A stretch of DNA of 64,000 nucleotides from a virus. The position numbers and the translations under genes were made by a program. The stretch lies in the IMG/VR virus record IMGVR_UViG_3300045988_011398. One strand, 5' to 3'. The notes below the pieces were generated by a model. It was not told where the DNA came from, searched no databases, and saw nothing but the letters and a program-made list of their open reading frames with translations. Numbering within the stretch: position 1 is the first letter of the stretch; each line of letters begins with the position of its first letter. Below are positions 1 to 64,000 of this stretch, piece by piece.

Positions 1-1
1 C

Positions 2-1684
2 CTTATTGCAAAGGAAATGGCAGGCATTATAAGTGCCCATCAGACTTCTGATTACAGTAAGGTTGAGTTCTATAAGAAACAAGTTGCTGTAGGATTCCTA
101 TTTAAGAGAATAATGAGAACTGCTGATAGTCTTGGTCAGCTTGTACAAGCTACAAGGTCTGATACTCAAGGTGGTGCAGCAGGTCCAACTATTGCTGATA
201 CAAAGCTCAAAATCCAAAAGGTTCAAGACTTCTTGAAAGATATGGAGGAGAATGACAAGTTCCCACTTGTAGGGGCAGATGTAATCAGTGACAGTATTTC
301 TCTTAATGATGACATTGACAACATAAGAGAGCAATTGCTTGCAAGTAAATTGCCTTTTTTACAGGCATTCTACACACTTGGATTGAAGCAATCAGAGAGA
401 ATGCTAAGCAAGTATTTCCCTCAATTCACTGAGTCATTTGATGAAGTGGTTGATGTTCTTAGAAACATGACAAAGACAGGTAGATTAAATGTGAAGACTA
501 TGAATAGTATTTACAATGATTTGCTTGCTTACATAATGTCTAAGACAGATTTCTTTGGTGCAGAACCTGATTGGAGTTCAGTAGATGAGAATGGTAATCC
601 TACAAAGATGATTACATCTGCTGACAAGAGAAGGGACTTCATCAATAATTTCCCAACTTACTTCAAGAAAGTGGTTGCAGAGAATGAGGATATAGCTGAC
701 CTTGAGTTTATTAAGAGACTTAGAGTGATAAGGGCAAATGATACAAATCCTGTGGATACTGTAGTATTCAAGAATGTTGGTCAGTTAAGTCCTACTCTAA
801 GAGAAAGATATATGAGAGACTGGGCTTCTCTATTATATATGAGTAACCCAGAAGCTCAAAAACTTGCTCTTAATCTATTCAGATGCAGCTTCTACAGAAA
901 TGGCTTTGCATTTGGTCCTTCCACATTTATTCACTTGGCTCCTGTAGCTGTAAGAAATGCAGTTCCAGAGTACATTGAAACACTGAGAAGTCTCCTTACA
1001 TCTGAGGATGATTACAGTAACTTTGTTGAACAGTATATCTATAATCACCTTGATAATAGAAAGCTTGTTCCTGAAGTTCCTGATGATGCCTCAACATCAT
1101 TCATAGGTGAAGACAATGAAATAAAAGATGAAGTCACATTTGTAATAGATGAAAATGCCAACTTTGGTGATAAAAAGGTTGTCAAGAAGAGAATAGATAC
1201 ACCTGATGGTCCTGTATATGATTTCTTTGATTTCATTGCAAGAAGAAACAGAGGTAACTATGTTTATTACAGATTGACTACAGACAGAGTTGATGAGTCT
1301 AATGTGGCAGTCTATAGGAGAATTGAGCCACTTGGATTTAGAAACAGTTTCATTGAATATGAATATGGCAAGGAAGCAAGTGAGATGACTTCTGTAATTG
1401 AGAAGAATAGTAAGGACTATAATCCTAATCCTAATGTTGATTATGAGGCATTTGCTTCATTTGAAACTCCTCAAATGACAGAAGAAGACTTGGCTTATTC
1501 TGAGATATATAGAGAGGCATTCAGTGAGGATGCTTTAAGACAGGCTTATGGAGACATTTATGGTGCTCCCCTTGAAATGCCACAAGGTTCTGAAAATGAT
1601 GTGACATCTATTCAGCCTAATATGGATTACAAGGATGAGAATGGTGATAATATTTGTGGTGCAACAACTTTATATAGCTTATAA
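2..1684 (+). CDS. C-terminal part of a large hypothetical protein; the ORF is open to the left window edge
   Basis: Frame is open from nt 2 (LIAKEM...), so the ATG at 17 need not be the start. At least 555 aa without stops, TAA at 1682-1684, 3-nt gap to the next ORF. No motif recognised. Confidence 0.6.
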   Translation, partial: LIAKEMAGIISAHQTSDYSKVEFYKKQVAVGFLFKRIMRTADSLGQLVQATRSDTQGGAAGPTIADTKLKIQKVQDFLKDMEENDKFPLVGADVISDSISLNDDIDNIREQLLASKLPFLQAFYTLGLKQSERMLSKYFPQFTESFDEVVDVLRNMTKTGRLNVKTMNSIYNDLLAYIMSKTDFFGAEPDWSSVDENGNPTKMITSADKRRDFINNFPTYFKKVVAENEDIADLEFIKRLRVIRANDTNPVDTVVFKNVGQLSPTLRERYMRDWASLLYMSNPEAQKLALNLFRCSFYRNGFAFGPSTFIHLAPVAVRNAVPEYIETLRSLLTSEDDYSNFVEQYIYNHLDNRKLVPEVPDDASTSFIGEDNEIKDEVTFVIDENANFGDKKVVKKRIDTPDGPVYDFFDFIARRNRGNYVYYRLTTDRVDESNVAVYRRIEPLGFRNSFIEYEYGKEASEMTSVIEKNSKDYNPNPNVDYEAFASFETPQMTEEDLAYSEIYREAFSEDALRQAYGDIYGAPLEMPQGSENDVTSIQPNMDYKDENGDNICGATTLYSL

Positions 1685-1687
1685 GAT

Positions 1688-4600
1688 ATGGCAAGAAATT
1701 GTGCAATTATCCCTCAAGTAAGAAACAATAAAGGTCAGGTAGTAGACAGCAAGCTCTTTAAGGGCTTGCTTGCCTACACTGGCAATAATAGGTCAGAAGC
1801 TACCAGACTTTATTTGATTACTAAGAGTAGTGAGTTTATTAAGAATTGGAATCCAAGGCTAACTCTTGATGAAAACAATGAACCTACATTGAGAAGTCTT
1901 CTACAAAAGACCAATCTTAGTGATGTTATTCCTGAGTCAAAAGTACTTGAAAGACTCAATAGGGAAATAGGGTACTATAAGAGGGGAATGGATAGACCTG
2001 CTCTTTGGGTAAATAATGATGAGAACTATCAGAAGTTACTACAGAAGGCAATCTCATTCAATCAAACCTCAGATTTCAGGGATGACTATGTAGCTAAGAT
2101 TATTAAGATTCAGGACACTGAATCTCCAAGAATCTTCATAGGAGTAAAGGTTGAGAAGAGAAACAGGCTTAACTCAATTGATGCTGACAAAATGGCATAT
2201 AATGCCAATCTTAATAGTAGATTAAGAGACATTTTGGCAGCTAATGGCATTGCAATAGGTGCTCTTACAGACCTTGAGAAGAGAATGGGAATCAATGGTG
2301 TAACTGACTTTGATGTGGCAAGAACTGCTGCTAATGGAATGATTGAGATGATTAGATTGGCTAATGGTATTGAAGGAGAAAAAGCTCTTCCTGAAGAGTT
2401 TGCCCACTTTGCTATTGAGGCAATGGGAGAGTCCCCCCTTATCAATAGATTGATTAATAATCTCAGTTCAAGTGGTCTTATAGGTGAAATACTTGGTGAT
2501 GAGTATGAGACCTACAATACTCTCTACAAAGGTGATACTGCAAAGTTAGCTAAAGAAGCAGCAGGTAAATTACTTGCAAAGCACTTATTGAAGTCAGAGC
2601 CTATAGGACAGAAACCCTACAAGAATTTATTAGAGAGAGTAATCTCAGCTATTAAATCCTTCTTCAAGACAATGAATGCCAACCAGATACAAAAGGCTAT
2701 GTATGAAGTAGACAAAGACTTTGGCAGGCTGGCAAGAGATATTCTCAATGGTAGAATGGATGAAGAGATAAATGTGGGGAACATTAATTCCTCTGGCTTA
2801 TTCTATCAGACCAATGAAAGAGTTCAAAGGGATAGAAGGCTATTGCAGGACATCATGAATAATGAGTTGAAGAGGCTCAAGATTTATGAGAAGAGAAATC
2901 CTAATAGCCAATTCAGTGCCAACCAAAGACTTCTTATTGACAGGCTTGAGCTTGAATTAGCTGACAATAATGAAGTTGAGGGAATCTATGCTTTCCTTGA
3001 TAATGCTCTTGAAGAATTACAGAAGGTAAGCAGTAGGCTTGAGGTGCTAAGAAACACTCCAGCCACTAATGCAAATGAAAGGGCTTCTGTATTGAGAGAT
3101 GTGAGAAATTACATGTACTCATATAAGAATATCATTGAGGATATAAGAAAGGCATTGGTAGATGAGGAAAGATACACTGATAATAGATATGGTCAGAGAG
3201 TCAGAGTAGCATTGGATAATGCTTCTATTTTGATTGGAGACCTATTTGTTAAGTACAATGATGTTTCTATGCCTCTATTTGTGGACTTCATTAAGCCATT
3301 TGTAGGAGAAAATATCATGATACCTTTTGGTAAGTTCAAGGGTAAAGTGATTAAGGCTGAGGATTTAGTGAAGATGGCTGATGAGGATATTTCCTTCTTT
3401 GACAGATGGCTTGATAGTATGGCAGATTCTTCTGACTATATGTTGAAAGTAATGGACCAAGCTGTCAAGAAGAGTAAGGAACAGGCAAGATTGAGGACTA
3501 TTGATGTAATGAAACAATTACAGGCTGCCACTATTAAACTTGAAAAGGCTGGTATTAAGAATACTGACTGGATGTTTGAGAGGGACAGCAAGGGTAATTT
3601 AAGTGGTAATTACATCTCTGAAATCAATCAAGCCTTGTTCAAGGAGAAAGTAAGGGAAATGTTCAAATCTCTTAATGAGAAGTATGGAAAGAACCCTGTT
3701 GGTGAAAATGCTGAGAAGTATAAGAAAGAAAGACAGGCTTGGTTTGATGCCAATATGGAAATAGTCAATGGTAAGAAAGTACCTAAGATGTCAATCTATG
3801 GTAATAAGCAATACCAAAGACTGAATGCAGCTCAGAAAGAGTATTATGATACAGTGATGAACATTAAGTCCCAGTTGGATTCTTATTTGCCTGAGAAGTA
3901 CACTACACTTACTAATGCTGTCAAGATAAGAAAGGACTTGCTTGAGAGGGTCAAGTCATCTGATGGTGTGAGGTCAGGGGCAAAGCAGATATGGGAAAGT
4001 ATCAAGGATGAGTTTATTAGAAGGACTGATGATGTGGACTTTGGAGACAGAGCCACAGTGAAGGACTTTGAAGGCAATGAGGTACAGACTCTTCCTATAT
4101 ACTTTACTAAACTGAAAGAGGGAGAAAGTGCAAATGACCTGTCTACTGACATTGTAAGTACTCTCACAGCCTATGCTGCAATGGCTAATGACTTTGATGA
4201 AATGAACAAGGTTATTGATGTGCTTGAGTTAGGCAGAGACTTACTAAGAGAAAGGCAAGTAATTCAAACTCAAGGAGGTAAGCCACTTGTAGAGAAGTTT
4301 AAGGCAGTAGGTAGAAAGGTTGAGAGTAAATTAACAAAAGAAGGAGAAGCTACAAGATTTGTCCAAAGACTGAATGACTTCTTTGAAATGCAAGTATATG
4401 GAAGATACATGGCAGATGAAGGTACATTTGGTAAGACAAATATTGATAAGGGTAAAGTCGCTAACTTTGTAAATAGAGTTACTTCTATGAACAACTTAGC
4501 ACTCAATGTTCTTTCAGGTATTTCCAATATAGCTACTGGTAAAGTGATGATGAGAATTGAGTCATTTGCTGGTGAGTTCTTCAATGAGAAGAATACAATT

Positions 4601-5725
4601 ACTGCTGATAGGATATATGGTCAATCTCTTCCTGCATATCTTGCTGAAATAGGTAATAGAGTAAAGACAAGTAAACTTGCTCTATGGGATGAATTGTTCA
4701 ATGTGATGCAAGAGTATGAGCAGGATGTCAGAGAAGTGAACTTTGATAGGAAGACTTGGTTCAGTAGAATGTTTGGCGCATCTACATTATTCTTTATGAA
4801 CAATGCGGGTGAACATTGGATGCAGAACAGAACCTCTTTAGCCTTAGCTGATGCCTATAAGATGAAAGCACCTAATGGTAAGATTGTCAGTCTATGGGAT
4901 GCTATGGAAGTAGTTCCTATTGATAAGAATAATAAGAAAGCTGGTGCTAAACTTCAATTGAAGCAAGGTTATACAAAGGCTGATGGCTCTGCATTTACAC
5001 AGGATGACATTATCAAGTTCAGTAGAAGAAGTGCAGCAATCAATCAGAGAATGCACGGTATTTACAATAAGGCTGATAGGTCAGCAGTACAAAGATTGGC
5101 TATTGGTAGAATGGGTATGATGTTCAGAAAATGGATTAAACCATCTCTGAATAGAAGATTCAAGTCAGCTACTTATAACTATGATTTGGATGCTTGGACT
5201 GAAGGTTATTATAGAACAAGTGGTAGATTCCTGTTACAACTTGCAAGAGATTTGAGAGAAACTCAATTTAATCTTGCTGCAAGGTGGAAAGAGCTTACCC
5301 CTACTGAGAAGGCTAACATAAGAAGAGCATTGACTGAGACAGGTCACTTCTTGGCAGTAATGGCTATTATTGGTCTCATTGAGTGGTCTGATGATAAGGA
5401 TAGACCTTGGTTAGTGAGGATGGCTGAATATCAAGCAAGAAGATTGTACACTGAATTAGGTGCTATGATACCCGGCAAACCTATGATTTCAGAAGGTTTG
5501 AAGATTATCAAATCACCTGCTGCTGGTGTGAATACAATTGAGAATATGCTTGATTTAACTAAACTGCTTAATCCTTGGAACTACATGGATGAATTACAGT
5601 CTGGTAGATATGAAGGACACAGTACTGCATACAAGTCATTCTTTGAATCTCCTATAATTCCTATGAACAGGACTATTTATAGAGGATTGCATCCTGAGAC
5701 TGGTATTCCATTCTTCAAGCAATAA
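1688..5725 (+). CDS. Large hypothetical protein (1345 aa), coiled-coil rich with a C-terminal hydrophobic segment
   Basis: Uninterrupted 4 kb ORF tightly coupled to the upstream ORF. Hydrophobic stretch GHFLAVMAIIGLIEW near the C-terminus. No DxDGD or other catalytic motif seen. Ends at a convergent terminator. Confidence 0.65.
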   Translation: MARNCAIIPQVRNNKGQVVDSKLFKGLLAYTGNNRSEATRLYLITKSSEFIKNWNPRLTLDENNEPTLRSLLQKTNLSDVIPESKVLERLNREIGYYKRGMDRPALWVNNDENYQKLLQKAISFNQTSDFRDDYVAKIIKIQDTESPRIFIGVKVEKRNRLNSIDADKMAYNANLNSRLRDILAANGIAIGALTDLEKRMGINGVTDFDVARTAANGMIEMIRLANGIEGEKALPEEFAHFAIEAMGESPLINRLINNLSSSGLIGEILGDEYETYNTLYKGDTAKLAKEAAGKLLAKHLLKSEPIGQKPYKNLLERVISAIKSFFKTMNANQIQKAMYEVDKDFGRLARDILNGRMDEEINVGNINSSGLFYQTNERVQRDRRLLQDIMNNELKRLKIYEKRNPNSQFSANQRLLIDRLELELADNNEVEGIYAFLDNALEELQKVSSRLEVLRNTPATNANERASVLRDVRNYMYSYKNIIEDIRKALVDEERYTDNRYGQRVRVALDNASILIGDLFVKYNDVSMPLFVDFIKPFVGENIMIPFGKFKGKVIKAEDLVKMADEDISFFDRWLDSMADSSDYMLKVMDQAVKKSKEQARLRTIDVMKQLQAATIKLEKAGIKNTDWMFERDSKGNLSGNYISEINQALFKEKVREMFKSLNEKYGKNPVGENAEKYKKERQAWFDANMEIVNGKKVPKMSIYGNKQYQRLNAAQKEYYDTVMNIKSQLDSYLPEKYTTLTNAVKIRKDLLERVKSSDGVRSGAKQIWESIKDEFIRRTDDVDFGDRATVKDFEGNEVQTLPIYFTKLKEGESANDLSTDIVSTLTAYAAMANDFDEMNKVIDVLELGRDLLRERQVIQTQGGKPLVEKFKAVGRKVESKLTKEGEATRFVQRLNDFFEMQVYGRYMADEGTFGKTNIDKGKVANFVNRVTSMNNLALNVLSGISNIATGKVMMRIESFAGEFFNEKNTITADRIYGQSLPAYLAEIGNRVKTSKLALWDELFNVMQEYEQDVREVNFDRKTWFSRMFGASTLFFMNNAGEHWMQNRTSLALADAYKMKAPNGKIVSLWDAMEVVPIDKNNKKAGAKLQLKQGYTKADGSAFTQDDIIKFSRRSAAINQRMHGIYNKADRSAVQRLAIGRMGMMFRKWIKPSLNRRFKSATYNYDLDAWTEGYYRTSGRFLLQLARDLRETQFNLAARWKELTPTEKANIRRALTETGHFLAVMAIIGLIEWSDDKDRPWLVRMAEYQARRLYTELGAMIPGKPMISEGLKIIKSPAAGVNTIENMLDLTKLLNPWNYMDELQSGRYEGHSTAYKSFFESPIIPMNRTIYRGLHPETGIPFFKQ

Positions 5726-5740
5726 GATAAGGATAAAAAG

Positions 5741-5772
5741 AAAGGGAAGTAGATTAAGTTCTACTTCCCTTT
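5741..5772. terminator. Bidirectional intrinsic terminator between convergent gene blocks
   Basis: 12-bp stem AAAGGGAAGTAG / CTACTTCCCTTT with an 8-nt loop, A-run on the left and T-run on the right. Lies between the stop at 5725 (+) and the stop at 5808 (-). Confidence 0.8.
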
Positions 5773-5807
5773 TTCTTTCTCCTTTATAAAAAATTTCACC
5801 CTACTGA

Positions 5808-8800
5808 TTAAAGAGCTATACATTTAACTGCTTGGTCTCTCTCTTGTTGTGAGACTGCATCAAACTTCTCTTGTGTCCATCCCTTATTCAATAGGGATTC
5901 TTGTATCTCAGCATCTAATGACTCAAATGATGTAGTATCTTGCTTTTTTGATTCTCTCATTTGACTTAGTGAAGGTACTTTATAATTACTTGATGAGTAC
6001 TTTCCTTCATTGATATTTCTGTAATAATCAATCAAGTGGGGTCTCATGTTATTCCAATTAGTAACCTTAGCAAATAAGTCTTTGAAGAAATCAAGAATCT
6101 TTCTACCAATACCTCTATTCCCTCTGGTCATTACATACTCTCTGAATCCTTCTGCCATATCCTCTTCAAGAGAGGCATCATCTTTATTACCATACATTTC
6201 CTTAGCCTCAGCCAATAATGCTTGTCTCTCATTATTGTCAAGAAGAAGTTGAAATACTGCATGGAAGGCTTCATGGTAAGTAGTACCCTCAGCAGCTATA
6301 TCAGATAAAGTAATTATGCCATTATTGAATTGTCCCCAAGCCAATGCTCCTTGATTTCCAACTCTAATAAGACCCTTTATTACTCTTACCCTATCATTAT
6401 CAGATAATTGAGGAAGGACTTTCTTTATCCAAGCAAGTTCCTTTTCTTGATTCCAAGTACCTCTTGTCTCATCATCTACCCTTCTCAAACTACCCAAATC
6501 CAAGTCATCCTCAAATTCATCATCATTCTCATTTACTGCTTGTTCTGCTTGTGCAGCCTTAGCTGCCCCAGACTCAGTAGGAGTAGATAATATAGTGGCA
6601 GGAGTCTCAGTTTTAGGTGCTTCTACTACAGGAGCAGATGAAGGGTCAAATATGAGAGTCTTCTCATTTGACATATCTACCACTCTTTGAGGATTACCAT
6701 TAAGCATCTTCTTGATAGTATCCTTAGCCTGCTGCTCAGTCATGGTCATTGGGTCATTCTTGATAAGAGTAATTGAATTACCATTAGGGAATACTGCCAT
6801 GTATGAATTACTTGCAACATGGGCTTCTTCACCTTGTCTACCAAATCCCTTAGTTATAGTAGGTATCTTAGCCATATACACCTCAACACCATTCACTTTA
6901 CCAATAGGAGTTAGATAACTCTTGTGTAATTTACCATCTCTTACAAAATAACCTACCTTACTATCTTCAAGACTATATTCAGGAAGCACATCATTAACAG
7001 GGTCTTGTGTTTCAAGAGCACTATTAAAGACTGGTACTGTTGAGTTAGTAGGAGTAGGTTCACTTGCCTTTACAGCACCTACTAATGGTACATTAACAGC
7101 AGGATTATAGGTTATCATTATACCCTTCTCCTTTGTTACTCCATCAACAACATCCTTATTATAGTTAAGAACAAATGGTAGAACAGCAAGTGTAGTGATA
7201 GGAGTATGATATTGAGACTCAAACAGATTCTTATATGCAGACAATTGTAGAGTATAGTAATCCTTAGCACTCATTCTTTGAGTAGCTGAAGGGCTGGTGA
7301 AGTAATTCACTCTATGACCATATCTGTCTGTGAAATCATAGAAGCTATATCTGCTTGTCTTTACATCATATATCCTGAAGTTTCCATCTGCATCTACTGA
7401 AAGAATATCAACCTCACCTGCAACTCTTGTCCCATCAGCATACTTCTGGAATAGTACAATGTTATTGGTTAGGAATCTTTCACCTCTTGCCTCAATGTTA
7501 GACCTGATTTCTGTAAGTGAGGCAATCAAATCTGTGAAAGCTTTCTCACTCATATTATCAGGCTTTACAGGAGTATCATTTGATGTAAAGAAGTTTCTAA
7601 TCACACTATCCACAGCAGTACCAGCATTTAAGGCTCTTTGTGAGTTAGTGCCAGACATACTGTCTCTTATGATGTTTACAATAGTATCTCTACTTCTTGC
7701 ATCAATCTTACCACTGAATGCACTTAAATCAACCTTCCAATGATTACCTAAGTACTTCAAGTAGTTATTGTACTGAGTAACATTATCTGCCAATTGAGAC
7801 AATCTTACTCTTATATCTTTAAGAGCATCAGTTTGCTTCTTTGATTCAATCCAATTACTTCCTAATCTGCTGTGTACTCTTTCATACTTATGGTACTGAC
7901 CATCTTCCTCAAGTATATAATAGAACTCACCATCAGTTCTTGTCTTATCTACTTTCTTCTGATTCTCAGCTATCTGAGCTATGACTTTCTTACTGTCTCC
8001 TACAGTTCTTTCTCTACCAGCAATCTTATCCTTAACCTCTTGAGCTTCTTTACCTGTCAAGTATTTCTGAGTTCCTCTATCCAATACCTGACCACTTGGT
8101 AACAGGATTTTATTATTCCATATCAAAGAACCATTAGTAGCATCACCAAAGTTAGCACTTGCCCAAGCTAAATCACTGATTAACTGAGCATTCTTAGGAT
8201 ATACCCTTTGATTGTTACTACCATATATAACACCAGTAGTCAAATCTACTCCATAAGTAGCACCATCAACAACTACCTTAGTACCTGTAATAACACCCTC
8301 AGTCCCACCTACAGGAGTTTCTATCTTCCTTGTAGTATCTGGAGTTACAGATGCAGGGTTTATAGCCTGATGTAAATTACCTTCCACATCAAAGTAGTCA
8401 GTAGTAAACCAGCTACTTATCACTCTTGCATCAGAGATATTTGATGTAAGTACATTAGAATTGATAAGTACATTGTTATATCCACCTCTATTCAACATAC
8501 CAAGATTCACCTGAATAGGTAGATTGAAGTCAAGAAGGATTTCACTTATCTCCTTTGATACATCCTCAATACTCTTTGAGGCAGGCTCTGTTTGTACCTC
8601 TTCATTTCCTGTAATAGAGAATAGAGTGTTTTGGTCCCACTTCTCAGTTAAGAATACTGTCTTTACAGTCTCCTTTCTTATTCTCTTGCCATCTTTCTCC
8701 TCATATATCTCATTACCTTGAGCATCTCTTTGCACCTTAGTAAATCTAATACCATTACCTGAGTCAGATGTAAACCAGTCAATGTGCAAATCTCCAGTAT

Positions 8801-11800
8801 AAAGATTGGTTGCAAGAGACTTGACTGCATTATTCAAATCATCCTCACTCAATGAATTAGCAAGTGCATCAATGGACTCTTGTATATTCTTATATACCTG
8901 AGTACTTTGTACTTCAACATCCTCAGGATTAAACTCAGTTTTGTTGAAGTGCTTTACTCTTACAGCAGCAGGTGAATACTTACCAGCAGCATTAGGTATA
9001 AGAAGATACATTCTACCCTCCTTTTGAGCCATATCTACTGGCTTGATAATAAGACTATCATCCAATCTACCATTAGTAGCCAATGTACCATTCTTGATTA
9101 TACCAAAGATAGGTGCTCTGCCCTCTCCTGATACATTAGGTATATTAGCCAAGCTTCTTTCCTCTGTGCTATAAGGTATTCTACCTACCATTACTTGTGA
9201 CACTCTTGTAGTAGGAGTAGCAATAAATCTCTTACTCTTATCACTTCTCTGTGCAAACTCAGCTTTTATCTTCTCTTCAAGACCAGCCAGACCCTCATAT
9301 CTATCTACTGAATAGTCAGATTCATCAAGGCTACCTACAATCTGGTTATTTCTTCTATCTACAATAAAGATTGTATGGTCATTGAACTCAGGGTCAATCA
9401 TAAATCCAAGCTCATCACCTGCCTTCAGATTACCTTCATTCACATAAGTAAATGCACCATTATCTCTTAGATAGTTATATAACTCATCAAAGTTTACACC
9501 TTTCTCTCTTTCAGCAGCTACTACATTGAATGGTCTAAAATCTCCTTCCTTACTTGCCTGAATATGCAACTCAGGTATTGAAGGTCTGTAGTAGGGTCTT
9601 CTACTCTTTTGCTTGCTGTCAAGTGATTGTGGGGTTTCAACTCTATTATTAGTTTCCTTATTCTCATCCTTTACTTGAGTTGCAGTTACATTACCTACAG
9701 GAGGTTCATAAGTAACCACAGGAAGACCCTCAGTGCTAACTGGAGGAATAGTAGAAGTACCACTATCACCTGTAGTATCTTTTGTAGGAGCCTTGGGATT
9801 TGGCTTGCCCTTTTCTCTTAGTGTCCTATAATCTTGTGAGAATCTATCCTTAAATCTATTCTCATTGTTGATTTGATTCATTGCTCTAAGAAGTGCATAC
9901 TGAGCTTCTTGGAATTTAACAGCATTCTCCTCTGGTGTTAAATTATCATCATACAGAGCATCTGCATTATCAACATATATAGAGTTAGGATTTGCTATCT
10001 CATTTAGATTAGAGGAGTTCTCAAATTGGTCTTGAAGTAGTTTAAGAGCATCTGCCTTGACAGCAGGACTTTCATCAAGAGAATTAATTGCTCTTTGCAC
10101 ATCTGTGTTGTAGGCATTTACTTCCCTATAATTCTTAGCCATCTCATTACCTTCATCTTCAAGAGATTTAAGTGTCTCTTCTCTTGTAGCAGCATCCTCT
10201 TCCTCATTAAGAGCCTGTCTGAACTCAGATAAGTTAGTGGCTGAGAGTAGTCTGCTCTTCAGATTATCAGACTTTTTCTTAGCTTCTTCCTTAGCAATGT
10301 TCTCAGTAGATGAGACTATATCTTCTTGGAGCTTAGCAGGATTCTCAAGATATTCCTTTAGCTTAGTATTATATTTACCAGTAGCATCTACTAATTTCAC
10401 AATATCATCAATCTTCTCATTGAATGCTTGTGCATCATCAGCAGTTACTCCACTAAGAGGACTCTCTATTACTGACTTGATTCCCTCTACTAACTTGGGG
10501 TCACTTGACAAGAGATAAGCAAAAGTCTTATCATCAAGACCTCTTACAGTCTCAAGAATAGACATATTCTTCCTTATCTGTCTCTCATTCTTATCAGCAG
10601 AATTATACAAATCAGACAATCCTGCATGAGCCTTACCTTCCTCAGTCTTGATTGAATTGTACATATCAGCAAGCTGAGACATACTTCCAAGCACTGTACC
10701 AATAGTAGGCTTTACTTCACTTGAAAGTTGATTAGCCCTATCTTGCCAATTACCAATTTGAGACTTCAACCAAGTCAATTCCTCAAGTTGCTCATCACTT
10801 AATTGCTGACCAGTTCTTACATCAATATCATCCTTAATCTTAGTATAGTTAGTGATAGTATTAAGCATTTCATCTCTTGTCTGAGTCAGCTTATCTATCA
10901 TTTCCTGCTTTCCCTCAGGAGTACTGTACATAGGATTACCATTCTTATCAATGAATGGACCAACCTTAGCTTCCTTACCATTTTCATCAGTTATAGTAGA
11001 AGTAGTATTTTCTACTATTGATGCAAGGTTCTCATCAGAAGTGTCATAGGCAGAATTAATGAGAGTAGTTAAATCTTCAAGTTTACCTGCATTATCAAAC
11101 ATTGCAATGTCAGAAATCAACTGAGCATGTTCAGCATTCTTGAACTCAAACTCATCATTGTTTTCTACAGCTTGGTTCATATCATTCTGATACTTATTAT
11201 GTCTGATAAGACCTTGATAGTAATTTATGAACTCAGGAGATTGAACCCTCTCATTCATATAATTAGCTATCTCATTCTCTCTATTCATCTTGTCTCTATA
11301 CTCTCTGAACTCACCAATAGTTCCACCTTCAAGAGTAACAGGAGATTGTAATCTACCTTCACTACTTCTTATCCCTCTGAACCTTGGCATACCAAGAGCA
11401 CCAGTAAGAGTACCAATAAAGAACTCCTCCCATGATGAACCATCATTCACTGTCTCATTAATACCTTGAGCAAAGGATTTCATCCAACTCAGTGTCTCCT
11501 GCTCAGCCTGTGAGTCTATCTTGGCTTTGTAGAAGTTATTTACATCATCCTCATAGTAATTACCAAATATTCTACTTGCTGCACCTTGTGAAATTTCCTC
11601 AAGACCCTCAGAAAGAGGACTCAAAGTAGCTCTTGCAATTCCCTTACCTGTAGTTCTTCCTGTAGTATATTCTCCTGCCTTACCAACTATGTTGGTTGCT
11701 TTTCTTGCAGTCTTGAAGCCATTGGCATACATTCTACCAAACTGAATAAGGTTAGATGCAGTAAGAATAGGTATATTCATAAGCAGGTCTGCATTACCCA

Positions 11801-12722
11801 TCTTTAGTCTGTCTTCAGTTAATTTACCAAGAGTAGCTTCATAATTGGCATTCTCTTGTGCAATCATTCTATTGTGCATCTCAGGGCCCAAGTACATACC
11901 ATCAATAGCTTGAAGTCTTGCAGTATGCTGGTCATCAAGTTGAGTCTTATGTAGATTAAACCAGTCTGTAGAATTGTTCAATGCCTCTATTCTACCTTCA
12001 TTCACAGCAGAGACAGTAGCACCTACACTTGATGTTACAATAGCAGGTGCTCTGGAAGACTTAGCTATAGCACCTATAATCTGAGGCAACTTTGTAGCTT
12101 TTAGCCCTGCACCTACAACACCACCACCATAGAATGCACCAACAGTGAAACCTAAGTTCTTTATGAACTTGTCCCCTAAGAAATTGGCAGTGAATATGTT
12201 TTCATACCAAGGTTCATTTCTCTCAGCATCAGTATAATAGTTAGGAAGTGCTTCCTCAGACCACTCATTAATAGATTGCATTGCTTTGCTAAATGGGTTA
12301 TCCCATAGGGCAGAACCTCTACCCTCTGCAATAGCTTGTGCTCCACCAAGTACCAACCCTAATGTACCATCAAGGAATGTAGTACCTGCAAGAATTACAC
12401 CCTTAGCCAAACCTGCACCAATCTGTGCATACCAAGGCTGTAATTCTCTTCTTGTATTAGCCAAGTTATCAAGTTGTGTAGCTGAGGTAATATCTTCATC
12501 AAACATACTGTCATTGACCCCAACAAAGCCTATATCCTGTCTTGGAGTTGCAGTTCTGTTGATTTCCTGCATTGTACCTCTATAGTCTCTGGCAAGACCA
12601 AGAATAGAGGTATCAATATTGATACCCCTTTCTCTTAGTCTATTAATACCATCCAGACCTCTCAAACCTCCAGTCCCTTGTGTAGAAGGGTCTTGTATTT
12701 GTTGATTATCTGCTGCTGCCAT
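5808..12722 (-). CDS. Giant (2304 aa) multidomain virion/ejected-cargo-like protein with RecB-family PD-(D/E)XK nuclease motifs and a C-terminal HExxH metallopeptidase-like motif
   Basis: N-terminal Gly-rich hydrophobic segments (GAGLAKGVILAGTTFLDGTLGLVLGG; FTVGAFYGGGVVGAGL). Long coiled-coil middle. GEVDILSVDADGNFRIYDVKTS (D ... DxK) followed by TLQLSAY (QxxxY) at ~nt 7230-7425. TTYHEAFHAVFQ (HExxH) at ~nt 6261-6275. It is the last gene of the minus-strand structural operon. Confidence 0.7.
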   Translation of the reverse strand: MAAADNQQIQDPSTQGTGGLRGLDGINRLRERGINIDTSILGLARDYRGTMQEINRTATPRQDIGFVGVNDSMFDEDITSATQLDNLANTRRELQPWYAQIGAGLAKGVILAGTTFLDGTLGLVLGGAQAIAEGRGSALWDNPFSKAMQSINEWSEEALPNYYTDAERNEPWYENIFTANFLGDKFIKNLGFTVGAFYGGGVVGAGLKATKLPQIIGAIAKSSRAPAIVTSSVGATVSAVNEGRIEALNNSTDWFNLHKTQLDDQHTARLQAIDGMYLGPEMHNRMIAQENANYEATLGKLTEDRLKMGNADLLMNIPILTASNLIQFGRMYANGFKTARKATNIVGKAGEYTTGRTTGKGIARATLSPLSEGLEEISQGAASRIFGNYYEDDVNNFYKAKIDSQAEQETLSWMKSFAQGINETVNDGSSWEEFFIGTLTGALGMPRFRGIRSSEGRLQSPVTLEGGTIGEFREYRDKMNRENEIANYMNERVQSPEFINYYQGLIRHNKYQNDMNQAVENNDEFEFKNAEHAQLISDIAMFDNAGKLEDLTTLINSAYDTSDENLASIVENTTSTITDENGKEAKVGPFIDKNGNPMYSTPEGKQEMIDKLTQTRDEMLNTITNYTKIKDDIDVRTGQQLSDEQLEELTWLKSQIGNWQDRANQLSSEVKPTIGTVLGSMSQLADMYNSIKTEEGKAHAGLSDLYNSADKNERQIRKNMSILETVRGLDDKTFAYLLSSDPKLVEGIKSVIESPLSGVTADDAQAFNEKIDDIVKLVDATGKYNTKLKEYLENPAKLQEDIVSSTENIAKEEAKKKSDNLKSRLLSATNLSEFRQALNEEEDAATREETLKSLEDEGNEMAKNYREVNAYNTDVQRAINSLDESPAVKADALKLLQDQFENSSNLNEIANPNSIYVDNADALYDDNLTPEENAVKFQEAQYALLRAMNQINNENRFKDRFSQDYRTLREKGKPNPKAPTKDTTGDSGTSTIPPVSTEGLPVVTYEPPVGNVTATQVKDENKETNNRVETPQSLDSKQKSRRPYYRPSIPELHIQASKEGDFRPFNVVAAEREKGVNFDELYNYLRDNGAFTYVNEGNLKAGDELGFMIDPEFNDHTIFIVDRRNNQIVGSLDESDYSVDRYEGLAGLEEKIKAEFAQRSDKSKRFIATPTTRVSQVMVGRIPYSTEERSLANIPNVSGEGRAPIFGIIKNGTLATNGRLDDSLIIKPVDMAQKEGRMYLLIPNAAGKYSPAAVRVKHFNKTEFNPEDVEVQSTQVYKNIQESIDALANSLSEDDLNNAVKSLATNLYTGDLHIDWFTSDSGNGIRFTKVQRDAQGNEIYEEKDGKRIRKETVKTVFLTEKWDQNTLFSITGNEEVQTEPASKSIEDVSKEISEILLDFNLPIQVNLGMLNRGGYNNVLINSNVLTSNISDARVISSWFTTDYFDVEGNLHQAINPASVTPDTTRKIETPVGGTEGVITGTKVVVDGATYGVDLTTGVIYGSNNQRVYPKNAQLISDLAWASANFGDATNGSLIWNNKILLPSGQVLDRGTQKYLTGKEAQEVKDKIAGRERTVGDSKKVIAQIAENQKKVDKTRTDGEFYYILEEDGQYHKYERVHSRLGSNWIESKKQTDALKDIRVRLSQLADNVTQYNNYLKYLGNHWKVDLSAFSGKIDARSRDTIVNIIRDSMSGTNSQRALNAGTAVDSVIRNFFTSNDTPVKPDNMSEKAFTDLIASLTEIRSNIEARGERFLTNNIVLFQKYADGTRVAGEVDILSVDADGNFRIYDVKTSRYSFYDFTDRYGHRVNYFTSPSATQRMSAKDYYTLQLSAYKNLFESQYHTPITTLAVLPFVLNYNKDVVDGVTKEKGIMITYNPAVNVPLVGAVKASEPTPTNSTVPVFNSALETQDPVNDVLPEYSLEDSKVGYFVRDGKLHKSYLTPIGKVNGVEVYMAKIPTITKGFGRQGEEAHVASNSYMAVFPNGNSITLIKNDPMTMTEQQAKDTIKKMLNGNPQRVVDMSNEKTLIFDPSSAPVVEAPKTETPATILSTPTESGAAKAAQAEQAVNENDDEFEDDLDLGSLRRVDDETRGTWNQEKELAWIKKVLPQLSDNDRVRVIKGLIRVGNQGALAWGQFNNGIITLSDIAAEGTTYHEAFHAVFQLLLDNNERQALLAEAKEMYGNKDDASLEEDMAEGFREYVMTRGNRGIGRKILDFFKDLFAKVTNWNNMRPHLIDYYRNINEGKYSSSNYKVPSLSQMRESKKQDTTSFESLDAEIQESLLNKGWTQEKFDAVSQQERDQAVKCIAL

Positions 12723-12724
12723 AT

Positions 12725-14410
12725 TTATTCCTCTTTACTAAATGTATTACTTTGTCTCTTCTCAAGAGTATTGTACCTCTTATAGAATGCTTCCATAGTA
12801 GCATCAATAAGTGTGGTAGCCAACTCATCTTCTCCATTTTCCAAAGCTACTTTAATAGCCTGCTGTGCTCTACTGAATGTTCTGTTCTGGTCATCAAGCA
12901 ATTCAGTATCAAGTATTGCTGACCTTGTTTTACCTTTACTATCAGTAGAATTGATAATGAATCCCAAATCAGGGTCAAAATCTATATCAGCATCTGATGT
13001 GAAGTAATTATTCAAATCTTCAATATCTACCTCATCACCCTTCTTATTATCATCAAGTTCCCATAGACCAGTGCTATTAGACCTTCTATAATATGACCTT
13101 GTATTCTCTTTCAATACCTGAGTTATCAAGTCACTCTGAGTGATATTAGGCTTATAAGAAAAAGCTCTTACTGCACTACTTCTAATATCATTTTCAAGTT
13201 TTTGGGCAAGCTCTCCAAGATTACCTCCTGTCAATACACCGTCTGTTAGGGTATAACTTACATTTCCATATCTTTTTGATAACTCAGTTAATTTTTCTCT
13301 GTAAGGATAGTATGTTTCCTGCCTTGTAGGTCCTGTGCCAGTGTCTATCCAGAAATTAGTCATTGGGTCAGGATTTATCAAGTGAGGCTCTCTTACTGTC
13401 CTTGTAGATGCTTGGTCAAGTAAAGCTGGATTAGCCAGTACCTCTCTTAATACTTGCAGGTCAGTATTCATTTGAGTAGTCTTCTTGTCACCATCTACAG
13501 TAGTTTTAGGAACAGCTCTATAATAGAGTCTTGCTTTCTCTTCTGCCTCTTTTGCAGCTCTGGCTCTTGCCTCTTTATTTCTTGCAAGTTGGTCTTGCAT
13601 TGCATAGTCATAAGCCTTATTAGACTGTATCTGATATTGAGTCTCTCCTACTGCATTCCATAGTCCTTGTCTTGCATATTCATAAGCTCTATTAAGAGTG
13701 GCTTGGTCTCCCCAGCTTGATATATTTGAGCTACCTACTGCATCCTCAACAATACCTTTTAATACTGAAGAAGCATTAGGGTCATTCTGCAATACCTGAA
13801 TAATCTCTTCAGGTCTATATCCCTTCTGCATGATAGTTTCAAAGTACTGATTACCAAGAATAGTTCTCCACTTTCTTGGATTATCTCTCATTTCCTTAGC
13901 CAAGTTCTGAGCAGCAGTCCCTACTTGTTTTGCAAGAGTGGCACCTGAATATGATTGATATGTAAGTTGAGGATTCTTAATCAAATCATCAAGACTGAGC
14001 ATAGAGGCATTCCTATCAAACATAAGTGTGTTATCCTGTGCCAACAACTTTCTTTGCTCATCAATCAATTCCTGTCTTCTCTTATATGCCTGTTCTATAG
14101 GGACTATATCACTTGAGTATCTTTGCTTCATTCTCAGCATATTCTGTCTACTTGCAGGAGTAAGACCCTCTCTTGCTAATTGACCAGCCTGTTCCTCAAG
14201 GTCATTTGAATATGTCTTGTACATCTTGTAAGCATAAGGGTCAGTCTGCTCATTAGCCATTTCATCCCATACATTAGCCTTAGTTGCCAACTCAGCATAT
14301 TCATTCTCAACTTCCTGATGTGCCAATGTTGCCATTTGTACTGGCTGAAGCATCTCTGCATAAGAGAAAGGTTTGAATTTACTATTTACTACAATATAAT
14401 TTGCTGCCAT
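12725..14410 (-). CDS. Hypothetical virion-associated protein (561 aa)
   Basis: Long ORF abutting its neighbours (2-nt and 1-nt gaps) inside the structural operon. Charged, coiled-coil-like composition. No motif recognised. Confidence 0.6.
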   Translation of the reverse strand: MAANYIVVNSKFKPFSYAEMLQPVQMATLAHQEVENEYAELATKANVWDEMANEQTDPYAYKMYKTYSNDLEEQAGQLAREGLTPASRQNMLRMKQRYSSDIVPIEQAYKRRQELIDEQRKLLAQDNTLMFDRNASMLSLDDLIKNPQLTYQSYSGATLAKQVGTAAQNLAKEMRDNPRKWRTILGNQYFETIMQKGYRPEEIIQVLQNDPNASSVLKGIVEDAVGSSNISSWGDQATLNRAYEYARQGLWNAVGETQYQIQSNKAYDYAMQDQLARNKEARARAAKEAEEKARLYYRAVPKTTVDGDKKTTQMNTDLQVLREVLANPALLDQASTRTVREPHLINPDPMTNFWIDTGTGPTRQETYYPYREKLTELSKRYGNVSYTLTDGVLTGGNLGELAQKLENDIRSSAVRAFSYKPNITQSDLITQVLKENTRSYYRRSNSTGLWELDDNKKGDEVDIEDLNNYFTSDADIDFDPDLGFIINSTDSKGKTRSAILDTELLDDQNRTFSRAQQAIKVALENGEDELATTLIDATMEAFYKRYNTLEKRQSNTFSKEE

Positions 14411-14411
14411 A

Positions 14412-16916
14412 TTACTTACCTTTTCTTATAGTTAAATAACCTCCCTTAGCTTTCTTCTTTCCCTTAGCTTTATTAGCAGCATCTCTTACTACCTTCTTCT
14501 CAGCCTCACTCAAATCCTCATAACCATTCTTATAAGTTATTCTACCACTACTGTCAATAGAATAGTAGAGTGCAGGATTTGTTTGAATCATATTTCTGCT
14601 GAACTCTTCTCTACCTATCTCACCAAGTGAGTCAAACAGATTAGTAAGATTAGCTGCTCTACCAGCAGAAGACCTTGCATCAGCTTGGTCTCTTAATTGA
14701 GCCTGTGTGGTTCTTGCCTGCAATCTCAATTTATCATTTGCCTGATTAGCTATGCTTGCTTTAAGACCCATTTCAGAATTGAACTGATTAGTTCCTCTAT
14801 TGAATGTCTCAACCTCTTTTCTTTGATTGAAGTTGTATTCCTCAGCCTGTCTTGCAAGGTCTCCTAATACATTCTGAGCATTATAGTCTGCTGCCAATAA
14901 ACCTGCTAATGCAGTAGCTCTGTTACCACCTGATTGATTTACTATTGCTCTTCTTGTTGCACCTGCTTGTGCATTTAGCTTGTTTATATAATAGTTTCTA
15001 TCTAATGGTCTGTAAGTTAAATAATTACCAATAGGAGTAAATTCTACATTGGTTAAATTGTCCACTGCACTACCTACCAAGTCAGCATTACCATAGTCAG
15101 GACTATTAGTCCATTCCAGTGCATCAGTCAATACACCAAGACCTGCTCCTACTGCTGGGGCATATCTCAACCATGTAAGTCCCCTACCTTGTCTTGAAGA
15201 GTTAGTATTTGGGTCTTCTGTGTCAGTATCACTTCCTGCATCACCTGTAATGGCAGATGGATTGAATTGAATAGGCTTAATATTTTCATCCATCCATCTC
15301 TCAGCAGGAGTTCTTGTATCAACCAAAGAAGGAACTTCAAGATTGAAACTTGCTGTTCTTTCTTCAGGGGTCATCATACTGTAAGGCTTTTGGAAAGCAG
15401 GAAGTTCATAAGTAGGAACAACCCCTTGTCTCTGTAATGTTCTTAACCATCTTTCTTGTGGAGTATAGAACTGAAGAAGATTAGGTTCATCACCCTCACC
15501 ATCATACTTTCTGCCTATCTTACCACCATGTGCATACTTATTACCTCCTCTGTTCTCTTCCATTCTCACTTGTTCCTGAGCTTGTTGCAATCTTGTCATT
15601 GCACTCATCAATCCTCTTTTACTGATAGGGTCATTAGGTCTTTCAGAAGATTCTTTACTTAACCTCTCTGCTATATCAGCAAATGAGTGGTCTGCATAAG
15701 TGGTAGGAAGATTATGTGCTGCAAGTAATCCACCTGTAGCAAATAGTCTATTGCTGAATACATAGTTATTGAACTTAACCTCACCTTGCTCAACAAGATT
15801 AGGAGTACCATCAGGAGCTACACCCATAGGTACACCTTCCATAGGATTCTCTTCATGAGTACCACCATTACCTATGATAGTAACCCCATTAGAAAAGTCT
15901 CCACCATGCTGACCTATATTAGGAACTGAGGTATATAGATTACCTCCTTCATCATATAGATAACCACCAAAAGCATGATGCCACTTTCTTGCATTAGCAG
16001 CAAATGTGGCTCTCTTTCTTACAGCAGCACTCTTACTTCTCTTGCCTCTTGCAATACATTCAGATGTGACCTTTCCACCACAGTAGTCAGTGAACTTACC
16101 TCTATTAGCCTTCTTGATATGTATCTTACCTCCTTTAGCAAATACAGCAAGCTCTGGTGTCTCAAATGAGTTGGGCATTGAAGACATCTTATATTTACTC
16201 ATAGCACTTAATTGTTTGTTATATAAGTCCTCTTTGGCAAGCTCATAATCAATAGCCCCACTGCCAAAGATATTTATAGGACCTCCATAAGCAGAGAAGT
16301 TAGCAAGCATATTAAGGTCATTTTGTGTATCAATATTTCCAGCCTTATCTTCCAATGCAACCATATTCTTTTCATTAGCTGCATTTATCTGCTTATTGAA
16401 TTTCTTAGCTTTCTTCTTAGCTTTGCTATTACCACTAATCCAGCCTGCAATAGAACTACCCAGACCAACCACACCACCCACAATAGCACCAATAGGTCCA
16501 CCTACAGAAGCACCTGCTGCTGCACCTGAACCTGCTGCACCAATAGTATTGCCAATTCTCTGACCAGTGCTTCCTCCTCTAATATCCTTCCAAGATATAT
16601 TCTCCATTGGGGAAAACATTCCCCATTCACTCATCAGGTCATCATTATTATTGGCTTGTACTGTGTATGTCTGTGCTTGCTTTATTTCTCCTTCAAGGTC
16701 AGAGGTGTCAGCTATTTGGGCATTTTGAATGCCAGCATTTACTATTGTGCCTACTGCTGAACCTATTCCTCCAATGGTACTTCCTAAATTCTGACCACTG
16801 AAAGCACTTTGAGCTGAGGACTTAGCCTGCTGACCCCAAGTCTGCTTAGTGTCTCCACCATCTGCAAAGAGATTAAGAGTTCTATTAGACTTTCTTATAA
16901 TCTTTTTCTTAGCCAT
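14412..16916 (-). CDS. Large virion/cargo-like protein (834 aa) with a glycine-zipper-like N-terminal region
   Basis: GGIGSAVGTIVNAG and GAAGSGAAAGASVGGPIGAIVGGVVGLGSSIAGWISG segments followed by the basic KAKKKAKKFNK. Own promoter box upstream at 16935-16942. Confidence 0.6.
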   Translation of the reverse strand: MAKKKIIRKSNRTLNLFADGGDTKQTWGQQAKSSAQSAFSGQNLGSTIGGIGSAVGTIVNAGIQNAQIADTSDLEGEIKQAQTYTVQANNNDDLMSEWGMFSPMENISWKDIRGGSTGQRIGNTIGAAGSGAAAGASVGGPIGAIVGGVVGLGSSIAGWISGNSKAKKKAKKFNKQINAANEKNMVALEDKAGNIDTQNDLNMLANFSAYGGPINIFGSGAIDYELAKEDLYNKQLSAMSKYKMSSMPNSFETPELAVFAKGGKIHIKKANRGKFTDYCGGKVTSECIARGKRSKSAAVRKRATFAANARKWHHAFGGYLYDEGGNLYTSVPNIGQHGGDFSNGVTIIGNGGTHEENPMEGVPMGVAPDGTPNLVEQGEVKFNNYVFSNRLFATGGLLAAHNLPTTYADHSFADIAERLSKESSERPNDPISKRGLMSAMTRLQQAQEQVRMEENRGGNKYAHGGKIGRKYDGEGDEPNLLQFYTPQERWLRTLQRQGVVPTYELPAFQKPYSMMTPEERTASFNLEVPSLVDTRTPAERWMDENIKPIQFNPSAITGDAGSDTDTEDPNTNSSRQGRGLTWLRYAPAVGAGLGVLTDALEWTNSPDYGNADLVGSAVDNLTNVEFTPIGNYLTYRPLDRNYYINKLNAQAGATRRAIVNQSGGNRATALAGLLAADYNAQNVLGDLARQAEEYNFNQRKEVETFNRGTNQFNSEMGLKASIANQANDKLRLQARTTQAQLRDQADARSSAGRAANLTNLFDSLGEIGREEFSRNMIQTNPALYYSIDSSGRITYKNGYEDLSEAEKKVVRDAANKAKGKKKAKGGYLTIRKGK

Positions 16917-16934
16917 ATCACATTAATTTGATTA

Positions 16935-16965
16935 CAAAGGTAAGTAATTATATTGAGATTACCAA
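16935..16965 (-). promoter_or_regulatory. Bacteroidetes-type promoter (-7 TACCTTTG)
   Basis: Gene-sense sequence TTACTTACCTTTGTAAT, with the -7 box 19 nt upstream of the ATG at 16916. Member of the repeated TTTTACTTAyCTTTGCA family. The -33 element is weak. Confidence 0.55.
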
Positions 16966-16983
16966 CCCTTTATGTAAAAAAGT

Positions 16984-17017
16984 AAGGGTGAGCAAATGAA
17001 ATTATTTACTCACCCTT
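16984..17017 (-). terminator. Intrinsic terminator after the 1582-aa gene
   Basis: Stem AAGGGTGAG...CTCACCCTT extended by AAAT/ATTT, followed by a T-run in the minus sense (plus aaaaagt at 16976-16982). Confidence 0.65.
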
Positions 17018-17024
17018 AAATATA

Positions 17025-20000
17025 CTATTCAAAATAGTGTACTATCATATCATGAAGCACAGTCTTATTTGTATTCTCACCTTCCATTGACAACTTAATA
17101 TATAGCCAAGGGTTCCTCATTCTATCCCTACCATTAGTGCTGGCTCTTGGTATATTAGCTCTCCATATTCTGAACTTCTTCTTTAACTCAGAAGGTCTTC
17201 CAAGTATGTTATTGAGAGTTGCAGTACCAGTTTGGTACTCATTCCAAGTAGTCAAAGTATCAAATGTAGTATTAAGTAAAGTACTTCCATTCCATGAATC
17301 TGCCCTAAATTCAATATTATTGAATATCTTGTCCTCTGGCATATCAGGGTTAGCTATCACAGTAGTATAAAATGGTTGGTACTTATTGAAGAACATATTG
17401 TAATTGCCTTCATTATGCAACCATGCTTTATATATTGTACCCCCCTTAGCAGTGTTAAGAGCTATTCCTCTATCTTCAAGATTGATAAAATATGGCATGT
17501 GCTCATAACTATAGAATGAGGTAAACTGAGCAACAGGCTCAGAAAATGCAAGACACTCATCTTTTGATATAAAGAACACATCTCCATTTACCTTATCATA
17601 GTAAGTTACAAACCCATTGAAATCTACAGGGTTCCAAATATTAATACCAGTAGATTTAGCATTTATCCATGAGTGGAATCCTAATCTATCAGATAGATTA
17701 TCTAATTTACCATTAAATAGGAATATACCCTTAGTAGTATCATCTATAAAGTAAATGCCATTAGAGGTTTCACACATTGACCATTTATTAGCACATCCTA
17801 TCTTATCTGATAAATATCTCTTACCATTGACTTTACCACTGTTAGCTATCTCAATAGGAACTCCTTCAGTTGAAGTAATCTGCATATTTTCATTGTACAG
17901 AATCTGACTTATGCCTCTATCTTGAAAAGCAATGAGAGTATTATTAAATCTTCTTATTGCTCTCACATCTCCCTTGTCTCCATCAAGGTCAAGAGTAGAT
18001 GCTAATGTGATATTAGTCCATGTGTCAATTAATTCTCCAGCAGTCTTGGTCTTAGTCCATGTGATTGAGTTGTGGAAATTATCCAGATTCAATTTATTTG
18101 GATTGACTGTTCTGTAATTGAAGAAATTATTCTGTTGGCTATATACATCATTCATCAAGTTGAAGTTAGTAGGAGTTACAGCAAAGTTATTTGTCTGTCC
18201 TCTATTCCTATCATATCTTCCATCAATGTTTACTCTTGTTTCACACATGAATGATACAATATCAGTAATGGCATTCTGGTCTTCAAGAGTAAATGGATAG
18301 GTCTTCAGGTGGTCATATCTCTGATAATATGTGTCTCCCTCAGTCCATGTTATAGCAACACTACTCTTAACACCATTAGTGTCATTTATTAATGACACAG
18401 GGTCTCCACATGGAAGCCATTGATTATTTTCAAATGCTTCCTCAGTCTGACCTCCGAACCTGTTAGTAACCTCTGGATTGTATATCTCACCTAACCACAA
18501 CCACCCATATTCAATAGAATATCCATTGAATGAGCCATTTAGATTAGATAGTGGAATATCAAGAATACTCTGATAAGTACCTGCACATACCTTATTCTTA
18601 TCCCAAAAGGCATGTTGTCCAGATGATATGCTTCCAGCAACATTTACATTCCATAATTCTGTAGTAGAAGGGTATGATATGTCACCATCTTTAATGGTTG
18701 GTAAAATACATTGGTAGTGGTTCTCAGTAAAATTCAAAGCAATGACAGCATGAGGAGTTGATTTGTACTTCATTCTAACAGGGTCTACACCAGTAACTTG
18801 GTCTGTAAATCTACCATCAATCTGTATATAATTACCACTGAATAAGGAGTGTGCATTAGTGTCAGCATTCTGTACTCCAGTAGTCATTATAGGGTATCCT
18901 TCTTTCTTATCTCCTATTCTTGATATATTGATAATTTTATCTACATTACCATAGTAGTTTATATCCCCTAATCCAGAGTTCTTTTGGGCAGGCAGTCTTA
19001 CAAGTGAGACTTCATCAGAATCAAACACTACAATACCTGACACACCTGTCTTATATCCACTTCCCTCTCTATAGAAATTATATACACTTCCTGAGTCCAA
19101 GAAATAAGTATTGTAAGAAAATCTCATATTTGAAATCTTCTTTTTATCAAGCATAGCAGGTCTGTATCCATCTGTAGCCCATTTCTTATTATTCAAAGAA
19201 CCATTTCTGTGGAATGGATATACAACAAATCCTGTTGTATAGTGGTTTGAGTTTCCTGTATCTTTCTTGTAATCAGATAATTCATCAAACCAGAATCCAC
19301 CAGACATCAATCCTCTCCATCCAAATCTTGATATATTCTCAGAACTTACAGGCTCTTTGTAGAATCCCGGAGCTACCTCACTACTATCATAGTAGTTGTT
19401 AGCTGGTGTGGAGGTTTGAATATCAATATCTCCAATGAATGCTGTAAGTGGAACCATTCCTACAATCCTTAATTGCAGTCCTGAGGTATCTATACTTCTT
19501 ACATTATTATCAAACTCTATATCTGGAGAGTGTAATGTAACAATAGATTGGTCTATATAGAAATTCTCAGCATTTTGAGATACCCAAGCATTTACATCTG
19601 CTTCAGATGCAGTATCTGATACACTTGGCTTGCTTGGTGGATTCCATATACATTGTATTTCAGCATTTCTTTCACTATTTGAAGGTATTGGGTGTAGGTG
19701 TCTGAACTCAGCCCAAGCTCCTTTATTTGGCAATTCCATTATAAATGGAGTGCCATCATAATTCACATTGGTTCTGCTATTACTCATTACTCCTGCTCTT
19801 GAATTAGGAGTAGGGTCATGTAGTGGACCATTTTCTCTATCCCACCAGTCACCACCCCATTTTCCTGAAGAGTCCTGAGTATAGTGGTGAGCCTTATATT
19901 CATCAAATGGAGCATTTGCCCTTATAAACCAAGATGATTGGGCAAATGGGGAATTACCTTGTCTATCCCCTACATTAAATACAGTAGGACATAGAATACC

Positions 20001-21773
20001 CTGACATATACACTCTCTATCAGTTAGAGAGGGATATACTACTACAGGTCTTACTCTTATGTATCCCTGATTGACCAATCTATTTATTATAGATTTATCA
20101 CTCAGTGTATAAGATGCAACAGGCAGATACACACTTGAACCACTTATATAACTACATTGAACATGTTGTGTATTCCTTACATCATTAATCCATATTGGTT
20201 CTGACCACTTTCCACTTACATGCTGGAACTGAACACCAAACCTATATGTCTCCAAATATTTGAAAGTCTTAATCTTGTATGAGTTAAGCTTTAATTGGTT
20301 ATCATAAGGATAATATCCCAATGGCTGTGGTGGGGTTAGATATTTTGTTGGGTAGCCTACACTTGTAAATGTAACTGTCTTACCTCTGAAGAAGTTTCTT
20401 ACTGTACTGTCTATCAACTTTCTCTTCAAAGTTATGTCACCTAAGAACAATGTATTATCTTTTTGAGCCATTGTTCCAAATACCACTTCTTCTCCTCCAA
20501 CATACAGTAATTCCGTAGGGTCTATAGTATCTCCTGATGTTCCATTGTCTGTATAAGATACTTTGCCCTTTGTATATAGATAAGTAGTCATCTCTGTTCT
20601 ATCTGTGTAATATATAATCGCAGTACCTCTACTTGTTACACTTATATACGCAGTTTTACTTCCATTTATATACATATAATCTCTATCTGGAAATCTAATG
20701 TATCTATAAGCAGAGCCTGCAAGATTCCAAGAATTTACAGAAGGGGAAGTTGAGTCTGGTGTTATTGATGATAGTGGAACATATGCACCTTGTGATATGT
20801 TATATACTTCAATATTATCAGCAATAGCATACTTATTCCATTCTGTCATAGAATATGTAGTAGCTCCAGCAGGAGGAGCCAAATCTACCACTCTTTTAAC
20901 TGTAGGCACAGCATCTATTGAAGTCCTGTATATTGAGTATATCCTTATATAGTCAAAACTTTTATCAACATTATCTATTACAATACTGAAGCTATTTCCA
21001 ACTTTATCTTCTGGACTTGCCCCTCTATTATTGTAAGATATATAGTATAATGGGGATGTATAAAATATATTACTCTCCTGTCCATATTTATCAAAATATG
21101 TAAAAGCATATTGTATAACTCCCGGACTGAATGTACCATTTGCCACAATATTTCTATCTATTGTAATAGTCTCTTGCAGCTTTAGTTTTCTTGTAAAGTT
21201 AAATGAGTTATCATTCCATTTACTAATCACATCTGAAGCTGCTGCAACATTAATAACTCTTGGTTGATTAAGCCCATCTGTCCAATATATCTTTTTTATT
21301 TCTTGGTTTTCATAGAAGGATATAGTCTCAATAGGGTATCTGTAATCAAAGTCAAGCTGACCTCTATATATTCTTGTGCCAGATAAAGTAGTGCCATTGA
21401 ACCATAGCTTATATATTCTGTCATCTATGTCACTATCTATATCAATAGTAAACTCCTCACTTGTAATATTATCAACTGTATCAACAGTTGGAGTAATATC
21501 TTCTACTGTCCTTGCAGTGTCATCCCCAGCAGTGAATATGATAAGCTCATCATCTATTAGGGCTTGTCCAATAGGTATTCCCTTCAAAGAACTGCCAATA
21601 CCACTTATATTTGCAAGTTTATTACCCTTTTCATTTACTATACTAAGCAGAGTACTCTCATCAGTAGGCATAATTCTGACATTCTTATTCTCATAAGCAT
21701 ACTCAGGATTAAATGCTGAGGCACTCAAGTCTCTCTGCATTCCTTTCACTTTGAATTGAATTTGCTTCTGCAT
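17025..21773 (-). CDS. Large tail structural protein (1582 aa), possibly the tail hub/muzzle-type protein of crAss-like phages
   Basis: Size, and position between connector-like genes and cargo-like genes. Beta-rich, Trp/Tyr/Asn-rich composition typical of tail proteins. Assignment is by synteny recollection only. Confidence 0.5.
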   Translation of the reverse strand: MQKQIQFKVKGMQRDLSASAFNPEYAYENKNVRIMPTDESTLLSIVNEKGNKLANISGIGSSLKGIPIGQALIDDELIIFTAGDDTARTVEDITPTVDTVDNITSEEFTIDIDSDIDDRIYKLWFNGTTLSGTRIYRGQLDFDYRYPIETISFYENQEIKKIYWTDGLNQPRVINVAAASDVISKWNDNSFNFTRKLKLQETITIDRNIVANGTFSPGVIQYAFTYFDKYGQESNIFYTSPLYYISYNNRGASPEDKVGNSFSIVIDNVDKSFDYIRIYSIYRTSIDAVPTVKRVVDLAPPAGATTYSMTEWNKYAIADNIEVYNISQGAYVPLSSITPDSTSPSVNSWNLAGSAYRYIRFPDRDYMYINGSKTAYISVTSRGTAIIYYTDRTEMTTYLYTKGKVSYTDNGTSGDTIDPTELLYVGGEEVVFGTMAQKDNTLFLGDITLKRKLIDSTVRNFFRGKTVTFTSVGYPTKYLTPPQPLGYYPYDNQLKLNSYKIKTFKYLETYRFGVQFQHVSGKWSEPIWINDVRNTQHVQCSYISGSSVYLPVASYTLSDKSIINRLVNQGYIRVRPVVVYPSLTDRECICQGILCPTVFNVGDRQGNSPFAQSSWFIRANAPFDEYKAHHYTQDSSGKWGGDWWDRENGPLHDPTPNSRAGVMSNSRTNVNYDGTPFIMELPNKGAWAEFRHLHPIPSNSERNAEIQCIWNPPSKPSVSDTASEADVNAWVSQNAENFYIDQSIVTLHSPDIEFDNNVRSIDTSGLQLRIVGMVPLTAFIGDIDIQTSTPANNYYDSSEVAPGFYKEPVSSENISRFGWRGLMSGGFWFDELSDYKKDTGNSNHYTTGFVVYPFHRNGSLNNKKWATDGYRPAMLDKKKISNMRFSYNTYFLDSGSVYNFYREGSGYKTGVSGIVVFDSDEVSLVRLPAQKNSGLGDINYYGNVDKIINISRIGDKKEGYPIMTTGVQNADTNAHSLFSGNYIQIDGRFTDQVTGVDPVRMKYKSTPHAVIALNFTENHYQCILPTIKDGDISYPSTTELWNVNVAGSISSGQHAFWDKNKVCAGTYQSILDIPLSNLNGSFNGYSIEYGWLWLGEIYNPEVTNRFGGQTEEAFENNQWLPCGDPVSLINDTNGVKSSVAITWTEGDTYYQRYDHLKTYPFTLEDQNAITDIVSFMCETRVNIDGRYDRNRGQTNNFAVTPTNFNLMNDVYSQQNNFFNYRTVNPNKLNLDNFHNSITWTKTKTAGELIDTWTNITLASTLDLDGDKGDVRAIRRFNNTLIAFQDRGISQILYNENMQITSTEGVPIEIANSGKVNGKRYLSDKIGCANKWSMCETSNGIYFIDDTTKGIFLFNGKLDNLSDRLGFHSWINAKSTGINIWNPVDFNGFVTYYDKVNGDVFFISKDECLAFSEPVAQFTSFYSYEHMPYFINLEDRGIALNTAKGGTIYKAWLHNEGNYNMFFNKYQPFYTTVIANPDMPEDKIFNNIEFRADSWNGSTLLNTTFDTLTTWNEYQTGTATLNNILGRPSELKKKFRIWRANIPRASTNGRDRMRNPWLYIKLSMEGENTNKTVLHDMIVHYFE

Positions 21774-21776
21774 AGC

Positions 21777-22469
21777 TTATTGTAATTTTAATCTTTCCTT
21801 TGTACCATTGTTTCTGAACCCTGTTCTGTGTTCAGTATCTCTAAGTAATAGAGTCCTCCATGAATTATAGAATGACTCTGCCTTGTCAATAGACAATCTA
21901 TTAAATTCAGTCTGGCAATCACCAACTGCCCAAGCATACTCCTGTTGCACATTCTGTAACACAGCAGGATTTATCTTTCCTAAATCAAACAGTATTGTGA
22001 ACCACTGTTTCTTAATATACAGCTCCAATGCTCTTGTGAAACTACTATTGTCAGGAAGAAGAGGATAGCCTTCTGAGTCTGTAGCAATAGCTTCATAGGA
22101 CAGCTCAATCTCTCCCTTTTCAATAGAAGTGTATATCATATTGCCTTGAATCTTATATGTCAAATCAGCAAGTTCTCTGCCACAATTACCCTTACATTCA
22201 CTCATATGAAATGAGTCTGAAGAATATCTAAAGGCTGGTCCACCTGCTTTTCTGACTTGAATCATCTGATAGTAATCACAAGGAAGCATGGCTCTATACT
22301 TTTCAACTTCTACTATCTCTGTTTTCTCCATGAACATATTAGGAACACCTACTATTCTCATGAAATCTACAGTATAGTCAATAGCAGTCTCAAGAGATAT
22401 ATCCTGCATAAGAGGATGTCTCATTATCTTATCCAAGATAAGTCTTACATTTGTATATTGTTCTGCCAT
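21777..22469 (-). CDS. Hypothetical structural-module protein (230 aa)
   Basis: ORF packed 3 nt from the downstream gene. No motif recognised. Confidence 0.55.
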   Translation of the reverse strand: MAEQYTNVRLILDKIMRHPLMQDISLETAIDYTVDFMRIVGVPNMFMEKTEIVEVEKYRAMLPCDYYQMIQVRKAGGPAFRYSSDSFHMSECKGNCGRELADLTYKIQGNMIYTSIEKGEIELSYEAIATDSEGYPLLPDNSSFTRALELYIKKQWFTILFDLGKINPAVLQNVQQEYAWAVGDCQTEFNRLSIDKAESFYNSWRTLLLRDTEHRTGFRNNGTKERLKLQ

Positions 22470-22480
22470 ATTTGAATAGT

Positions 22481-23047
22481 TTATATTGTGAAAGCATCTA
22501 ACTTTCCTTCTTTAATATTCTGTTTTAATCTTCTCTTTAACTCTCTATTAACATCAAATTGATAGAAAGTCTTGTTAGTAAACTCTGCTACATTTCTATT
22601 GTAGTAGACTTTATATATCTCTTTCTCCTCGACTTTAATGAGTGTTTTATTCTTATAGGATTCCTCGTCTTCATACCAGAGCTTGAGAGTCCTATCCCAA
22701 TCAATGGGCAAATTAGTTCTGATTTTCTTACCATGTACAGTTATTCTTGCTTCATATTTTCTTATCTCAAGTCTACCCAGTCTATGTGGCAAAGTAATAT
22801 CTTCTCCATTTATTAATGCTTCACCAAGCAATTCATTTACTCTTCTAATAATAGAGAAGTATTGTGACTCAGTAAGTACATACTTATGCTCTTTAGGTCT
22901 ATTCTTTCTGTAGTACTTAAAACCATCATAGACTCCATAAGAGTTCTTCACTTTATGTGTTCTTGGTTCATTAACCCTCTTAATAGAATTAATGAACCCC
23001 AAGAACCCTTTATCTAACTCTTCCTGACAATGTTTTATCTCTCCCAT
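22481..23047 (-). CDS. Possible HU/IHF-fold DNA-binding protein (188 aa)
   Basis: Segment IIRRVNELLGEALINGEDITLPHRLGRLEIRKYEARITVHGKKI resembles the HU/IHF helix-helix-beta-arm pattern. crAss-like structural modules are known to carry an IHF-like gene. Weak by-eye call. Confidence 0.35.
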   Translation of the reverse strand: MGEIKHCQEELDKGFLGFINSIKRVNEPRTHKVKNSYGVYDGFKYYRKNRPKEHKYVLTESQYFSIIRRVNELLGEALINGEDITLPHRLGRLEIRKYEARITVHGKKIRTNLPIDWDRTLKLWYEDEESYKNKTLIKVEEKEIYKVYYNRNVAEFTNKTFYQFDVNRELKRRLKQNIKEGKLDAFTI

Positions 23048-23053
23048 ATTTCA

Positions 23054-23746
23054 TTATTTCCTTGTCAGCTTATTCACCAAATCATCTTTAGCATTATTTT
23101 CCTCATCATCAGGCTTATAAACTGGTCCAGCAAGCTCCTTTACTACAAGCTCAATTAATGGTGGAACCAGTGCATCCTCAATAGGGAATGTCCTGTCTAC
23201 AGGGTCACATATAGTCTCACCATTATCATCTGGGCATTGTAAATCAGATGCTTGCATAGAGTCCTGAAATATACCTGTAAACTTGGCTTTCTCAAGATAC
23301 AGATATTGGGGATTGAATGACTTGAAATACAGGTAATTATCAGGTCCTATTGAACAATATATTATATTCTGTAGGAACTTATTGTAACCTACATATCTCA
23401 TTCTATCTCTACTTACATAGGTAATTTCCCCTTGATAGTAGTCAAGAGGATATACTCTTGGAGTACCTATCTGCATTAAGAATGGAATCTTCTCCTTACT
23501 TCTTAGGTATGTACCCCCCTCACAAGGTTCTCCTGATATGGCAGGTACTTGTATAAGGTCAAGGCAAATAGTCTGATAATTACTCTCAGGTATCTGCTTC
23601 TTAATATCTGAGTACCTCTGCTTCAATAGGAAAGTTCTGTACTTATTTAGTAGAAACATTACATGGTCTTCAGTGAATTGTGCATCATCAGATGACAGTT
23701 TCAATTCATCAAGTACCATATAGGTTAATTCTTTATATGTGCTCAT
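23054..23746 (-). CDS. Hypothetical structural-module protein (230 aa)
   Basis: ORF with its own promoter box at 23783-23790. No motif recognised. Confidence 0.55.
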   Translation of the reverse strand: MSTYKELTYMVLDELKLSSDDAQFTEDHVMFLLNKYRTFLLKQRYSDIKKQIPESNYQTICLDLIQVPAISGEPCEGGTYLRSKEKIPFLMQIGTPRVYPLDYYQGEITYVSRDRMRYVGYNKFLQNIIYCSIGPDNYLYFKSFNPQYLYLEKAKFTGIFQDSMQASDLQCPDDNGETICDPVDRTFPIEDALVPPLIELVVKELAGPVYKPDDEENNAKDDLVNKLTRK

Positions 23747-23782
23747 ATCTTTACTATTAGTTATAACTAAAAATCCTCACTG

Positions 23783-23816
23783 CAAAGATAAGCAAAATAT
23801 ATCTAAGCAGCAAGGA
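23783..23816 (-). promoter_or_regulatory. Bacteroidetes-type promoter (-7 TATCTTTG)
   Basis: Gene-sense TTTGCTTATCTTTGCAGTG. TTGC at about -33 (plus gcagcaagg at 23808-23816). 37 nt upstream of the ATG at 23746. Confidence 0.6.
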
Positions 23817-23853
23817 TTTTACTATTTTTCTGTCAGTAGTATTAGTTTAATTG

Positions 23854-24129
23854 TTATACAGTTCTACCACTACAGGTTACAGAGGCATTTGATATATACT
23901 CTGGATAAGGTATTAAGCAAGTAGAACCATATAGACAATATAGTGACTTATGAATGGTCATATACTCCTCTTCAGTTATAAATGACTTGCAGTCACTATC
24001 CAATAGCTCTTGTATGAATATAAGCATTAGAAGTCTATCAACATCTGCATAACTCTTATATCCAAACTTTGACAAGGCATTGAAATACCTTTCAAGTGAT
24101 GTATTAACCAATTCCTCCATAACAACCAC
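23854..24129 (-). CDS. Hypothetical protein (91 aa)
   Basis: ORF overlapping the upstream gene end by 26 nt, inside the structural operon. Confidence 0.45.
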   Translation of the reverse strand: MVVMEELVNTSLERYFNALSKFGYKSYADVDRLLMLIFIQELLDSDCKSFITEEEYMTIHKSLYCLYGSTCLIPYPEYISNASVTCSGRTV

Positions 24130-24667
24130 ATTTACTTGTTACCACATCCTTTTTAAGACCTCTGAAGAACTTCTCCCAATACTTTATTGCTTGGGTATAA
24201 TGACCTGTTCTAACTGCAAGTTGAAGTGCTTTCAACTGTAATATGAAATTGATGAATCCTTTAGGAGTGGCACACTCTTTTTCCAATTCCTTGATATAAC
24301 CAAAGGCTTGTTGGTACAAAGGATATAGTGCTATCACAACCCCAAGGGTTAGTATATTATCTTCACCACAAGGTGTACTTATAGCAGGTGTACCCTTTGT
24401 TTTAACCCATACAAAGAACATGTTGTCAAGAAGAGATGGTAATAGGTCTCCTATCCCAAGTTCTAATCTTACAGTTTTATTATCTCCTGCAAGTGTGTTT
24501 GTGTATGCTACATTACTACTTGGACCACTATCAATAAAAGTATCTTGAGTGTCTATTGATATAGTATCAATGTACACATTTTCATAGTACACAGAGCCCT
24601 TTACAGATACATCAATTATAAGCTTAGTGCCTTCAGGATTGATTCTTAACTCATTAAATTGTACCAT
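24104..24667 (-). CDS. Hypothetical structural-module protein (187 aa)
   Basis: ORF following a terminator hairpin. No motif recognised. Confidence 0.55.
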   Translation of the reverse strand: MVQFNELRINPEGTKLIIDVSVKGSVYYENVYIDTISIDTQDTFIDSGPSSNVAYTNTLAGDNKTVRLELGIGDLLPSLLDNMFFVWVKTKGTPAISTPCGEDNILTLGVVIALYPLYQQAFGYIKELEKECATPKGFINFILQLKALQLAVRTGHYTQAIKYWEKFFRGLKKDVVTSKCGCYGGIG

Positions 24668-24688
24668 AGTATCTTATTTATAAAATAA

Positions 24689-24713
24689 AAGGGAGACTTT
24701 GTAGGTCTCCCTT
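24689..24713 (-). terminator. Intrinsic terminator after the 349-aa gene
   Basis: Stem AAGGGAGAC / GTCTCCCTT with a 6-nt loop and a T-run in the minus sense. Confidence 0.7.
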
Positions 24714-24727
24714 CATTGGTTTTATCT

Positions 24728-25777
24728 TTAGTCACCAGCAGAAGCATCCAATGCTTTAATTGATAGACCAGTAGCAGTGTTGATTGCTGAAATAATGTCA
24801 TTAGCCAGATTGTTGCTTGCTTGATTATTAGCACCAATCTTAGGAACTACAATAGTAATATCCTTCTCTGACTTCTGAACTGACTCATTAGGACCTACAT
24901 AGGCATAATGAATATCAATAACATTGTACTTGCTATCAGGATTAACAAGATACTTGGTTCTGATTACATTAGGGAATCCTACCATTCTGTAAACATCACC
25001 TCTTTCACCCATGCAGAAGTACTCAAGGTCTGCAATCTTGTGACCATCAGGAATGCTGCTTGTAGAAGCAACTTGCTTTACAGTACCCCAGATTCTCTCA
25101 TCACCATTAGCAGTGATTGTGTCAGGCTGTAGTGTAAAATTCACAGGAGTCTGTTCCATTACACCAAGAATCCACTCTTGAGGTGCTTCCTCAATTACAA
25201 TACCAGTATAAGTACCAGTCAAAGTACTTTCCTTAGTATCTTTAGTTACCTCTGTAGGTGTACCTGCTACAGTACCTGCATCTGTACCTCCTGTTTCAAG
25301 ATAGAACTTCAATAGACCTTCCTCTTCTCTGCTGAAGTTCTTTACTAAAGATAGAGCAAGAGTCTTGTAGAAATCTGAAGCAGTCATACCTGCAACTGCA
25401 TGAACCATACCATACTTGAAGTATTGGTCTTCCTCTGACAAGCCAATGTAGTTTCTGAAAGCAATTCTCAAGATGTAATCTTGACCTGCTACAGGAGCCC
25501 CACCATTGACACTTGCATCAAGAGTTAACTTGTACTTAGCTAAGTCATGTGCCAAGTCATCAGCATCAGTTGCCTTTGCATACAAGATGTTCTTGATGTC
25601 AATCAAATCACTTCTTGTCATGCCACCAGCACCCATATACTCAAAGTACAGATGAGTCTTAGCTGTATCAGCCTTTACTGCAATAGAGCCTGCTGCATCA
25701 GTTGTAATCACATTAGGAGTTTTTAATGCTTCTGCTACATAAAGCTGTCTTACTTGATTTGTACTAAATGTTGCCAT
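24728..25777 (-). CDS. Probable abundant virion protein (349 aa)
   Basis: ORF immediately followed by a strong terminator, as seen for the MCP. Ala/Gly/Thr-rich beta-type composition. Function not recognised. Confidence 0.5.
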   Translation of the reverse strand: MATFSTNQVRQLYVAEALKTPNVITTDAAGSIAVKADTAKTHLYFEYMGAGGMTRSDLIDIKNILYAKATDADDLAHDLAKYKLTLDASVNGGAPVAGQDYILRIAFRNYIGLSEEDQYFKYGMVHAVAGMTASDFYKTLALSLVKNFSREEEGLLKFYLETGGTDAGTVAGTPTEVTKDTKESTLTGTYTGIVIEEAPQEWILGVMEQTPVNFTLQPDTITANGDERIWGTVKQVASTSSIPDGHKIADLEYFCMGERGDVYRMVGFPNVIRTKYLVNPDSKYNVIDIHYAYVGPNESVQKSEKDITIVVPKIGANNQASNNLANDIISAINTATGLSIKALDASAGD

Positions 25778-25809
25778 TTTAATTTAATATTAAATTATAC
25801 AATTGTTTG

Positions 25810-26520
25810 TTACTTACCTGCACTTGGAGCTTTACTGAGGATAGCCAATTTGACTGCCTTTTCAAGTATTGCCCTGTGTATTACAGGATTCAATTTACAT
25901 TCTGTTTTCTCACTTATCTTATTGATAGATAAGTTATCAGGTAAATCAGTCAGTATAATAGGGTCAGGTCTTGCAATGTATCTCACAAGATACCTGTCTA
26001 TATTATACTCTGATACTATTTCTACTATCCCATTACCATTGTCCAATCTTAATGCTCTTCTCTTATTTGAGCCTCTAAAAGGATTACCAGATATTCTGAA
26101 ATAGTCATCTTGTGAAATAGGTATCACTGATATTTCCTCTCCATTCATACATCCTAATCTACTATCTTCAAGACCAGCAGATTCATAAGTGATGAACCAT
26201 AAGTCTTCAGGTAGTTCAAAGAATATAGAAGTCTTGGATAGTCCTACATAACCTGTTTTCTTTTCAGTAGTAGTATAAGTCTTAATCAAATCACTCAAGT
26301 ATCTTCTGACTTCCTCAGTCTTCTCAAATGAGTCTCCAAGTGGATTCTTACCACTATAAAGGTCAATGACTATTTCCTCCTGTGCCTTTGTCAAGAACAC
26401 TGACTTCTCATATTCATCAAGTTCAATAGTAGAGGGATTTTCTCCTTTGCCAAACTTATCAATTACTGAATAACTGTTCAGTAAAGTGTCAAACTCATTA
26501 GAAAATTCTTCAGTTGTCAT
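25810..26520 (-). CDS. Structural-module protein (236 aa), paralog of the upstream gene
   Basis: N-terminus MTTEEFSNEFDTLLNSY...LDEYEKSVFLTKAQEEIV matches MTTQEFSNEFDVLYNNI...LDEYEKSVFLTKAQSEIL of ORF 26520-27251. The C-terminal IARPDPIILTDL vs VRRPKPIILTNL segments are also shared. Confidence 0.6.
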   Translation of the reverse strand: MTTEEFSNEFDTLLNSYSVIDKFGKGENPSTIELDEYEKSVFLTKAQEEIVIDLYSGKNPLGDSFEKTEEVRRYLSDLIKTYTTTEKKTGYVGLSKTSIFFELPEDLWFITYESAGLEDSRLGCMNGEEISVIPISQDDYFRISGNPFRGSNKRRALRLDNGNGIVEIVSEYNIDRYLVRYIARPDPIILTDLPDNLSINKISEKTECKLNPVIHRAILEKAVKLAILSKAPSAGK

Positions 26521-27251
26521 TATTCACTTCTTTGACCAAGTTCTACTATGTTCTTTATATCACCAGTATATGCTGCCTTAGCAAGTTCCACTGCTCTCTG
26601 TAGTATCTCTGGATGAAGAATTGGGTCTAACTCACATTCTGTAACAGTAGTCAATCCTTCAATACTTACATTTGAATAAGTATCTGCAAGATTAGTCAAT
26701 ATAATTGGCTTAGGTCTCCTTACATATCTTACTTTATAATCAGTAAGAGTACTGCCTGTCTTGACAATTATCTCTGAAATAAAGTCTACACCACCAGTAG
26801 ATTGGAATAATCTCCAGCCTTGATTCTTCAAAGGCTGCTTATATGGTTTTGACATTATCCTTGAATACTCATCAAAGTTAATAGGAACTATATTTATTAA
26901 CCTGTTTACTCCATCAACAGTATTAAGAGCAGTCTCATTCAACACAAACAGAATATCACTTGGCATTTGAAATAACTGACTTCTGTCATCAAACTTAACA
27001 TAAGAGCTGCCTACATAAGTAGCTGGCTTCACTGCCTTAATGAGAGTAGAAAAGTCTATCTGTCTTTTCTCACTATCATCAAATCCTTCTTGGTATTTAT
27101 TGCCCTTTGGATTGAAGTAGTTCTTCAATATCTCACTTTGGGCTTTTGTAAGAAAGACTGACTTTTCATACTCATCAAGACCCGGAGCTTGATTGCTCAT
27201 TATATTATTGTACAGAACATCAAATTCATTTGAAAATTCCTGTGTTGTCAT
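26520..27251 (-). CDS. Structural-module protein (243 aa), paralog of the downstream gene
   Basis: See ORF 25810-26520. Tandem duplicate sharing one nt between stop and start. Confidence 0.6.
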   Translation of the reverse strand: MTTQEFSNEFDVLYNNIMSNQAPGLDEYEKSVFLTKAQSEILKNYFNPKGNKYQEGFDDSEKRQIDFSTLIKAVKPATYVGSSYVKFDDRSQLFQMPSDILFVLNETALNTVDGVNRLINIVPINFDEYSRIMSKPYKQPLKNQGWRLFQSTGGVDFISEIIVKTGSTLTDYKVRYVRRPKPIILTNLADTYSNVSIEGLTTVTECELDPILHPEILQRAVELAKAAYTGDIKNIVELGQRSE

Positions 27252-27257
27252 ATTCTC

Positions 27258-28286
27258 TTATTTTAGGTTAGCTTCCAAAGCAAACTTAATGTCTTGGTGT
27301 TTTGGAGCATTAAGGTACTTAGCAGCTATATTCAATGTTGGCTCTTCATTAGCCTCACATAGAGGAGAGTTATCACTTCTCAGATATAGGTAATTACCTC
27401 TATTTGAGATTAGACCAGATTCAATGCTCTTCTTGATAAGAACCTTAGTACTTAAAAGAGGGTCTGTAATTACTCTCAAGAATATCTTGCTGTCAGCTTG
27501 GATAAGGTTATTAATCTTTGTCTGCAAGAACTCAAGTTTAGCTGAAGGAGAAGTAGGTCTACCATCAATAGACTCAATTATTACTCTTAGAGTATCAATA
27601 TCATTCTCAATCTTACCAAACTCCTTATAGCATCTCATTGTGGTGCTCATATTATCCTTAGCTGTCTTGGTCTCTTCACCTTCTGATATGATGACAAATT
27701 GATAAGTAGCCTTAGGATTATCCTGTAATGCTTGCAGTGAAGGAGCAATAAAATCCTTATTTGCCAATAGTATCTTGTATCTGATGTAATCCTCTGGGTC
27801 AGCAAGGTTAAGATAATTGTCTTGCTTAGTCAATCTCACTCTTGAGATGCCATTCTCATTACTATCATCCCAGAAGTTATCAACCTTCTTATAAATGCTA
27901 AGAGCATTGTACTCTAAGCCCATCACTTCCTCAAGGAAAGCCTTCTCTTTATCTGTAAGAACATTGACAAACATACCTGAGGACAATCTTGGAACTACAA
28001 AAGTCCTTGTAGCATTCTCAGCCATGCCTCCAAATAGAATGTGCTTAGGATTAGTAACCATGCCACCTTCCTTTGGAATATGCCTTACAATCACTCTTTC
28101 ATTTCTCAAACAGCTTACAAGGGTATCATCTTCTACTGACACAGCCTTCTTAGCTGGCTTTGAGGGTCTTGTTTTTACTTCTTCTTTTGGTACTTCTTGT
28201 AGAGGCATCTCCTGCATTGGGGTTTCATCAATATCAAAGTCAGGAGCTGTGTAATCTACTTTCTCTTCCATTTTTTCTTTTGCCAT
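27258..28286 (-). CDS. Hypothetical head-module protein (342 aa)
   Basis: First ORF after the MCP terminator. Acidic/Pro-rich N-terminus. No motif recognised. Confidence 0.55.
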   Translation of the reverse strand: MAKEKMEEKVDYTAPDFDIDETPMQEMPLQEVPKEEVKTRPSKPAKKAVSVEDDTLVSCLRNERVIVRHIPKEGGMVTNPKHILFGGMAENATRTFVVPRLSSGMFVNVLTDKEKAFLEEVMGLEYNALSIYKKVDNFWDDSNENGISRVRLTKQDNYLNLADPEDYIRYKILLANKDFIAPSLQALQDNPKATYQFVIISEGEETKTAKDNMSTTMRCYKEFGKIENDIDTLRVIIESIDGRPTSPSAKLEFLQTKINNLIQADSKIFLRVITDPLLSTKVLIKKSIESGLISNRGNYLYLRSDNSPLCEANEEPTLNIAAKYLNAPKHQDIKFALEANLK

Positions 28287-28315
28287 ATCTTCTCCTTATT
28301 TGTTTTTATAAAAAT

Positions 28316-28344
28316 AAGGGAGTAGGAGCAATTCCTACTCCCTT
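28316..28344 (-). terminator. Strong intrinsic terminator after the MCP gene
   Basis: 12-bp stem AAGGGAGTAGGA / TCCTACTCCCTT with a 5-nt loop and a T-run in the minus sense. Confidence 0.75.
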
Positions 28345-28351
28345 TGTATCA

Positions 28352-29866
28352 TTAGCCCTGTAGTACAGCAGGGATTAGTGACATAGTTCTTGTTGGGTCA
28401 AGAACACAGATACCAAGTGTAGCCATTCTGTGAATAACTGCTGAGTCCTCATCAAATGACATATAAGGATTACCCTTTTGCCCTGTGAATGGGTTTCTCA
28501 GACCCCACTGATAACCTCTGTATTCAGTATCACCCTTAATCTTACACTTGAAGATATTAGGTTGGTCCATAGTACCAATGTACATAATATCATATCTGTA
28601 AGACATAGCCACACCACCAAGTGGGTGAAGGATTTTATTTCTTACTGGGTCATCATAGAATGGGTCTACATCAATCTTAACTCTTACACCATTAGGTGCT
28701 TTATACTCTACAAACTGGAATCCAGCAGATAGAGAGTTAGAGTGAAGTCTTGATTGTGTCTTCTCAATTACACCAATTGAACTGTTGTCAAGTACAAATT
28801 GAGTCCAACCTGATACTACATTCAGTACAGCCTTGTGGAACTGAATAGCACCTCTTTCACCTGTCTTGATTAAGAAGTATCTATCACCAAAGTCCAACTT
28901 AGCGGCAGATAGCTCATACAGTGCATCCTCAAGCAACTTCAGTGAGAATGTATTGTAATACATAGTGTTGGCTACTTCCATTTGCTCAAATAGACCAGCA
29001 CCAGTCTTGATTACATTACCTGACTTACCAAAGTTCATGTACTCACCATTAGCATTTCTGTTAGAAGTACCAAATGCAAGTGCATTATTCTTATATTCAG
29101 AGAATTGCTGCTCTACTTCCCAGTCTACATTGTGCATCCACATTGTAGCTACAGACTTAACAAGCTTGCCACTTTCAGTAGCCTTAGTAATAGGCACACC
29201 TACAGCCAACTTCTTATTAAGCATAGAACCCGGAACTTTATGTTGGATTCTAATTGTAGACCACTCATTTCTCATAGAAACAGGGCTTGTGAATCTTACA
29301 TCACCAACCTTTCTTGATAGTTCCTTCTCTACAGGAGCAAAGTCTACAGAGAATCTTTCACCTGCAAGTAACCTCTCAGCAGGGCAACCTGTAGTATTAC
29401 CACCCATCAGCTCTACCTTGTAGACAGCATTAGTTCCTTCCATTCTTGCATCACCAAGGATTCTGAAAGGATATACCTGATTCAAGTGACCTACAATTAC
29501 CTCACCATCAGCAAACCAATCTTCAGGGAATACAAGATAGAAAGGAGTAGTTCCTACACCAACATTACTACTACTTGCAGTAACAACAGTGCCATTTTCA
29601 TCTCTTGCCTCCACAAGAGGAATGTTTCTTCTTGAAGAGCCAATTACATCCCAGTAATACTCATTGTCATCCTCAAATTCTCTTGTAGGGAATTGATTCA
29701 GGAATGTATCAAGGGTCTTTCCTCTGTAATAGGCAAGCAATTGAACCATCAGGTTTGTAGCCTTCTGTGGAGCTAACTGAAAGATAGAACCCAAGTGATT
29801 CTCCTTAGTAAGTCCCTTCCAGTGTTGGAAGCCTACCATTTGAAATTTACCTAACTTTCCAGCCAT
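28352..29866 (-). CDS. Major capsid protein (crAss-like MCP)
   Basis: 504 aa. Preceded by a very acidic scaffold-like ORF and followed by the strongest terminator hairpin of the module. The size, the N-terminus MAGKLGKFQMVGFQHWKG and the position match my recollection of crAss-like MCPs. No search possible. Confidence 0.7.
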   Translation of the reverse strand: MAGKLGKFQMVGFQHWKGLTKENHLGSIFQLAPQKATNLMVQLLAYYRGKTLDTFLNQFPTREFEDDNEYYWDVIGSSRRNIPLVEARDENGTVVTASSSNVGVGTTPFYLVFPEDWFADGEVIVGHLNQVYPFRILGDARMEGTNAVYKVELMGGNTTGCPAERLLAGERFSVDFAPVEKELSRKVGDVRFTSPVSMRNEWSTIRIQHKVPGSMLNKKLAVGVPITKATESGKLVKSVATMWMHNVDWEVEQQFSEYKNNALAFGTSNRNANGEYMNFGKSGNVIKTGAGLFEQMEVANTMYYNTFSLKLLEDALYELSAAKLDFGDRYFLIKTGERGAIQFHKAVLNVVSGWTQFVLDNSSIGVIEKTQSRLHSNSLSAGFQFVEYKAPNGVRVKIDVDPFYDDPVRNKILHPLGGVAMSYRYDIMYIGTMDQPNIFKCKIKGDTEYRGYQWGLRNPFTGQKGNPYMSFDEDSAVIHRMATLGICVLDPTRTMSLIPAVLQG

Positions 29867-29900
29867 AAATCTTTAATTATTTATCAGTTATTTAATATGT

Positions 29901-31070
29901 TTAGACATCAAGGTCCCAACCTTTTCCAATGAAAGATTCTGGGTCATCCTCAACTCCACTTGCAAACTTCAAATTTCCATCTGAGGTTCTTGATGTATTG
30001 TTGAGGGTATGCTCTAATTCCCTAAGACCTTTCTTTACTTCTTTTCTTACCTTGCCTTTAACCAGACCATCAAGGTTCTTAAAGCCATCAGTCAGTGTGA
30101 AAAGCAAGCCTACATTCTTGAGGAACTCAGTTCTATTCTCCATCTCATACTTTTGTATGGCTGTGAATAATTCTCCTGTTTCAGGGTCTTTGTAAACAGG
30201 CTTACTGATATTATCAAATACTTTCTGTCTTGTGGCTTTGTCTACTTGAATATCTCCAAATACTTTGGTGTCCTCAAGGATAGATTTCTTTAATTTCTCT
30301 GCCTGCTCTTTTCTTTCCTGAGCTTCTCTTTTCTCCTCTTCTTGAGCTTCCTTAACAAGATTATCATACTCATTTTGGAAGAACTCCTTATTACTTGCTA
30401 AAGCCTCTTTAGCATCTTCTATATCAGTACCAGAGTTAAAGGACTTCTGCACTTCTCTTTGTGCTCTTTCCTTACTATAACCTCTGTTAATGAAATCTTG
30501 GAAAATGAGTTGCTGTCTCAATTTCTCACCCTTGTCAGTCTCATCAGAGATTGCACTGTCTTGAAGAGAGTTAAGATAGCTGAGTGTATTCTCATATCTT
30601 TTTATCTCAGAAGGCTCAATACCAGCATTCAATGCCTCATCAATCCTCTTCTGTCTCTCATCAAATCTTGCTTGAATCTGTTTCTCAACAGCCTCAGCAA
30701 AGTCCTCAGGTGCTTTAATCTTATCAGCAGTCTCTTCATCAAGGTCTGGGAAGATACCTTCTTCTTTCAAGGCTTTGGCAATGGAAGAGTAGAAGTTGTT
30801 TTTGGGAGAAGTACCTTTTTCCTTGTCAGATTCAGTACCTTCCTTTTCCTTATTATCCTCTTTTCCACTACCTACGCTCTCTGGTTCTTCAGTAAATAAA
30901 GTATCTACATCAACAACCTCAGTAGTTTCTTCTTTGTTCTTGTCTTTATCCTCTTTTTCAGAGGTCTCCTCATTGGCAGGTGGAGTCTCCTGTGTCTCTT
31001 CATCATCTACAAACAGATTCTCTATTTCATCTGCTCCTAAGATGTTATCTAAACTTAGTTCTTCTTCCAT
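29901..31070 (-). CDS. Acidic scaffold-like protein (389 aa)
   Basis: Extremely Glu/Asp/Lys-rich, predicted helical (EEKREAQERKEQAEKLKK). Directly upstream of the MCP, with its own promoter box. Confidence 0.5.
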   Translation of the reverse strand: MEEELSLDNILGADEIENLFVDDEETQETPPANEETSEKEDKDKNKEETTEVVDVDTLFTEEPESVGSGKEDNKEKEGTESDKEKGTSPKNNFYSSIAKALKEEGIFPDLDEETADKIKAPEDFAEAVEKQIQARFDERQKRIDEALNAGIEPSEIKRYENTLSYLNSLQDSAISDETDKGEKLRQQLIFQDFINRGYSKERAQREVQKSFNSGTDIEDAKEALASNKEFFQNEYDNLVKEAQEEEKREAQERKEQAEKLKKSILEDTKVFGDIQVDKATRQKVFDNISKPVYKDPETGELFTAIQKYEMENRTEFLKNVGLLFTLTDGFKNLDGLVKGKVRKEVKKGLRELEHTLNNTSRTSDGNLKFASGVEDDPESFIGKGWDLDV

Positions 31071-31100
31071 ATCTTCTACCTCTTGTTTTATTAAAACAAT

Positions 31101-31133
31101 GCAAAGATATGCACAATTTCAGACTTACGCAAG
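31101..31133 (-). promoter_or_regulatory. Bacteroidetes-type promoter (-7 TATCTTTG)
   Basis: Gene-sense GCATATCTTTGCATTG, TTGCG at about -33, 31 nt upstream of the ATG at 31070. Confidence 0.6.
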
Positions 31134-31224
31134 TACATAAAGAATGCTCTTATAATAGTATAAGAAAAACATTTATCTTATACATAAAAAGAAAGGGCAA
31201 GATATTAATCCTGCCCCAACTTAA

Positions 31225-31896
31225 TTAGTCTTCCTTGAAGTAATTCCATAGCTTGAAGCCATCCTTGTAATCATCATCCTTGAACCAGAATATAACAGCA
31301 GATTCAATTATCTTTTGTTCTACTCCATCACCAAACCATGACTTAAACAGCTCACAGTAATCATGATACTGTGCATTGATAGCTACATATACATCAGCAT
31401 GAGTTACAGTCTGTGGTATGATACCTCTATATCTCTCACATACTTCTTTGGCTTTAGTCATGTCAAATTTCTCTCCAACATACTTTCTGCCATTCTCAAA
31501 GTGATACATATTAGATACTAAGTATCTTGCATAAGAGTCATTGAAGTGCTCATTACCAGTAGTGCTCTTACCCTTCATAGCTCTCATCATTTCATACATA
31601 TCCTCCTCACTCATGCCTTCTGACATTCTATTGAATCTATCAAAGAATCTGTGCTGACCTCTACTACCTGAGTTGAACATTTCATTGAACTCTTCAGGAT
31701 AGTTATGTCTTCTCATATAAAAGTCATCATACATTCTATCAGGCATTGGATAATCTCCATCACCATGATGTCTCATATAATGGCTTCTACTACCCTTAGA
31801 CATAAATTCCTTGAACTTATTCATGAACTCTTGTTCACTCATATTCTTGCCTATACCTTTATCTCTAAGGTATTCCATTAACATAAGTTCATCCAT
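31225..31896 (-). CDS. Hypothetical protein (223 aa)
   Basis: ORF in an operon context. Met/Tyr/His-rich. No motif recognised. Confidence 0.5.
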   Translation of the reverse strand: MDELMLMEYLRDKGIGKNMSEQEFMNKFKEFMSKGSRSHYMRHHGDGDYPMPDRMYDDFYMRRHNYPEEFNEMFNSGSRGQHRFFDRFNRMSEGMSEEDMYEMMRAMKGKSTTGNEHFNDSYARYLVSNMYHFENGRKYVGEKFDMTKAKEVCERYRGIIPQTVTHADVYVAINAQYHDYCELFKSWFGDGVEQKIIESAVIFWFKDDDYKDGFKLWNYFKED

Positions 31897-31901
31897 ATTT
31901 C

Positions 31902-32282
31902 TTAGTCTTTAGTGATTAACATTTCTTTGAAATTCTCTAAGTCTGTCATGTCAAATACCAGTCTCTTATCTGTAAGAGGTATGTTAAGTTTAATACTTCC
32001 ACCACCTACTTCTATGTCACCAATAAATGAAGTCTTGAAGGTAAATGGTTGAGTAGTCATCAGGTTCTCCATCATTTCTGACAGTATTCCCTCTACATCT
32101 ACATTACCATTCTCATCAGCTATTAAATCCAAAGCCTTAGTAACTTTACTGAAATTCTTATCCAAAGCCCTTGTAATAAGGGGTTTCATAAAGCCTACCA
32201 TAGGAGTAGTCTTGGACATTGAATCAAGTTGTGTTGCTATATAAGACTTCAGCTTGTCAGTCAATTGTATCACAGCCACCAT
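31902..32282 (-). CDS. Hypothetical protein (126 aa)
   Basis: ORF tightly packed with its neighbours. Confidence 0.5.
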   Translation of the reverse strand: MVAVIQLTDKLKSYIATQLDSMSKTTPMVGFMKPLITRALDKNFSKVTKALDLIADENGNVDVEGILSEMMENLMTTQPFTFKTSFIGDIEVGGGSIKLNIPLTDKRLVFDMTDLENFKEMLITKD

Positions 32283-32284
32283 AA

Positions 32285-32794
32285 TTACATATTTGCTTTA
32301 ATAAATTCATCATAGGTTACTCCGGGATGTTGTTTACTATACTCCCTGAACCTTCTAAACATTTCCATTTCCCTATTAGTTTCATCAATTATTTTACCCT
32401 TCAATCTTTTGACTGTTTTCAATTGATGAGATAATAGCTCTTTACCCTCTGGAGTGCTTTCAATTCTGCCTTTTACAAGATTAAGAATCTCAGCATTCAC
32501 CATATTTTGGATTTTAGTGTAAGTCTCAACATAATCCTCATCCTGAAGAAGTCTGCTCTTCTGCTCATCAGTCATTGGTTCTACCTCAGCATCAATATCA
32601 TCCCATATTAATTTCTGAGGAGGAATTGGCTGTTGTGGCATAGGTTGCTGGACTTGTTGCTTCATTTGCTTTGCAGCTTCAAGGTTCTGTTTGTATCTCT
32701 CAAGCAATTGAAGTTGCTCATCAAGACTATTTCCTATTACACTGCCTCCTAATAGAGGGTCTCCTCCTAATATAACTTGATTTACTGGAATCAT
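32285..32794 (-). CDS. Hypothetical protein (169 aa) with a Gln/Pro-rich linker
   Basis: ORF containing QQVQQPMPQQPIPPQ. Packed with its neighbours. Confidence 0.5.
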   Translation of the reverse strand: MIPVNQVILGGDPLLGGSVIGNSLDEQLQLLERYKQNLEAAKQMKQQVQQPMPQQPIPPQKLIWDDIDAEVEPMTDEQKSRLLQDEDYVETYTKIQNMVNAEILNLVKGRIESTPEGKELLSHQLKTVKRLKGKIIDETNREMEMFRRFREYSKQHPGVTYDEFIKANM

Positions 32795-32822
32795 ATCTCA
32801 CAATTTTGAAATTAGTATTTGA

Positions 32823-32848
32823 AATAAGGGGTATTTCTACCCCTTATT
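32823..32848 (-). terminator. Intrinsic terminator
   Basis: 11-bp stem AATAAGGGGTA / TACCCCTTATT with a 4-nt loop, directly after the stop at 32852. Confidence 0.7.
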
Positions 32849-32851
32849 ATC

Positions 32852-33652
32852 TTAGGCATTTGCAGGAGCAGCAGCAGTAGCAGCATTAGAGCAGCAGCAA
32901 TAGCTACCAAAACCTGTTACAGTAGGAGTATTAGGTAATACTACCTGACCTTCAATCATCTTGCAAGTCTTTCTATCTGTGTAGTTGATACCAGCAGTGA
33001 ATGCCTTGTCAATCTCACATTGGATAAGCTTGTCCTGATATGGTCTTATAGCAGCATTAATAGCTACTTGTGCCTTCAGGTCAGACAATTCTTGTCTGAT
33101 AGAATCATCAGCATCTCTTTGTGATTTGTATAGATTGAAAGCATCAGCATTTTGCTTAGCACTCAATACATCAAATCCATCTCTTGTGCTCTTGTATAGA
33201 CCAAAGTCTGCATCAATCTGGCTCTTCCAAACACTGAACAACTCAGCATTCAGAGTTTGTCTGTCAGCAAATCTTTGTGATTGCTGTGTTAGTGCCCAGT
33301 CATAAAGACCCTTCTGTAGAGCAAGAGTGTCCTCACAGCTCTTTTCCCATGCTTGGAATGCAGTAGGAGCAGCATATCCATAACCACTTCCAACTCCACC
33401 ACAAGAAGCAATAGCTATGTTAGCATCACTTCCTGAAGTTCCAGTACCAGAGTTACCAAATAGGCTGAAACCATTTCTTCTACCAAGCAATGCAGCACCA
33501 CCAAGTACAGTACCTATAATACCAAGAGTCAGGCCTGCATTAGCCTTGCCATTGACATTTCTACCATAGCCATAGCCTCCATAGCCACAGTTTTCCCAGT
33601 AACCATAAGGAACTTCCTTTGTCTTTTCTACTTGCTTTTCAATAATTTCCAT
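32852..33652 (-). CDS. Gly/Tyr-rich membrane-associated hypothetical protein (266 aa)
   Basis: GYGGYGYG repeats, a hydrophobic GLTLGIIGTVLGGAALLG segment and a C-terminal CCCS cluster. Flanked by a promoter box and a terminator. Confidence 0.5.
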   Translation of the reverse strand: MEIIEKQVEKTKEVPYGYWENCGYGGYGYGRNVNGKANAGLTLGIIGTVLGGAALLGRRNGFSLFGNSGTGTSGSDANIAIASCGGVGSGYGYAAPTAFQAWEKSCEDTLALQKGLYDWALTQQSQRFADRQTLNAELFSVWKSQIDADFGLYKSTRDGFDVLSAKQNADAFNLYKSQRDADDSIRQELSDLKAQVAINAAIRPYQDKLIQCEIDKAFTAGINYTDRKTCKMIEGQVVLPNTPTVTGFGSYCCCSNAATAAAPANA

Positions 33653-33709
33653 AATAGCAATTTTTGAAATTAGTTAATAAATCATTTCTCTTCTGTAAGC
33701 TTACAAGTG

Positions 33710-33717
33710 CAAAGGTA
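33710..33717 (-). promoter_or_regulatory. Bacteroidetes-type -7 box (TACCTTTG)
   Basis: Gene-sense TTTGACTTACCTTTGCACTTG, 58 nt upstream of the ATG at 33652. Confidence 0.5.
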
Positions 33718-33828
33718 AGTCAAATATCTCAGGATGCCTATCATTGCTAAAAAGCCCCATAACTTATTAAGTTACAGGGCTTTAATTTAGCATTATGTTA
33801 CTAATAATGATAAAAAGAAAGGTAGCTG

Positions 33829-34161
33829 TTATTTAGCTACCTTATCATGCTTGTAGAATACATCTACAATCTTGTTATATATGTAGGTAATCAAGTAGGC
33901 ATCTACCTCATCATTGTCTCTTTGAGGTCTATATCCAATGAAGTCCCATATATTATTCTTTATATGCTCAGCTTCATGAACAATACTACTTCCTCTCTTA
34001 GAGTTCACAGCTACTAATGATGCTCCATACTGAGATTTTGTTATGGCTCTTGGCTCTGGACCACCATCAAATAAGTGTTCTACTTCTTCCCACTTATCAA
34101 ATATGACTATAGTTAATTTATAGTCAAAGATGGGTATATTTATCTTCTTTTGTGTTACCAT
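33829..34161 (-). CDS. Small HExxH-motif protein (110 aa), putative zinc metallopeptidase-like
   Basis: SIVHEAEHIKNNIW contains HEAEH. Otherwise unrecognised. Confidence 0.4.
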   Translation of the reverse strand: MVTQKKINIPIFDYKLTIVIFDKWEEVEHLFDGGPEPRAITKSQYGASLVAVNSKRGSSIVHEAEHIKNNIWDFIGYRPQRDNDEVDAYLITYIYNKIVDVFYKHDKVAK

Positions 34162-34209
34162 GACTTTTTCTCCTCTTAGTCATTTCAACAAACTCTATTA
34201 TGGACATTA

Positions 34210-34551
34210 TTAAGCAAGCTGCGATTTTGGCTTGCTCCGCAAGCTGCGATTATCTCTACTCTTCCTGACAAATTCATCCAAGTCTTTCTTAGACCAACTT
34301 AATTCTTTGAAACCAATTTCATGCTTGCCTTTAGGCAATTTGCCTTCTCTCACATAATTATCAAAGGTTGCTCTACTTACATTCAAGTATTCACAAGCAG
34401 CATATTTACTTAGTCTCTTCTCTTTGTCAGTCAATTCCTTTAGTGTATCAATCAACTTGGTGGCTTCATCTTCAGTTATATTTGAATTACCTGCATCTAT
34501 GTCATCCACTATCTTCACCAACAGGCTTCTTATGATTCTTAACATACACAT
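34210..34551 (-). CDS. Helix-turn-helix DNA-binding protein (excisionase/MerR-like HTH)
   Basis: KYAACEYLNVSRATFDNYVREGKLPKG has the typical HTH_17-like pattern. 113 aa, start uncertain (overlaps the upstream ORF by 50 nt). Confidence 0.5.
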   Translation of the reverse strand: MCMLRIIRSLLVKIVDDIDAGNSNITEDEATKLIDTLKELTDKEKRLSKYAACEYLNVSRATFDNYVREGKLPKGKHEIGFKELSWSKKDLDEFVRKSRDNRSLRSKPKSQLA

Positions 34552-34909
34552 ACAATATTATAAATAGTGAAACACCTGTTATTACACTATGCAGCATTAA
34601 CAACTCAAAGTTTGTGATTGGTATGCCTACATAGTAATCAATTATGTTTATTATATCTGTTGCAAGTATATAATACAAGAACATTCTATGATATAAACAA
34701 AACCTGAATACTATAGCTGACAGGTACATAAATATCCAAGTAAGCAAAGACATCCCTGCAATATTACTTAGTACAGGGATGTCAATACCAATATAAGCTG
34801 TGGCAGTGTTAATTACATAGAATAATGCTATGAGCATAGGTATATACTTCAGCATTATCAGTAATAACTTATACAAAGACTTACTTTTTAAGTTTTCCTC
34901 CTTTGCCAT
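34502..34909 (-). CDS. Multi-pass membrane protein (135 aa), holin-like candidate
   Basis: Three to four hydrophobic helices (IPMLIALFYVINTATAYIGI, MSLLTWIFMYLSAIVF, GVSLFIILYVYV). Adjacent to a putative wall-hydrolase gene. Confidence 0.45.
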   Translation of the reverse strand: MAKEENLKSKSLYKLLLIMLKYIPMLIALFYVINTATAYIGIDIPVLSNIAGMSLLTWIFMYLSAIVFRFCLYHRMFLYYILATDIINIIDYYVGIPITNFELLMLHSVITGVSLFIILYVYVKNHKKPVGEDSG

Positions 34910-34973
34910 ATCTGCCTTTCTTAACTCCTGCTTTTGGAGACATTGGTTTAGGTCTCCCAGTTCTTCTTGCCAT
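34881..34973 (-). CDS. Tiny Lys/Gly/Arg-rich ORF (30 aa), speculative
   Basis: ATG at 34973. MARRTGRPKPMSPKAGVKKGRYGKGGKLKK-stop. Overlaps the start of ORF 34502-34909 in another frame. Below the ORF-track cutoff. Confidence 0.2.
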   Translation of the reverse strand: MARRTGRPKPMSPKAGVKKGRYGKGGKLKK

Positions 34974-34993
34974 AATGATTAAATTTTTAATTG

Positions 34994-35047
34994 TTACTTA
35001 CTCTTTTTACCTTTGCCTTTACCTTTGCAACCACATTTCTTTGCCAT
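34994..35047 (-). CDS. Tiny Lys/Gly-rich ORF (17 aa), speculative
   Basis: MAKKCGCKGKGKGKKSK-stop. Shares the ATGGCAAAG start context with the two ORFs downstream. Confidence 0.2.
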   Translation of the reverse strand: MAKKCGCKGKGKGKKSK

Positions 35048-35065
35048 AATAACAGTATTTAATGG

Positions 35066-35494
35066 TTAAACAATTTCTATAGTTATCTCTTCTCCTCTTG
35101 CAATAGCTTCCTTCATCATCTTAACTAACCTTTCCTCATAAGGGGTTGAATTAAGTACCTTTCCTACTGCCTTATTCTCCCCTACAAGTATGCAACCTGC
35201 TGAGTCTTTAGCAGTATTTCCTCTGTGAATCAGGATACCTTCAAATGAAGGTACATCAAGCAGTCTTGGTAGTTCCCTTTTGAACTTAGGAGACATATTT
35301 ACCACTATCTTATATGTGCCAAAAGGAATACAAGTCTCTCCATAAACCTTTGCTTCACCATTGTCAAACTTCCCATTCTTATTCACATCCCTATTCTTGT
35401 CTTCAAGAGTATTAGAAAAGAATGAGCCATCAACATAAAGATTGCCTATTGTATAGGTGTCCTTAAAATACTTTCTCTCAAGCTTTAGTTTCAT
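35066..35494 (-). CDS. Putative cell-wall hydrolase / endolysin candidate (DUF5675-like, His...Cys motif)
   Basis: GILIHRGNTAKDSAGCILVG resembles the H-x(n)-S-x-G-C catalytic signature of YkuD-like L,D-peptidases. 142 aa, flanked by membrane proteins. Confidence 0.4.
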   Translation of the reverse strand: MKLKLERKYFKDTYTIGNLYVDGSFFSNTLEDKNRDVNKNGKFDNGEAKVYGETCIPFGTYKIVVNMSPKFKRELPRLLDVPSFEGILIHRGNTAKDSAGCILVGENKAVGKVLNSTPYEERLVKMMKEAIARGEEITIEIV

Positions 35495-35861
35495 CTTTAT
35501 CCTCCTCTGTATGGGGAGCTACCTCCCCTAATATTTCTCTAATCTGCTCTTCTGTGTAGAACTTTCTCTTGATACAACCATTATCAAGACATGAGTTATT
35601 CAATAGTCTATGAATAACACCCTTCAATCTATAAACTTCTATCCTGTTATTTTCAGCCAAGTCAATATAGAATTGAAGTTTCTTGTTGTTGTCCTTTACA
35701 ATACTCTCATAAAACTCAAGTGACTTCTTCAGATTTTCAATTTCATTAGAATCCACCTCAGTATTGTACTTCTTTCTTGCGAAGAACCATGAAGTCCAGC
35801 CACTGACTACTGTAGTAACTAAACCTATCCCACCAGTAATTAGAATACCTACATCAATCAT
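35478..35861 (-). CDS. N-terminally anchored coiled-coil protein (127 aa), lysis-accessory (spanin/holin-like) candidate
   Basis: TM segment GILITGGIGLVTTVVSGWTSWFF followed by a helical charged domain. Confidence 0.35.
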   Translation of the reverse strand: MIDVGILITGGIGLVTTVVSGWTSWFFARKKYNTEVDSNEIENLKKSLEFYESIVKDNNKKLQFYIDLAENNRIEVYRLKGVIHRLLNNSCLDNGCIKRKFYTEEQIREILGEVAPHTEEDKDETKA

Positions 35862-35867
35862 AATACC

Positions 35868-36494
35868 TTACTTTACAATTTCAATGAATCTTTGTTGTTT
35901 GTTCTCAATATAAGGGTTCTTCTCAACAACTTCTACTTCCACTACCTTATGTTTCTTTTGAAACCATCTGGCTATAAAACACTTTTTAGGTGGGTCTATA
36001 GTCTCCTTCCTATAATCTACTATTACATATTTCTCACTAATGAATTTAGGCTCAGTTATAATTGTGCTTGGGTATCTAAGACCTAATTTCAATTGATACC
36101 ACTTGTCTCCCAACAATGTATCAACTCTTACCAAAGGGTCTCTAAATATAGTATCTCTAAATACAATAGTATCCTTCTTCTGAGCTTCTGACAGGAGATA
36201 CTGCATTTGCTTCAAATCCTTGTCCTTTATTCTCAGTTCCTTCCTGACCTCATTCATCTTTGTAATCAATGAGTCATTAAAGTATTCAAGCTGTTCTACT
36301 GTAAACTGAAATGCTCTATTTTGGTCTTTCAATCCACTATTCTCTATAGCAAATGCTTTTTCATTAGACTTAGATATATCTAATTGAGACTCTAATGATT
36401 TGTTATTCTGATATAATATATAAGTTGATATGGATAATATACCAACAATAACCAATACCAGTATCTTTATATATTTAGATAATCTCTCTATCAT
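35868..36494 (-). CDS. N-terminally anchored protein (208 aa), lysis-accessory candidate
   Basis: TM segment ILVLVIVGILSISTYILY followed by a coiled-coil. Own -7 box at 36515-36522. Confidence 0.35.
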   Translation of the reverse strand: MIERLSKYIKILVLVIVGILSISTYILYQNNKSLESQLDISKSNEKAFAIENSGLKDQNRAFQFTVEQLEYFNDSLITKMNEVRKELRIKDKDLKQMQYLLSEAQKKDTIVFRDTIFRDPLVRVDTLLGDKWYQLKLGLRYPSTIITEPKFISEKYVIVDYRKETIDPPKKCFIARWFQKKHKVVEVEVVEKNPYIENKQQRFIEIVK

Positions 36495-36514
36495 AGCCCA
36501 TTACTTTAATAATA

Positions 36515-36522
36515 CAAAATTA
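36515..36522 (-). promoter_or_regulatory. Bacteroidetes-type -7 box (TAATTTTG)
   Basis: Plus-strand CAAAATTA, 21 nt upstream of the ATG at 36494, just downstream of tandem terminator hairpins. Confidence 0.45.
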
Positions 36523-36546
36523 TAAATTATAATTGGATTATACAAT

Positions 36547-36598
36547 AGCATAAATAAAATATTTATGCTAAGAACAGTGTCTGAAAAGACACTGTTCT
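36547..36598 (-). terminator. Tandem terminator hairpins after the tail-fibre gene
   Basis: AGCATAAATA aaa TATTTATGCT (36547-36569) followed by AGAACAGTGTC tgaaaa GACACTGTTCT (36571-36598). Confidence 0.7.
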
Positions 36599-36605
36599 TT
36601 CTTCT

Positions 36606-39600
36606 TTATTTAACTGTCTCTATAAGAGCCTTTCCTAAACAAGCTTGTATATAATTACCATCATTTGGGTGTGCATAATCACCTGACCATTGATTATATG
36701 CTAGCTTAATTGCTACAGGAGTATCTACTGATGGTATGTTCTTCTTCCATCTTAATGTCATAGTAGTTCTCTTATCATAAGGCTTCAAGTAATTATCACT
36801 ACCTTGCCAATTAAGGTCTGAACCACTACTCTCTGGATTCACTGTATATAGCCATCCTGTCTCAACATAACAATCTGTGCCATACACATTCTTATCTCCT
36901 ATCCAGACTTCAATACCCTCCCAATGACCTAAACTACTAGGGCTATTAAATGTTAATGAGCTTGACCCATTTGCTGTAGTATTTATTACTCTTGAATGAG
37001 AACTTGTTTCTACATAATCTCTTGAATATTTCCAAGCATCAATATACTTAACAGAGTCATCAAAGTTAGAAGCAATCCATTTTTGTATATAAGTATATTC
37101 AGCAACATTTCTGTTCCACATATCTACATAGTACACATTAAATAGATATACTTTGCACTTAGGATTAATCTTCTTGATATTAGTTATAAGAGCTTTCATT
37201 TGGTCCATATAATTAGATATACTTCTTATAGAAACATCCTGACCCACTAAATCCTCTATACTATCAATACAGATAAATTCCTCCAGATGTAAAGGCTCAT
37301 CCCATTTAACCTCTCCTTGAGATATATCAACCTCAGAGACTCTTCTTGTCTGAACTTGCCTCAAATCACCTGTGTATGTTCCAATCCTAATAAAGTCTCC
37401 TACTGATACATCAGTATTTTTAATGTCCTCAGACCTTAAAGACCTTAGAGTAATACTAGAAATGACTCCAGCATTTTTAACAACTGTGTATGTATCACTA
37501 TCACTATTATAAGTTATACCTCCTAACTCAAGAGAGGGCATTTTCTGTAGCTCCTCAAGAGTAACTCCAGTAATAGTATGCTTTACTTTTCTAGGATAGT
37601 TTCTCCAATCATCATTACCAGTTAATCCTATAGTTACTATTTCAGGAGTGAAGTAATTAGCAATATCATACCATGTTCTATTAGGATAATCTTCACTATT
37701 AAACATTTCAGCAGTCCACCCTCCAATGCCAGCATTCATAACATTATGATATTCAGATGATGCAAAATTAAATCCAAAATAAGGATTAGAGCTTCCTCTT
37801 TCTATCTTCAAAGTTATAGTTCTTTCATTATCATTATCAAAATGATAATGGTAGAATGACTTATTATTAACAAGTCTATAATCTAATCCCGAACCAATAG
37901 TTGCTGGATTTATTGGGTCATAGGACACAGTACCATCTCCATAAGGACTCTCATTAGTATTATTCTCATCTTCACCAACTGTTGATTTTACAAAGCATAT
38001 AGTCTCCCCATATTTGTATGACACTTGTATGCTAGCTCCTGAAGAAGGAGCATCCTTAAACCATATAGAGTGGATTACTTTGCCGGCAGAATTAAGACTT
38101 CTTATCACTAAAGCATCTGTGCCTTCAGGGAATGAAGCACCATATCCTTGAGTATTTAACTTAATTGTCTTTGGAGTACCATCTACAGTTAGTGAGTGAT
38201 TATAAGTAAAACATCTATCTAACTCAAATTTAGTACTTTCACCATCTCCTGTAAATGATTTTGAATCACTTCCTATAGTATTATTATGATTAGTAAACTC
38301 AGCTACTTTTGTATTACCATCATATAAACCAATTACTGAATATTCAGAAGTTCTTTCTATAACTTGGCATATATGAAGTTCAGTACCCTTATGAGTAAAT
38401 GATATTGATGAGCCAACTCCCTTTATCTTGATAGCCTCCTCATCTAGGAATTTCTTACTATTGTATATTTTTTCACTTTCTCCACTTACAGTTACCTTTG
38501 AAGGTGGGTTAAATGAGGCTTTATTCTTAAATAGGAAGTCTATAGGAGATTTTAGATATGAGTAGAACAAAAATCCATCTCCCCAAACATTAGATGACCC
38601 CATAAAAACTAAGTTCTTATTTGGTTTATATTCTACAGATGAATCCCCACTTTTTAACTCTTCAATTGCTTTTTCATTTTTATTTAATCTCTCCTGAATT
38701 GTACCTTGGCTCCAAGTCTTATTTAGATTAAAAGAAATCTTATTTGCAGTATTTGTACCATAATTAAAAGGTGCATAATCTGTGAATACAGAAAAGTCTA
38801 CTTCTAATCTAATTCTCATGCCCTTCATCTCTCCAGATTGAACTGTAACATCAAAGGACTGAACATCAAAGTTACAAGGTTTTTTAGAAGATACTAATAT
38901 AGAAGCCCCTGTATTCCAGTTCTGCTCCTCTTCATATATTCTTCTATTAGCAAAGTATATCTGCTGACCATATTTACCTCCAGTAGTCTCAGATGCTGCT
39001 GAAAATGACCTGATGAATATATCATCATCTTTTATTGACTCTGGTACATTTTCAAATCCAATATTCTTTATTGAAGATATTATCAGCTCTTCATTGCTAG
39101 TATATTTATCATAGGGATTCTTCAAGAAATTAATGCTTGAATTATCCAACACATTACTTTGTAAGACCTCTATATCTGAAGTATTTTTACTTAGTTGTGT
39201 CTTTACTTCTTCACCATTATTCAATGGGATATATGGCAGATAAAGCTTAGACAATTTCACTACTGAGGTTGTGCTCCTTGATACATATATCTTATTTTCA
39301 GGCAGGCTATTATTTTTTATAATAGTGATTTTACAATCTTGCCCATCAATTGTATAAGGTATAGGAGAATCAAAGTCTACACTAGATAATTGCTTTCCAG
39401 TAGTTCTTTGTCCATCTTTTGTCCATGCTATACCAAATCTATTTCCATAAGTATCATGTTTATAAATAAAAGAATATATATCTAAATCAGCATCTCCAGT
39501 ATATCCATCTATGGCTACCTGTTGAATATACATTAGAAGAGTTTTCTCTTCATTATTTAGCAATCCTACATTAGGGTTATTCTTACCATCAAACCATTCA

Positions 39601-40397
39601 GGATATTGAGCAGAATTTTTTATTTTATCCTCTACCTCCTCTGGACTAGAATAATTAGTAAAATTCTTTCTATCAATTAATACTTTGGGGTTTGCACCTG
39701 ATATAAGTACTCCATCTGGTAAATCCTCTGCATATATTTCCATGCAGATAGTTCTTTCCTGCCCATCTGCAAATTGAAATTTCTTTTCAGTATATCCATT
39801 AAATAGTGTATCTGATTTGATTTCAGATATTGCAGCCCAATTGCCATTATATTTCCACTTGAATACAATTCTTGAGCCATAATCTCCGTAATTCTTTGTA
39901 ACAGAATTAAATCCTATCTCAATATATGAACCCCCCTTAATTTCTATTGACCTAATTCTTTTATAGAGTTCTATTTCTTTCTCAGTAACACTACTACCTT
40001 CTACAATACTAAGACCATTAGCAAGAAGAATTGCAGATGACATATCTTTATTATTTGCTAAGATATTCCAATTATCTTGGTTAGTCCAGTCACTAATATC
40101 CTCTTTTAAGTACTGTATTACCTTCCATCCGTCACTTGATAGATAAGTACCTACATACCCACTTACTCTCTCATCTACAGGAACTTTACTGATTGCTTGA
40201 GATAGTGTATATGTTTTGACAGTACCATCTGTGCTATACCTAGTTGATATATTATTAGATATACCAGCCTTTAATAGAGTATCCAGCCTAATATTTTTAT
40301 TATCATATACAGCTTTTGTAGAAGTTACTGGGTAAATTTCAGTACTTTGTGAGCCTCCTACTAACTCTGATTCTATAAGTTTCTTTACCTTTCCCAT
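36606..40397 (-). CDS. Tail fibre/spike protein (1263 aa) with a C-terminal SGNH/GDSL-type esterase domain
   Basis: SGNH blocks: LVFMGSSNVWGDG (block I, ~nt 38590), IVTIGLTGNDDW (GxND, ~nt 37610) and GDYAHPNDG (DxxH, ~nt 36670). Beta-rich N-terminal two thirds. Follows the portal-proximal fibre genes. Confidence 0.65.
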   Translation of the reverse strand: MGKVKKLIESELVGGSQSTEIYPVTSTKAVYDNKNIRLDTLLKAGISNNISTRYSTDGTVKTYTLSQAISKVPVDERVSGYVGTYLSSDGWKVIQYLKEDISDWTNQDNWNILANNKDMSSAILLANGLSIVEGSSVTEKEIELYKRIRSIEIKGGSYIEIGFNSVTKNYGDYGSRIVFKWKYNGNWAAISEIKSDTLFNGYTEKKFQFADGQERTICMEIYAEDLPDGVLISGANPKVLIDRKNFTNYSSPEEVEDKIKNSAQYPEWFDGKNNPNVGLLNNEEKTLLMYIQQVAIDGYTGDADLDIYSFIYKHDTYGNRFGIAWTKDGQRTTGKQLSSVDFDSPIPYTIDGQDCKITIIKNNSLPENKIYVSRSTTSVVKLSKLYLPYIPLNNGEEVKTQLSKNTSDIEVLQSNVLDNSSINFLKNPYDKYTSNEELIISSIKNIGFENVPESIKDDDIFIRSFSAASETTGGKYGQQIYFANRRIYEEEQNWNTGASILVSSKKPCNFDVQSFDVTVQSGEMKGMRIRLEVDFSVFTDYAPFNYGTNTANKISFNLNKTWSQGTIQERLNKNEKAIEELKSGDSSVEYKPNKNLVFMGSSNVWGDGFLFYSYLKSPIDFLFKNKASFNPPSKVTVSGESEKIYNSKKFLDEEAIKIKGVGSSISFTHKGTELHICQVIERTSEYSVIGLYDGNTKVAEFTNHNNTIGSDSKSFTGDGESTKFELDRCFTYNHSLTVDGTPKTIKLNTQGYGASFPEGTDALVIRSLNSAGKVIHSIWFKDAPSSGASIQVSYKYGETICFVKSTVGEDENNTNESPYGDGTVSYDPINPATIGSGLDYRLVNNKSFYHYHFDNDNERTITLKIERGSSNPYFGFNFASSEYHNVMNAGIGGWTAEMFNSEDYPNRTWYDIANYFTPEIVTIGLTGNDDWRNYPRKVKHTITGVTLEELQKMPSLELGGITYNSDSDTYTVVKNAGVISSITLRSLRSEDIKNTDVSVGDFIRIGTYTGDLRQVQTRRVSEVDISQGEVKWDEPLHLEEFICIDSIEDLVGQDVSIRSISNYMDQMKALITNIKKINPKCKVYLFNVYYVDMWNRNVAEYTYIQKWIASNFDDSVKYIDAWKYSRDYVETSSHSRVINTTANGSSSLTFNSPSSLGHWEGIEVWIGDKNVYGTDCYVETGWLYTVNPESSGSDLNWQGSDNYLKPYDKRTTMTLRWKKNIPSVDTPVAIKLAYNQWSGDYAHPNDGNYIQACLGKALIETVK

Positions 40398-40405
40398 CTC
40401 TTTTT

Positions 40406-40603
40406 CTATTTAGTTACTATATCAGGAACATCTTGAATATACTCAAAACTAAGACCACCTGTATCATCAGATGATAAAGATGTCCACCCATTATCACCAT
40501 ATATAAACAATTTATAGGTGCCTTTAGCTTGAGGCTGTAGCCAAGCTACATTATTAACAGGAGGCTCAGTATTACTGATAATAATATCTTTAATATATTT
40601 CAT
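40406..40603 (-). CDS. Small fibre-module protein (65 aa), paralog of the N-terminus of the collagen-like protein
   Basis: MKYIKDIIISNTEPPVNNVAWLQPQAKGTYKLFIYGDNGW aligns with MIIIKNIVISEVAPDLKEVGWLLPLQDGTFKLRFFSSNGW of the upstream ORF. Confidence 0.5.
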   Translation of the reverse strand: MKYIKDIIISNTEPPVNNVAWLQPQAKGTYKLFIYGDNGWTSLSSDDTGGLSFEYIQDVPDIVTK

Positions 40604-40604
40604 A

Positions 40605-40979
40605 TTATCCTTGAGTTACTGTTATTTGTATTACAGATTCATCACTTAAAGTAGCTGTACCTCCAGTTACAGCCCCCTCTGCATTAGTGGTTAATGCTAT
40701 GGCAGTTATTGACTTACCATCTGCACCAGCAGGACCAACTTCACCTTTGTCTCCCTTATCCCCTTTAGGTCCTGTTGCTCCTGTATCTCCTTTCTCTCCC
40801 TGAGGTCCTTGTGGACCAGCATCTCCTTTAGGTCCCTGTACTCCAGATGCAGCATCTACCCAACCATTAGAACTAAAGAATCTAAGCTTAAAGGTACCAT
40901 CTTGTAGTGGTAGTAGCCACCCAACCTCTTTAAGGTCAGGTGCTACTTCGGATATAACAATATTCTTAATTATAATCAT
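40605..40979 (-). CDS. Collagen-like repeat fibre protein (124 aa)
   Basis: About 15 uninterrupted Gly-X-Y triplets (GPKGDAGPQGPQGEKGDTGATGPKGDKGDKGEVGPAGADG). Immediately downstream of the portal. Confidence 0.7.
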   Translation of the reverse strand: MIIIKNIVISEVAPDLKEVGWLLPLQDGTFKLRFFSSNGWVDAASGVQGPKGDAGPQGPQGEKGDTGATGPKGDKGDKGEVGPAGADGKSITAIALTTNAEGAVTGGTATLSDESVIQITVTQG

Positions 40980-40980
40980 A

Positions 40981-43386
40981 TTACTTAGTATTTACTGTTT
41001 TCTTTCTTAATGCTTGTCTTTTTACAGATATTTCATCCTCATGCTTTTTCTTATCATGATTTAGCCTATCTCTATCAAGTTTTAATCTTTCATTGAACTC
41101 TCTCATTTTCTCCATTAGATTTGCCTTGGCTTCCTCAGAAAATTCTTGCTCTACAATACCATCATCATCTTTATTGTTAGCTTGTATTTGAGCTATCATG
41201 AGTTTAGTCTCATTATCTCTGATATTAGCCTGTTCTTTCTGTTGAAGTTCAGCTTGTCTCTGCTCAGCCTCTATTTGTGCAATCTGCTGTTGAGACTCCA
41301 ATTGCTGTTGCTGTGCTTGAGCATTTCTTTCTTGTATAGCTTGTTCATCTTTCTCTACAAGTCTCTGTTTTTCTGCAAGAGAGCTTGAACTGTATAACTT
41401 CATAATAGTTGAGAATGACAGAGTCTGGTTTTGAAGTGCTGCTTGTGCTAATACATCAAGTTTCTGAGATAACTCTTGAACACCTTGACTATTATCCACT
41501 ATCAATCCATAATCAGCTTCAGCAAATTCATCACCATCTATATCCATAATCTTTATGGAATTATCAGATAGTATATACTGGAACTTCTTACTTCTTCCTT
41601 TAAGGGCTATTTTGGCAGTCTCAAGGAAACATTCTAAGACTCTTCTCTTTACATCATCATGCTGTACAAACAACCATTCTGTAATATGTGAAGACTGTAA
41701 TGTAGCTCTTTCAACTCCACCTACTGTCTCTCTATTACTTACCTGACCTTCTCTCTGTCTTGTAATACCTGCTACTTCTGACATCTCCATCTTGATAAAT
41801 TCAAGGAGATTGATTTGTTGCTGAATTGAATTTCCAAACTCAGCATCAATTACTCCAGAAGAGGCATTATTAAGAGCACCAGCAAGTTTACCAGTAGAAG
41901 CACCTATATTACCTTCCTTAAAGCTGTCTTCAACTGCAAGACCATTAGCCTTTGCATAATACATCCACTTTTCAACATCCCATCCTTTAGGTATCTTTGC
42001 TAAATCAAGCTTCAGTATCTTTCCCCAGTTCTTAGCCATCATCTTATTCAGTCTATCATGAATAGCATCATACAAGTAATTATACTGCTTCATCATATCT
42101 ACAAGAGAGAATGGTCTACTGTCATTGAGGTTGTATATAGAACCTATAATACCAAAGTGACATCTTGATGGGTTTGACAGCCTATTGTATTGTACAACTC
42201 TTGGTCTCATATTCACATAAATATCAGTACCAATCTTTGTACCTTCCCAAGCCTCATTTATATAGAAAATCTGTTCCTCTTCTCCAGCATCTTTATCAAT
42301 GATGTAAGTCTCAGGATAGAAGTTATATACTTCTTCTCCTGTCTCTGGGTCATAAGATTTAACCTTCTTGATTCTTCTTCTTGACTTCCAATATACTCTA
42401 AGTACTCTAAGGTTGCCAGCTAAGTCATAAGGAAGAAGGGAATTTGAGATGGAGTCTGAGAATAAATTGAATGGGTCAAAATAGAATCCATCAGTACTTA
42501 TCTCTTCTCCTACCATGTGATTATTCACATACCCAAATCTCTCATCAATGTTATCCATAGAATCTACAGAGGCTTGACCAACATGGTCAGGCAGTTTTTC
42601 TATATATTCCATGTCTTTCTTACTTAATACATCATAGTAAGTATCTATTACTCTTCCCGGACTCCAATAGTCCTCTATAATAATCATGTCTGCATCTTCT
42701 ATCCTATTAGAATACCCAGACTTGAAGATTCTCACCTTCAATGGATTAAGTCTCTCAATAACAGGCTCTCCACCTACTATATCACATTGATATATCTCCT
42801 CCCCCACAGCCATAGCATCCATAAAGCCATTATTGAACAGCAGAGGAATATTATACTCTTTTACATAATGATTAAGAAGGGCATTTGCCCTAATCTCTCT
42901 CATGTCTTGCCACTCATAGGTATAATAATCATTTAGTTTCTCAAGCTCTTGGTTAAACTCCTCTTCTGACTGTGATGTATCAGCTATAAGCTGCTGGAGT
43001 CTTTGAAGCAATTCTCCTTTCTTGTTGTTCTCAATCTCAGAGATGGCATTAGGGTTAGTAACCACTACTCTATAGTCAAATACTCTCTTTGATTCTTCGC
43101 CTCTAAGAACATTTAGTTTACTATTCATGATAGGATAGTGTTGTATTCTATCAGGTACAAAACCAGCTTTTATGTTCTCAGGGTTCAGAACAAGCTCCAA
43201 GTCTGTCATATGAAGCTTGCCATTCAACAAGTCATAGTTAATCTTCTTATGAATCACAGATTTTCTCACAAGACTATAATTAAAGAAAGTCTTGCTGTCT
43301 GCCCAATCCAAGTGCCTCTTTCTCCAAGCCTTGTTCTTCTTACTAAAAGGCAGTTGTTGTGGTGGTAAATTTATTAATTCAGACAT
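40981..43386 (-). CDS. Portal protein
   Basis: 801 aa ORF directly downstream of the terminase-like gene. C-terminal Gln/Glu-rich coiled coil (QERNAQAQQQQLESQQQIAQIEAEQRQAELQQKEQ). Size and synteny as in crAss-like phages. Not search-verified. Confidence 0.65.
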   Translation of the reverse strand: MSELINLPPQQLPFSKKNKAWRKRHLDWADSKTFFNYSLVRKSVIHKKINYDLLNGKLHMTDLELVLNPENIKAGFVPDRIQHYPIMNSKLNVLRGEESKRVFDYRVVVTNPNAISEIENNKKGELLQRLQQLIADTSQSEEEFNQELEKLNDYYTYEWQDMREIRANALLNHYVKEYNIPLLFNNGFMDAMAVGEEIYQCDIVGGEPVIERLNPLKVRIFKSGYSNRIEDADMIIIEDYWSPGRVIDTYYDVLSKKDMEYIEKLPDHVGQASVDSMDNIDERFGYVNNHMVGEEISTDGFYFDPFNLFSDSISNSLLPYDLAGNLRVLRVYWKSRRRIKKVKSYDPETGEEVYNFYPETYIIDKDAGEEEQIFYINEAWEGTKIGTDIYVNMRPRVVQYNRLSNPSRCHFGIIGSIYNLNDSRPFSLVDMMKQYNYLYDAIHDRLNKMMAKNWGKILKLDLAKIPKGWDVEKWMYYAKANGLAVEDSFKEGNIGASTGKLAGALNNASSGVIDAEFGNSIQQQINLLEFIKMEMSEVAGITRQREGQVSNRETVGGVERATLQSSHITEWLFVQHDDVKRRVLECFLETAKIALKGRSKKFQYILSDNSIKIMDIDGDEFAEADYGLIVDNSQGVQELSQKLDVLAQAALQNQTLSFSTIMKLYSSSSLAEKQRLVEKDEQAIQERNAQAQQQQLESQQQIAQIEAEQRQAELQQKEQANIRDNETKLMIAQIQANNKDDDGIVEQEFSEEAKANLMEKMREFNERLKLDRDRLNHDKKKHEDEISVKRQALRKKTVNTK

Positions 43387-43407
43387 ATTGATTCATTTTA
43401 TTTCCTG

Positions 43408-43440
43408 CAAAAGTAAGTAAAAATCTTCACTTGTGCAAGG
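43408..43440 (-). promoter_or_regulatory. Bacteroidetes-type promoter (-7 TACTTTTG, -33 TTGC)
   Basis: Gene-sense CCTTGCACAAGTGAAGATTTTTACTTACTTTTGCAGGA, with the -7 box 22 nt upstream of the portal ATG. Confidence 0.6.
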
Positions 43441-43483
43441 ATATAAGTGATTTATTAAGTATCCACATCTATTTTTGCTAAAT

Positions 43484-45748
43484 TTACTGTTTGAATCTTG
43501 CATCATAGTTGGTCTTAAAGAAAGGGTCATTGCCTAAGTATGAAGCAGAGGCATCCTCCTCCTTACTCTTGCTTACCTCACCCTTATAGAGAATCATCTT
43601 ATCTTCCCTAAGCAACATAAGCATACCCATAGATGAGATTCTATCAAAGTTACCTTCTGAATTGTACAGTATAAGCTCTTTTATCAATGCTCTTGACCTC
43701 AAAGTATATAGATTGGGAATCATTACTTCTTGGTCTTCACCATCAATTGTTTGTATTACAGGAACTGGTCTTAATAGCCAAGACCTTAATAGGTTTCTTG
43801 CATAAGCATTTATAGCTGCTGTAGCATTAGTACCTTTAGCCTTATTTCCATAGGAGCTACCCTTGACCATATCTTTGTCTTTCAAGAAGTCAAGTACATC
43901 AGTAAGCAGATACAGGCAATTCATTTTTGAGAAGTATGCAAATAATCCCTTCTTGTTATTTTCATAATTCATTCTGCCATTGTAGAATAGACACATCTTT
44001 CTGCAAATCTCATAGAAGTCATCTGCAAATAATGGTCTACCTGTGTACTCAGCTACTACCTTGTCAGTCCATAAATCAAGCACATATACAGAACCAAGAG
44101 ACATAGTATTTGACTCATCATCATCATAGGGGTCACACCCTAATATGTATCTATTATCAAATACTCTGCCTGACCTATCTTTCTCAGGCAGCTTATATAT
44201 CTCAATAGCACCCTCTATCTTATTATCCTTATGTGGAAATTCTCTTATAGGCTGGTCTGAAGTAGGCTTAAATTCCACCTCCTTACTACCATTAATAGCT
44301 AAATCACCTACATATACATCATCATACTCTCTTGGGTTAGAATCCAATTGACCTAATCTTTCAGTAAGGTCAGTTACTGGGAACATATTAACACCAGTCT
44401 TTACAATAGCTTCAGCAGGAGTAATAGGAACCTCAGCAATAGTCTTGATTACAGTATTGGGGTCAGTAGAATTATACTTAACCCTATATCTATTCATCAA
44501 TATCTCAATCAGTGCCTGTACTACATCAGATACACCATCTCTATTATAGCATCCTTTTCTATTGATATATCCCGGAAAGAAGAATACAAAGTATCTTTTA
44601 CCTTGGTTGTTTTTATCATACACATTAGGCAAAGCATACATATTATAACCCCTTGGGTTATACATAATCTCCTGAGCACCAGCAAAGTCTGATTCATTAT
44701 CACCAGCAGTACCTTGTAGGTACATAAGACCAAACACATAATCACCATCCTGTACAGAAGGAAGCATTACATTGTACAAATCAATCAATCTTGGAAATGT
44801 ACCAAACTCTTCAATACCAATAAATGCAGCTCTCTTACCTCTTAATTTGGACTCATCATCTTTTGATGATACTCCCAATACTGAGTTTTGTGTACCCTTC
44901 TCAATATCAAGCTCCAAATCCTTATATCCCATTTTCCAAACCATGTCTTGAAGAGATGATTTAAGCCTCTTTCTTGGGAACTGGGTATGTTCAGCACAGA
45001 AATTAGCCATTGAGACAAATTTATTAAGTACACCATCCTTTGTCAAGTACTCTTTCTGATAGGCTGTAGCAATAGATACAATCTCTTCACAGGCTGTACT
45101 ATTCTCACCTAATACAAAGTTATGAGTAAGAATTGAAGCCATTGAATAGGACTTTGATTTACCTCTGGAGGCTAACTCTGCACCATGATTACCACCTAAG
45201 AAGTCATTATATAGACCACCACTTCTGGCTTGTTCCATATAATGAAATCTCCAATAAATACCTTCCCACATTTCAGGGAAGTCCACAATTCTATCTGCCT
45301 GCTTAGTACCTTTCCTAATCTTTGATTGTATAATAGGACAGTAATTCATATAGAAGTAAAGAGGTCCTGTAACCCACTCACCATCAGACTCTCTTACATA
45401 TCCATTCCAACATCTATCTCTCTCCTGTCTAATCCATTTACCATACTCACTATTAGGATTGGCATTAGGTCTTAGACTTGTAAAACACCCATACTTCTTA
45501 TAGTGAAGTGCAGTAGGTCTGAAGTAATCCATATCCTCAAGAATATGAGGATTAACTAAGTCCACTATTATTCTACCTTGTGAGTCTCTTGGTCTGTCTT
45601 TGGCATACTGTCTTGCAGGAGAAATCAATCTCTTAACAAACTCTACATTATTGATTATGTCTAATAACTGGTCTTGTACTTCTTGTGGCAATCCACTAAG
45701 TAACTCATCAGTTATTTGAGTTTGATACTTATTCATCAATATATCCAT
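43484..45748 (-). CDS. terL: Terminase large subunit
   Basis: 754 aa. Walker-A-like ELASRGKSKS and Walker-B-like AAFIGIEEFG. Located immediately upstream of the portal gene. Confidence 0.7.
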   Translation of the reverse strand: MDILMNKYQTQITDELLSGLPQEVQDQLLDIINNVEFVKRLISPARQYAKDRPRDSQGRIIVDLVNPHILEDMDYFRPTALHYKKYGCFTSLRPNANPNSEYGKWIRQERDRCWNGYVRESDGEWVTGPLYFYMNYCPIIQSKIRKGTKQADRIVDFPEMWEGIYWRFHYMEQARSGGLYNDFLGGNHGAELASRGKSKSYSMASILTHNFVLGENSTACEEIVSIATAYQKEYLTKDGVLNKFVSMANFCAEHTQFPRKRLKSSLQDMVWKMGYKDLELDIEKGTQNSVLGVSSKDDESKLRGKRAAFIGIEEFGTFPRLIDLYNVMLPSVQDGDYVFGLMYLQGTAGDNESDFAGAQEIMYNPRGYNMYALPNVYDKNNQGKRYFVFFFPGYINRKGCYNRDGVSDVVQALIEILMNRYRVKYNSTDPNTVIKTIAEVPITPAEAIVKTGVNMFPVTDLTERLGQLDSNPREYDDVYVGDLAINGSKEVEFKPTSDQPIREFPHKDNKIEGAIEIYKLPEKDRSGRVFDNRYILGCDPYDDDESNTMSLGSVYVLDLWTDKVVAEYTGRPLFADDFYEICRKMCLFYNGRMNYENNKKGLFAYFSKMNCLYLLTDVLDFLKDKDMVKGSSYGNKAKGTNATAAINAYARNLLRSWLLRPVPVIQTIDGEDQEVMIPNLYTLRSRALIKELILYNSEGNFDRISSMGMLMLLREDKMILYKGEVSKSKEEDASASYLGNDPFFKTNYDARFKQ

Positions 45749-46073
45749 TGTACTCTCCCTTTACAACCTGTTCATAGAAATTAGAGCCTATCCAATTGAA
45801 TATCAGCCTACTAAGTTCTACATTCATCCTTCTTATCATAGTCTCCTCCTGACCATCAAGGACTTTTGCAGTCTCCTTTACTGTTATTACTCTATACTTC
45901 TTGCCACCTTTTACAAACCATATCACAGACTCATATTCCTTATATGCTTTGAATGTTTGATGTGGCTTTACAGTCCTCTGAAGTACAAGATGTCCAGTAG
46001 TCTTTATCTTGAGTGCATCTCTCTTATCTTCAATAGACCTGTTAAGTCCTTCTATAATATCTTCTGCTTTCAT
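45729..46073 (-). CDS. Hypothetical protein (114 aa)
   Basis: ORF overlapping the TerL start by 20 nt. A small-terminase position is possible but not supported by any motif. Confidence 0.45.
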   Translation of the reverse strand: MKAEDIIEGLNRSIEDKRDALKIKTTGHLVLQRTVKPHQTFKAYKEYESVIWFVKGGKKYRVITVKETAKVLDGQEETMIRRMNVELSRLIFNWIGSNFYEQVVKGEYNGYIDE

Positions 46074-46076
46074 ACC

Positions 46077-46676
46077 TTAAATGTTTAGTCCATCTTCCAT
46101 TATTGTCTTCTCTCCTTGACCTCTCATCTTACCAGCTACCATAGACTCCTTGGCTATAGCTTTTTCAGCATCATCCAAATCCTTCACAAGTGATGGAACT
46201 TGTTTGATAGTAGCTGTAATTGTATTCAGTGTATATATAGGCTTACCCTTGTCATCTGTTTGTGTAAGGTCTATGTCTCTCAACAGTTTCCTTAATTTAT
46301 CAACTGCATATCTTGTGTCTTCAAGAAGAAGAGCAGAAGTAGGCTTGAAGCTGTTATAAAATTCCATAGCAGCCAATACTACTTTATCAGGTTCCCATTT
46401 CTCAGGTAATCCCTCACCTTCCTTAATAGCTTGCTTTCTCTGTTCCTCATCAGTAAGATACTGATAATCACTTCTTGGGTCACAGAAGAAATAAATAAAG
46501 CCTAATTCCATCATAGCCTTATCCTTATTCTGAGACCTATCTCTTTGCCATATCTGTTTGAAGGGCTTCAATAGTAGAGCCTCAGGCTCAATTACCATTT
46601 TATAACCCTCATATTTGAACAATCTTATCATAACTAAAATAAAAGAAAAAGAGCCTGTCAGGTTTAATTTTCCCAA
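46077..46676 (-). CDS. Hypothetical protein; the true start is probably internal (Met at ~46631 or ~46598)
   Basis: The first ~15 codons overlap the terminator hairpin at 46651-46683, so a shorter product (MVIEPEALL...) is more plausible. Confidence 0.5.
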   Translation of the reverse strand: MGKLNLTGSFSFILVMIRLFKYEGYKMVIEPEALLLKPFKQIWQRDRSQNKDKAMMELGFIYFFCDPRSDYQYLTDEEQRKQAIKEGEGLPEKWEPDKVVLAAMEFYNSFKPTSALLLEDTRYAVDKLRKLLRDIDLTQTDDKGKPIYTLNTITATIKQVPSLVKDLDDAEKAIAKESMVAGKMRGQGEKTIMEDGLNI

Positions 46677-46683
46677 CAGGCTC
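46651..46683 (-). terminator. Intrinsic terminator-like hairpin
   Basis: 8-bp stem GAGCCTGT / ACAGGCTC with a 17-nt loop and a T-run in the minus sense (plus aaaagaaaaa). Confidence 0.5.
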
Positions 46684-46691
46684 TCCTATAA

Positions 46692-47117
46692 TTATACAAT
46701 CAGCTTCTTCTCTTCTGGCTTAATCAAGGTTGAAGGAGTTGGGTCTGGAACCTCTTCATATTCCTCAATTATGAAATCAATATCTCTATCCTGAAGTAGA
46801 AGACATTGCTTACCATCCATCTCAATCACATCAAAGTTATACTTTACTACAGGATTGTCAGTAACTACACCATCTTTAAGTGTGCCTGCCTGATGTTGCT
46901 TGACAGCAAATCTTGTAGGGTTTACACAAACCAAATCTCCAACTTTAATATCTCTTACTGAACTACCAATTGCAAGTACAGTCTGATATTCCTTTAGTCC
47001 ACCTTGTTGCTTAGTTACATCAAGCAATCCTCCAGATGTTCTTACATCCTCCTCATACTTATCCATTGTAGTGATAAGTGCAGTGAACATGGGTTTTATC
47101 TTTTTAACTTTCAGCAT
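46692..47117 (-). CDS. GroES-like co-chaperonin (gp31-type) candidate
   Basis: 141 aa. Pattern SGGLLDV...VLAIGSSVRDIKVGDLVCV...LLLQDRDIDFIIEE parallels GroES (SAGGIVL...VLAVG...VKVGDIV...DILAIVE). Confidence 0.45.
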   Translation of the reverse strand: MLKVKKIKPMFTALITTMDKYEEDVRTSGGLLDVTKQQGGLKEYQTVLAIGSSVRDIKVGDLVCVNPTRFAVKQHQAGTLKDGVVTDNPVVKYNFDVIEMDGKQCLLLQDRDIDFIIEEYEEVPDPTPSTLIKPEEKKLIV

Positions 47118-47379
47118 TTTCTCTTAATCTCTTAATATATTTGAATCTTTTCTTAACACCCATCATCCTGTCAAATGTACAAGTTAATTTGCCTAATGAT
47201 GGAATATTGAAATTTGTTCTTAGTTTAGCAAATTCCTCTTCACTAATATCATCCTTTAATGGTAAGGACTGTATAGTTTGTTTTATGAACTTCCAATAAG
47301 ATTTGTAGGCTGTGTCTACCACTTCAAGTGGTATATCCATCTCTTGTGAGACCTTACCAATTATATCAGGATAATTCAT
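47104..47379 (-). CDS. Hypothetical protein (91 aa), weak HU-like pattern
   Basis: IIGKVSQEMDIP...NFNIPSLGKLTCTFDR is reminiscent of the HU helix/beta-arm. Weak. Confidence 0.3.
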   Translation of the reverse strand: MNYPDIIGKVSQEMDIPLEVVDTAYKSYWKFIKQTIQSLPLKDDISEEEFAKLRTNFNIPSLGKLTCTFDRMMGVKKRFKYIKRLRENAES

Positions 47380-47759
47380 TTCAATTCAAAAAGTAACAAT
47401 AGTTGGAAAGTACCAGTCTCTTCATCAATGTTTGGGATAAATCTTGGGTTTATCTTACCATCAACTATGACTTTATTCTTTCTCAGTTTTCCCATAATCA
47501 CTTGGAAGTGAGGAAGAGTGATATTGCACTCTTCCCTTACCTTCCTTTTAGTATCTTCACTCATTGTAACCTTATCAAGAATGTCATTATCCTTAATAAC
47601 TTTACTGAGTTCATATCTTTGCTTTACGAAGCTTGTGATTACATCAATCTCTCTATCAGTTAATTTATGAAAAGGCTCTAAGAACTCAAACCAATATCTA
47701 AAGAACTTACCATTTAATGAAGTAGGAATCCTAACTATATTGTTAGCCTTCTTATTCAT
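47376..47759 (-). CDS. Hypothetical protein (127 aa), possible winged-helix DNA-binding protein
   Basis: LTDREIDVITSFV and ITLPHFQVIMGKLRKNKVI are HTH-like. Weak. Confidence 0.3.
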   Translation of the reverse strand: MNKKANNIVRIPTSLNGKFFRYWFEFLEPFHKLTDREIDVITSFVKQRYELSKVIKDNDILDKVTMSEDTKRKVREECNITLPHFQVIMGKLRKNKVIVDGKINPRFIPNIDEETGTFQLLLLFELK

Positions 47760-47770
47760 AATAGTTCAGT

Positions 47771-48079
47771 TTACTCTTCAGGTTTATCTTCTGTCTCCTC
47801 CTCAGTCTCAGGAACTGTCATCAGGTCTTCAATCTCAGCCACACACTTAGCCACAAACTCCTCACTAAAGGCATGTGCATTCTCCACTACCTTGAACAGG
47901 TAATCAAGTCTCTTGAACATATTAACCATGTTGGCTTCCTGCAATTTTGCATACAGTTGCTTTGCTTGGTTGCTCAACTGATGAGCAATGTTTTCAAGTT
48001 GCTCATAAGACATCTTTTCAGGTCTTGCAGCCTCAGGAGTAGGCTTCATTTCTACTTTTGCTTCTTTCTTCTCTTCCAT
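47771..48079 (-). CDS. Acidic hypothetical protein (102 aa)
   Basis: ORF in an operon context with a Glu-rich C-terminus. Confidence 0.45.
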   Translation of the reverse strand: MEEKKEAKVEMKPTPEAARPEKMSYEQLENIAHQLSNQAKQLYAKLQEANMVNMFKRLDYLFKVVENAHAFSEEFVAKCVAEIEDLMTVPETEEETEDKPEE

Positions 48080-48090
48080 TTTATTATTTA

Positions 48091-48303
48091 TTAAAAAGGT
48101 TTACCATACTTCTTTTTATACATCTCCCTCCAAGACTCTATATCTGTAGAGTCTGTATCAGTACATCCACATTCATCACAGTAGTCTACCTTATCATTAA
48201 GGACCATGACTTTTAATGAGAGACAATTCTTACAATAGACCACTGGAACTGCATCATAGTATTCCTTAGGATGCTCTTCTTTGGTATTGTTTAAGTTGTC
48301 CAT
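48091..48303 (-). CDS. Zinc-ribbon protein (70 aa)
   Basis: CKNC...x17...CDECGC (CxxC...CxxC). Confidence 0.45.
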   Translation of the reverse strand: MDNLNNTKEEHPKEYYDAVPVVYCKNCLSLKVMVLNDKVDYCDECGCTDTDSTDIESWREMYKKKYGKPF

Positions 48304-48565
48304 AAATCTTCTTCTTTAACTCATTAGTACTTCTACTGTGTACCCCTTTCCTTTTGCTTGTATTAGCTCTATTATTGAAAGGTCTTCTTGGCATTACAAT
48401 ACCCTCAGCAGTCACATGTCCTCTTCTCATAGCTCTTCTAACTGACTTAAATCTATGAACTCCATCATAGGTAATCAAGTGTAGAACTATGATACCTTTT
48501 GAGATATAATCCTCAAACTCTTCTTGACTCATCAGGTCTCTTTCAATTTTCTTCTGCTCTTCCAT
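48266..48565 (-). CDS. Basic hypothetical protein (99 aa)
   Basis: ORF with an Arg/Lys-rich C-terminal half. Confidence 0.45.
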   Translation of the reverse strand: MEEQKKIERDLMSQEEFEDYISKGIIVLHLITYDGVHRFKSVRRAMRRGHVTAEGIVMPRRPFNNRANTSKRKGVHSRSTNELKKKIYGQLKQYQRRAS

Positions 48566-48584
48566 ATTTCACAATGTTATGTTA

Positions 48585-48785
48585 TTACTTGTAGTACACT
48601 AACACAAATTGACCATTTTCCTTCAGAAGGGAAACAATGTCTTCTCTTTTTACCCCTTCCTCATTAGCAGTTTTTACAATCTCCCTAATTGTATTAGCTG
48701 CCATTGCAGTCATAATTTGGTGAACCACATTGGTTTCAGAAACCTTCTTAGTTCTTACCATTTTGCTCTTCTCAATTTCTTCCAT
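48585..48785 (-). CDS. Hypothetical protein (66 aa)
   Basis: First ORF downstream (minus sense) of the tRNA array. Confidence 0.4.
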   Translation of the reverse strand: MEEIEKSKMVRTKKVSETNVVHQIMTAMAANTIREIVKTANEEGVKREDIVSLLKENGQFVLVYYK

Positions 48786-48802
48786 AGCTTAACTAAAATT
48801 AG

Positions 48803-48872
48803 TTGCGGAGGTAGGAATTGAACCTACGGAGTCCAGCTTATGAGACTGGATTGAATACCAATTCTCCCCGCG
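48803..48872 (-). tRNA. tRNA-Met(CAT), irregular acceptor/D junction
   Basis: Anticodon arm CCAGT CTCATAA GCTGG and T arm GTAGG TTCAATT CCTAC. The acceptor is either 6 bp, or CGCGGGG/CTCCGCA with a C1xA72 mismatch. Confidence 0.6.
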
Positions 48873-48880
48873 ATGTTTAG

Positions 48881-48952
48881 TGCAGATAGACAGACTCGAA
48901 CTGTCACATTGACATTGGAAGTGTCACATACTGACCTTTATACTATACCTGC
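48881..48952 (-). tRNA. tRNA-Gly(TCC)
   Basis: Acceptor GCAGGTA/TATCTGC, anticodon arm TGACA CTTCCAA TGTCA, T arm GACAG TTCGAGT CTGTC. Confidence 0.8.
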
Positions 48953-48957
48953 ATTTG

Positions 48958-49030
48958 AGTAGATAACTGGATTTGAACCAGCCCCTTGACATTGGCAATG
49001 TCATATGCTAACCACTAACACCATACCTAC
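48958..49030 (-). tRNA. tRNA-Gly(GCC)
   Basis: Acceptor GTAGGTA/TATCTAC, anticodon loop TTGCCAA, T loop TTCAAAT, discriminator U. Confidence 0.8.
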
Positions 49031-49209
49031 ATAAAGCCAAAGATTTGCATCTGGTACTTTGGCATTGCAAGGTTTCACCTTAACTTGCACCCTCCTTCAC
49101 ATTCCACCCATATCCAGCTTGTTATAGTGTCAGCTCACTTTGGGGTTTCCATTGGACTAAGGAGTGTTAGCCTCTCACTGAATGGAATACAGCTTTTACT
49201 AACTTGTTG
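49031..49209 (-). other. 179-nt structured spacer inside the tRNA array (unassigned, possible ncRNA)
   Basis: No T-arm consensus, but several stable hairpins: GCCAAAG...CTTTGGC, AAGGT ttc ACCTT nested in GCAAG...CTTGC, and TTCCATT...AATGGAA. Confidence 0.3.
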
Positions 49210-49281
49210 AGGCTTCTGTCAGAATCGAACTGACATTACTGGGTTACAAAGCCAGTTTCCTAACCATTGAAAGAAGAAGCC
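49210..49281 (-). tRNA. tRNA-Thr(TGT)
   Basis: Acceptor GGCTTCT/AGAAGCC, T arm GTCAG TTCGATT CTGAC, anticodon loop TTTGTAA (31:39 C-C mismatch). Confidence 0.75.
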
Positions 49282-49285
49282 ATTG

Positions 49286-49369
49286 TAGCTCAAGAGGGAT
49301 TTGAACCCTCAATCCCTAAAGGGCGAGGGATTTTAAGTCCCTTGTGTATGCCAGTTCCACCATTGAGCC
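49286..49369 (-). tRNA. tRNA-Leu(TAA), type II
   Basis: Long variable arm, anticodon arm AGGGA CTTAAAA TCCCT, T arm GAGGG TTCAAAT CCCTC, G1:U72. Confidence 0.8.
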
Positions 49370-49377
49370 ATTATATA

Positions 49378-49830
49378 TTAATAAGGTCTAATATCACAAA
49401 GTTCAAATAGATACTTATACTTATTAATATTCTGAATGAATGTCTCACACTCTGAAGTAATACCTTTATATACAGTCTCCTGTGGTATCTTATCATAGAA
49501 TACTACAGTAGCACCTCTTACTTCATTTATGAAGTCTATAGCATTAAGAGTATCACTTGGAGTACCTTTTATAACATTAGGTTGCATCTTACCAAGTATT
49601 CCCATGTATCCTTCTGCAAGACTGTCTTGATAGTCTGAAAGTATGCTCAGAAATTCATCAAGATATACATGTATATTCTTCTTAGGTGCTGCCCAATGCA
49701 AGTTTTTACACTTTGTTTTCCACCCTTCAAGTCTATTCAAGAAGCTAATAAAGAACTCGGAAGGATTCATATTAGGGTCTTCTTGTTTCATTGTTTCAAG
49801 TGGTGTCAATAACATATCATCACCATACAT
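49378..49830 (-). CDS. Dps/ferritin-like four-helix protein (150 aa) embedded in the tRNA array
   Basis: KNLHWAAPKKNIHVYLDEF...DYQDSLAEGYMGILGK parallels the Dps signature (HW...H...D-x3-E ferroxidase ligands). Own promoter box at 49856-49863. Confidence 0.45.
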   Translation of the reverse strand: MYGDDMLLTPLETMKQEDPNMNPSEFFISFLNRLEGWKTKCKNLHWAAPKKNIHVYLDEFLSILSDYQDSLAEGYMGILGKMQPNVIKGTPSDTLNAIDFINEVRGATVVFYDKIPQETVYKGITSECETFIQNINKYKYLFELCDIRPY

Positions 49831-49855
49831 AAGCTTTATTGTTTATTTGATAATG

Positions 49856-49889
49856 CAAAGGTAAGTATTTTATTTGGAATATGCAAATA
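49856..49889 (-). promoter_or_regulatory. Bacteroidetes-type promoter (-7 TACCTTTG, -33 TTTGC)
   Basis: Gene-sense ATTTGCATATTCCAAATAAAATACTTACCTTTGCATTA, with the -7 box 26 nt upstream of the ATG at 49830. Confidence 0.65.
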
Positions 49890-49916
49890 AAATGCTAATT
49901 ATTTTTCAATTATTTG

Positions 49917-50005
49917 TACCCTCTGTGAGACTCGAACTCACACACTACTATTACTTCATCCCAGTTTCTAAGACTGGTGTGTCTACCAAATTCCACCAAG
50001 AGGGC
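49917..50005 (-). tRNA. tRNA-Leu(TAG), type II
   Basis: Anticodon arm CCAGT CTTAGAA ACTGG, T arm GTGAG TTCGAGT CTCAC, long variable region, G1:U72. Confidence 0.75.
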
Positions 50006-50011
50006 ATATTG

Positions 50012-50097
50012 TGCTCCTGAAGAGAGTCGAACTCTTAATCTCTATTTCAAGCCCTGACTTTTGAGGTCAGTGTGTATTCCAATTCCACCACAGGAGC
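50012..50097 (-). tRNA. tRNA-Leu(CAA), type II
   Basis: Acceptor GCTCCTG perfectly paired, anticodon arm CTGAC CTCAAAA GTCAG, T arm AAGAG TTCGACT CTCTT. Confidence 0.8.
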
Positions 50098-50103
50098 ATT
50101 ATG

Positions 50104-50179
50104 TGGGGACTCTGGGAATTGAACCACAAGCCTACAGTTTTTCAGACTGCCGTGCAATAACCACCTACACCAAGTCTCC
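50104..50179 (-). tRNA. tRNA-Phe(GAA)-like with a defective T stem
   Basis: Anticodon arm GCAGT CTGAAAA ACTGT is good. The T loop TTCAATT is flanked by only 2 clear base pairs. A3:C70 mismatch in the acceptor. Confidence 0.5.
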
Positions 50180-50247
50180 ATATTGACTTATTTGCATCTC
50201 TACCTGCATCACCTTCCATAAGTCAAGGACAAAAATTTCTATTGAAG

Positions 50248-50333
50248 TGGGAGTGGTAGGATTCGGACCTACTGAGTTTCTAATGTGCTGGTTTTACAGA
50301 CCAGTGCCCATCCACCATCTGAGCAGCACCCCC
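50248..50333 (-). tRNA. tRNA-Tyr(GTA), type II
   Basis: Acceptor GGGGGTG (one G:U), anticodon arm CTGGT CTGTAAA ACCAG, T arm GTAGG TCCGAAT CCTAC, long variable arm. Confidence 0.8.
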
Positions 50334-50341
50334 ATAATAAG

Positions 50342-50414
50342 TTCCCTCATAAGGAATCGAACCTTACTCTCAGGATTAAAAGTCCAGAGCATCCACCAAC
50401 AATGCTTTGAGGGA
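50342..50414 (-). tRNA. tRNA-Lys(TTT)
   Basis: Acceptor TCCCTCA/TGAGGGA, anticodon loop CTTTTAA, T arm TAAGG TTCGATT CCTTA. Confidence 0.75.
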
Positions 50415-50419
50415 ATATG

Positions 50420-50493
50420 TGCTCCCACAAGGACTCGAACCTTGAGTCCCCTGTTTAAGAGACAGGTGCTTTAACCAATTCAGCTATAGGAGC
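50420..50493 (-). tRNA. tRNA-Lys(CTT)
   Basis: Anticodon arm CCTGT CTCTTAA ACAGG, T arm CAAGG TTCGAGT CCTTG. Confidence 0.8.
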
Positions 50494-50500
50494 TTATAAG

Positions 50501-50575
50501 ACTTGGAGGTGGGATTTGAACCCACGAATCATCAGATTTGCAGTCTGTGCCCTTAGACCACTCAGGTACTCCAAG
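50501..50575 (-). tRNA. tRNA-Cys(GCA)
   Basis: Acceptor CTTGGAG/CTCCAAG, anticodon loop CTGCAAA, T arm GTGGG TTCAAAT CCCAC, discriminator U. Confidence 0.75.
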
Positions 50576-50579
50576 ATAG

Positions 50580-50651
50580 TACTGGTATAAGGACTTGAAC
50601 CTTCATCTTGAGTGTATAAGACTCCTGCACTAACCATTATGCTATACCAGT
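50580..50651 (-). tRNA. tRNA-Ile(TAT)
   Basis: Acceptor ACTGGTA/TACCAGT, anticodon loop CTTATAC (UAU anticodon, reads AUA), T loop TTCAAGT. Confidence 0.7.
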
Positions 50652-50658
50652 ATATTGG

Positions 50659-50730
50659 GGTGTCTGATGGGACTTGAACCCACACAATTTGGAGCCACAA
50701 TCCAAAGCTCTACCATTAAGCTACAGACAC
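50659..50730 (-). tRNA. tRNA-His(GTG)
   Basis: Acceptor GTGTCTG/CAGACAC, anticodon arm TTGGA TTGTGGC TCCAA, discriminator C. No G-1 is encoded. Confidence 0.75.
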
Positions 50731-50732
50731 AG

Positions 50733-50804
50733 TTCTGATGGATAGACTCGAACTATCAACTACTGCCTTATGAGAGCAGCTTTCTACCATTGAAATACAT
50801 CAGA
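50733..50804 (-). tRNA. tRNA-Met or Ile2 (CAT)
   Basis: Acceptor TCTGATG/CATCAGA, anticodon arm CTGCT CTCATAA GGCAG, T arm GATAG TTCGAGT CTATC. Confidence 0.75.
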
Positions 50805-50811
50805 ATATAAG

Positions 50812-50884
50812 TGGGCAAGTAAGGACTCGAACCTTCATTACTTGAATATCAGTCAAGCTTCCTGACCAATTAGAAGACATGCCC
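50812..50884 (-). tRNA. tRNA-Ile(GAT)
   Basis: Anticodon arm CTTGA CTGATAT TCAAG, T loop TTCGAGT, one U:U mismatch at 6:67. Confidence 0.7.
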
Positions 50885-50891
50885 ATTTTAG

Positions 50892-50964
50892 CTAAGGTGG
50901 CAGGACTTGAACCCACAACTGCTGGTTTTGGAGACCAGTGTTCTACCAATTGAACTACACCCTA
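50892..50964 (-). tRNA. tRNA-Trp(CCA)
   Basis: Anticodon arm CTGGT CTCCAAA ACCAG, T loop TTCAAGT, discriminator G. Confidence 0.8.
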
Positions 50965-50970
50965 ATTTAG

Positions 50971-51043
50971 TTGCAGGTAGTGGATTTGCACCACTGTTCC
51001 CCCCATTATGAGTGGGGCAAGATAACTACTTCTCCAACCTGCG
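50971..51043 (-). tRNA. tRNA-fMet-like (CAT) with a C1xA72 mismatch
   Basis: Acceptor CGCAGGT/ACCTGCA (C1 opposite A72, the bacterial initiator hallmark). Anticodon arm CCCCA CTCATAA TGGGG. Unusual T loop TGCAAAT. Confidence 0.7.
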
Positions 51044-51156
51044 GAAGAAACATCAAATCATGTGATTATGTCTCCTTATTGCACTCAGAGACTTTTCAGA
51101 AATGATGGCATCAAGTATTGCAAGCTACTTGACTGAACTTCTTGCAAAAGTTCTTG

Positions 51157-51228
51157 CGGGAAGTGTAGGACTCGAACCTACAGCCTGAGGATTAACAGTC
51201 CCCTGCTCTACCATTGAGCTAACAACCC
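51157..51228 (-). tRNA. tRNA-Asn(GTT) with two U:U mismatches in the acceptor stem
   Basis: Canonical D arm AGCTCAATGGTAGAGCA, anticodon loop CTGTTAA, T arm GTAGG TTCGAGT CCTAC. Acceptor GGGTTGT vs ACTTCCC. Confidence 0.6.
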
Positions 51229-51236
51229 ATTATTAG

Positions 51237-51310
51237 TTGCTCCTATTAGAATCGAACTAATGACCTTCTGTGTGTAAAACAGACATTCTGAACCACTGAA
51301 CTAAGGAGCA
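51237..51310 (-). tRNA. tRNA-Val(TAC)
   Basis: Acceptor TGCTCCT/AGGAGCA, anticodon arm TCTGT TTTACAC ACAGA, T arm ATTAG TTCGATT CTAAT. Confidence 0.8.
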
Positions 51311-51396
51311 ATGAAGGCAGTTTCTTTAATCTCTAACTGCCCAAAAGAGTGTCCAAAGCAAAAGCTCTAACATTATGAAAACATGAAAACAATGAG

Positions 51397-51469
51397 TGGA
51401 GAATGAGGGACTTGAACCCTAAACTCTTCTTTGCAAAAGAAGTGTGTTAGCCAATTACACCACAAACCC
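51397..51469 (-). tRNA. tRNA-Ala(TGC)-like with a poorly paired acceptor stem
   Basis: Anticodon arm CTTCT TTTGCAA AGAAG and D arm GTGT/ACAC are good, and G3:U70 is possible. Positions 4-7 of the acceptor are mismatched against ATTCTCC. Confidence 0.5.
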
Positions 51470-51475
51470 CATTAG

Positions 51476-51551
51476 TAGAGTAGACAAGACTCGAACTTGC
51501 AATATCACTGCATCCCAAATGCAGGGGGCTAACCAATTACCCTACTACTCT
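51476..51551 (-). tRNA. tRNA-Pro(TGG)
   Basis: Acceptor AGAGTAG/CTACTCT, anticodon arm CTGCA TTTGGGA TGCAG, T loop TTCGAGT. Confidence 0.75.
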
Positions 51552-51558
51552 ATATTTG

Positions 51559-51643
51559 CGGAGAGCATTGTACTCGAAACAAATGCCTTTTACAGCACAC
51601 ATTACTTAGCAGGTAAGTCCACTGCCTCAGTGGTTTACTCTCC
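51559..51643 (-). tRNA. tRNA-Ser(GCT), type II
   Basis: Anticodon loop CTGCTAA, long variable arm, T arm ATTGT TTCGAGT ACAAT, discriminator G. Confidence 0.75.
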
Positions 51644-51668
51644 ATTAATCAGCCTTTCAAAGAACATG

Positions 51669-51753
51669 CGGAGGAATGAGGTCCCGACCCCCAAGCATTT
51701 TACTGCTCAATCTGTTTTCAAGACAGTTCCCAGTCCCACTGAGTTACCCCTCC
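51669..51753 (-). tRNA. tRNA-Ser(TGA), type II, atypical T loop
   Basis: Anticodon loop CTTGAAA, variable arm AGCA...TGCT, discriminator G. T loop GTCGGGA deviates from the TTCRANY consensus. Confidence 0.6.
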
Positions 51754-51759
51754 ATTGGC

Positions 51760-51830
51760 AGGATGTGGGGGAATTGAACCCCAATCTCCTGATTGACAGT
51801 CAGGCACATTAACCACTATGCTACACACCC
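51760..51830 (-). tRNA. tRNA-Asp(GTC) with a 4-bp T stem
   Basis: Acceptor GGGTGTG/CACATCC (G3:U70), anticodon arm CCTGA CTGTCAA TCAGG, T arm GGGG TTCAATT CCCC. Confidence 0.65.
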
Positions 51831-51839
51831 TATAATATG

Positions 51840-51912
51840 TAGTGTCACTGAGAATTGAACTCAGATTTCCAGTTTGAGAGACTGGTTGCCTCACCATTTA
51901 GCAGATGACACC
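51840..51912 (-). tRNA. tRNA-Glu(CTC)
   Basis: Anticodon arm CCAGT CTCTCAA ACTGG, T arm CTGAG TTCAATT CTCAG. Confidence 0.8.
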
Positions 51913-51918
51913 ATTTAG

Positions 51919-51991
51919 TATTGGGTAGGAGACTTGAACTCCTCTCTTCAGATTGAAAGTCTGATGAACTGACCACCTATTCTAACCCAAC
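51919..51991 (-). tRNA. tRNA-Glu(TTC)
   Basis: Anticodon arm TCAGA CTTTCAA TCTGA, T arm AGGAG TTCAAGT CTCCT. Confidence 0.8.
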
Positions 51992-51998
51992 ATTTATG

Positions 51999-52070
51999 TA
52001 CCCCCTGAGGGAATCGAACCCCCATTAAAGGCTTAGAAGACCCTTGCATTATCCATTATACTAAGAGGGC
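51999..52070 (-). tRNA. tRNA-Arg(TCT)
   Basis: Anticodon loop CTTCTAA, T loop TTCGATT, acceptor GCCCTCT with two G:U pairs. Confidence 0.7.
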
Positions 52071-52078
52071 ATTTATTG

Positions 52079-52150
52079 TTGCTGTTAGAGGACTCGAACC
52101 TCTACTATAAGAGCCAAAATCTTATGTGACTACCATTACACCAAACAGCA
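52079..52150 (-). tRNA. tRNA-Gln(TTG)
   Basis: Acceptor TGCTGTT/AACAGCA, anticodon arm TAAGA TTTTGGC TCTTA, T arm AGAGG TTCGAGT CCTCT. First gene of the array. Confidence 0.8.
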
Positions 52151-52299
52151 ATATAAAAAGAAAAAGGAATACTACTTAACACAATGGTTCAAGTGGTATT
52201 CCTTCTAACACTAAATTACCAACCAAAACCAATCTTTATGTACCTTCAATTAGTTGCCCATTATTGTTTTGCATATCCTTTTTATCCTTAATTGCACTG

Positions 52300-52334
52300 C
52301 AAAGATAAGTAAAATTTTTGAGATATGCAAATCT
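52300..52334 (-). promoter_or_regulatory. Bacteroidetes-type promoter driving the tRNA array (-7 TATCTTTG, -33 TTTGC)
   Basis: Gene-sense GATTTGCATATCTCAAAAATTTTACTTATCTTTGCAGTG, ~150 nt upstream of the first tRNA (52150). Confidence 0.65.
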
Positions 52335-52448
52335 TTAAGGAATTATTTTATCAACTATTTTATAACTCTCTCATTATCAGTGTTTACTGCATTGTCAGGA
52401 AGAGTAGTATTAAGATTGATTTTGAGTGCTGTTTATCAAAACAAGCTA

Positions 52449-52841
52449 TTAATCACTATTACCCATTAACCAATGCTCAGTATAAAATTTGTAATAATCC
52501 CAATTGAGACCTAATTTACTACATACAGCATGTACAATGTTATGTATTACTGAAGGTATTCCAATGACTATCAGATACAATGGTCCAAGTATATCAGATT
52601 GTCTACTATGACCATATTCATGCTCTATACTTTCCTTAGTAGCATCAGTAGGCATGAATAGATAATCACCTAATGACATAGGTGAAGGCAATACATCACA
52701 CCATATTATCTGATTGCCATCTTCTTTAACACCTCTTGTAGCTGCATTACACAATATACCTTCAAGACATACAGCTAACATGTTCTGTGGAAATTGCCAT
52801 ATCCACTTCAAAGATTCTTTAATTGTCTTCTTAATATCCAT
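52449..52841 (-). CDS. Small HExxH-motif protein (130 aa), putative metallopeptidase-like
   Basis: KESIEHEYGHSRQSD contains HEYGH. Hydrophobic LYLIVIGIPSVIHNIV segment. Preceded by a ~300-nt leader from the promoter at 53152. Confidence 0.45.
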   Translation of the reverse strand: MDIKKTIKESLKWIWQFPQNMLAVCLEGILCNAATRGVKEDGNQIIWCDVLPSPMSLGDYLFMPTDATKESIEHEYGHSRQSDILGPLYLIVIGIPSVIHNIVHAVCSKLGLNWDYYKFYTEHWLMGNSD

Positions 52842-53151
52842 CTCTATTATCTTTAAGATATAATAAGTCCCTTAGAGCTACCATAACTCTTCAAGACCAC
52901 AATTGCTTGTACCCCTCTTTAACTACTTATTTCATTAGACCCGTTCCTTACCCCCTAAAGTGTGATTCCCTGTGCCTTTTCTCAGATATGCTTGCTCACA
53001 CAATCTAACTTATAAAGTAGCAGTTTTTGTAGTATTGGGGACAACTTATCCTCTATATAAAGTGAGGACTACAACCCAACTTCTGTTCCATGTAACTTAG
53101 CCTTAATAAGTGTAATGGAAGTCATATAGGCATATCTCTATATCTACGGTG

Positions 53152-53182
53152 CAAAGATAAGTAAAATAAATGACATGTGCAA
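53152..53182 (-). promoter_or_regulatory. Bacteroidetes-type promoter (-7 TATCTTTG, -33 TTGC)
   Basis: Gene-sense CTTGCACATGTCATTTATTTTACTTATCTTTGCACCG. Points leftward into a 300-nt C-rich (plus-strand) leader. Confidence 0.6.
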
Positions 53183-53394
53183 GACCCTAAATAGAATATT
53201 TTTTTTTTCTGATTTTTTTTTGAAGTCCACTTATTTCTATAAGTGGTTTTCCATATATAAAACACCCCCTATACCTTTTTCTATTATACTTCTATGAGTG
53301 GTGGATACTCCAACCTCACCTCCCCCATCACTTAGCCAGTGGGGTCCTTACCCCCAGCATAAACATATTTATTAACATTCAAATTTTTATCATT

Positions 53395-53655
53395 ATGGAA
53401 AGAAATCTGATTTTCAATGAGACCCTGACTGTTGAACAGTTCAAAGCAACAATGAATGTTTCACGCATTGATGTGAAGCAGAATCCCAAGACCAACAAGC
53501 TCTTCTTCACTTATGGTGCCAAGACTGGTGCTGTGGCAGTGAAGGGCATTCCTCAGCATCCTATGTTGAGCAATGTCACTGGCTCTGATGGTCAGTCATT
53601 CTGGCTTCTGCATGAGGAAGGTCAGGGTGGTGCACCTGTGCTGGCATCCTTCTAA
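53395..53655 (+). CDS. Hypothetical protein (86 aa)
   Basis: First + strand ORF of the right arm, followed by a terminator 4 nt after the stop. Confidence 0.55.
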   Translation: MERNLIFNETLTVEQFKATMNVSRIDVKQNPKTNKLFFTYGAKTGAVAVKGIPQHPMLSNVTGSDGQSFWLLHEEGQGGAPVLASF

Positions 53656-53658
53656 GGG

Positions 53659-53679
53659 AAGGGTGCTATGCACCCTTTT
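53659..53679 (+). terminator. Intrinsic terminator
   Basis: AAGGGTGC tat GCACCCTT followed by TT(C)ATT. Confidence 0.65.
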
Positions 53680-53687
53680 CATTCCTC

Positions 53688-53866
53688 TGAGCATTAATAG
53701 TATTAAACCTCTGAGCATTAATAGGTTTGTGCTACAAAAGTTCAGTGTGGAATGAGAATGTTCAGTAGATTATATTACTGCACAAGAGTAATTAGGGGAT
53801 AGAGTGTGGAATGCACTTTATCCTCTTTTTATTTCTTTGAGCATTAATAGTCTTGAGCATTGATAG
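53688..53866 (+). repeat. Four copies of TGAGCATT(A/G)ATAG arranged as two pairs, each pair just downstream of a terminator hairpin
   Basis: Copies at 53688-53700, 53712-53724, 53838-53850 and 53854-53866. Flanks are also similar (TTC[CT]T[CT]TGAGCATTAATAGT ... TTGTG(T)GC). Confidence 0.8.
53795..53830 (+). terminator. Second terminator-like hairpin with a T-run
   Basis: GGATAGAGTG tggaatg CACTTTATCC (one G:U) followed by TCTTTTT. Confidence 0.55.
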
Positions 53867-54701
53867 ATTGTGTGCAATGTTTTATGATTCAATTAATTAA
53901 GTCTGTGAACTGAATGAAACTGGTTCACCTTATAAATTGAACTTATGCAGTGCTGTAGTCAGGTGAAGGTAGTAATGCAAAACCCCTCACTACTTTGCCA
54001 ATTTGAATCATCAACAAATCACCATCAATCTGTAATGTATAGCTAAATTTACTGAGTGCAACACAAAATCAAACTATTGATAACCTGATTAAATATCACC
54101 CCAATGCACAATATTGCCCAGTTTATTTGTGAATAATAGTAGCAAAAGACACCAAACACAGGGCTAAATGTGTGAGAGAACAAACTAATAATCCTATAAT
54201 CACTGATTAGTCATACATTATTTCTTATTTAGACTACTGAGGAGCATGACTTAATGAAAGTTAGCTGGGAAGTAAAGATACATACACCTCCAAGGACTGT
54301 GTGAGATTAAAAGGGTGATTTCATCACTCAGAATACATCAATAGCTTAGTGAGTGGAAAGGAATAGACTCAACTTAGAACCCAGAAACAAGTAATGAGTA
54401 AGATTGTGAACTGTGTATCCAATATTGTGTAGTAAAATAAAATATGATGTAGTAAAGTGGCACAGGTTTATGTTCAGTGCATTAAATAGGTAATGGAGAC
54501 TAAAGAGACATACATTATATAATAATATTGTCTTGGATAAAGTCTGACCTTCTATCTTTACAGGATTAATCAAGAGAACTACAAAGCACATTAGTTTAAT
54601 GGAAAACATTATTGAGGTATAGTACTTAATAATATGATGGTTCAAATCCATCATGTGCTTCAATTAACAAACAACAATCAATCAATCAAACTTTCAAACA
54701 A

Positions 54702-54914
54702 ATGTCCAAGAAACATACATTTCACCGAGAGAATTGCAACACTTGCATAAGAATGTCCATAGTGGATATGCTCGGCAGAACAATTGTTCTATCAGGTACT
54801 CATGCCTTTGAATGGCAGGTAACTATAGTTGGTGAAAACAGTTTAACTGTCATCAAATTTGTCAACAGAGTAAAAGCAACAAAGGAGTTCAATAAATACA
54901 GGAGGAAGAGATGA
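54702..54914 (+). CDS. Hypothetical protein (70 aa)
   Basis: ORF with a basic C-terminus. Its stop overlaps the ATG of the next small ORF (ATGA). Confidence 0.45.
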   Translation: MSKKHTFHRENCNTCIRMSIVDMLGRTIVLSGTHAFEWQVTIVGENSLTVIKFVNRVKATKEFNKYRRKR

Positions 54915-54997
54915 TAAGTACAGAAGATATTATAACAATCATACTAATCATTGCTTTCTTTGTATATTTGGCATCAAAAGACAAGAAGAGTAAATGA
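54911..54997 (+). CDS. Small single-pass membrane peptide (28 aa), speculative
   Basis: MISTEDIITIILIIAFFVYLASKDKKSK. ATGA overlaps at both ends suggest translational coupling. Below the ORF-track cutoff. Confidence 0.3.
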   Translation: MISTEDIITIILIIAFFVYLASKDKKSK

Positions 54998-55299
54998 GAA
55001 GAACAGCAATTTACACACTACTCATCACATTAGTGGTGAGTAGTTGTGGTCCAATAGAACCTACTGAGTCAGAACCAGTGACCAGTCAGGACTCAAGTTA
55101 TGTATTTACAAAAAGCAAAAGCAGAGTAATCATGGAAGAAGAAAAGGAAATATTGGAACTTGAAGGAGACATTAAAATGGATGAGTCTTCTGTATTTGTT
55201 CCAGAAGTAACATATGCACCACAATATACATGTCCTAATTGTGGAGAATTGTTTGATGGACATGAGTGTGAAAATTGTCATTATACAGAAAACAGATAA
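54994..55299 (+). CDS. Putative lipoprotein with a C-terminal zinc ribbon (101 aa)
   Basis: Signal peptide plus lipobox (LITLVVSSC). C-terminal CPNC...x8...CENC. Confidence 0.5.
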   Translation: MRRTAIYTLLITLVVSSCGPIEPTESEPVTSQDSSYVFTKSKSRVIMEEEKEILELEGDIKMDESSVFVPEVTYAPQYTCPNCGELFDGHECENCHYTENR

Positions 55300-55300
55300 A

Positions 55301-55543
55301 ATGAAAACAACCATTGAATTGGTGGGTATGATAATTACCTTGCCTTTCCTTGCTTTAGAAGCAATGATAAAAGGAGTAATGTATATTCTTTACTTCCCTC
55401 TCATATTGTGTATTGCCATCATCTATCCTTTCATCAAGAGGGCAGACCTCAGCTGGACTGAGAAATGGTGGAAATATGCCAACACTTGGAAGAAGGGATT
55501 TTACTCTGGTTACATTTATAGACTGTGGAAAGTAGAAGATTAA
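55301..55543 (+). CDS. Small membrane protein (80 aa)
   Basis: Internal Met (MKTTIELVG...) of track ORF 55214-55543, chosen because the upstream part overlaps the lipoprotein gene. Two hydrophobic helices. Confidence 0.45.
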   Translation: MKTTIELVGMIITLPFLALEAMIKGVMYILYFPLILCIAIIYPFIKRADLSWTEKWWKYANTWKKGFYSGYIYRLWKVED

Positions 55544-55550
55544 CAACCAT

Positions 55551-56321
55551 GTGGGAGTAGGAAACTGCTCCCACTTAAATAAACAAATAATCATGGTACG
55601 AACAATTTATGTAGTATTTGTAGAAGACAAAGTGTCAAACACTTCTCACTTGAAGGAATACATGTTCCTGTGTCCTTTTGACTATATCAGGGTTGGAGAT
55701 ATTATCAAAGACCCAAGATATGTACCTTACATGCAGGTGACAAAGATTACTCCTTGCTCTGCAAGAGTACAGGAAGGCTTTACCTTGAAGGATATTCAGA
55801 TTGAGAGTCTGAATAAGAGAAAGGTAGTAGCAACTCAAGGTAGTGATTTTGACATTGACAAGCGGAGAAACAACATGGAAACAAGAAACATCAGTATCAC
55901 TCTTGAACAGGCAATGGAGTGGTACAACAGTGGAAATGCCACACTGAGAACATTGGCATTGAATGCTTATACAAAGGATGAGTTGGAACTCAACTATGGC
56001 TTGATTGAATCCAAAGTAGACCAAGCCTGTGGGTGTTTCAATACTCCTATGTGTGAGCAGAAGAAGTTCCAAGTACTTGCAAAGCTGGCTATCATTGCCA
56101 AGCACTATAACAAGAATTGGAAGAAGACTACCTGCAACACAGGATATTTCCTTGGTAATTACAACAATGGAAATGGTCCTGTAGTTGAGTGCTGCAAGGG
56201 TGTTGGTGTATATCAGCACAATACAGTACAGTATGCAGGGGTTGTGTACTTCAAGAACCAAGAGGATGCTATCAAAGCAGTCAAGATTCTTGGTGATGAA
56301 GTCAAAGAACTGTTCAAATAG
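55551..56321 (+). CDS. Hypothetical protein (256 aa; alternative start at 55593)
   Basis: Balanced composition, unlike the Leu/Ile/Cys-rich antisense ORF 55635-56261. Followed by a terminator. Confidence 0.55.
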   Translation: MGVGNCSHLNKQIIMVRTIYVVFVEDKVSNTSHLKEYMFLCPFDYIRVGDIIKDPRYVPYMQVTKITPCSARVQEGFTLKDIQIESLNKRKVVATQGSDFDIDKRRNNMETRNISITLEQAMEWYNSGNATLRTLALNAYTKDELELNYGLIESKVDQACGCFNTPMCEQKKFQVLAKLAIIAKHYNKNWKKTTCNTGYFLGNYNNGNGPVVECCKGVGVYQHNTVQYAGVVYFKNQEDAIKAVKILGDEVKELFK

Positions 56322-56346
56322 GTTTTAGTTCGGGTAATAAGCCAAT

Positions 56347-56380
56347 GGCAAGCTGGTCTTCACAGATGAGCTTGCCTTTT
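56347..56380 (+). terminator. Intrinsic terminator
   Basis: GGCAAGCT ...13-nt loop... AGCTTGCC followed by TTTT. Confidence 0.7.
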
Positions 56381-56383
56381 CAT

Positions 56384-56457
56384 GCTGCCATAGCTCAATT
56401 GGATAGAGCAACAGACTTCTAATCTGTAGGTTCTGAGTTCGAGTCTCAGTGGTAGTA
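56384..56457 (+). tRNA. tRNA-Arg(TCT), second copy, + strand
   Basis: Acceptor GCTGCCA/TGGTAGT (two G:U), D arm GCTC AATTGGATA GAGC, anticodon arm ACAGA CTTCTAA TCTGT, T arm CTGAG TTCGAGT CTCAG. Confidence 0.8.
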
Positions 56458-56494
56458 CAACAATAAACAATTAAACAATTAAACATTTAATCTT

Positions 56495-56719
56495 ATGATG
56501 GTGATATTAAATTCCTCTGCTATATTAGAGGGAGTCAAAGATTTACAAGCAAATTCTATTAAAGAAGGGTTATTACTCTGTGCTGAGAATACTAAAAAGG
56601 CTAATGAATTTGAAGAAATATTGAAGAAATTCAATATCAAATATCAAAGATTTGGTCAAGGTACTCAATTTGAAATAAATTGTTGGTCTGTTAGTGCCTA
56701 TGATAATATAAATAGATAA
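56495..56719 (+). CDS. Hypothetical protein (74 aa)
   Basis: ORF at the start of a visibly more AT-rich stretch (~56470-58060). Confidence 0.45.
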   Translation: MMVILNSSAILEGVKDLQANSIKEGLLLCAENTKKANEFEEILKKFNIKYQRFGQGTQFEINCWSVSAYDNINR

Positions 56720-56721
56720 AT

Positions 56722-57183
56722 ATGGGACAGAAATGGCAATATTACGGTTTATTTCTTAATAAAGAGGCAAAAATACAATTATTTACAATGGTAGTAGCGA
56801 ATTTTTTGAATAATATTAAGAACCCCAACAAAGTATGTTTGGACCATTGTACTTTATTGCATAAATCTCAATTAGACAATGATAATACCATATTCCTTAA
56901 TAGATGTATAAAATCCAGACTTGATTATCTATTGGAGAATAATATAATCAGAGCTAAATTGATGATTACCTCAGTAGGTATATCTGAAAAAGCTATGGCT
57001 TTCAAAGTTATAATTCTTAATAATAATGAGGGAATATATGACTATGAAATCTGTGCTAACGAGATACCACATATTACTATTTGCACATTTAATGGTGGTA
57101 AGCCAGTAGATAGTAATAATATTGTTAAGTGGCATGATTTAGATGAGCCTATAGAGATTGAAACAACACTAAAAAGAGTATAA
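56722..57183 (+). CDS. 2H phosphoesterase superfamily protein (two HxT motifs), Acb1-like or LigT-like
   Basis: 153 aa. LDHCTLLH (H42-x-T44) and IPHITICT (H117-x-T119). Size and motif spacing are those of small 2H cyclic-nucleotide/2',3'-cyclic phosphodiesterases. Confidence 0.6.
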   Translation: MGQKWQYYGLFLNKEAKIQLFTMVVANFLNNIKNPNKVCLDHCTLLHKSQLDNDNTIFLNRCIKSRLDYLLENNIIRAKLMITSVGISEKAMAFKVIILNNNEGIYDYEICANEIPHITICTFNGGKPVDSNNIVKWHDLDEPIEIETTLKRV

Positions 57184-57184
57184 A

Positions 57185-57511
57185 ATGAAAATAACTTCAC
57201 TACAACAATTAAAAGACTGGAATAATCAATATGCTGTTGGTTCAACTTTTAGAAAAGAACATGATGAAGCTAAATTTCCTATCTTATTAGAATGGTTTCT
57301 TGATTGGTTCTTTGAAGAAGCTTTATTAGATATAGAAGTAGCAAGAGAGGCTTTTAATGAATATGTAAATTTTGCCTATATATGTACAGAGCTTCCACCA
57401 GAAGCTTCTCTTGGAAGGTGCTTACATAACCTTAATTATTGGTATGATAGAGCATCCTATTATAATTCAAGAGCAAAACAATTTAAGAAATTTAAGGCAG
57501 AGTGTTTATAA
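57185..57511 (+). CDS. Hypothetical protein (108 aa)
   Basis: ORF 1 nt after the upstream stop. Trp/Phe/Glu-rich. Confidence 0.45.
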   Translation: MKITSLQQLKDWNNQYAVGSTFRKEHDEAKFPILLEWFLDWFFEEALLDIEVAREAFNEYVNFAYICTELPPEASLGRCLHNLNYWYDRASYYNSRAKQFKKFKAECL

Positions 57512-57531
57512 ATTAATAATTTGATATACAA

Positions 57532-58065
57532 ATGAACAAGAAACTAAGATTGCTTGTTACGACAGATTGTCCTAACAAGTGCCCTATGTGCTGCAATAAT
57601 CAGTTTGATTTCAGCAAACTGCCTGTAGTAGATAGGTGGAATTATGATGAAATCATGATTACTGGAGGTGAACCTTTGTTGTTTACAGATACTTTAGTAG
57701 AGGTATTAATTTCCATAAAAGAATTAAGTTCTCTCACTGGAAACCATCCTAAACTATTTATTTATACTGCTGATTGCACTAACAAGATTATTAAAGTCTT
57801 ACCCCATGTTGATGGTATAGTACTTACTCCACACAAGCAATCAGATATTGTACACTTTATTGAACTAAATAAGTTCATACTTGTACATAAGACCCAATTT
57901 TATATCCGAGATACATCACTTAGATTAAATCTTTTTCCTGACATGAAAGCCCTCTTACCTAAAGATATTGATTTATCATTATGGGAAGTAAAAGATATGG
58001 AGTGGATAGAAAACTGTCCAGTTCCAGAGGGTGAGGACTTCAGGAGAATAGCTAATTTATGGTAA
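57532..58065 (+). CDS. Small radical-SAM enzyme (177 aa), NrdG/QueE-sized
   Basis: CPNKCPMC (CxxxCxxC) at residues 13-20 and IMITGGEPLLF (GGE SAM-binding motif). Confidence 0.6.
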   Translation: MNKKLRLLVTTDCPNKCPMCCNNQFDFSKLPVVDRWNYDEIMITGGEPLLFTDTLVEVLISIKELSSLTGNHPKLFIYTADCTNKIIKVLPHVDGIVLTPHKQSDIVHFIELNKFILVHKTQFYIRDTSLRLNLFPDMKALLPKDIDLSLWEVKDMEWIENCPVPEGEDFRRIANLW

Positions 58066-58391
58066 TAATTCAAAACAGAAATACAATGAGAAAATGGACA
58101 GAAGAGGATAAGAATATCCTCCTTGAGGAAATCTCAAATGACCCAAGTAACTTACAGAATGTCTTCAGAAGAACTGCTGAAAGAATAGGCAGGACTAAAG
58201 CCGCAGTTGCAACATACTGGTATCAGGTACTTGCTCCTAAGAACAGAAATAACAGGAGTAATACTGCATTCATGTCCTACAGTAAAGGCAGCATAAACAG
58301 CAATAGGAAAATATCCAGAGAGAATACTCAACAGCCTGTTGCAGTAAGAAGGAGCAAATGGAGAAGAATACTTGATATAATCTTTGAATAA
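58059..58391 (+). CDS. Myb/SANT-like DNA-binding protein (110 aa; possible start at the MRKW Met, 58086)
   Basis: RKWTEEDKNILLEEI...IGRTKAAVATYWYQVL has the W-x(18-20)-W Myb-repeat pattern. Basic C-terminus. Overlaps the upstream stop (ATGGTAA). Confidence 0.45.
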   Translation: MVIIQNRNTMRKWTEEDKNILLEEISNDPSNLQNVFRRTAERIGRTKAAVATYWYQVLAPKNRNNRSNTAFMSYSKGSINSNRKISRENTQQPVAVRRSKWRRILDIIFE

Positions 58392-58400
58392 GATTGGATT

Positions 58401-58725
58401 GGGGCATGATTTGGTTTTGATTGCTGATTATCAGGTAAGAGAACATGCAGAGACTGATGGAGAGACATCAAACAATTAACTGGCAATACTTCTTATAGAG
58501 TTGCTGCCTAAACATAGGCTGAGCAGCACTTGCTTGGAAACAGAAAGGTGCAATAGTGGTGGATTTTCCTTATTTATCTGACCCTGACAAGTTAAATAAG
58601 GTGGTGGAATGGTATGTCAATCCGGGCAACCCCAGTAGATAACCAACTGCACATCAAATAGGTAAGCATGTGAAATTCTTTTACAGGAGATTAGTAAGAC
58701 AGGGGTTCGAGTCCCCTATGCTCCA
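58401..58725 (+). ncRNA. ssrA: tmRNA (ssrA-like) with tag ORF GNTSYRVAA-stop
   Basis: 5' GGGGCATGATTTGGTTTTGATTGC matches the tmRNA 5' consensus. 3' GACAGGGGTTCGAGTCCCCTATGCTCCA gives a T arm plus acceptor. Acceptor GGGGCAT/ATGCTCC has G3:U70 (Ala identity). Internal frame GGC AAT ACT TCT TAT AGA GTT GCT GCC TAA lies at 58482-58511. CCA is not encoded. Confidence 0.85.
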
Positions 58726-58752
58726 CATTAAACTTAATTAATTCTTAAAACA

Positions 58753-58938
58753 ATGGGAGAAATTTCAGAGATGATTCTTGATGGCACATTAGATGCTGTC
58801 ACAGGAGAGTACATTGGTGAGCCTTGTGGTTATCCTCGAACCTATGTGAAGGATAGTGCCTATGCTTATGTGAGAAAGAGTAAGAGAGCAAGGCAAAGCA
58901 ACAAGCCTAAAGTAAAGAAAATGAGAAACAAATATTAA
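58753..58938 (+). CDS. Hypothetical protein (61 aa), basic C-terminus
   Basis: ORF 27 nt after the tmRNA 3' end. Confidence 0.45.
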   Translation: MGEISEMILDGTLDAVTGEYIGEPCGYPRTYVKDSAYAYVRKSKRARQSNKPKVKKMRNKY

Positions 58939-58970
58939 GTTGAACAGTCCTTTTGGACAAAAAAAAAGTT

Positions 58971-59339
58971 ATGTATCTTGAGTTTATGATTATTGGTCTC
59001 ATTGGAGGCTTGTTGGGCATTTTCTATAGAAATTGTCTCAAAGTAGAGGACATGATTTTCAATCCTCTGTACAAGAAGGTATTAAAACCTTGGGCATTGG
59101 GCAGTAATAGATTCTTATCTTTTATTGCTTATCCTCTTGGATTCTGTATCTATTGCAGTACCACTTGGATTACATTCTTCCTTTGCTTACTCTTCCTGAC
59201 ATCATGGGAAGTGTTACCTAAATGGCAGGATATAGTAATAGGAGTAATTGCAGCAAGTGGTGTACAACATCTTGTAGTGTGTGCAGTTTGTAGATGGCTG
59301 ATACACAAGCATCCAGACTTAGACAATAGTTATAATTAA
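58971..59339 (+). CDS. Multi-pass membrane protein (122 aa)
   Basis: The track ORF starts at a TTG (58953); the first ATG is at 58971. Three to four hydrophobic helices, CIYC motif. Followed by a terminator. Confidence 0.5.
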   Translation: MYLEFMIIGLIGGLLGIFYRNCLKVEDMIFNPLYKKVLKPWALGSNRFLSFIAYPLGFCIYCSTTWITFFLCLLFLTSWEVLPKWQDIVIGVIAASGVQHLVVCAVCRWLIHKHPDLDNSYN

Positions 59340-59354
59340 TAGGTGAGAAAAAAA

Positions 59355-59389
59355 AAGTTCCCAATTTTCTTGTGTAATTGGGAACTTTT
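59355..59389 (+). terminator. Intrinsic terminator
   Basis: 12-bp stem AAGTTCCCAATT / AATTGGGAACTT with a 9-nt loop, followed by TT. The 3' arm abuts the next promoter. Confidence 0.7.
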
Positions 59390-59400
59390 ACTTACCTTTG
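59368..59400 (+). promoter_or_regulatory. Bacteroidetes-type promoter for the Ro60/Y-RNA unit (-7 TACCTTTG, -33 CTTG)
   Basis: CTTGTGTAATTGGGAACTTTTACTTACCTTTGCAGTG, with the -7 box 30 nt upstream of the ATG at 59430. Same extended consensus as the minus-strand promoters. Confidence 0.65.
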
Positions 59401-59429
59401 CAGTGTCAAACAATTAAAAAGACAAAGAA

Positions 59430-60839
59430 ATGAGTAAAGTAAATCCGTCATTGAAGAAAACCTCAAAGTTTGAGGAAGAAAGATTGGCTGGTGGTTCAGG
59501 TGCATTAGCAGCTAAACAGAGTAATGTTGCATTGTTGAGGAGAGCAGTATTAGCTAATCTTCTTTGGGAAGATGTAGCATACATGGATGGAATGAAGGTT
59601 GCTGAAGAAATTCAGAGATTGATTCCTTTGTGTCCTGCTGAAGATGTATATCACATTGCTCTTGAAGCAAGGACAATGCAGAAGTTAAGACATACTCCTT
59701 TATTCCTTGCAGTGGAAATGTGCAAGTATCCTGAGCATAAGAAGTTTGTGCAAGAATTGCTGCCTCAGATTATCACAAGAGCAGACATGCTTACTGATTT
59801 CTTGGCTATTTATTGGAGGGATGGTAAGAAACCTATTGCTAATCAAGCAAAGAAAGGTTTGGCAAAGGCATTCCATAATTTCAATGAATACAAGTTTGCT
59901 AAATATGATAGAGATGCAGCTATTAAGCTGAGAGATGTCATGTTCTTATGCAGACCTAAGCCTGAGAATCAGTATGAGCAGACTTTGTTCAAGAAGGTAG
60001 CAGATAGAACTCTTGCAACACCTGAGACATGGGAAGTGCTACTGTCTACTGGAAAGGATAAGAAAGAGTCTTGGGCTAAACTTATCACTGAAGGTAAGAT
60101 TGGTGGTCTGGCTATGTTGAGAAATATAGCCAACATGAGAAGAGCAAGTGTGGACAAGAAGGTGATTGAAGAAGGTCTTGAGAAGTTGAAATCTTCAATG
60201 CTCATGCCTTTGGACTTCTTGAAAGCAAATAAAATGAACCCTGAGTTCAGCAGACAGATAGAGGATGCTATGATAAGTAGCTATGCTAATTTGCCTGAGT
60301 TGAAAGGTAAGACTCTTTTCATTGTGGATGTGTCAGGTTCTATGCAAGCTCCAATGTCTGCAAAATCTGATTTCAGCAGATATGATGCAGCATGTGCTAT
60401 GGCTATGTTAGCAGCCAATCAGTGTGAGGACTATGAAATAGTTTGTACTGCTGGTAATGACTACTCTCATACAGGAGCACATGAGCATATTCCTTATCCT
60501 CAGAAAGGTTTTGGAATCTTTGAACAAATCCATAGCACTAATAGGAGAATTGGAGGTGGAGGTATATTCACCAGACAATGCCTTGAATGGTGTAATGACA
60601 AGTTCAAGGGTCAGAAGTTTGATAGAATCATTGTATTCTCAGACTCTCAAGACTGTGACTTGCCTGCAAGGAGAGTTCCTAAACCTTTTGGTACTTACAA
60701 CTATATTTGTGATGTGTCAGCACACACAAAAGGTGTAAACTACAGAGGTGCATGGACTGCTGAGATAAGTGGCTTCTCGGAGCATTTCATCACATTCATT
60801 GCAGCAATGGAAGGTATTCAGAATACCTTTGAAGAATAA
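59430..60839 (+). CDS. rsr: Ro60-like protein (TROVE domain + vWA domain with a MIDAS motif), Rsr ortholog candidate
   Basis: 469 aa. N-terminal RLAGGSGALAAKQSNVALLRRAVLANLLWEDVAY and VYHIALEARTMQKLRHTPLFLAVEM resemble TROVE signatures. C-terminal LFIVDVSGSMQAPMS (DxSxS MIDAS) and IIVFSDSQD indicate a vWA fold. A Y-RNA-like element starts 4 nt after the stop. Confidence 0.7.
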   Translation: MSKVNPSLKKTSKFEEERLAGGSGALAAKQSNVALLRRAVLANLLWEDVAYMDGMKVAEEIQRLIPLCPAEDVYHIALEARTMQKLRHTPLFLAVEMCKYPEHKKFVQELLPQIITRADMLTDFLAIYWRDGKKPIANQAKKGLAKAFHNFNEYKFAKYDRDAAIKLRDVMFLCRPKPENQYEQTLFKKVADRTLATPETWEVLLSTGKDKKESWAKLITEGKIGGLAMLRNIANMRRASVDKKVIEEGLEKLKSSMLMPLDFLKANKMNPEFSRQIEDAMISSYANLPELKGKTLFIVDVSGSMQAPMSAKSDFSRYDAACAMAMLAANQCEDYEIVCTAGNDYSHTGAHEHIPYPQKGFGIFEQIHSTNRRIGGGGIFTRQCLEWCNDKFKGQKFDRIIVFSDSQDCDLPARRVPKPFGTYNYICDVSAHTKGVNYRGAWTAEISGFSEHFITFIAAMEGIQNTFEE

Positions 60840-60842
60840 AAC

Positions 60843-60986
60843 AAAGAGTACTGTGTAGTGTTTTGTCAGACTTACTTCATTAACTAAGTGGTATAGTGCA
60901 AAACTTTTAATTTTGATGTCACAGGTTCGAGTCCTGTATGAGATTGGGGAAACCTAAGTCTGACATCTGTTCTCACAGTACTCTTT
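60843..60986 (+). ncRNA. YrlA-like Y RNA: a long terminal helix carrying an embedded tRNA-like cloverleaf
   Basis: Terminal 13-bp helix AAAGAGTACTGTG/CACAGTACTCTTT, an internal loop, then 10-bp GTCAGACTTA/TAAGTCTGAC. Inside: acceptor-like TTCAT/ATGAG, D arm ACTA AGTGGTA TAGT, anticodon-like arm CAAAA CTTTTAA TTTTG, T arm ACAGG TTCGAGT CCTGT. Confidence 0.65.
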
Positions 60987-60993
60987 TCAATAT

Positions 60994-61125
60994 GGAGGAG
61001 TTAGCTCAGTTGGTAGAGCACTTAAATGTTACTCTGTCAAATGTTCCATAGTAATATTGGTGGCAGATAGAGTTACTTCGGTATGTGGAACCAGTGGTCA
61101 TAGGTTCGAGTCCTATACTCCTCCC
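60994..61125 (+). ncRNA. tRNA-like RNA 1: canonical acceptor, D and T arms, with ~74 nt in place of the anticodon arm
   Basis: GGAGGAGT...ACTCCTCC (8 bp possible), D arm GCTC AGTTGGTA GAGC, T arm ATAGG TTCGAGT CCTAT. The insert contains stem ACTCTGTC/GATAGAGT, a GTAA-capped hairpin and the motif AGAGTTACTTCGGT. Confidence 0.55.
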
Positions 61126-61126
61126 T

Positions 61127-61235
61127 AAATGCAGTATAGTGTACATTAGACTTTCATCAATTTGAATTTGATAATAGTTGCGGATATGCTTTTGCAAAGT
61201 GTATATATTGTCTGATGGCTTTTCTTACTGCATTT
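61127..61235 (+). ncRNA. Stem-closed structured RNA (unassigned)
   Basis: 10-bp terminal helix AAATGCAGTA/TACTGCATTT enclosing ~90 nt with internal hairpins (ATCAA...TTGAT; TTGC...GCAA). No ORF. Confidence 0.4.
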
Positions 61236-61243
61236 CACAATAT

Positions 61244-61375
61244 GGGGATGTAGCTAAATAAATTCATACTCTTATGCCTTTTCTCTGGTAAAGCAGTAGT
61301 GTTTGTAAGAGTTACTTCGGTTATAGCATTTGTCTTGTAAACAAAAGTATATTGGTTCGAGTCCAATCATCCCCG
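61244..61375 (+). ncRNA. tRNA-like RNA 2, paralog of tRNA-like RNA 1
   Basis: Acceptor GGGGATG/CATCCCC, T arm ATTGG TTCGAGT CCAAT, degenerate D region. The insert has a covarying stem ACTCTTA/TAAGAGT followed by the same AGAGTTACTTCGGT motif. Same 5' flank CAATATGG as RNA 1. Confidence 0.55.
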
Positions 61376-61381
61376 CAAAAT

Positions 61382-61518
61382 AGAGGTTGGTGTATGTAGT
61401 GGTTACTTCATATTATACATGACTATATTTGAATTTAACCCCCACAGATGTAAACAGACTGATTCTGTGGTTTCAATACATACAAAAACAACATGCCATT
61501 ACAGGATGTTCCACCTCT
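61382..61518 (+). ncRNA. Stem-closed structured RNA (unassigned)
   Basis: Terminal helix AGAGGT(T)GG/CCACCTCT. Inner pairings GTATGTA/TACATAC and hairpin CCACAGA...TCTGTGG. Contains GGTTACTTC, related to the motif in the tRNA-like RNAs. Confidence 0.4.
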
Positions 61519-61521
61519 TTA

Positions 61522-61553
61522 GGGCTACAGTAGAAATATTGTAGCCCTTTTTT
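61522..61553 (+). terminator. Intrinsic terminator closing the Ro60/ncRNA transcription unit
   Basis: GGGCTACA ...10-nt loop... TGTAGCCC followed by TTTTTT. Confidence 0.8.
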
Positions 61554-61554
61554 A

Positions 61555-61582
61555 TTTGAGTATGTTACCAAACATATATTTG
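61555..61582 (+). promoter_or_regulatory. Bacteroidetes-type promoter (-33 TTTG, -7 TATATTTG)
   Basis: TTTG at 61555-61558 and TATATTTG at 61575-61582, 27 nt upstream of the ATG at 61609. Confidence 0.55.
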
Positions 61583-61608
61583 ATTTATTAACTTTCTAAA
61601 AAAAAAAG

Positions 61609-61971
61609 ATGGAGAATCAAGAAAAGACTACTCTTGACAGAGTATTGAAAGAACAGCACTTTAAGAATGCTGAGGAAGCCATTAAAGGTGGTGAGAAAAC
61701 TGGAAGCCTGAAGAATCCTGAATTAGTCAAAGAGCTTATTGAAGGATACAAAGGCAAGACTGTTCAAGCACCTATTGAGGTGATTATAACAAGTGCCATC
61801 TTCCTTGATGCAAAGGAGCTGATTGGCACTATTGAAGCCTTGAAGCACACTGTACAGATGAAGATAGTAGAGGAGCTGAAGGCTAAGGCAGACAAAGGTG
61901 AAGCAACAGCAGAAGATGCAATGCTTGCACTTATGATTGCCATGAGCAACAAAATGGGTAAGAAGGAATAA
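61609..61971 (+). CDS. Hypothetical protein (120 aa)
   Basis: ORF preceded by an A10 tract. Helical Lys/Glu/Ala-rich composition. Confidence 0.5.
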   Translation: MENQEKTTLDRVLKEQHFKNAEEAIKGGEKTGSLKNPELVKELIEGYKGKTVQAPIEVIITSAIFLDAKELIGTIEALKHTVQMKIVEELKAKADKGEATAEDAMLALMIAMSNKMGKKE

Positions 61972-61988
61972 ACCATCACAGACAAAGG

Positions 61989-62369
61989 ATGAATAATACA
62001 ACTAAAATCTCCCTGACCATTGAATTGGAGGGGAGTACTCTTGTACACAAGAGTGAGCCTGAGACTATTAAATACTCAGTAACCAAGAGAGACCTTGAGC
62101 CTAACAAGAAGTGGAGAGGCAAAGATGGTCTGGAAGTAGTGAGAAAGGGTACTTTCAAGCATTATCCTCTCATTGCAAAGCCAGCCAGTCAGCACATCAA
62201 CATGAGTGCAGAGGCATATGAATATATGACCTCAAATGAATGTCCCTTCTGGGCTAAGCCTAAGGTATGGGCAATCATGAGTGAAACTCAAAGGCTCGAA
62301 GCACATTTGCAGAGAACTTGTGAGCATGTAGGAGGTAAGTCTTTCACTTATGAAGTGTTAGGAGATTAA
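61989..62369 (+). CDS. Hypothetical protein (126 aa)
   Basis: ORF followed by a hairpin plus a T9 tract. Confidence 0.5.
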   Translation: MNNTTKISLTIELEGSTLVHKSEPETIKYSVTKRDLEPNKKWRGKDGLEVVRKGTFKHYPLIAKPASQHINMSAEAYEYMTSNECPFWAKPKVWAIMSETQRLEAHLQRTCEHVGGKSFTYEVLGD

Positions 62370-62385
62370 TTATCTCAGTGCAAAG

Positions 62386-62429
62386 AGAAAGGAGTATGCT
62401 GAATAAGCCTGCCCCTTTCTTTTTTTTTA
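62386..62429 (+). terminator. Probable terminator (weak stem, T9 tract)
   Basis: AGAAAGG ...21 nt... CCTTTCT followed by TTTTTTTT. Confidence 0.45.
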
Positions 62430-62513
62430 GTGTAAACTGATTAAATAATAAGGTTATTATGACTAAAAAAAAAAGTATAATATAGTCTTAATGCCAAGAT
62501 AAATGATGGAGAT

Positions 62514-63056
62514 ATGGCAGAATTTGTATATTTCAAGAATGCTTGTAGGATGTGGTATCCTGTAGGACAGTATTTCTCTTCAGATAACTTTGATTATATA
62601 AGAGAAGCTGCATCTTCCATTAATAAAGTATTCCCAACAGGTAAACTTATCTTGGTAGTAAGAGGACACTCAGGCTCCATACTTGCAGGTGGTATAGCAT
62701 ATATACTGAAAAGAAAAGACAGGGATGTATTAATATCTGTGTCAAGGAAAGCAGAATCTACTCATGGTGATAATCTTGAAGGTATATCATCATATACTGT
62801 ATCAGGTGACACACACATAATAGTTGTTGATGACTTTGTTCAAACAGGTGAAACTATTGAGGCTATACTCAAAGATTTGACTGAAAGAATAGAGGATATG
62901 AAAGTATTTGACATGTTATGTGTTGCTAATCACTGGGATGAGGATGATTTGACTGAGGAAGGAGGAAAGAGAGGAACTAACAGATATTGGGAGGCAAACA
63001 AAAGGATTGCTTCTCATTTTGAGTATATATTGTGTAACAGACCAGATGAGGAATGA
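62514..63056 (+). CDS. Type I phosphoribosyltransferase-fold protein (180 aa)
   Basis: PRPP-binding signature HIIVVDDFVQTGETI, upstream LILVVRGHSGSILAG loop. Confidence 0.55.
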   Translation: MAEFVYFKNACRMWYPVGQYFSSDNFDYIREAASSINKVFPTGKLILVVRGHSGSILAGGIAYILKRKDRDVLISVSRKAESTHGDNLEGISSYTVSGDTHIIVVDDFVQTGETIEAILKDLTERIEDMKVFDMLCVANHWDEDDLTEEGGKRGTNRYWEANKRIASHFEYILCNRPDEE

Positions 63057-63226
63057 AAGTATTGGTAGTATTACTGTTCCTATTCTACTTAGTGTGGGCA
63101 TACATCAGGTATGACCCTAAGTTGGATTGGATAGAGAAAGAAGGTGAGACCCTGCACATCATACTGTGGTATAACAAGTATTATTGGAGTGGGGAAGTAA
63201 AAAGAGTTTATGTAAAACTATTTTGA
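63053..63226 (+). CDS. Small membrane protein (57 aa), speculative
   Basis: The ATG overlaps the stop of the PRTase gene (ATGA). MKVLVVLLFLFYLVWAYIRY N-terminal helix. Below the ORF-track cutoff. Confidence 0.35.
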   Translation: MKVLVVLLFLFYLVWAYIRYDPKLDWIEKEGETLHIILWYNKYYWSGEVKRVYVKLF

Positions 63227-63229
63227 GAC

Positions 63230-63982
63230 ATGATAGAATTTGGAACTAAAAGGTCAGGTGGGGGTAAGAAATCAAGACTTCATAAGAAGTTTCCAAGAAA
63301 GAAGATAGACAAGGTAGGTGAGAAAGTTGCTGGATGGTTTAGAAGCAATTGGGATGATGATAGTTATCCTTATTTCAGTGGAAACCTTCGTAAATTTCTC
63401 TTATCTAATGTAGGCAGACCTGTTGATAAAGTATTCTCTGAGTTCTTGGGTAGATGTAGGACATCAGCGAAGAGGTACAATCTTAGGCATGAGTTCTATA
63501 GCATGTTTGAGGAAAAAGAGGATATTGGCTATTGGGGAGGATTCTATCTTACTAATGGTATTATCAACTATAAGAAGAAAAGAAAGTCTACTTGCAGAAA
63601 ATCTCCTGTGTCTATATCAGACCTCAATAGAAAGCTTATCCCTGAGAATCTCAATGAGATATGCAAAAGATGTGAGGAAACACACAAGAAGCAGTATTTA
63701 GGGAAGTTTTGGGTGGACTACAAAACTTTTCAAGAGATATATATCATAGAGAGAAAGGTATGGGATGATTGGATTTATAACTATAATACATCAAAACTCA
63801 TACAGAACTACAAGAGATGTTATCTTTATGGAGTAGGCTCAGGCATATATAAGCTGTCTTGGACTGTGCAAAATAAGTTATATCCAAGAGTTACTTATGG
63901 AATAACTGATTCCTTTGATATTATAAGAGATAAATCTGATATAATATTCATTACCAAAATAAATCCTGATAAGCAAATGTAA
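63230..63982 (+). CDS. Hypothetical protein (250 aa), basic N-terminus
   Basis: Long ORF. Lys/Arg-rich N-terminus, Trp/Tyr-rich body. No motif recognised. Confidence 0.5.
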   Translation: MIEFGTKRSGGGKKSRLHKKFPRKKIDKVGEKVAGWFRSNWDDDSYPYFSGNLRKFLLSNVGRPVDKVFSEFLGRCRTSAKRYNLRHEFYSMFEEKEDIGYWGGFYLTNGIINYKKKRKSTCRKSPVSISDLNRKLIPENLNEICKRCEETHKKQYLGKFWVDYKTFQEIYIIERKVWDDWIYNYNTSKLIQNYKRCYLYGVGSGIYKLSWTVQNKLYPRVTYGITDSFDIIRDKSDIIFITKINPDKQM

Positions 63983-64000
63983 GTTTAACAAAAAAAAAAG

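What the first reader, a model, noticed from the sequence alone, without database searches (positions are those of the whole stretch)
56722..57183. Small 2H phosphoesterase: anti-CBASS (Acb1-like) nuclease or RNA 2',3'-cyclic phosphodiesterase
The 153-aa ORF carries the two diagnostic HxT motifs of the 2H superfamily (DHCTLL at residue 42, PHITIC at residue 117). Its size and spacing are similar to phage Acb1 enzymes, which destroy cyclic oligonucleotide immune signals. They are equally similar to LigT/CPDase enzymes, which act on 2',3'-cyclic phosphate RNA ends. Both readings are interesting here. One is anti-defence. The other is healing of tRNA/tmRNA/Y-RNA ends after cleavage by host anticodon nucleases, given the surrounding tRNA, tmRNA and Ro60 genes.
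Basis: partly seen in the sequence, partly recalled or inferred. Interest (0 to 1): 0.65.

Follow-up and report, generated by a model that had tools for sequence, protein, structure and literature searches.

The report
Phage stand-alone Trl1-type RNA cyclic phosphodiesterase
A gut crAss-like phage carries a small enzyme gene whose closest relatives are the RNA-end "healing" domain of fungal tRNA ligase and brain CNPase, not the anti-CBASS nuclease Acb1, so it most likely opens the 2',3'-cyclic phosphate ends left on RNA cut by host nucleases.

Summary
The ORF at 56722-57183 (+, 153 aa) is real. It has H42-C-T44 and H117-I-T119 exactly as described, and 532 homologues conserve them. The only Pfam hit is PF08302, the fungal tRNA ligase (Trl1) cyclic phosphodiesterase (CPD) domain (E 5.7e-9, above the curated cut-off). 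A confident AlphaFold model (pLDDT 89.7) matches Candida Trl1 KIN-CPD (6U05) best, then CNPase.

The Trl1-CPD-specific active-site pattern recurs at the same spacings and is 85-99% conserved: Tyr on strand 1, HxTxxH, NxxxHxT, and Asn 15 residues after the second His.

It is not Acb1. It does not hit the Pfam Acb1 model, which T4 57B hits at 2.7e-60. The profile comparison gives 1% probability.

The family is large, almost all stand-alone, and confined to phage or phage-like contigs, mainly of gut Bacteroidota. It is accessory and moves between phage lineages.

Here it lies among tRNA, tmRNA, Ro60/TROVE, Band-7 and NAD-salvage genes, but it is not obligately linked to TROVE. Relatives encode a split Pnkp-like kinase and phosphatase. 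Rare homologues are fused to a Tpt1-like domain. No RNA ligase was found.

Most likely function: an RNA 2',3'-cyclic phosphodiesterase. An anti-signal nuclease role is not excluded.

Verdict: new member of a known kind, moderate interest.

The parts
56722..57183 (+). Gene for a 153-aa stand-alone 2H phosphoesterase of the Trl1-CPD/CNPase clade (stop codon included)
   Evidence: ORF. Pfam PF08302 at E 5.7e-9. 532 homologues. AF2 pLDDT 89.7. Top PDB fold match 6U05.
56740..56754 (+). Strand beta-1, Y7-Y8-G9-L10-F11. Y7 is the candidate aromatic residue that packs on the terminal nucleoside, the counterpart of Trl1 Tyr647 and ThpR Phe8.
   Evidence: Y7 is 96% and G9 92% conserved. The model has a strand at residues 7-12. 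The role of Tyr647 is taken from PMC7145591.
56845..56862 (+). Proximal catalytic motif H42-C-T44-L-L-H47 (HxTxxH)
   Evidence: Read directly from the sequence. H42 and T44 are 98% conserved. H47 is 85% conserved and is otherwise F or Y. The spacing is the same as Trl1 His682-x-Thr684-x-x-His687.
57058..57078 (+). Distal catalytic motif N113-E-I-P-H117-I-T119 (NxxxHxT)
   Evidence: Read directly from the sequence. Conservation: N113 95%, H117 99%, T119 98%. The spacing is the same as Trl1 Asn763...His767-x-Thr769.
57100..57117 (+). K127-P-V-D-S131-N132 at the start of the short helix after the distal motif. N132 lies at His+15, like Trl1 Asn782, which makes a water-bridged phosphate contact.
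   Evidence: Conservation: K127 92%, S131 99%, N132 98%. The model has a helix at residues 128-133.
56384..56458 (+). Context only: tRNA-Arg(TCT) just upstream. A tRNA-Arg lies 0.35-1.8 kb from the 2H gene in most crAss-like loci.
   Evidence: This is synteny. No functional link is shown.
57532..58065 (+). Context only: small HxsC-like radical-SAM protein. Its orthologue in PhiCrAssBcn1 lies beside the split Pnkp-like kinase/phosphatase genes.
58401..58728 (+). Context only: phage tmRNA
59430..60839 (+). Context only: Ro60/TROVE protein, 2.2 kb downstream. It is syntenic with the 2H gene in 15 of 26 loci but is not obligately co-inherited.

Best explanation
The gene encodes a minimal, stand-alone, metal-independent 2',3'-cyclic phosphodiesterase of the Trl1-CPD/CNPase branch of the 2H superfamily. 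Inferred mechanism: an RNA 3' end, or a nucleotide, that carries a 2',3'-cyclic phosphate sits in the cleft between the two HxT strands. The terminal nucleoside is sandwiched by Y7 and H47. H117 and T119, together with H42 and T44, hold the phosphate, and N113 and N132 make water-bridged contacts. One His activates water and the other protonates the 3'-O leaving group. The product is a 3'-OH,2'-phosphate end, the regiochemistry of Trl1, CNPase and ThpR. Inferred biology: in an infected Bacteroidales cell it opens the cyclic-phosphate ends left on tRNA, tmRNA, mRNA or rRNA by metal-independent host RNases such as anticodon nucleases, HEPN RNases and toxin endoribonucleases. This is the first step of RNA 3'-end healing. 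The 2'-phosphate would then be removed by a phosphatase or a Tpt1-like enzyme. Relatives of this phage carry a split T4-Pnkp-like kinase plus DxDxT phosphatase, and some distant homologues are fused to a Tpt1-like domain. The healed end could then be resealed, re-extended or degraded. Shown here: family membership, fold, conserved catalytic constellation, phage restriction and genomic context. Inferred: substrate, product, partners and benefit to the phage.
For: PF08302 is the only Pfam hit, above its gathering score, and it spans both motifs; nearly all homologues carry it. The AF2 model has pLDDT 89.7 and pTM 0.84. The best PDB match is the Candida Trl1 KIN-CPD structure 6U05 (E 2.3e-6, TM 0.67), followed by mouse and human CNPase and goldfish RICH. 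The best viral matches are 740-770-aa giant-virus proteins, one annotated 'RNA ligase'. The active-site elements described for Trl1 CPD in PMC7145591 recur at identical spacings and are 85-99% conserved in 240 family members: beta-1 Tyr, HxTxxH, Asn at His-4, and Asn at His+15. Context fits RNA metabolism. The gene sits among single tRNA genes, a tmRNA, Ro60/TROVE and Band-7, next to a 27-tRNA array. In unrelated 140-186-kb phage-like contigs the gene again lies about 3 kb from a Band-7 gene and among tRNAs. PhiCrAssBcn1, which carries the 2H gene, encodes a PseT-like P-loop polynucleotide kinase and an adjacent DxDGT phosphatase; Lak phages have the 2H gene and the phosphatase, and at least Lak-B1 also has the kinase. 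Two distant homologues are fused to a domain whose model matches Tpt1/KptA RNA 2'-phosphotransferases best. Another is fused to a pol-beta-type nucleotidyltransferase.
Against: No RNA ligase was recognised in the window, in the further 14.4 kb of the source contig reached outside the window, or among the large unassigned ORFs of PhiCrAssBcn1, so a complete heal-and-seal pathway is not demonstrated. The Pnkp-like pair was not found in the 78 kb of this phage that could be read; 23 kb remain unseen. A 2'-phosphate end is not a substrate for the RtcB ligase (established knowledge). The gene is accessory: 7 of 24 PhiCrAssBcn isolates grown on one host strain lack it. It occurs without TROVE in the DAC19 group, Kolpuevirus and Lak phages, and TROVE occurs without it in crAss001, cr106_1 and cr112_1. 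Immediate neighbours are not conserved across lineages. The counterparts of Trl1 Glu680 and Gln678 are not conserved; position His-2 is Leu and D41 sits at His-1. 2H enzymes have repeatedly been recruited to degrade immune signals. No biochemistry exists for any member of this family.
Confidence: 0.6

Rival explanations
1. It is an anti-defence nuclease that destroys a nucleotide immune signal, such as a CBASS cyclic di- or trinucleotide, a type III CRISPR cyclic oligoadenylate or a 2'-5'-linked signal. On this reading it works like Acb1 or the viral 2',5'-phosphodiesterases but evolved independently on a Trl1-CPD scaffold.
For: The family is phage-restricted, with only two MAG contigs among 185,579 species genomes. 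It is accessory and moves horizontally: a 78%-identical copy lies in an unrelated 175-kb phage-like contig next to an HNH endonuclease. It sits in an accessory region that also carries NAD+ salvage genes (PRTase, NAMPT) typical of counter-defence. Its size and motif spacing resemble Acb1. Acb1 and viral 2H phosphodiesterases appear among the weaker fold matches.
Against: It does not hit Pfam Acb1 PF23474 even at E<=10, whereas T4 57B hits it at 2.7e-60. hhalign gives 1.1% probability, and BLASTP aligns only the PHIT motif. The Acb1 fold match is weak (E 4.4e-3, TM 0.44) against Trl1 CPD (E 2.3e-6, TM 0.67). The conserved non-catalytic residues are those of the Trl1 CPD phosphate and nucleoside site. 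The known fusion partners are RNA-end enzymes (Tpt1-like, nucleotidyltransferase), not signal-binding modules. PADLOC gave no hit.
Confidence: 0.2
2. It is a small-molecule cyclic phosphodiesterase. [quoted passage not shown]
For: Rare family members are fused to a Tpt1-like domain, and the Tpt1 reaction releases Appr>p. NAMPT and a phosphoribosyltransferase lie 5-7 kb downstream. CNPase, the second-best structural match, hydrolyses free 2',3'-cyclic nucleotides (established knowledge).
Confidence: 0.12
3. It acts against repair or as an end-marking enzyme. By converting 2',3'>P ends to 2'-phosphate ends it would stop the host RtcB ligase from resealing RNAs, or remove the 2',3'>P RNA and nucleotide cues that host stress or defence sensors read.
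For: RtcB needs 2',3'>P or 3'-P ends, and a 2'-P,3'-OH end is not its substrate (established knowledge). No phage ligase was found. Iyer et al. (PMC7824862) proposed that phage 2H enzymes may remove cyclic-phosphate products that could signal attack on the translation apparatus.
Against: This is purely inferential. Co-occurrence with a Pnkp-like kinase and phosphatase in relatives fits repair better than sabotage. No sensor of this kind is known in Bacteroides.
Confidence: 0.08

Closest known systems
CPD domain of fungal/plant tRNA ligase Trl1 (Pfam PF08302; structure 6U05, Candida albicans KIN-CPD)
   Same: It is the only Pfam family hit and the best structural match. Both have dual HxT motifs with the clade-specific extras at the same spacings: beta-1 Tyr, HxTxxH, Asn at His-4 and Asn at His+15. 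Neither has a ThpR-type Arg. The expected chemistry is 2',3'>P to 3'-OH,2'-PO4.
   Different: The phage protein is stand-alone and much shorter: 153 aa, aligning to model positions 105-221 of 250. Trl1 carries a roughly 190-aa CPD domain fused to kinase and ligase domains. No ligase was seen in the phage. The Glu680 and Gln678 counterparts are not conserved. Identity is about 18%. The host is a bacteriophage of Bacteroidales, not a eukaryote.
Vertebrate CNPase / RICH catalytic domain
   Same: It is the second tier of structural matches (E 3e-4, TM about 0.63). It belongs to the same 2H sub-branch, and CNP can replace Trl1 CPD in yeast.
   Different: The catalytic domain is about 210 aa with extra elements. 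The Pfam CNPase model does not hit the phage protein. Identity is 11-14%.
Phage anti-CBASS nuclease Acb1 (T4 gp57B; Pfam PF23474)
   Same: It is a small stand-alone phage 2H enzyme of the same length, with HxT motifs at nearly the same positions (H44/H113 against H42/H117) and a shared PHIT[IL] distal motif.
   Different: There is no family-level sequence similarity, and the fold match is much weaker. Acb1 cleaves 3'-5' bonds of cyclic oligonucleotides and uses a C-terminal lid. In this model the C-terminus is a long sheet strand at residues 137-152.
Bacterial ThpR/LigT RNA 2',3'-cyclic phosphodiesterase
   Same: It is a stand-alone bacterial-world 2H enzyme that heals RNA>p ends to 2'-phosphate. 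It has aromatic residues at the positions equivalent to Y7 and H47.
   Different: Neither LigT_PEase nor 2_5_RNA_ligase2 hits the phage protein in Pfam. The essential ThpR Arg130, five residues after the distal His, is Thr122 here.
T4 Pnkp (PseT) end-healing enzyme
   Same: It serves the same biological purpose in a phage, healing nuclease-cut tRNA ends. Relatives of this phage carry PseT-like kinase and DxDxT phosphatase genes.
   Different: The fold and chemistry are unrelated: a P-loop kinase plus an HAD phosphatase that leaves 2',3'-OH ends. In T4 it is paired with the ligase Rnl1.

Membership tests
2H phosphoesterase superfamily | Two H-x-T/S motifs about 70-90 residues apart | tested here: met
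   H42-C-T44 and H117-I-T119, 98-99% conserved in 240 homologues.
2H phosphoesterase superfamily | 2H fold, with the two HxT strands facing each other in a central cleft | tested here: met
   The AF2 model has pLDDT 89.7, with strands at 42-47 and 117-122. All significant PDB matches are 2H enzymes.
Trl1-CPD family (Pfam PF08302) / CNPase branch | Scores above the curated threshold of the family model | tested here: met
   36.3 bits against a gathering score of 23, E 5.7e-9, and no other family hit. PF08302 is precomputed on nearly all homologues.
Trl1-CPD family (Pfam PF08302) / CNPase branch | Closest solved structures are Trl1 CPD and CNPase | tested here: met
   6U05 ranks first (E 2.3e-6, TM 0.67), and the CNPase/RICH structures fill the rest of the top 50.
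Trl1-CPD family (Pfam PF08302) / CNPase branch | Clade-specific active-site motifs from PMC7145591: beta-1 aromatic, HxTxxH, Asn at distal His-4, Asn in the following helix, and Glu at proximal His-2 | tested here: inconclusive
   Y7, H47, N113 and N132 are present at identical spacings and are 85-98% conserved. The Glu680 and Gln678 counterparts are absent (L40, V38), with D41 at His-1. The correspondence rests on spacing, not on a residue-level superposition.
Trl1 tRNA ligase (full enzyme) | CPD fused to a GTP-dependent kinase and an ATP-dependent ligase domain | tested here: not met
   The protein is 153 aa with a single domain. The family is almost entirely stand-alone proteins of 130-160 aa. 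No P-loop or ligase domain was found in the longer members examined.
Trl1-CPD family (Pfam PF08302) / CNPase branch | Hydrolyses RNA 2',3'-cyclic phosphate to 3'-OH,2'-phosphate | not testable with these tools
   This needs an enzyme assay.
Acb1 anti-CBASS nucleases (Pfam PF23474) | Matches the Acb1 family model | tested here: not met
   No hit at E<=10. The positive control, T4 57B, scores 202.7 bits at E 2.7e-60.
Acb1 anti-CBASS nucleases (Pfam PF23474) | Detectable homology to T4 Acb1 beyond the catalytic motifs | tested here: not met
   hhalign gives 1.1% probability over 15 columns. The best BLASTP segment is 11 residues at E 0.34. The Foldseek match to an annotated Acb1 has E 4.4e-3 and TM 0.44.
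Acb1 anti-CBASS nucleases (Pfam PF23474) | Cleaves 3'3'-cGAMP or cA3 and rescues phage from CBASS | not testable with these tools
   This needs biochemistry and plaque assays.
LigT/ThpR bacterial 2H family (PF02834, PF13563) | Matches the LigT family models and has the essential Arg five residues after the distal His | tested here: not met
   No Pfam hit. Position His117+5 is Thr122, which is Thr in 88% of the family.

The most novel reading that the evidence does not exclude
The Trl1-CPD scaffold has been recruited by phages of gut Bacteroidota as a new class of counter-defence enzyme, unrelated to Acb1. One version: it destroys a nucleotide immune signal. The other: together with a phosphatase or Tpt1-like partner, it forms a ligase-independent pathway that resets the 3' ends of tRNA or tmRNA cut by host defence RNases. 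If so, this large and abundant phage family would also be the closest prokaryote-world relative of the eukaryotic Trl1-CPD/CNPase branch, and possibly its source.
Probability: 0.18. Interest if true: 0.75.

Novelty: new member of a known kind. Interest (0 to 1): 0.42.

Why it matters
crAss-like phages are among the most abundant viruses of the human gut, and most of their accessory genes have no assigned function. Every GenBank copy of this gene seen here is annotated 'hypothetical protein'.

Assigning it to the Trl1-CPD/CNPase branch gives a concrete, cheaply testable activity. It also adds an end-healing enzyme to the set of RNA-related genes in these phages: large tRNA arrays, tmRNA, Ro60, and a Pnkp-like kinase/phosphatase in relatives. 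That points to RNA cleavage as a main battleground between Bacteroides and their phages.

It also shows that a domain catalogued as 'fungal' has a large phage-borne clade. That bears on the origin of the eukaryotic tRNA-ligase healing module.

Natural PhiCrAssBcn isolates with and without the gene on one host strain offer a ready genetic comparison.

Tried and rejected
1. A conserved two-gene module with the 74-aa upstream ORF. The three annotated reference loci inspected (PhiCrAssBcn1, DAC19, Kolpuevirus) all have a 72-75-aa ORF upstream, but these ORFs are not homologous. One metagenomic protein (P0114) fuses such an ORF to the 2H domain, probably through a local deletion or a gene-call artefact.

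2. The 242-aa upstream protein as a partner. Its C-terminal domain of about 150 aa is a multi-copy family scattered through these genomes and is not specifically linked.

3. An obligate functional link with Ro60/TROVE. This was rejected because each gene occurs without the other.

4. A Tpt1-like gene in this phage. The profile search of all six frames of the window and all loci found it only in the fusion protein. The 250-aa and 266-aa neighbours are unrelated.

5. A Pnkp-like kinase or phosphatase in this phage. Neither was found in the 78 kb that could be read; 23 kb could not be reached.

6. An RNA ligase. None was recognised.

7. PHROGs, NCBIfam, PADLOC and PDB sequence searches, with the single sequence and with the profile, gave no hits.

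8. Cellular homologues whose operons might have been informative. There are essentially none.

9. Pfam on the extra domains of longer family members. It found only a nucleotidyltransferase in one. An N-terminal zinc ribbon in six others remains unassigned.

10. Literature. No paper in the library mentions PF08302, and none combines crAss-like phages with a cyclic phosphodiesterase. Burroughs & Aravind 2016 could not be read and is cited from memory only.

Full report
**Observation.** It runs from an ATG at 56722 to a stop codon ending at 57183 on the + strand and encodes 153 aa. D41-H42-C43-T44-L45-L46 is encoded at 56842-56859 and P116-H117-I118-T119-I120-C121 at 57067-57084. The gene lies in a tightly packed co-directional array. 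The upstream ORF ends 2 nt before it and the next ORF starts 1 nt after it, so co-transcription is likely (inference). It is a real, conserved gene. There are 532 homologues at E<=1e-3 in the 5.8-billion-protein collection. A profile search of 1.84 billion cluster representatives found 955 clusters at 50% identity.

**Source of the window.** The window comes from a 101,371-bp crAss-like phage contig assembled from a human gut metagenome. At the nucleotide level its TROVE gene is about 75% identical to those of Mahstovirus cr106_1 and the phiCrAss001-like PhiCrAssBcn phages of Bacteroides intestinalis.

**Family assignment.**
- At E<=10 the only Pfam hit is PF08302, "Fungal tRNA ligase phosphodiesterase domain". 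It scores E 5.7e-9 and 36.3 bits against a curated cut-off of 23, and it covers residues 26-140 and therefore both HxT motifs.
- PHROGs, NCBIfam, PADLOC and PDB sequence searches, with a single sequence or a profile, return nothing.
- An AlphaFold2 model built from a 28-sequence alignment is confident, with pLDDT 89.7 and pTM 0.84.
- Against the PDB its best match is 6U05, the Candida albicans Trl1 kinase-CPD structure (E 2.3e-6, TM 0.67). All other top matches are mouse and human CNPase and goldfish RICH.
- Against predicted viral structures the best matches are 740-770-aa giant-virus proteins, one annotated "RNA ligase". An annotated Acb1 ranks 13th (E 4.4e-3, TM 0.44).

**Active site.** Banerjee et al. 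(PMC7145591) describe the Trl1 CPD active site.
- His682/Thr684 and His767/Thr769 hold the phosphate.
- His687 (His+5) and the beta-1 residue Tyr647 are imputed to pack on the terminal nucleoside.
- Asn763 (His-4) and Asn782 (His+15, in the next helix) make water-bridged phosphate contacts.
- There is no counterpart of the essential ThpR Arg130.

The phage protein has Y7 on its first strand, H42-x-T44-x-x-H47, N113-x-x-x-H117-x-T119, and N132 exactly 15 residues after H117 in a predicted short helix. T122 sits where ThpR has its Arg.

Conservation across 240 family members:

| Residue | Conserved |
|---|---|
| Y7 | 96% |
| H42 | 98% |
| T44 | 98% |
| H47 | 85% (otherwise F or Y) |
| N113 | 95% |
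| H117 | 99% |
| T119 | 98% |
| S131 | 99% |
| N132 | 98% |

The counterparts of Glu680 and Gln678 are not conserved. The correspondence rests on identical spacing plus the fold match. I could not make a residue-level superposition.

**Not Acb1 and not LigT.**
- Pfam holds an Acb1 model, PF23474. T4 gp57B, fetched as a control, hits it at 2.7e-60. The phage protein does not hit it at all.
- A profile comparison with T4 Acb1 gives 1.1% probability over 15 columns.
- BLASTP aligns only PHIT[IL].
- The similarity in length and motif positions is therefore generic to small 2H enzymes.
- Neither LigT Pfam model hits either.

**Distribution.**
- Family members are almost all stand-alone proteins of 130-160 aa. 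They lie on contigs of about 100 kb (crAss-like) or 140-190 kb.
- In GenBank phages, tblastn finds the gene in 17 of the 24 PhiCrAssBcn isolates, in Kolpuevirus, in the 179-kb Bacteroides phages DAC19, DAC20 and DAC22, and weakly in Lak megaphages. It is always annotated "hypothetical protein".
- A scan of one genome from each of 185,579 prokaryotic species found two hits, both on MAG contigs, at least one of which looks like a phage. The family is therefore essentially phage-restricted.
- The closest homologue of the window protein, at 78% identity, lies in an unrelated 175-kb phage-like contig, next to an HNH endonuclease and with entirely different neighbours. The gene therefore moves on its own.

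**Genomic context.**
- Around the gene are tRNA-Arg (56384-56458), a small HxsC-like radical-SAM gene, a Myb-like gene, a tmRNA (58401-58728), a DUF1360-like gene, Ro60/TROVE (59430-60839) and tRNA-Lys. Downstream of these lie a tRNA-like RNA and a phosphoribosyltransferase. Just beyond the window end lie NAMPT and a Band-7/SPFH gene. A 27-tRNA array lies 5-8 kb upstream.
- Clustering of neighbours in 26 loci shows the DUF1360-like gene in 16 and TROVE in 15. A tRNA-Arg lies within 0.35-1.8 kb in most crAss-like loci.
- In the unrelated loci L007 and L035 the gene again lies about 3 kb from a Band-7 gene and among tRNAs.
- The link to TROVE is not obligate. crAss001, cr106_1, cr112_1, PhiCrAssBcn13 and PhiCrAssBcn17 have TROVE but gave no 2H hit. 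The DAC19 group, Kolpuevirus and Lak phages have the 2H gene but gave no TROVE hit.
- The 74-aa upstream ORF is not conserved.

**Possible pathway partners.**
- PhiCrAssBcn1, which carries the 2H gene, encodes a P-loop kinase. It hits Pfam AAA_33 at 2.7e-13, and tblastn links it to T-even PseT at 26-29% identity. Next to it lies a DxDGT HAD-type phosphatase, so together they form a split T4-Pnkp-like pair.
- Lak phages carry the phosphatase, and at least Lak-B1 carries the kinase.
- I did not find this pair in the 78 kb of the window's phage that I could read. Twenty-three kb remain unseen.
- No RNA ligase was recognised anywhere.
- Among distant family members, one is fused to a pol-beta-type nucleotidyltransferase.
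- Two others, P0252 and P0265, share a 250-aa domain that also exists as a stand-alone phage family without a Pfam model. Its AlphaFold model has pLDDT 81.8. Its seven best PDB matches are all Tpt1/KptA RNA 2'-phosphotransferases (E 3e-5 to 1.8e-3, probability 0.99-1.0), followed by DarT1. The TM-scores are low, at 0.27-0.42.
- In the fungal pathway, CPD creates the 2'-phosphate that Tpt1 later removes. This fusion is therefore independent, though rare and indirect, support for a role in 2'-phosphate RNA chemistry. That Tpt1-like family is absent from the window and from the crAss-like loci.

**Interpretation.**
- The biochemical activity I consider most likely, at about 0.6 together with the RNA-end role, is hydrolysis of 2',3'-cyclic phosphate ends to 3'-OH,2'-phosphate. 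It would serve to heal RNA cut by metal-independent host RNases.
- This agrees with the general view of phage 2H enzymes in Iyer et al. (PMC7824862). From memory only, it also agrees with Burroughs & Aravind 2016, who listed TROVE and Band-7 modules as cofactors of RNA repair systems. That paper could not be read here.
- What happens to the 2'-phosphate end is unknown, because no ligase was found.
- The rivals are as follows. First, an Acb1-like anti-signal nuclease evolved on this scaffold (0.2). This fits the phage-restricted, accessory and mobile character of the gene and the nearby NAD-salvage genes, but it is contradicted by the family assignment. Second, a small-molecule cyclic phosphodiesterase acting on Appr>p or 2',3'-cNMP (0.12). 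Third, an end-marking or anti-RtcB role (0.08).

**Novelty and verdict.** The enzyme class and fold are known, and 2H enzymes have been noted in jumbo phages. I found no description of this large, stand-alone, phage-restricted clade of the "fungal" Trl1-CPD family, nor of its presence in crAss-like phages. I rate it a new member of a known kind and of moderate interest.

Noticed in passing
window 60995-61124 (+); also 61310-61367 (+): Just downstream of the Ro60/TROVE gene and tRNA-Lys lies a 130-nt tRNA-like RNA. Its acceptor, D and T arms are intact, but a 70-nt insertion replaces the anticodon arm (Rfam tRNA, 46 bits). ARAGORN does not call it, and the YrlA model scores only 20.8 bits against a gathering score of 69. 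A second, partial tRNA-like element without an acceptor stem follows. These are candidate Y-RNA-like or tRNA-like partners of the phage Ro60.
   Followed up: partly
window 54585-54661 (+): ARAGORN calls a tRNA-like gene with a four-base 'anticodon' (atag), and Rfam tRNA scores it at 47 bits. Unassigned 'tRNA-???' genes lie at similar offsets upstream of the 2H gene in L001, L023 and L032.
   Followed up: no
window 62514-63056 (+) and beyond the window end (L034:10773-12305, 13658-14494): A phosphoribosyltransferase, a 510-aa NAMPT (NAMPT_N plus NAPRTase domains) and a Band-7/SPFH protein lie downstream. Together they look like an NAD+ salvage and counter-defence block in the same co-directional array.
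   Followed up: partly
L010:135-1003 (PhiCrAssBcn1, record 135-1006): phiCrAss001-like phages encode a split T4-Pnkp-like pair: a P-loop polynucleotide kinase (AAA_33, similar to PseT) and an adjacent 146-aa DxDGT HAD phosphatase. No recognisable RNA ligase is present in the genome.
   Followed up: partly
proteins P0267-P0290 (alignment A4); loci L039, L040, L041: This is a family of phage proteins of about 250 aa with no Pfam model. Its AlphaFold model matches Tpt1/KptA RNA 2'-phosphotransferases best, then DarT1. Stand-alone members sit between thymidine kinase and a RecA-like gene in two of the three loci examined. Two metagenomic proteins fuse the domain to the CPD domain.
   Followed up: partly
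window 55593-56321 (+): This 242-aa protein has a C-terminal domain of about 150 aa with no Pfam hit. The domain is present in several paralogous copies per genome in crAss-like phages (three in Kolpuevirus locus L003) and also in the unrelated locus L007.
   Followed up: partly
window 57532-58065 (+): A 177-aa HxsC-like radical-SAM protein with a CPNKCPMCC cluster motif lies one gene (the 108-aa ORF at 57185-57511) downstream of the 2H gene. Its orthologue in PhiCrAssBcn1 (phmmer E 1.7e-72) lies elsewhere, near the Pnkp-like pair, so the accessory genes have been rearranged.
   Followed up: no
proteins P0152, P0153, P0198, P0212, P0216, P0217: Six family members carry an N-terminal zinc-ribbon extension of about 100 aa (CxxC...CxxCGGWH[VI]T) of unknown function. 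P0261 is a tandem duplication of the CPD domain.
   Followed up: no
L042:3109-3181: The 175-kb phage-like contig that carries the closest homologue (78% identity) encodes a suppressor-type tRNA with anticodon CTA. This suggests TAG stop-codon recoding in that phage.
   Followed up: no
window 48802-52150 (-): An array of 27 tRNA genes covers most amino acids. With the single tRNAs and the tmRNA on the + strand, it amounts to an unusually complete set of translation RNAs for a 101-kb phage.
   Followed up: no

What the first reader, a model, noticed from the sequence alone, without database searches (positions are those of the whole stretch)
59368..61553. Phage-encoded Ro60 (TROVE-vWA) protein transcribed with a YrlA-like Y RNA and a train of four further structured RNAs
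A single promoter-to-terminator unit (promoter 59368-59400, terminator 61522-61553) holds a 469-aa ORF with TROVE-like N-terminal signatures and a vWA MIDAS motif (DVSGSM). Four nt after its stop begins a 144-nt RNA whose ends form 13-bp and 10-bp helices. Its interior is a complete tRNA-like cloverleaf (D arm, anticodon-like arm with loop CTTTTAA, T arm GGTTCGAGTCC, 5-bp acceptor-like stem). That is the architecture described for bacterial YrlA RNAs, which tether Ro60/Rsr to exoribonucleases. Four more stem-closed RNAs follow back to back with almost no spacer. A Ro60 RNP module inside a crAss-like gut phage, with this many cognate RNAs, is not something I know to be described. It could remodel host RNA decay or quality control, or protect the phage tRNA set.
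Basis: partly seen in the sequence, partly recalled or inferred. Interest (0 to 1): 0.92.

Follow-up and report, generated by a model that had tools for sequence, protein, structure and literature searches.

The report
Gut phage Ro60 with tRNA-like RNAs
A relative of the human-gut phage crAss001 carries an early operon that encodes a Ro60-type RNA-binding ring protein followed by five small structured RNAs that all share one previously undescribed conserved motif, three of them built on tRNA bodies; this is a new variant of the known Ro60/Y-RNA particle.

Summary
ORF 59430-60839 is a Ro60-type protein. It passes Pfam TROVE, has an invariant MIDAS motif, and its AF2 model (pLDDT 90.5) matches solved Ro60 rings over the full length.

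Five back-to-back structured RNAs follow at 60843-61518, ending at a terminator.
- In RNA1, RNA3 and RNA5, helix X is the terminal stem.
- In RNA2 and RNA4, the same module is circularly permuted. It is inserted into the anticodon stem of a His-like tRNA body (RNA2) and into the D-loop of a Thr-like tRNA body (RNA4).
- RNA1 carries a Lys-like tRNA beyond helix Y.

Covariation across about 57 related loci is strong, and the motif is strictly strand-specific. It also sits beside TROVE genes that are only 38-49% identical to this one.

These RNAs are not YrlA members. They score 20.8 bits against a threshold of 69, have no GNCGAA motif, and their tRNA domains are not permuted.

The TROVE gene of crAss001 is already annotated and known to be an early gene, and phage Ro60/Y-RNA particles are already described. 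I found no paper describing this RNA family.

Verdict: a new variant of a known kind.

The parts
59357..59389 (+). Terminator-like hairpin of the upstream ORF (GTTCCCAATT / AATTGGGAAC, 9-nt loop, then TTTT). It marks the start of the unit.
   Evidence: Read from the sequence. The weak Phe_leader hit on the minus strand picks up the same hairpin.
59369..59400 (+). Promoter-like region. It has a -33-like CTTG (TTTG in the nine relatives aligned) and a -7 box TACCTTTG at 59393-59400.
   Evidence: Both boxes are conserved in the alignment of 10 upstream regions. They fit the Bacteroides TTTG/TAnnTTTG consensus, which I recall from my own knowledge. There is no sigma-70 match.
59430..60839 (+). Ro60-type protein of 469 aa. 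The TROVE/HEAT ring is roughly aa 24-290 and the vWA domain aa 291-461. The MIDAS motif DVSGS is aa 300-304 (nt 60327-60341).
   Evidence: Pfam TROVE E=8.9e-14. AF2 pLDDT 90.5, pTM 0.87. Foldseek TM 0.71-0.75 to X. laevis and human Ro60, 0.61-0.63 to Thermus phage Ro60, 0.54 to D. radiodurans Rsr. phmmer to 9kop/9l5y gives E=9e-16 over aa 24-461.
60843..60986 (+). RNA1, terminal-type Y-like RNA. X helix AAAGAGUACUGUG/CACAGUACUCUUU; loops UAGUG and UGUUCU; Y helix UGUCAGACUUA/UAAGUCUGACA. UUACUUC runs into the acceptor stem of a tRNA-Lys(UUU)-like cloverleaf at 60874-60945.
   Evidence: Compensatory changes in helix X and the T stem in L008.
60995..61124 (+). RNA2, a tRNA body with 7-bp acceptor stem, D arm and T arm. 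The module (61031-61079: ACUCUGUC, UGUUCC, hairpin, UGGUG, GAUAGAGU, UACUUC) is inserted in the 5' strand of the anticodon stem. Without the insert, ARAGORN calls it tRNA-His(GUG).
   Evidence: Rfam tRNA 46.1 bits with a 70-nt insert. ARAGORN. Across 30 homologues, 98.7% of cells are paired and 17 of 28 pairs show compensatory changes.
61127..61235 (+). RNA3, terminal-type Y-like RNA. X helix AAAUGCAGUA/UACUGCAUUU; loops UAGUG and UUUUCU; Y helix CAUUAGAC/GUCUGAUG. It has the variant UUUCAUC in place of UUACUUC.
61244..61375 (+). RNA4, a tRNA body with the module (61268-61318) inserted in the D-loop. The anticodon arm is UUUGU-CUUGUAA-ACAAA. Without the insert, ARAGORN calls it tRNA-Thr(UGU).
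   Evidence: Rfam tRNA partial hit, 34.3 bits. ARAGORN. Across 28 homologues, 94.5% of cells are paired and 18 of 35 pairs show compensatory changes.
61382..61518 (+). RNA5, terminal-type Y-like RNA. X helix AGAGGU/ACCUCU; loops UGGUG and UGUUCC; Y helix UGUAGUGGU/GCCAUUACA; then UUACUUC and a roughly 90-nt distal domain of unknown fold.
   Evidence: Homologues lie at the same position in crAss001 (L001 6135-6278).
61521..61553 (+). Intrinsic terminator that closes the unit: 12-bp stem AGGGCUACAGUA/UAUUGUAGCCCU followed by a T-run.

Best explanation
This is an early-expressed operon of a crAss001-like (Steigviridae) Bacteroides phage that makes a Ro60/Y-RNA-type ribonucleoprotein.

The protein is a compact Ro60 orthologue: a TROVE HEAT-repeat ring plus a vWA domain with a MIDAS site. 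The five RNAs transcribed behind it are its Y-RNA-like partners.

Each RNA displays the same module:
- helix X;
- a bulged U, then a two-pair step (R-G opposite C-Y) inside the conserved strands URGUG and (UG)UUCY;
- helix Y;
- the invariant single-stranded UUACUUC where helix Y opens.

I infer that this bulged helix is the docking site for the phage Ro60. It would play the role of the bulged GGUCCGA/GNCGAA helix of animal and bacterial Y RNAs.

The rest of each RNA is the effector part.
- In RNA1, RNA2 and RNA4 it is a complete tRNA body. It is attached at the acceptor end (RNA1), through the anticodon stem (RNA2) or through the D-loop (RNA4).
- In RNA3 and RNA5 it is a non-tRNA domain.

By analogy with the Deinococcus/Salmonella Rsr-Y RNA-PNPase machine and with Thermus phage phiRo60, the particles would tether Ro60 to host RNA enzymes. 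Candidates are a 3'-5' exoribonuclease such as PNPase and, through the tRNA bodies, tRNA-recognising proteins. This would re-programme or blunt host RNA decay and tRNA surveillance in the first minutes of infection.

Shown here: protein family and fold, RNA structures, the shared motif, and its co-occurrence with the TROVE gene.
Inferred: protein-RNA binding, the host partners, and the effect on the host.
For: Protein:
- Pfam TROVE above threshold.
- The confident AF2 model matches every solved Ro60/Rsr ring over the full length.
- The closest solved sequence is Thermus phage phiLo Ro60. That protein binds two phage-encoded Y-like RNAs and host PNPase (PMC12135203).

RNAs:
- RNA4 structure: 94.5% paired against 40-51% when the partners are slid; 18 pairs with compensatory changes.
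- RNA2 structure: 98.7% paired against 37-48% slid; 17 of 28 pairs compensatory.

Shared motif:
- The terminal-type scan gave 165 hits on the + strand of 58 sequences (470 kb). It gave 0 on the - strand and about 2 per shuffle set.
- 159 of the 165 hits are followed by UUAC(U/A)UC, although this was not required. There are 77 distinct versions with unrelated X and Y helix sequences.
- The inserted-type scan gave 105 hits on +, 3 on -, and about 1.6 per shuffle set.
- The R/Y step covaries: UAGUG with UUCU 232 times, UGGUG with UUCC 38 times, mixed 5 times.

Co-occurrence with TROVE:
- The module lies next to the gene on the same strand in all crAss001-like loci examined.
- It also lies next to TROVE genes only 49%, 43%, 40% and 38% identical: L058, L156, L173 and L126.
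- In L058 it closes a canonical permuted YrlA-type T-AS-D domain.

Expression:
- The homologous crAss001 gene is transcribed 0-10 min after infection (PMC8375218).
- A conserved promoter and a single terminator bracket the gene and the RNAs.
Against: - No experiment shows that the RNAs accumulate or that the protein binds them.
- The motif resembles no known Ro60-binding sequence, so docking is inferred only from co-occurrence and from the bulged-helix geometry.
- The RNAs fail the YrlA covariance model, and the protein fails the NCBIfam Rsr equivalog model (16 bits against 900).
- Several more distant TROVE homologues have coding genes or ordinary tRNAs as neighbours, and the scan found no motif there: L060, L062 and L063.
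- Nothing here identifies the host partner.
- The Thermus phage precedent showed attenuation of PNPase in vitro only.
Confidence: 0.7

Rival explanations
1. RNA2 and RNA4 (and perhaps RNA1) are precursors of working tRNAs. The conserved module would be an intron-like or excisable insertion that is removed, possibly with help from the Ro60-like protein acting as an RNA chaperone, to give decoding tRNA-His, tRNA-Thr and tRNA-Lys.
For: After the insert is deleted in silico, ARAGORN calls RNA2 tRNA-His(GUG) at 74 nt and RNA4 tRNA-Thr(UGU) at 75 nt. The RNA1 core is called tRNA-Lys(UUU). Acceptor, D and T stems are conserved with covariation.
Against: - The same module occurs in 77 distinct RNAs with no tRNA body at all.
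- The insertion sites differ (D-loop, anticodon-stem 5' strand, outside the acceptor) and match no known bacterial intron type (my own knowledge).
- Anticodon arms change freely between close relatives while the acceptor stem stays constant: 12 different arms in 28 RNA4 homologues, some loops of 6, 8 or 9 nt. This does not fit a fixed tRNA identity.
- The phage already carries His, Thr and Lys tRNAs in its 27-tRNA array.
Confidence: 0.08
2. The RNAs act independently of the TROVE protein. They would be free-standing tRNA mimics or decoys, or a processing/stability array for the early transcript. The conserved module would be recognised by some other phage or host factor, such as an RNase or the virion RNA polymerase.
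For: - Binding to the TROVE protein is not demonstrated.
- The motif is unlike known Ro60 sites.
- In cr112_1 an HNH gene sits between the TROVE gene and the RNAs, so the two are separable.
Against: - The module tracks TROVE genes across 38-99% protein identity and switches from downstream to upstream with them.
- Of the first 120 pattern hits in IMG/VR, those that also pass the helix test have a TROVE gene alongside. The one exception is L109, a short locus.
- In L058 the module closes a canonical YrlA-type domain, which is the Ro60-partner position.
Confidence: 0.15
3. The region is a non-functional remnant: decayed tRNA genes and fortuitous hairpins in a long 3' UTR.
For: The MFE z-scores of RNA2 to RNA5 are modest on their own, -1.7 to -2.8.
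Against: Dozens of compensatory base-pair changes, invariant loop motifs, strict strand specificity, and retention across about 57 loci at about 70% nucleotide identity.
Confidence: 0.02

Closest known systems
Bacterial Ro60 (Rsr) with YrlA/Yrn1 Y RNAs (Deinococcus, Salmonella, Mycobacterium, mycobacteriophages; Chen et al. 2014, PMC4201824; Rfam RF02553)
   Same: A TROVE-vWA ring protein with one or more ncRNA genes within about 1 kb on the same strand. The RNAs have a long closing helix with an internal bulge and a distal tRNA-like domain. A relative of this system (L058) carries the canonical permuted T-AS-D domain.
   Different: - No GNCGAAN0-1G motif. The conserved strands are URGUG/UUCY plus UUACUUC instead.
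- The tRNA parts are complete and not permuted.
- They join the module in three different topologies, two of them as insertions inside the tRNA.
- There are five RNAs per operon.
- The YrlA model scores 20.8 bits against 69.
- The protein is about 60 aa shorter than Rsr and fails the Rsr equivalog model.
phiRo60 with Yrl1/Yrl2 of Thermus phage phiLo (Hu et al. 2025, PMC12135203; PDB 9KOP, 9L5Y)
   Same: A phage-encoded Ro60 and the closest solved structure by sequence (E=9e-16, full length). It comes with phage-encoded Y-like RNAs beside the gene. It offers a plausible functional model: binding host PNPase and damping it.
   Different: - About 20% identity.
- The Thermus RNAs lie upstream, were picked out by a CGAA motif, and are not tRNA-like.
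- There are two RNAs rather than five.
- The host is a thermophile.
crAss001 gp96 'TROVE domain-containing protein' (MH675552; Shkoporov et al. 2021, PMC8375218)
   Same: The direct homologue: 77% protein identity by tblastn (L017 is the crAss001 genome) and 73% DNA identity over the locus. It has the same position, the same early-gene context, and the same downstream RNA array (L001 5465-6330).
   Different: In the record and the papers I could read, only the protein is annotated. The 0.9-kb region downstream is left blank.
Ordinary phage tRNA genes and tmRNA
   Same: RNA1, RNA2 and RNA4 contain acceptor, D, anticodon and T elements that score on the tRNA model. The same genome has a 27-tRNA array and a tmRNA.
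   Different: The tRNA body is locked inside 23 bp of extra helix (RNA1) or interrupted by a 50-70-nt structured insert (RNA2, RNA4). Anticodon arms are not conserved between orthologues.

Membership tests
Ro60 / Rsr (TROVE-vWA ring proteins) | TROVE domain detected above the curated threshold | tested here: met
   PF05731 E=8.9e-14, 51.9 bits against 23.
Ro60 / Rsr (TROVE-vWA ring proteins) | C-terminal vWA domain with a MIDAS motif (DxSxS...T...D) | tested here: met
   vWA_Ro60 and VWA_2 hits lie just below their cut-offs. D300, S302, S304 and D405 are invariant and T340 is nearly invariant in 65 homologues. The model shows a Rossmann-like beta/alpha pattern over aa 291-447.
Ro60 / Rsr (TROVE-vWA ring proteins) | Ring-shaped HEAT-repeat fold superimposable on solved Ro60 | tested here: met
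   The AF2 model (pLDDT 90.5) matches 2i91 (TM 0.75), 1yvr (0.71), 9nep (0.72), 9kop (0.63) and 2nvo (0.54), all with probability 1.0. This is a predicted model, not a solved structure.
Ro60 / Rsr (TROVE-vWA ring proteins) | Membership of the bacterial Rsr equivalog (NCBIfam NF041674) | tested here: not met
   16.1 bits against a cut-off of 900. It is a separate, largely phage-borne subfamily with 3219 clusters at 50% identity.
Ro60 / Rsr (TROVE-vWA ring proteins) | Binds Y RNAs or misfolded RNAs | not testable with these tools
   Needs EMSA, RIP or CLIP.
YrlA (Rfam RF02553) | Covariance-model score at or above the gathering threshold | tested here: not met
   20.8 bits against 69. The hit spans the T arm of RNA1 to the D arm of RNA2, a tandem-tRNA artefact.
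YrlA (Rfam RF02553) | GNCGAAN0-1G motif near the 5' end | tested here: not met
   No G.CGAA and no CGAA in 60840-61560.
YrlA (Rfam RF02553) | Permuted tRNA-like domain (T arm, closed acceptor-like stem, D arm), with the Ro-binding helix in place of the anticodon stem | tested here: not met
   RNA1, RNA2 and RNA4 have the normal order acceptor-D-anticodon-T. The permuted form is present in the relative L058 at 2798-2934.
YrlA (Rfam RF02553) | Encoded within 4 kb of the Ro60 gene on the same strand | tested here: met
   4 to 680 nt downstream, same strand.
tRNA (Rfam RF00005) | Scores above the tRNA model threshold | tested here: met
   RNA1 core 59 bits; RNA2 46.1 bits (with a 70-nt insert); RNA4 34.3 bits (partial). 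The threshold is 29.
tRNA (Rfam RF00005) | Uninterrupted cloverleaf with free acceptor end | tested here: not met
   The RNA1 acceptor stem continues into 23 bp of extra helix. RNA2 and RNA4 carry 50-70-nt structured inserts, and ARAGORN finds them only after the insert is deleted.
tRNA (Rfam RF00005) | Anticodon conserved among orthologues (fixed identity) | tested here: not met
   There are 12 different anticodon arms among 28 RNA4 homologues and 19 variants among 30 RNA2 homologues. Some loops have 6, 8 or 9 nt.
Thermus phage phiRo60-Yrl RNP | Full-length sequence similarity to phiRo60 | tested here: met
   phmmer E=9e-16 over aa 24-461.
Thermus phage phiRo60-Yrl RNP | Forms a complex with host PNPase and attenuates it | not testable with these tools
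   A biochemical property reported in PMC12135203.

The most novel reading that the evidence does not exclude
The tRNA-bodied members of the array may be a Ro60-held library of anticodon-arm mimics. Each phage lineage swaps in different anticodon stem-loops on a constant scaffold; Lys-UUU-like CUUUUAA is the commonest, and there are also His-, Thr-, Pro-, Ile-, Met-, Tyr-, Glu- and Ser-like arms. The particles would act as decoys or traps for host tRNA-targeting defence nucleases or tRNA-surveillance enzymes, or would hand damaged tRNAs to an exonuclease. Ro60 would supply stability or nuclease coupling. That would be a new counter-defence principle in the most abundant human-gut phage group.
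Probability: 0.15. Interest if true: 0.85.

Novelty: new variant of a known kind. Interest (0 to 1): 0.62.

Why it matters
Ro60/Y-RNA particles are conserved from bacteria to humans and are poorly understood. In bacteria, only one RNA family (YrlA) and one type of docking motif are catalogued.

This locus defines a second, sequence-distinct docking module. Nature has used it in two circular permutations and grafted it onto tRNAs at three different sites. That is a natural experiment on how Y RNAs are built and on what the tRNA-like part is for.

The system sits in crAss001-type phages, which are cultivable with Bacteroides intestinalis and already have time-resolved RNA-seq. The predictions are therefore directly testable.

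If the particles redirect host RNA decay or tRNA surveillance, that would explain one of the few conserved early genes of this dominant gut-phage group. It may also bear on the reported link between gut-commensal Ro60 orthologues and anti-Ro60 autoimmunity (from my own knowledge).

Tried and rejected
- Rfam search of the locus and of three GenBank relatives. It found only tRNA and tmRNA hits. The YrlA hits are sub-threshold and span two adjacent tRNA-like elements, so YrlA membership is rejected.
- Sigma-70 promoter scan. It found nothing at the proposed promoter. The alignment showed a Bacteroides-type -33/-7 pair instead.
- IMG/VR pattern scan for the terminal-type motif. It became useful only after filtering for helix complementarity, so I cannot give a census of the family.
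- MAFFT alignment of the X hairpin in RNA2. The variable loop lengths misalign it, and my first structure string was unbalanced. I dropped those pairs from the count.
- A possible pseudoknot between UUACUUC and the X-hairpin loops (GUAA, GAAG). Many loops are complementary, but several are not (UCAUA, UUUG), and UUACUUC never varies. It cannot be tested by covariation and I did not pursue it.
- A search for RNA-repair partners near the locus. It found only a 2H-phosphoesterase-type ORF. There was no RNA ligase or kinase among the nine neighbours scanned, and I did not scan the whole window.
- More distant TROVE homologues at 35-42% identity, L060-L063. I detected no motif. Their neighbours are coding genes or ordinary tRNAs.
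- Literature searches linking crAss phages with Ro60, Y RNA or tRNA-like RNAs. Nothing turned up beyond the 'TROVE domain protein' mention.


Full report
**What the window is.** The locus is about 73-74% identical in DNA to Bacteroides phage crAss001 and the PhiCrAssBcn isolates (Crassvirales, Steigviridae, Kehishuvirus). Less of the query matches the uncultured phages cr112_1 and cr106_1. In all of these records the ORF under the match is annotated 'TROVE domain-containing protein' or 'RNA-binding protein'. In crAss001 it is gp96. The 0.9 kb between gp96 and gp95 carries no annotation. The crAss001 literature mentions the gene once, as one of the early genes switched on 0-10 min after infection and 'a possible ribonucleoprotein component' (PMC8375218; repeated in the review PMC10136315).

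**The protein.** ORF 59430-60839 encodes 469 aa.
- It passes Pfam TROVE at E=8.9e-14, 51.9 bits against a threshold of 23. It has near-threshold hits to vWA_Ro60 and VWA_2.
- It does not fit the NCBIfam Rsr equivalog model, scoring 16 bits against 900.
- An exhaustive HMMER search finds 3219 clusters at 50% identity with E<=1e-3, and 765 with E<=1e-30. Most are 430-500 aa long.
- In an alignment of 65 of these, the MIDAS residues D300, S302, S304 and D405 are invariant.
- An AlphaFold2 model built on that alignment is confident: pLDDT 90.5, pTM 0.87.
- Foldseek against the PDB returns only Ro60 structures at the top, all aligned over the full length. These are X. laevis Ro60 (2i91 TM 0.75, 1yvr 0.71), human Ro60 complexes (9nep 0.72), Thermus phage phiLo Ro60 (9kop/9l5y 0.61-0.63) and D. 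radiodurans Rsr (2nvo 0.54). The next hits are unrelated vWA or repeat proteins with E>1e-3.
- By sequence, the only solved relatives are the Thermus phage protein entries, at E=9e-16 over aa 24-461.

So the ORF is a real Ro60-type ring protein from a compact subfamily that I saw mainly on phage-like contigs.

**The RNAs: is the observation real?** Yes.
- RNA1 (60843-60986) starts 4 nt after the stop codon. Its ends form a 13-bp helix and a 10-11-bp helix. Its MFE lies 4.4 SD below shuffles.
- ARAGORN and the Rfam tRNA model (59 bits) both call the RNA1 interior, 60874-60945, a tRNA with anticodon loop CUUUUAA.
- RNA2 to RNA5 follow with spacers of 8, 2, 8 and 6 nt. A 12-bp terminator at 61521-61548 closes the unit.
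- Rfam also scores 60995-61124 as a tRNA with a 70-nt insertion (46 bits), and 61310-61367 as a partial tRNA (34 bits).

**Comparative evidence.** A back-translated search of IMG/VR with the protein brought in 54 loci at 71-99% protein identity.
- RNA2 and RNA4 are retained in about 45 of them at about 70-75% nucleotide identity. RNA1, RNA3 and RNA5 are recognisable by BLAST only in the closest relatives.
- For RNA4 I wrote a structure by hand: acceptor, D stem, module helices, anticodon stem and T stem. On 28 distinct sequences, 94.5% of cells are paired against 40-51% when the partners are slid. 18 of 35 pairs show changes on both sides.
- For RNA2, on 30 sequences, 98.7% are paired against 37-48% slid, and 17 of 28 pairs are compensatory. 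All seven acceptor pairs are among them.
- RNA1 has little diversity. The most distant copy (L008) shows compensatory changes in the terminal helix (CUGUG/CACAG to CUAUG/CAUAG) and a swapped T stem.

**The shared module.** This is the main new result. Reading the alignments showed that all five RNAs contain one motif, which I write as 5'-X-URGUG-(1-5 nt)-Y-UUACUUC ... Y'-(N)-(UG)UUCY-X'-3'.
- In RNA1, RNA3 and RNA5, helix X is the terminal stem and helix Y leads to the distal domain.
- In RNA2 and RNA4 the order is Y'-UGUUCY-[X hairpin]-URGUG-Y-UACUUC. This is the exact circular permutation of the same motif: X is capped by a loop and Y opens into a tRNA body.

A simple scanner asked only for URGUG, UUCY, at least 5 bp of X and at least 5 bp of Y. 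Its results:
- 165 terminal-type instances on the coding strand of the 58 sequences (470 kb), none on the opposite strand, and about 2 per shuffled set.
- 159 of the 165 are followed by UUAC(U/A)UC, although this was not required.
- They collapse to 77 distinct versions whose X and Y helices have unrelated sequences.
- The inserted-type scan gave 105 hits on the coding strand, 3 on the other strand and about 1.6 per shuffle.
- With the R/Y constraint removed, UAGUG goes with UUCU 232 times and UGGUG with UUCC 38 times. Only 5 are mixed (also pair 70-89).

So the 'internal loop' is really a two-pair step (R-Y and G-C) next to a bulged U. In the window the motif occurs only at 60843-61518. Three other hits lack UUACUUC and look like chance. 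Loci carry 1-5 terminal-type copies, most often 3, plus usually two inserted-type copies.

**tRNA bodies.**
- When the insert is deleted in silico, ARAGORN calls RNA2 tRNA-His(GUG) and RNA4 tRNA-Thr(UGU).
- In RNA2 the module sits in the 5' strand of the anticodon stem. The outer 2-bp stem covaries (CG, GC, AU, UA).
- In RNA4 the module sits in the D-loop. The D stem covaries between GCU/AGC and GUG/CAC.
- In RNA1 the tRNA hangs on helix Y, and UUACUUC runs into its acceptor strand.
- The anticodon arms are not conserved between orthologues. There are 12 different arms among 28 RNA4 homologues and 19 variants among 30 RNA2 homologues. CUUUUAA is the commonest loop, and some loops have 6, 8 or 9 nt. 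The acceptor, D and T stems stay similar.

This argues against a fixed decoding identity.

**Link to the TROVE gene and to canonical Y RNAs.**
- A 49%-identical homologue on a 72-kb contig (L058) has three terminal-type RNAs with UGGUG/UUCC and UUACUUC immediately upstream of its TROVE gene.
- The third of these encloses a T arm, a closed acceptor-like stem and a D arm. This is the permuted YrlA-type domain, and it gives a partial YrlA hit of 34 bits.
- In an unbiased pattern scan of IMG/VR, which was cut at 120 mostly chance hits, the matches that also pass the helix test lie beside TROVE genes 40%, 43% and 38% identical to the query (L173, L156, L126). One further locus (L109) is too short to tell.
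- Some more distant homologues showed no motif.

The module therefore travels with this TROVE subfamily and occupies the place of the Ro60-binding helix in a canonical Y RNA.

**Why it is not YrlA.**
- The Rfam model gives 20.8 bits (threshold 69), and the hit runs across two adjacent tRNA-like elements. Chen et al. describe this kind of false positive.
- There is no GNCGAAN0-1G motif and no CGAA at all.
- The tRNA domains are not permuted.

Defining features taken from PMC4201824 were tested and not met. I file these RNAs as Y-RNA-like partners of a Ro60 orthologue, not as YrlA.

**Transcription unit.**
- Upstream of the ORF there is a terminator-like hairpin of the preceding gene at 59357-59385.
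- It is followed by a -7 box, TACCTTTG, at 59393-59400 and a -33-like element. Both are conserved in 10 relatives and fit the Bacteroides TTTG/TAnnTTTG promoter type (my own knowledge).
- No terminator lies between the ORF and 61521.
- Co-transcription of the protein and the RNAs is therefore likely but not shown.

**Mechanism.** The best-supported reading is a phage Ro60/Y-RNA particle made early in infection.
- The bulged X/Y helix with URGUG, UUCY and UUACUUC would be the protein's docking site. This is inferred from invariance, geometry and co-occurrence.
- The distal domains would be effector or tether parts.
- The nearest experimental precedents are the Rsr-Y RNA-PNPase machine of Deinococcus and Salmonella (PMC4201824) and Thermus phage phiRo60. 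The latter binds two phage Y-like RNAs and host PNPase and attenuates PNPase in vitro (PMC12135203).
- The tRNA bodies suggest recruitment of, or competition for, tRNA-recognising host proteins. Their freely exchanged anticodon arms suggest bait or decoy use. That part is speculation, and I give it 0.15.

**Rivals.**
- Pre-tRNAs with an excisable insert: probability 0.08.
- RNAs that work without the TROVE protein: 0.15.
- Non-functional remnants: 0.02.

**Novelty and score.**
- Already known: Ro60 orthologues in phages with adjacent Y RNAs (2014, 2025), and the TROVE gene of crAss001 (2018-2021).
- Apparently new: the RNA array in crAss-type phages, its distinct conserved module, the two circular permutations, the three ways of grafting it onto tRNAs, and the hypervariable anticodon arms. 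There is no Rfam family for it, and nothing turned up in five literature searches.

I rate this a new variant of a known kind, with interest 0.62. It is a clear, well-supported and testable finding for RNA and phage biologists, but not a new category of system.

Noticed in passing
window 58401-58728 (+): A phage-encoded tmRNA. Rfam scores it 66.4 bits against a threshold of 47, and ARAGORN gives the tag peptide GNTSYRVAA*. It lies about 0.7 kb upstream of the Ro60 operon on the same strand. The relative cr106_1 has one annotated, but crAss001 has none in the 4 kb upstream of gp96 that I looked at.
   Followed up: partly
window 48802-52150 (-): An array of 27 tRNA genes on the opposite strand, covering most amino acids. 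It includes His(GUG), Thr(UGU) and Lys(UUU), the three identities mimicked by RNA2, RNA4 and RNA1.
   Followed up: partly
window 54585-54661 (+): A tRNA-like gene for which ARAGORN reports a four-base anticodon (atag). crAss001 has a similar 'tRNA-OTHER (taat)'. It could be a frameshift or suppressor-type tRNA, or another mimic.
   Followed up: no
window 56722-57183 (+): A 153-aa ORF that hits Pfam tRNA_lig_CPD (PF08302, E=5.7e-9, above threshold). It has two HxT motifs (HCT, HIT), so it is a 2H phosphoesterase. It could heal RNA ends or, like the phage Acb1-type enzymes I recall, degrade cyclic-nucleotide defence signals.
   Followed up: partly
window 57532-58065 (+) and 62514-63056 (+): The first is a small ORF with a cysteine-rich, radical-SAM-like N-terminus and only a weak Pfam hit. 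The second is a phosphoribosyltransferase-domain ORF (PF00156, at threshold). They flank the Ro60 operon.
   Followed up: no
L002 (cr112_1) 5463-5975; L026, L029, L031, L042: In some relatives an HNH endonuclease gene, or another ORF of about 0.5 kb, is inserted between the TROVE stop codon and the RNA array. The junction therefore appears to be a hotspot for mobile insertions.
   Followed up: no
L001 (crAss001) 5465-5550 and 5885-5985: Two further structured stretches in the crAss001 array do not carry the URGUG/UUCY motif. One is a hairpin closed by AAAGAGUGAG/CUCACUCUUU directly after the stop codon. The other is a segment between the two tRNA-bodied RNAs that ends in a GGUAG...CUACC hairpin.
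   Followed up: no
L003 1330-1439, L060 2391-2456, window 60895-61053: Sub-threshold Rfam YrlA hits arise wherever a T arm is followed by the D arm of the next tRNA-like gene. This is a systematic artefact to keep in mind when screening phage tRNA arrays for Y RNAs.
   Followed up: yes
window 60990-60994 and 61240-61243: Both tRNA-bodied RNAs with inserts are preceded by the same short leader, AAUAUG|G. This is conserved as A(U/A)AUG in many relatives and may be a processing (RNase P) context.
   Followed up: no
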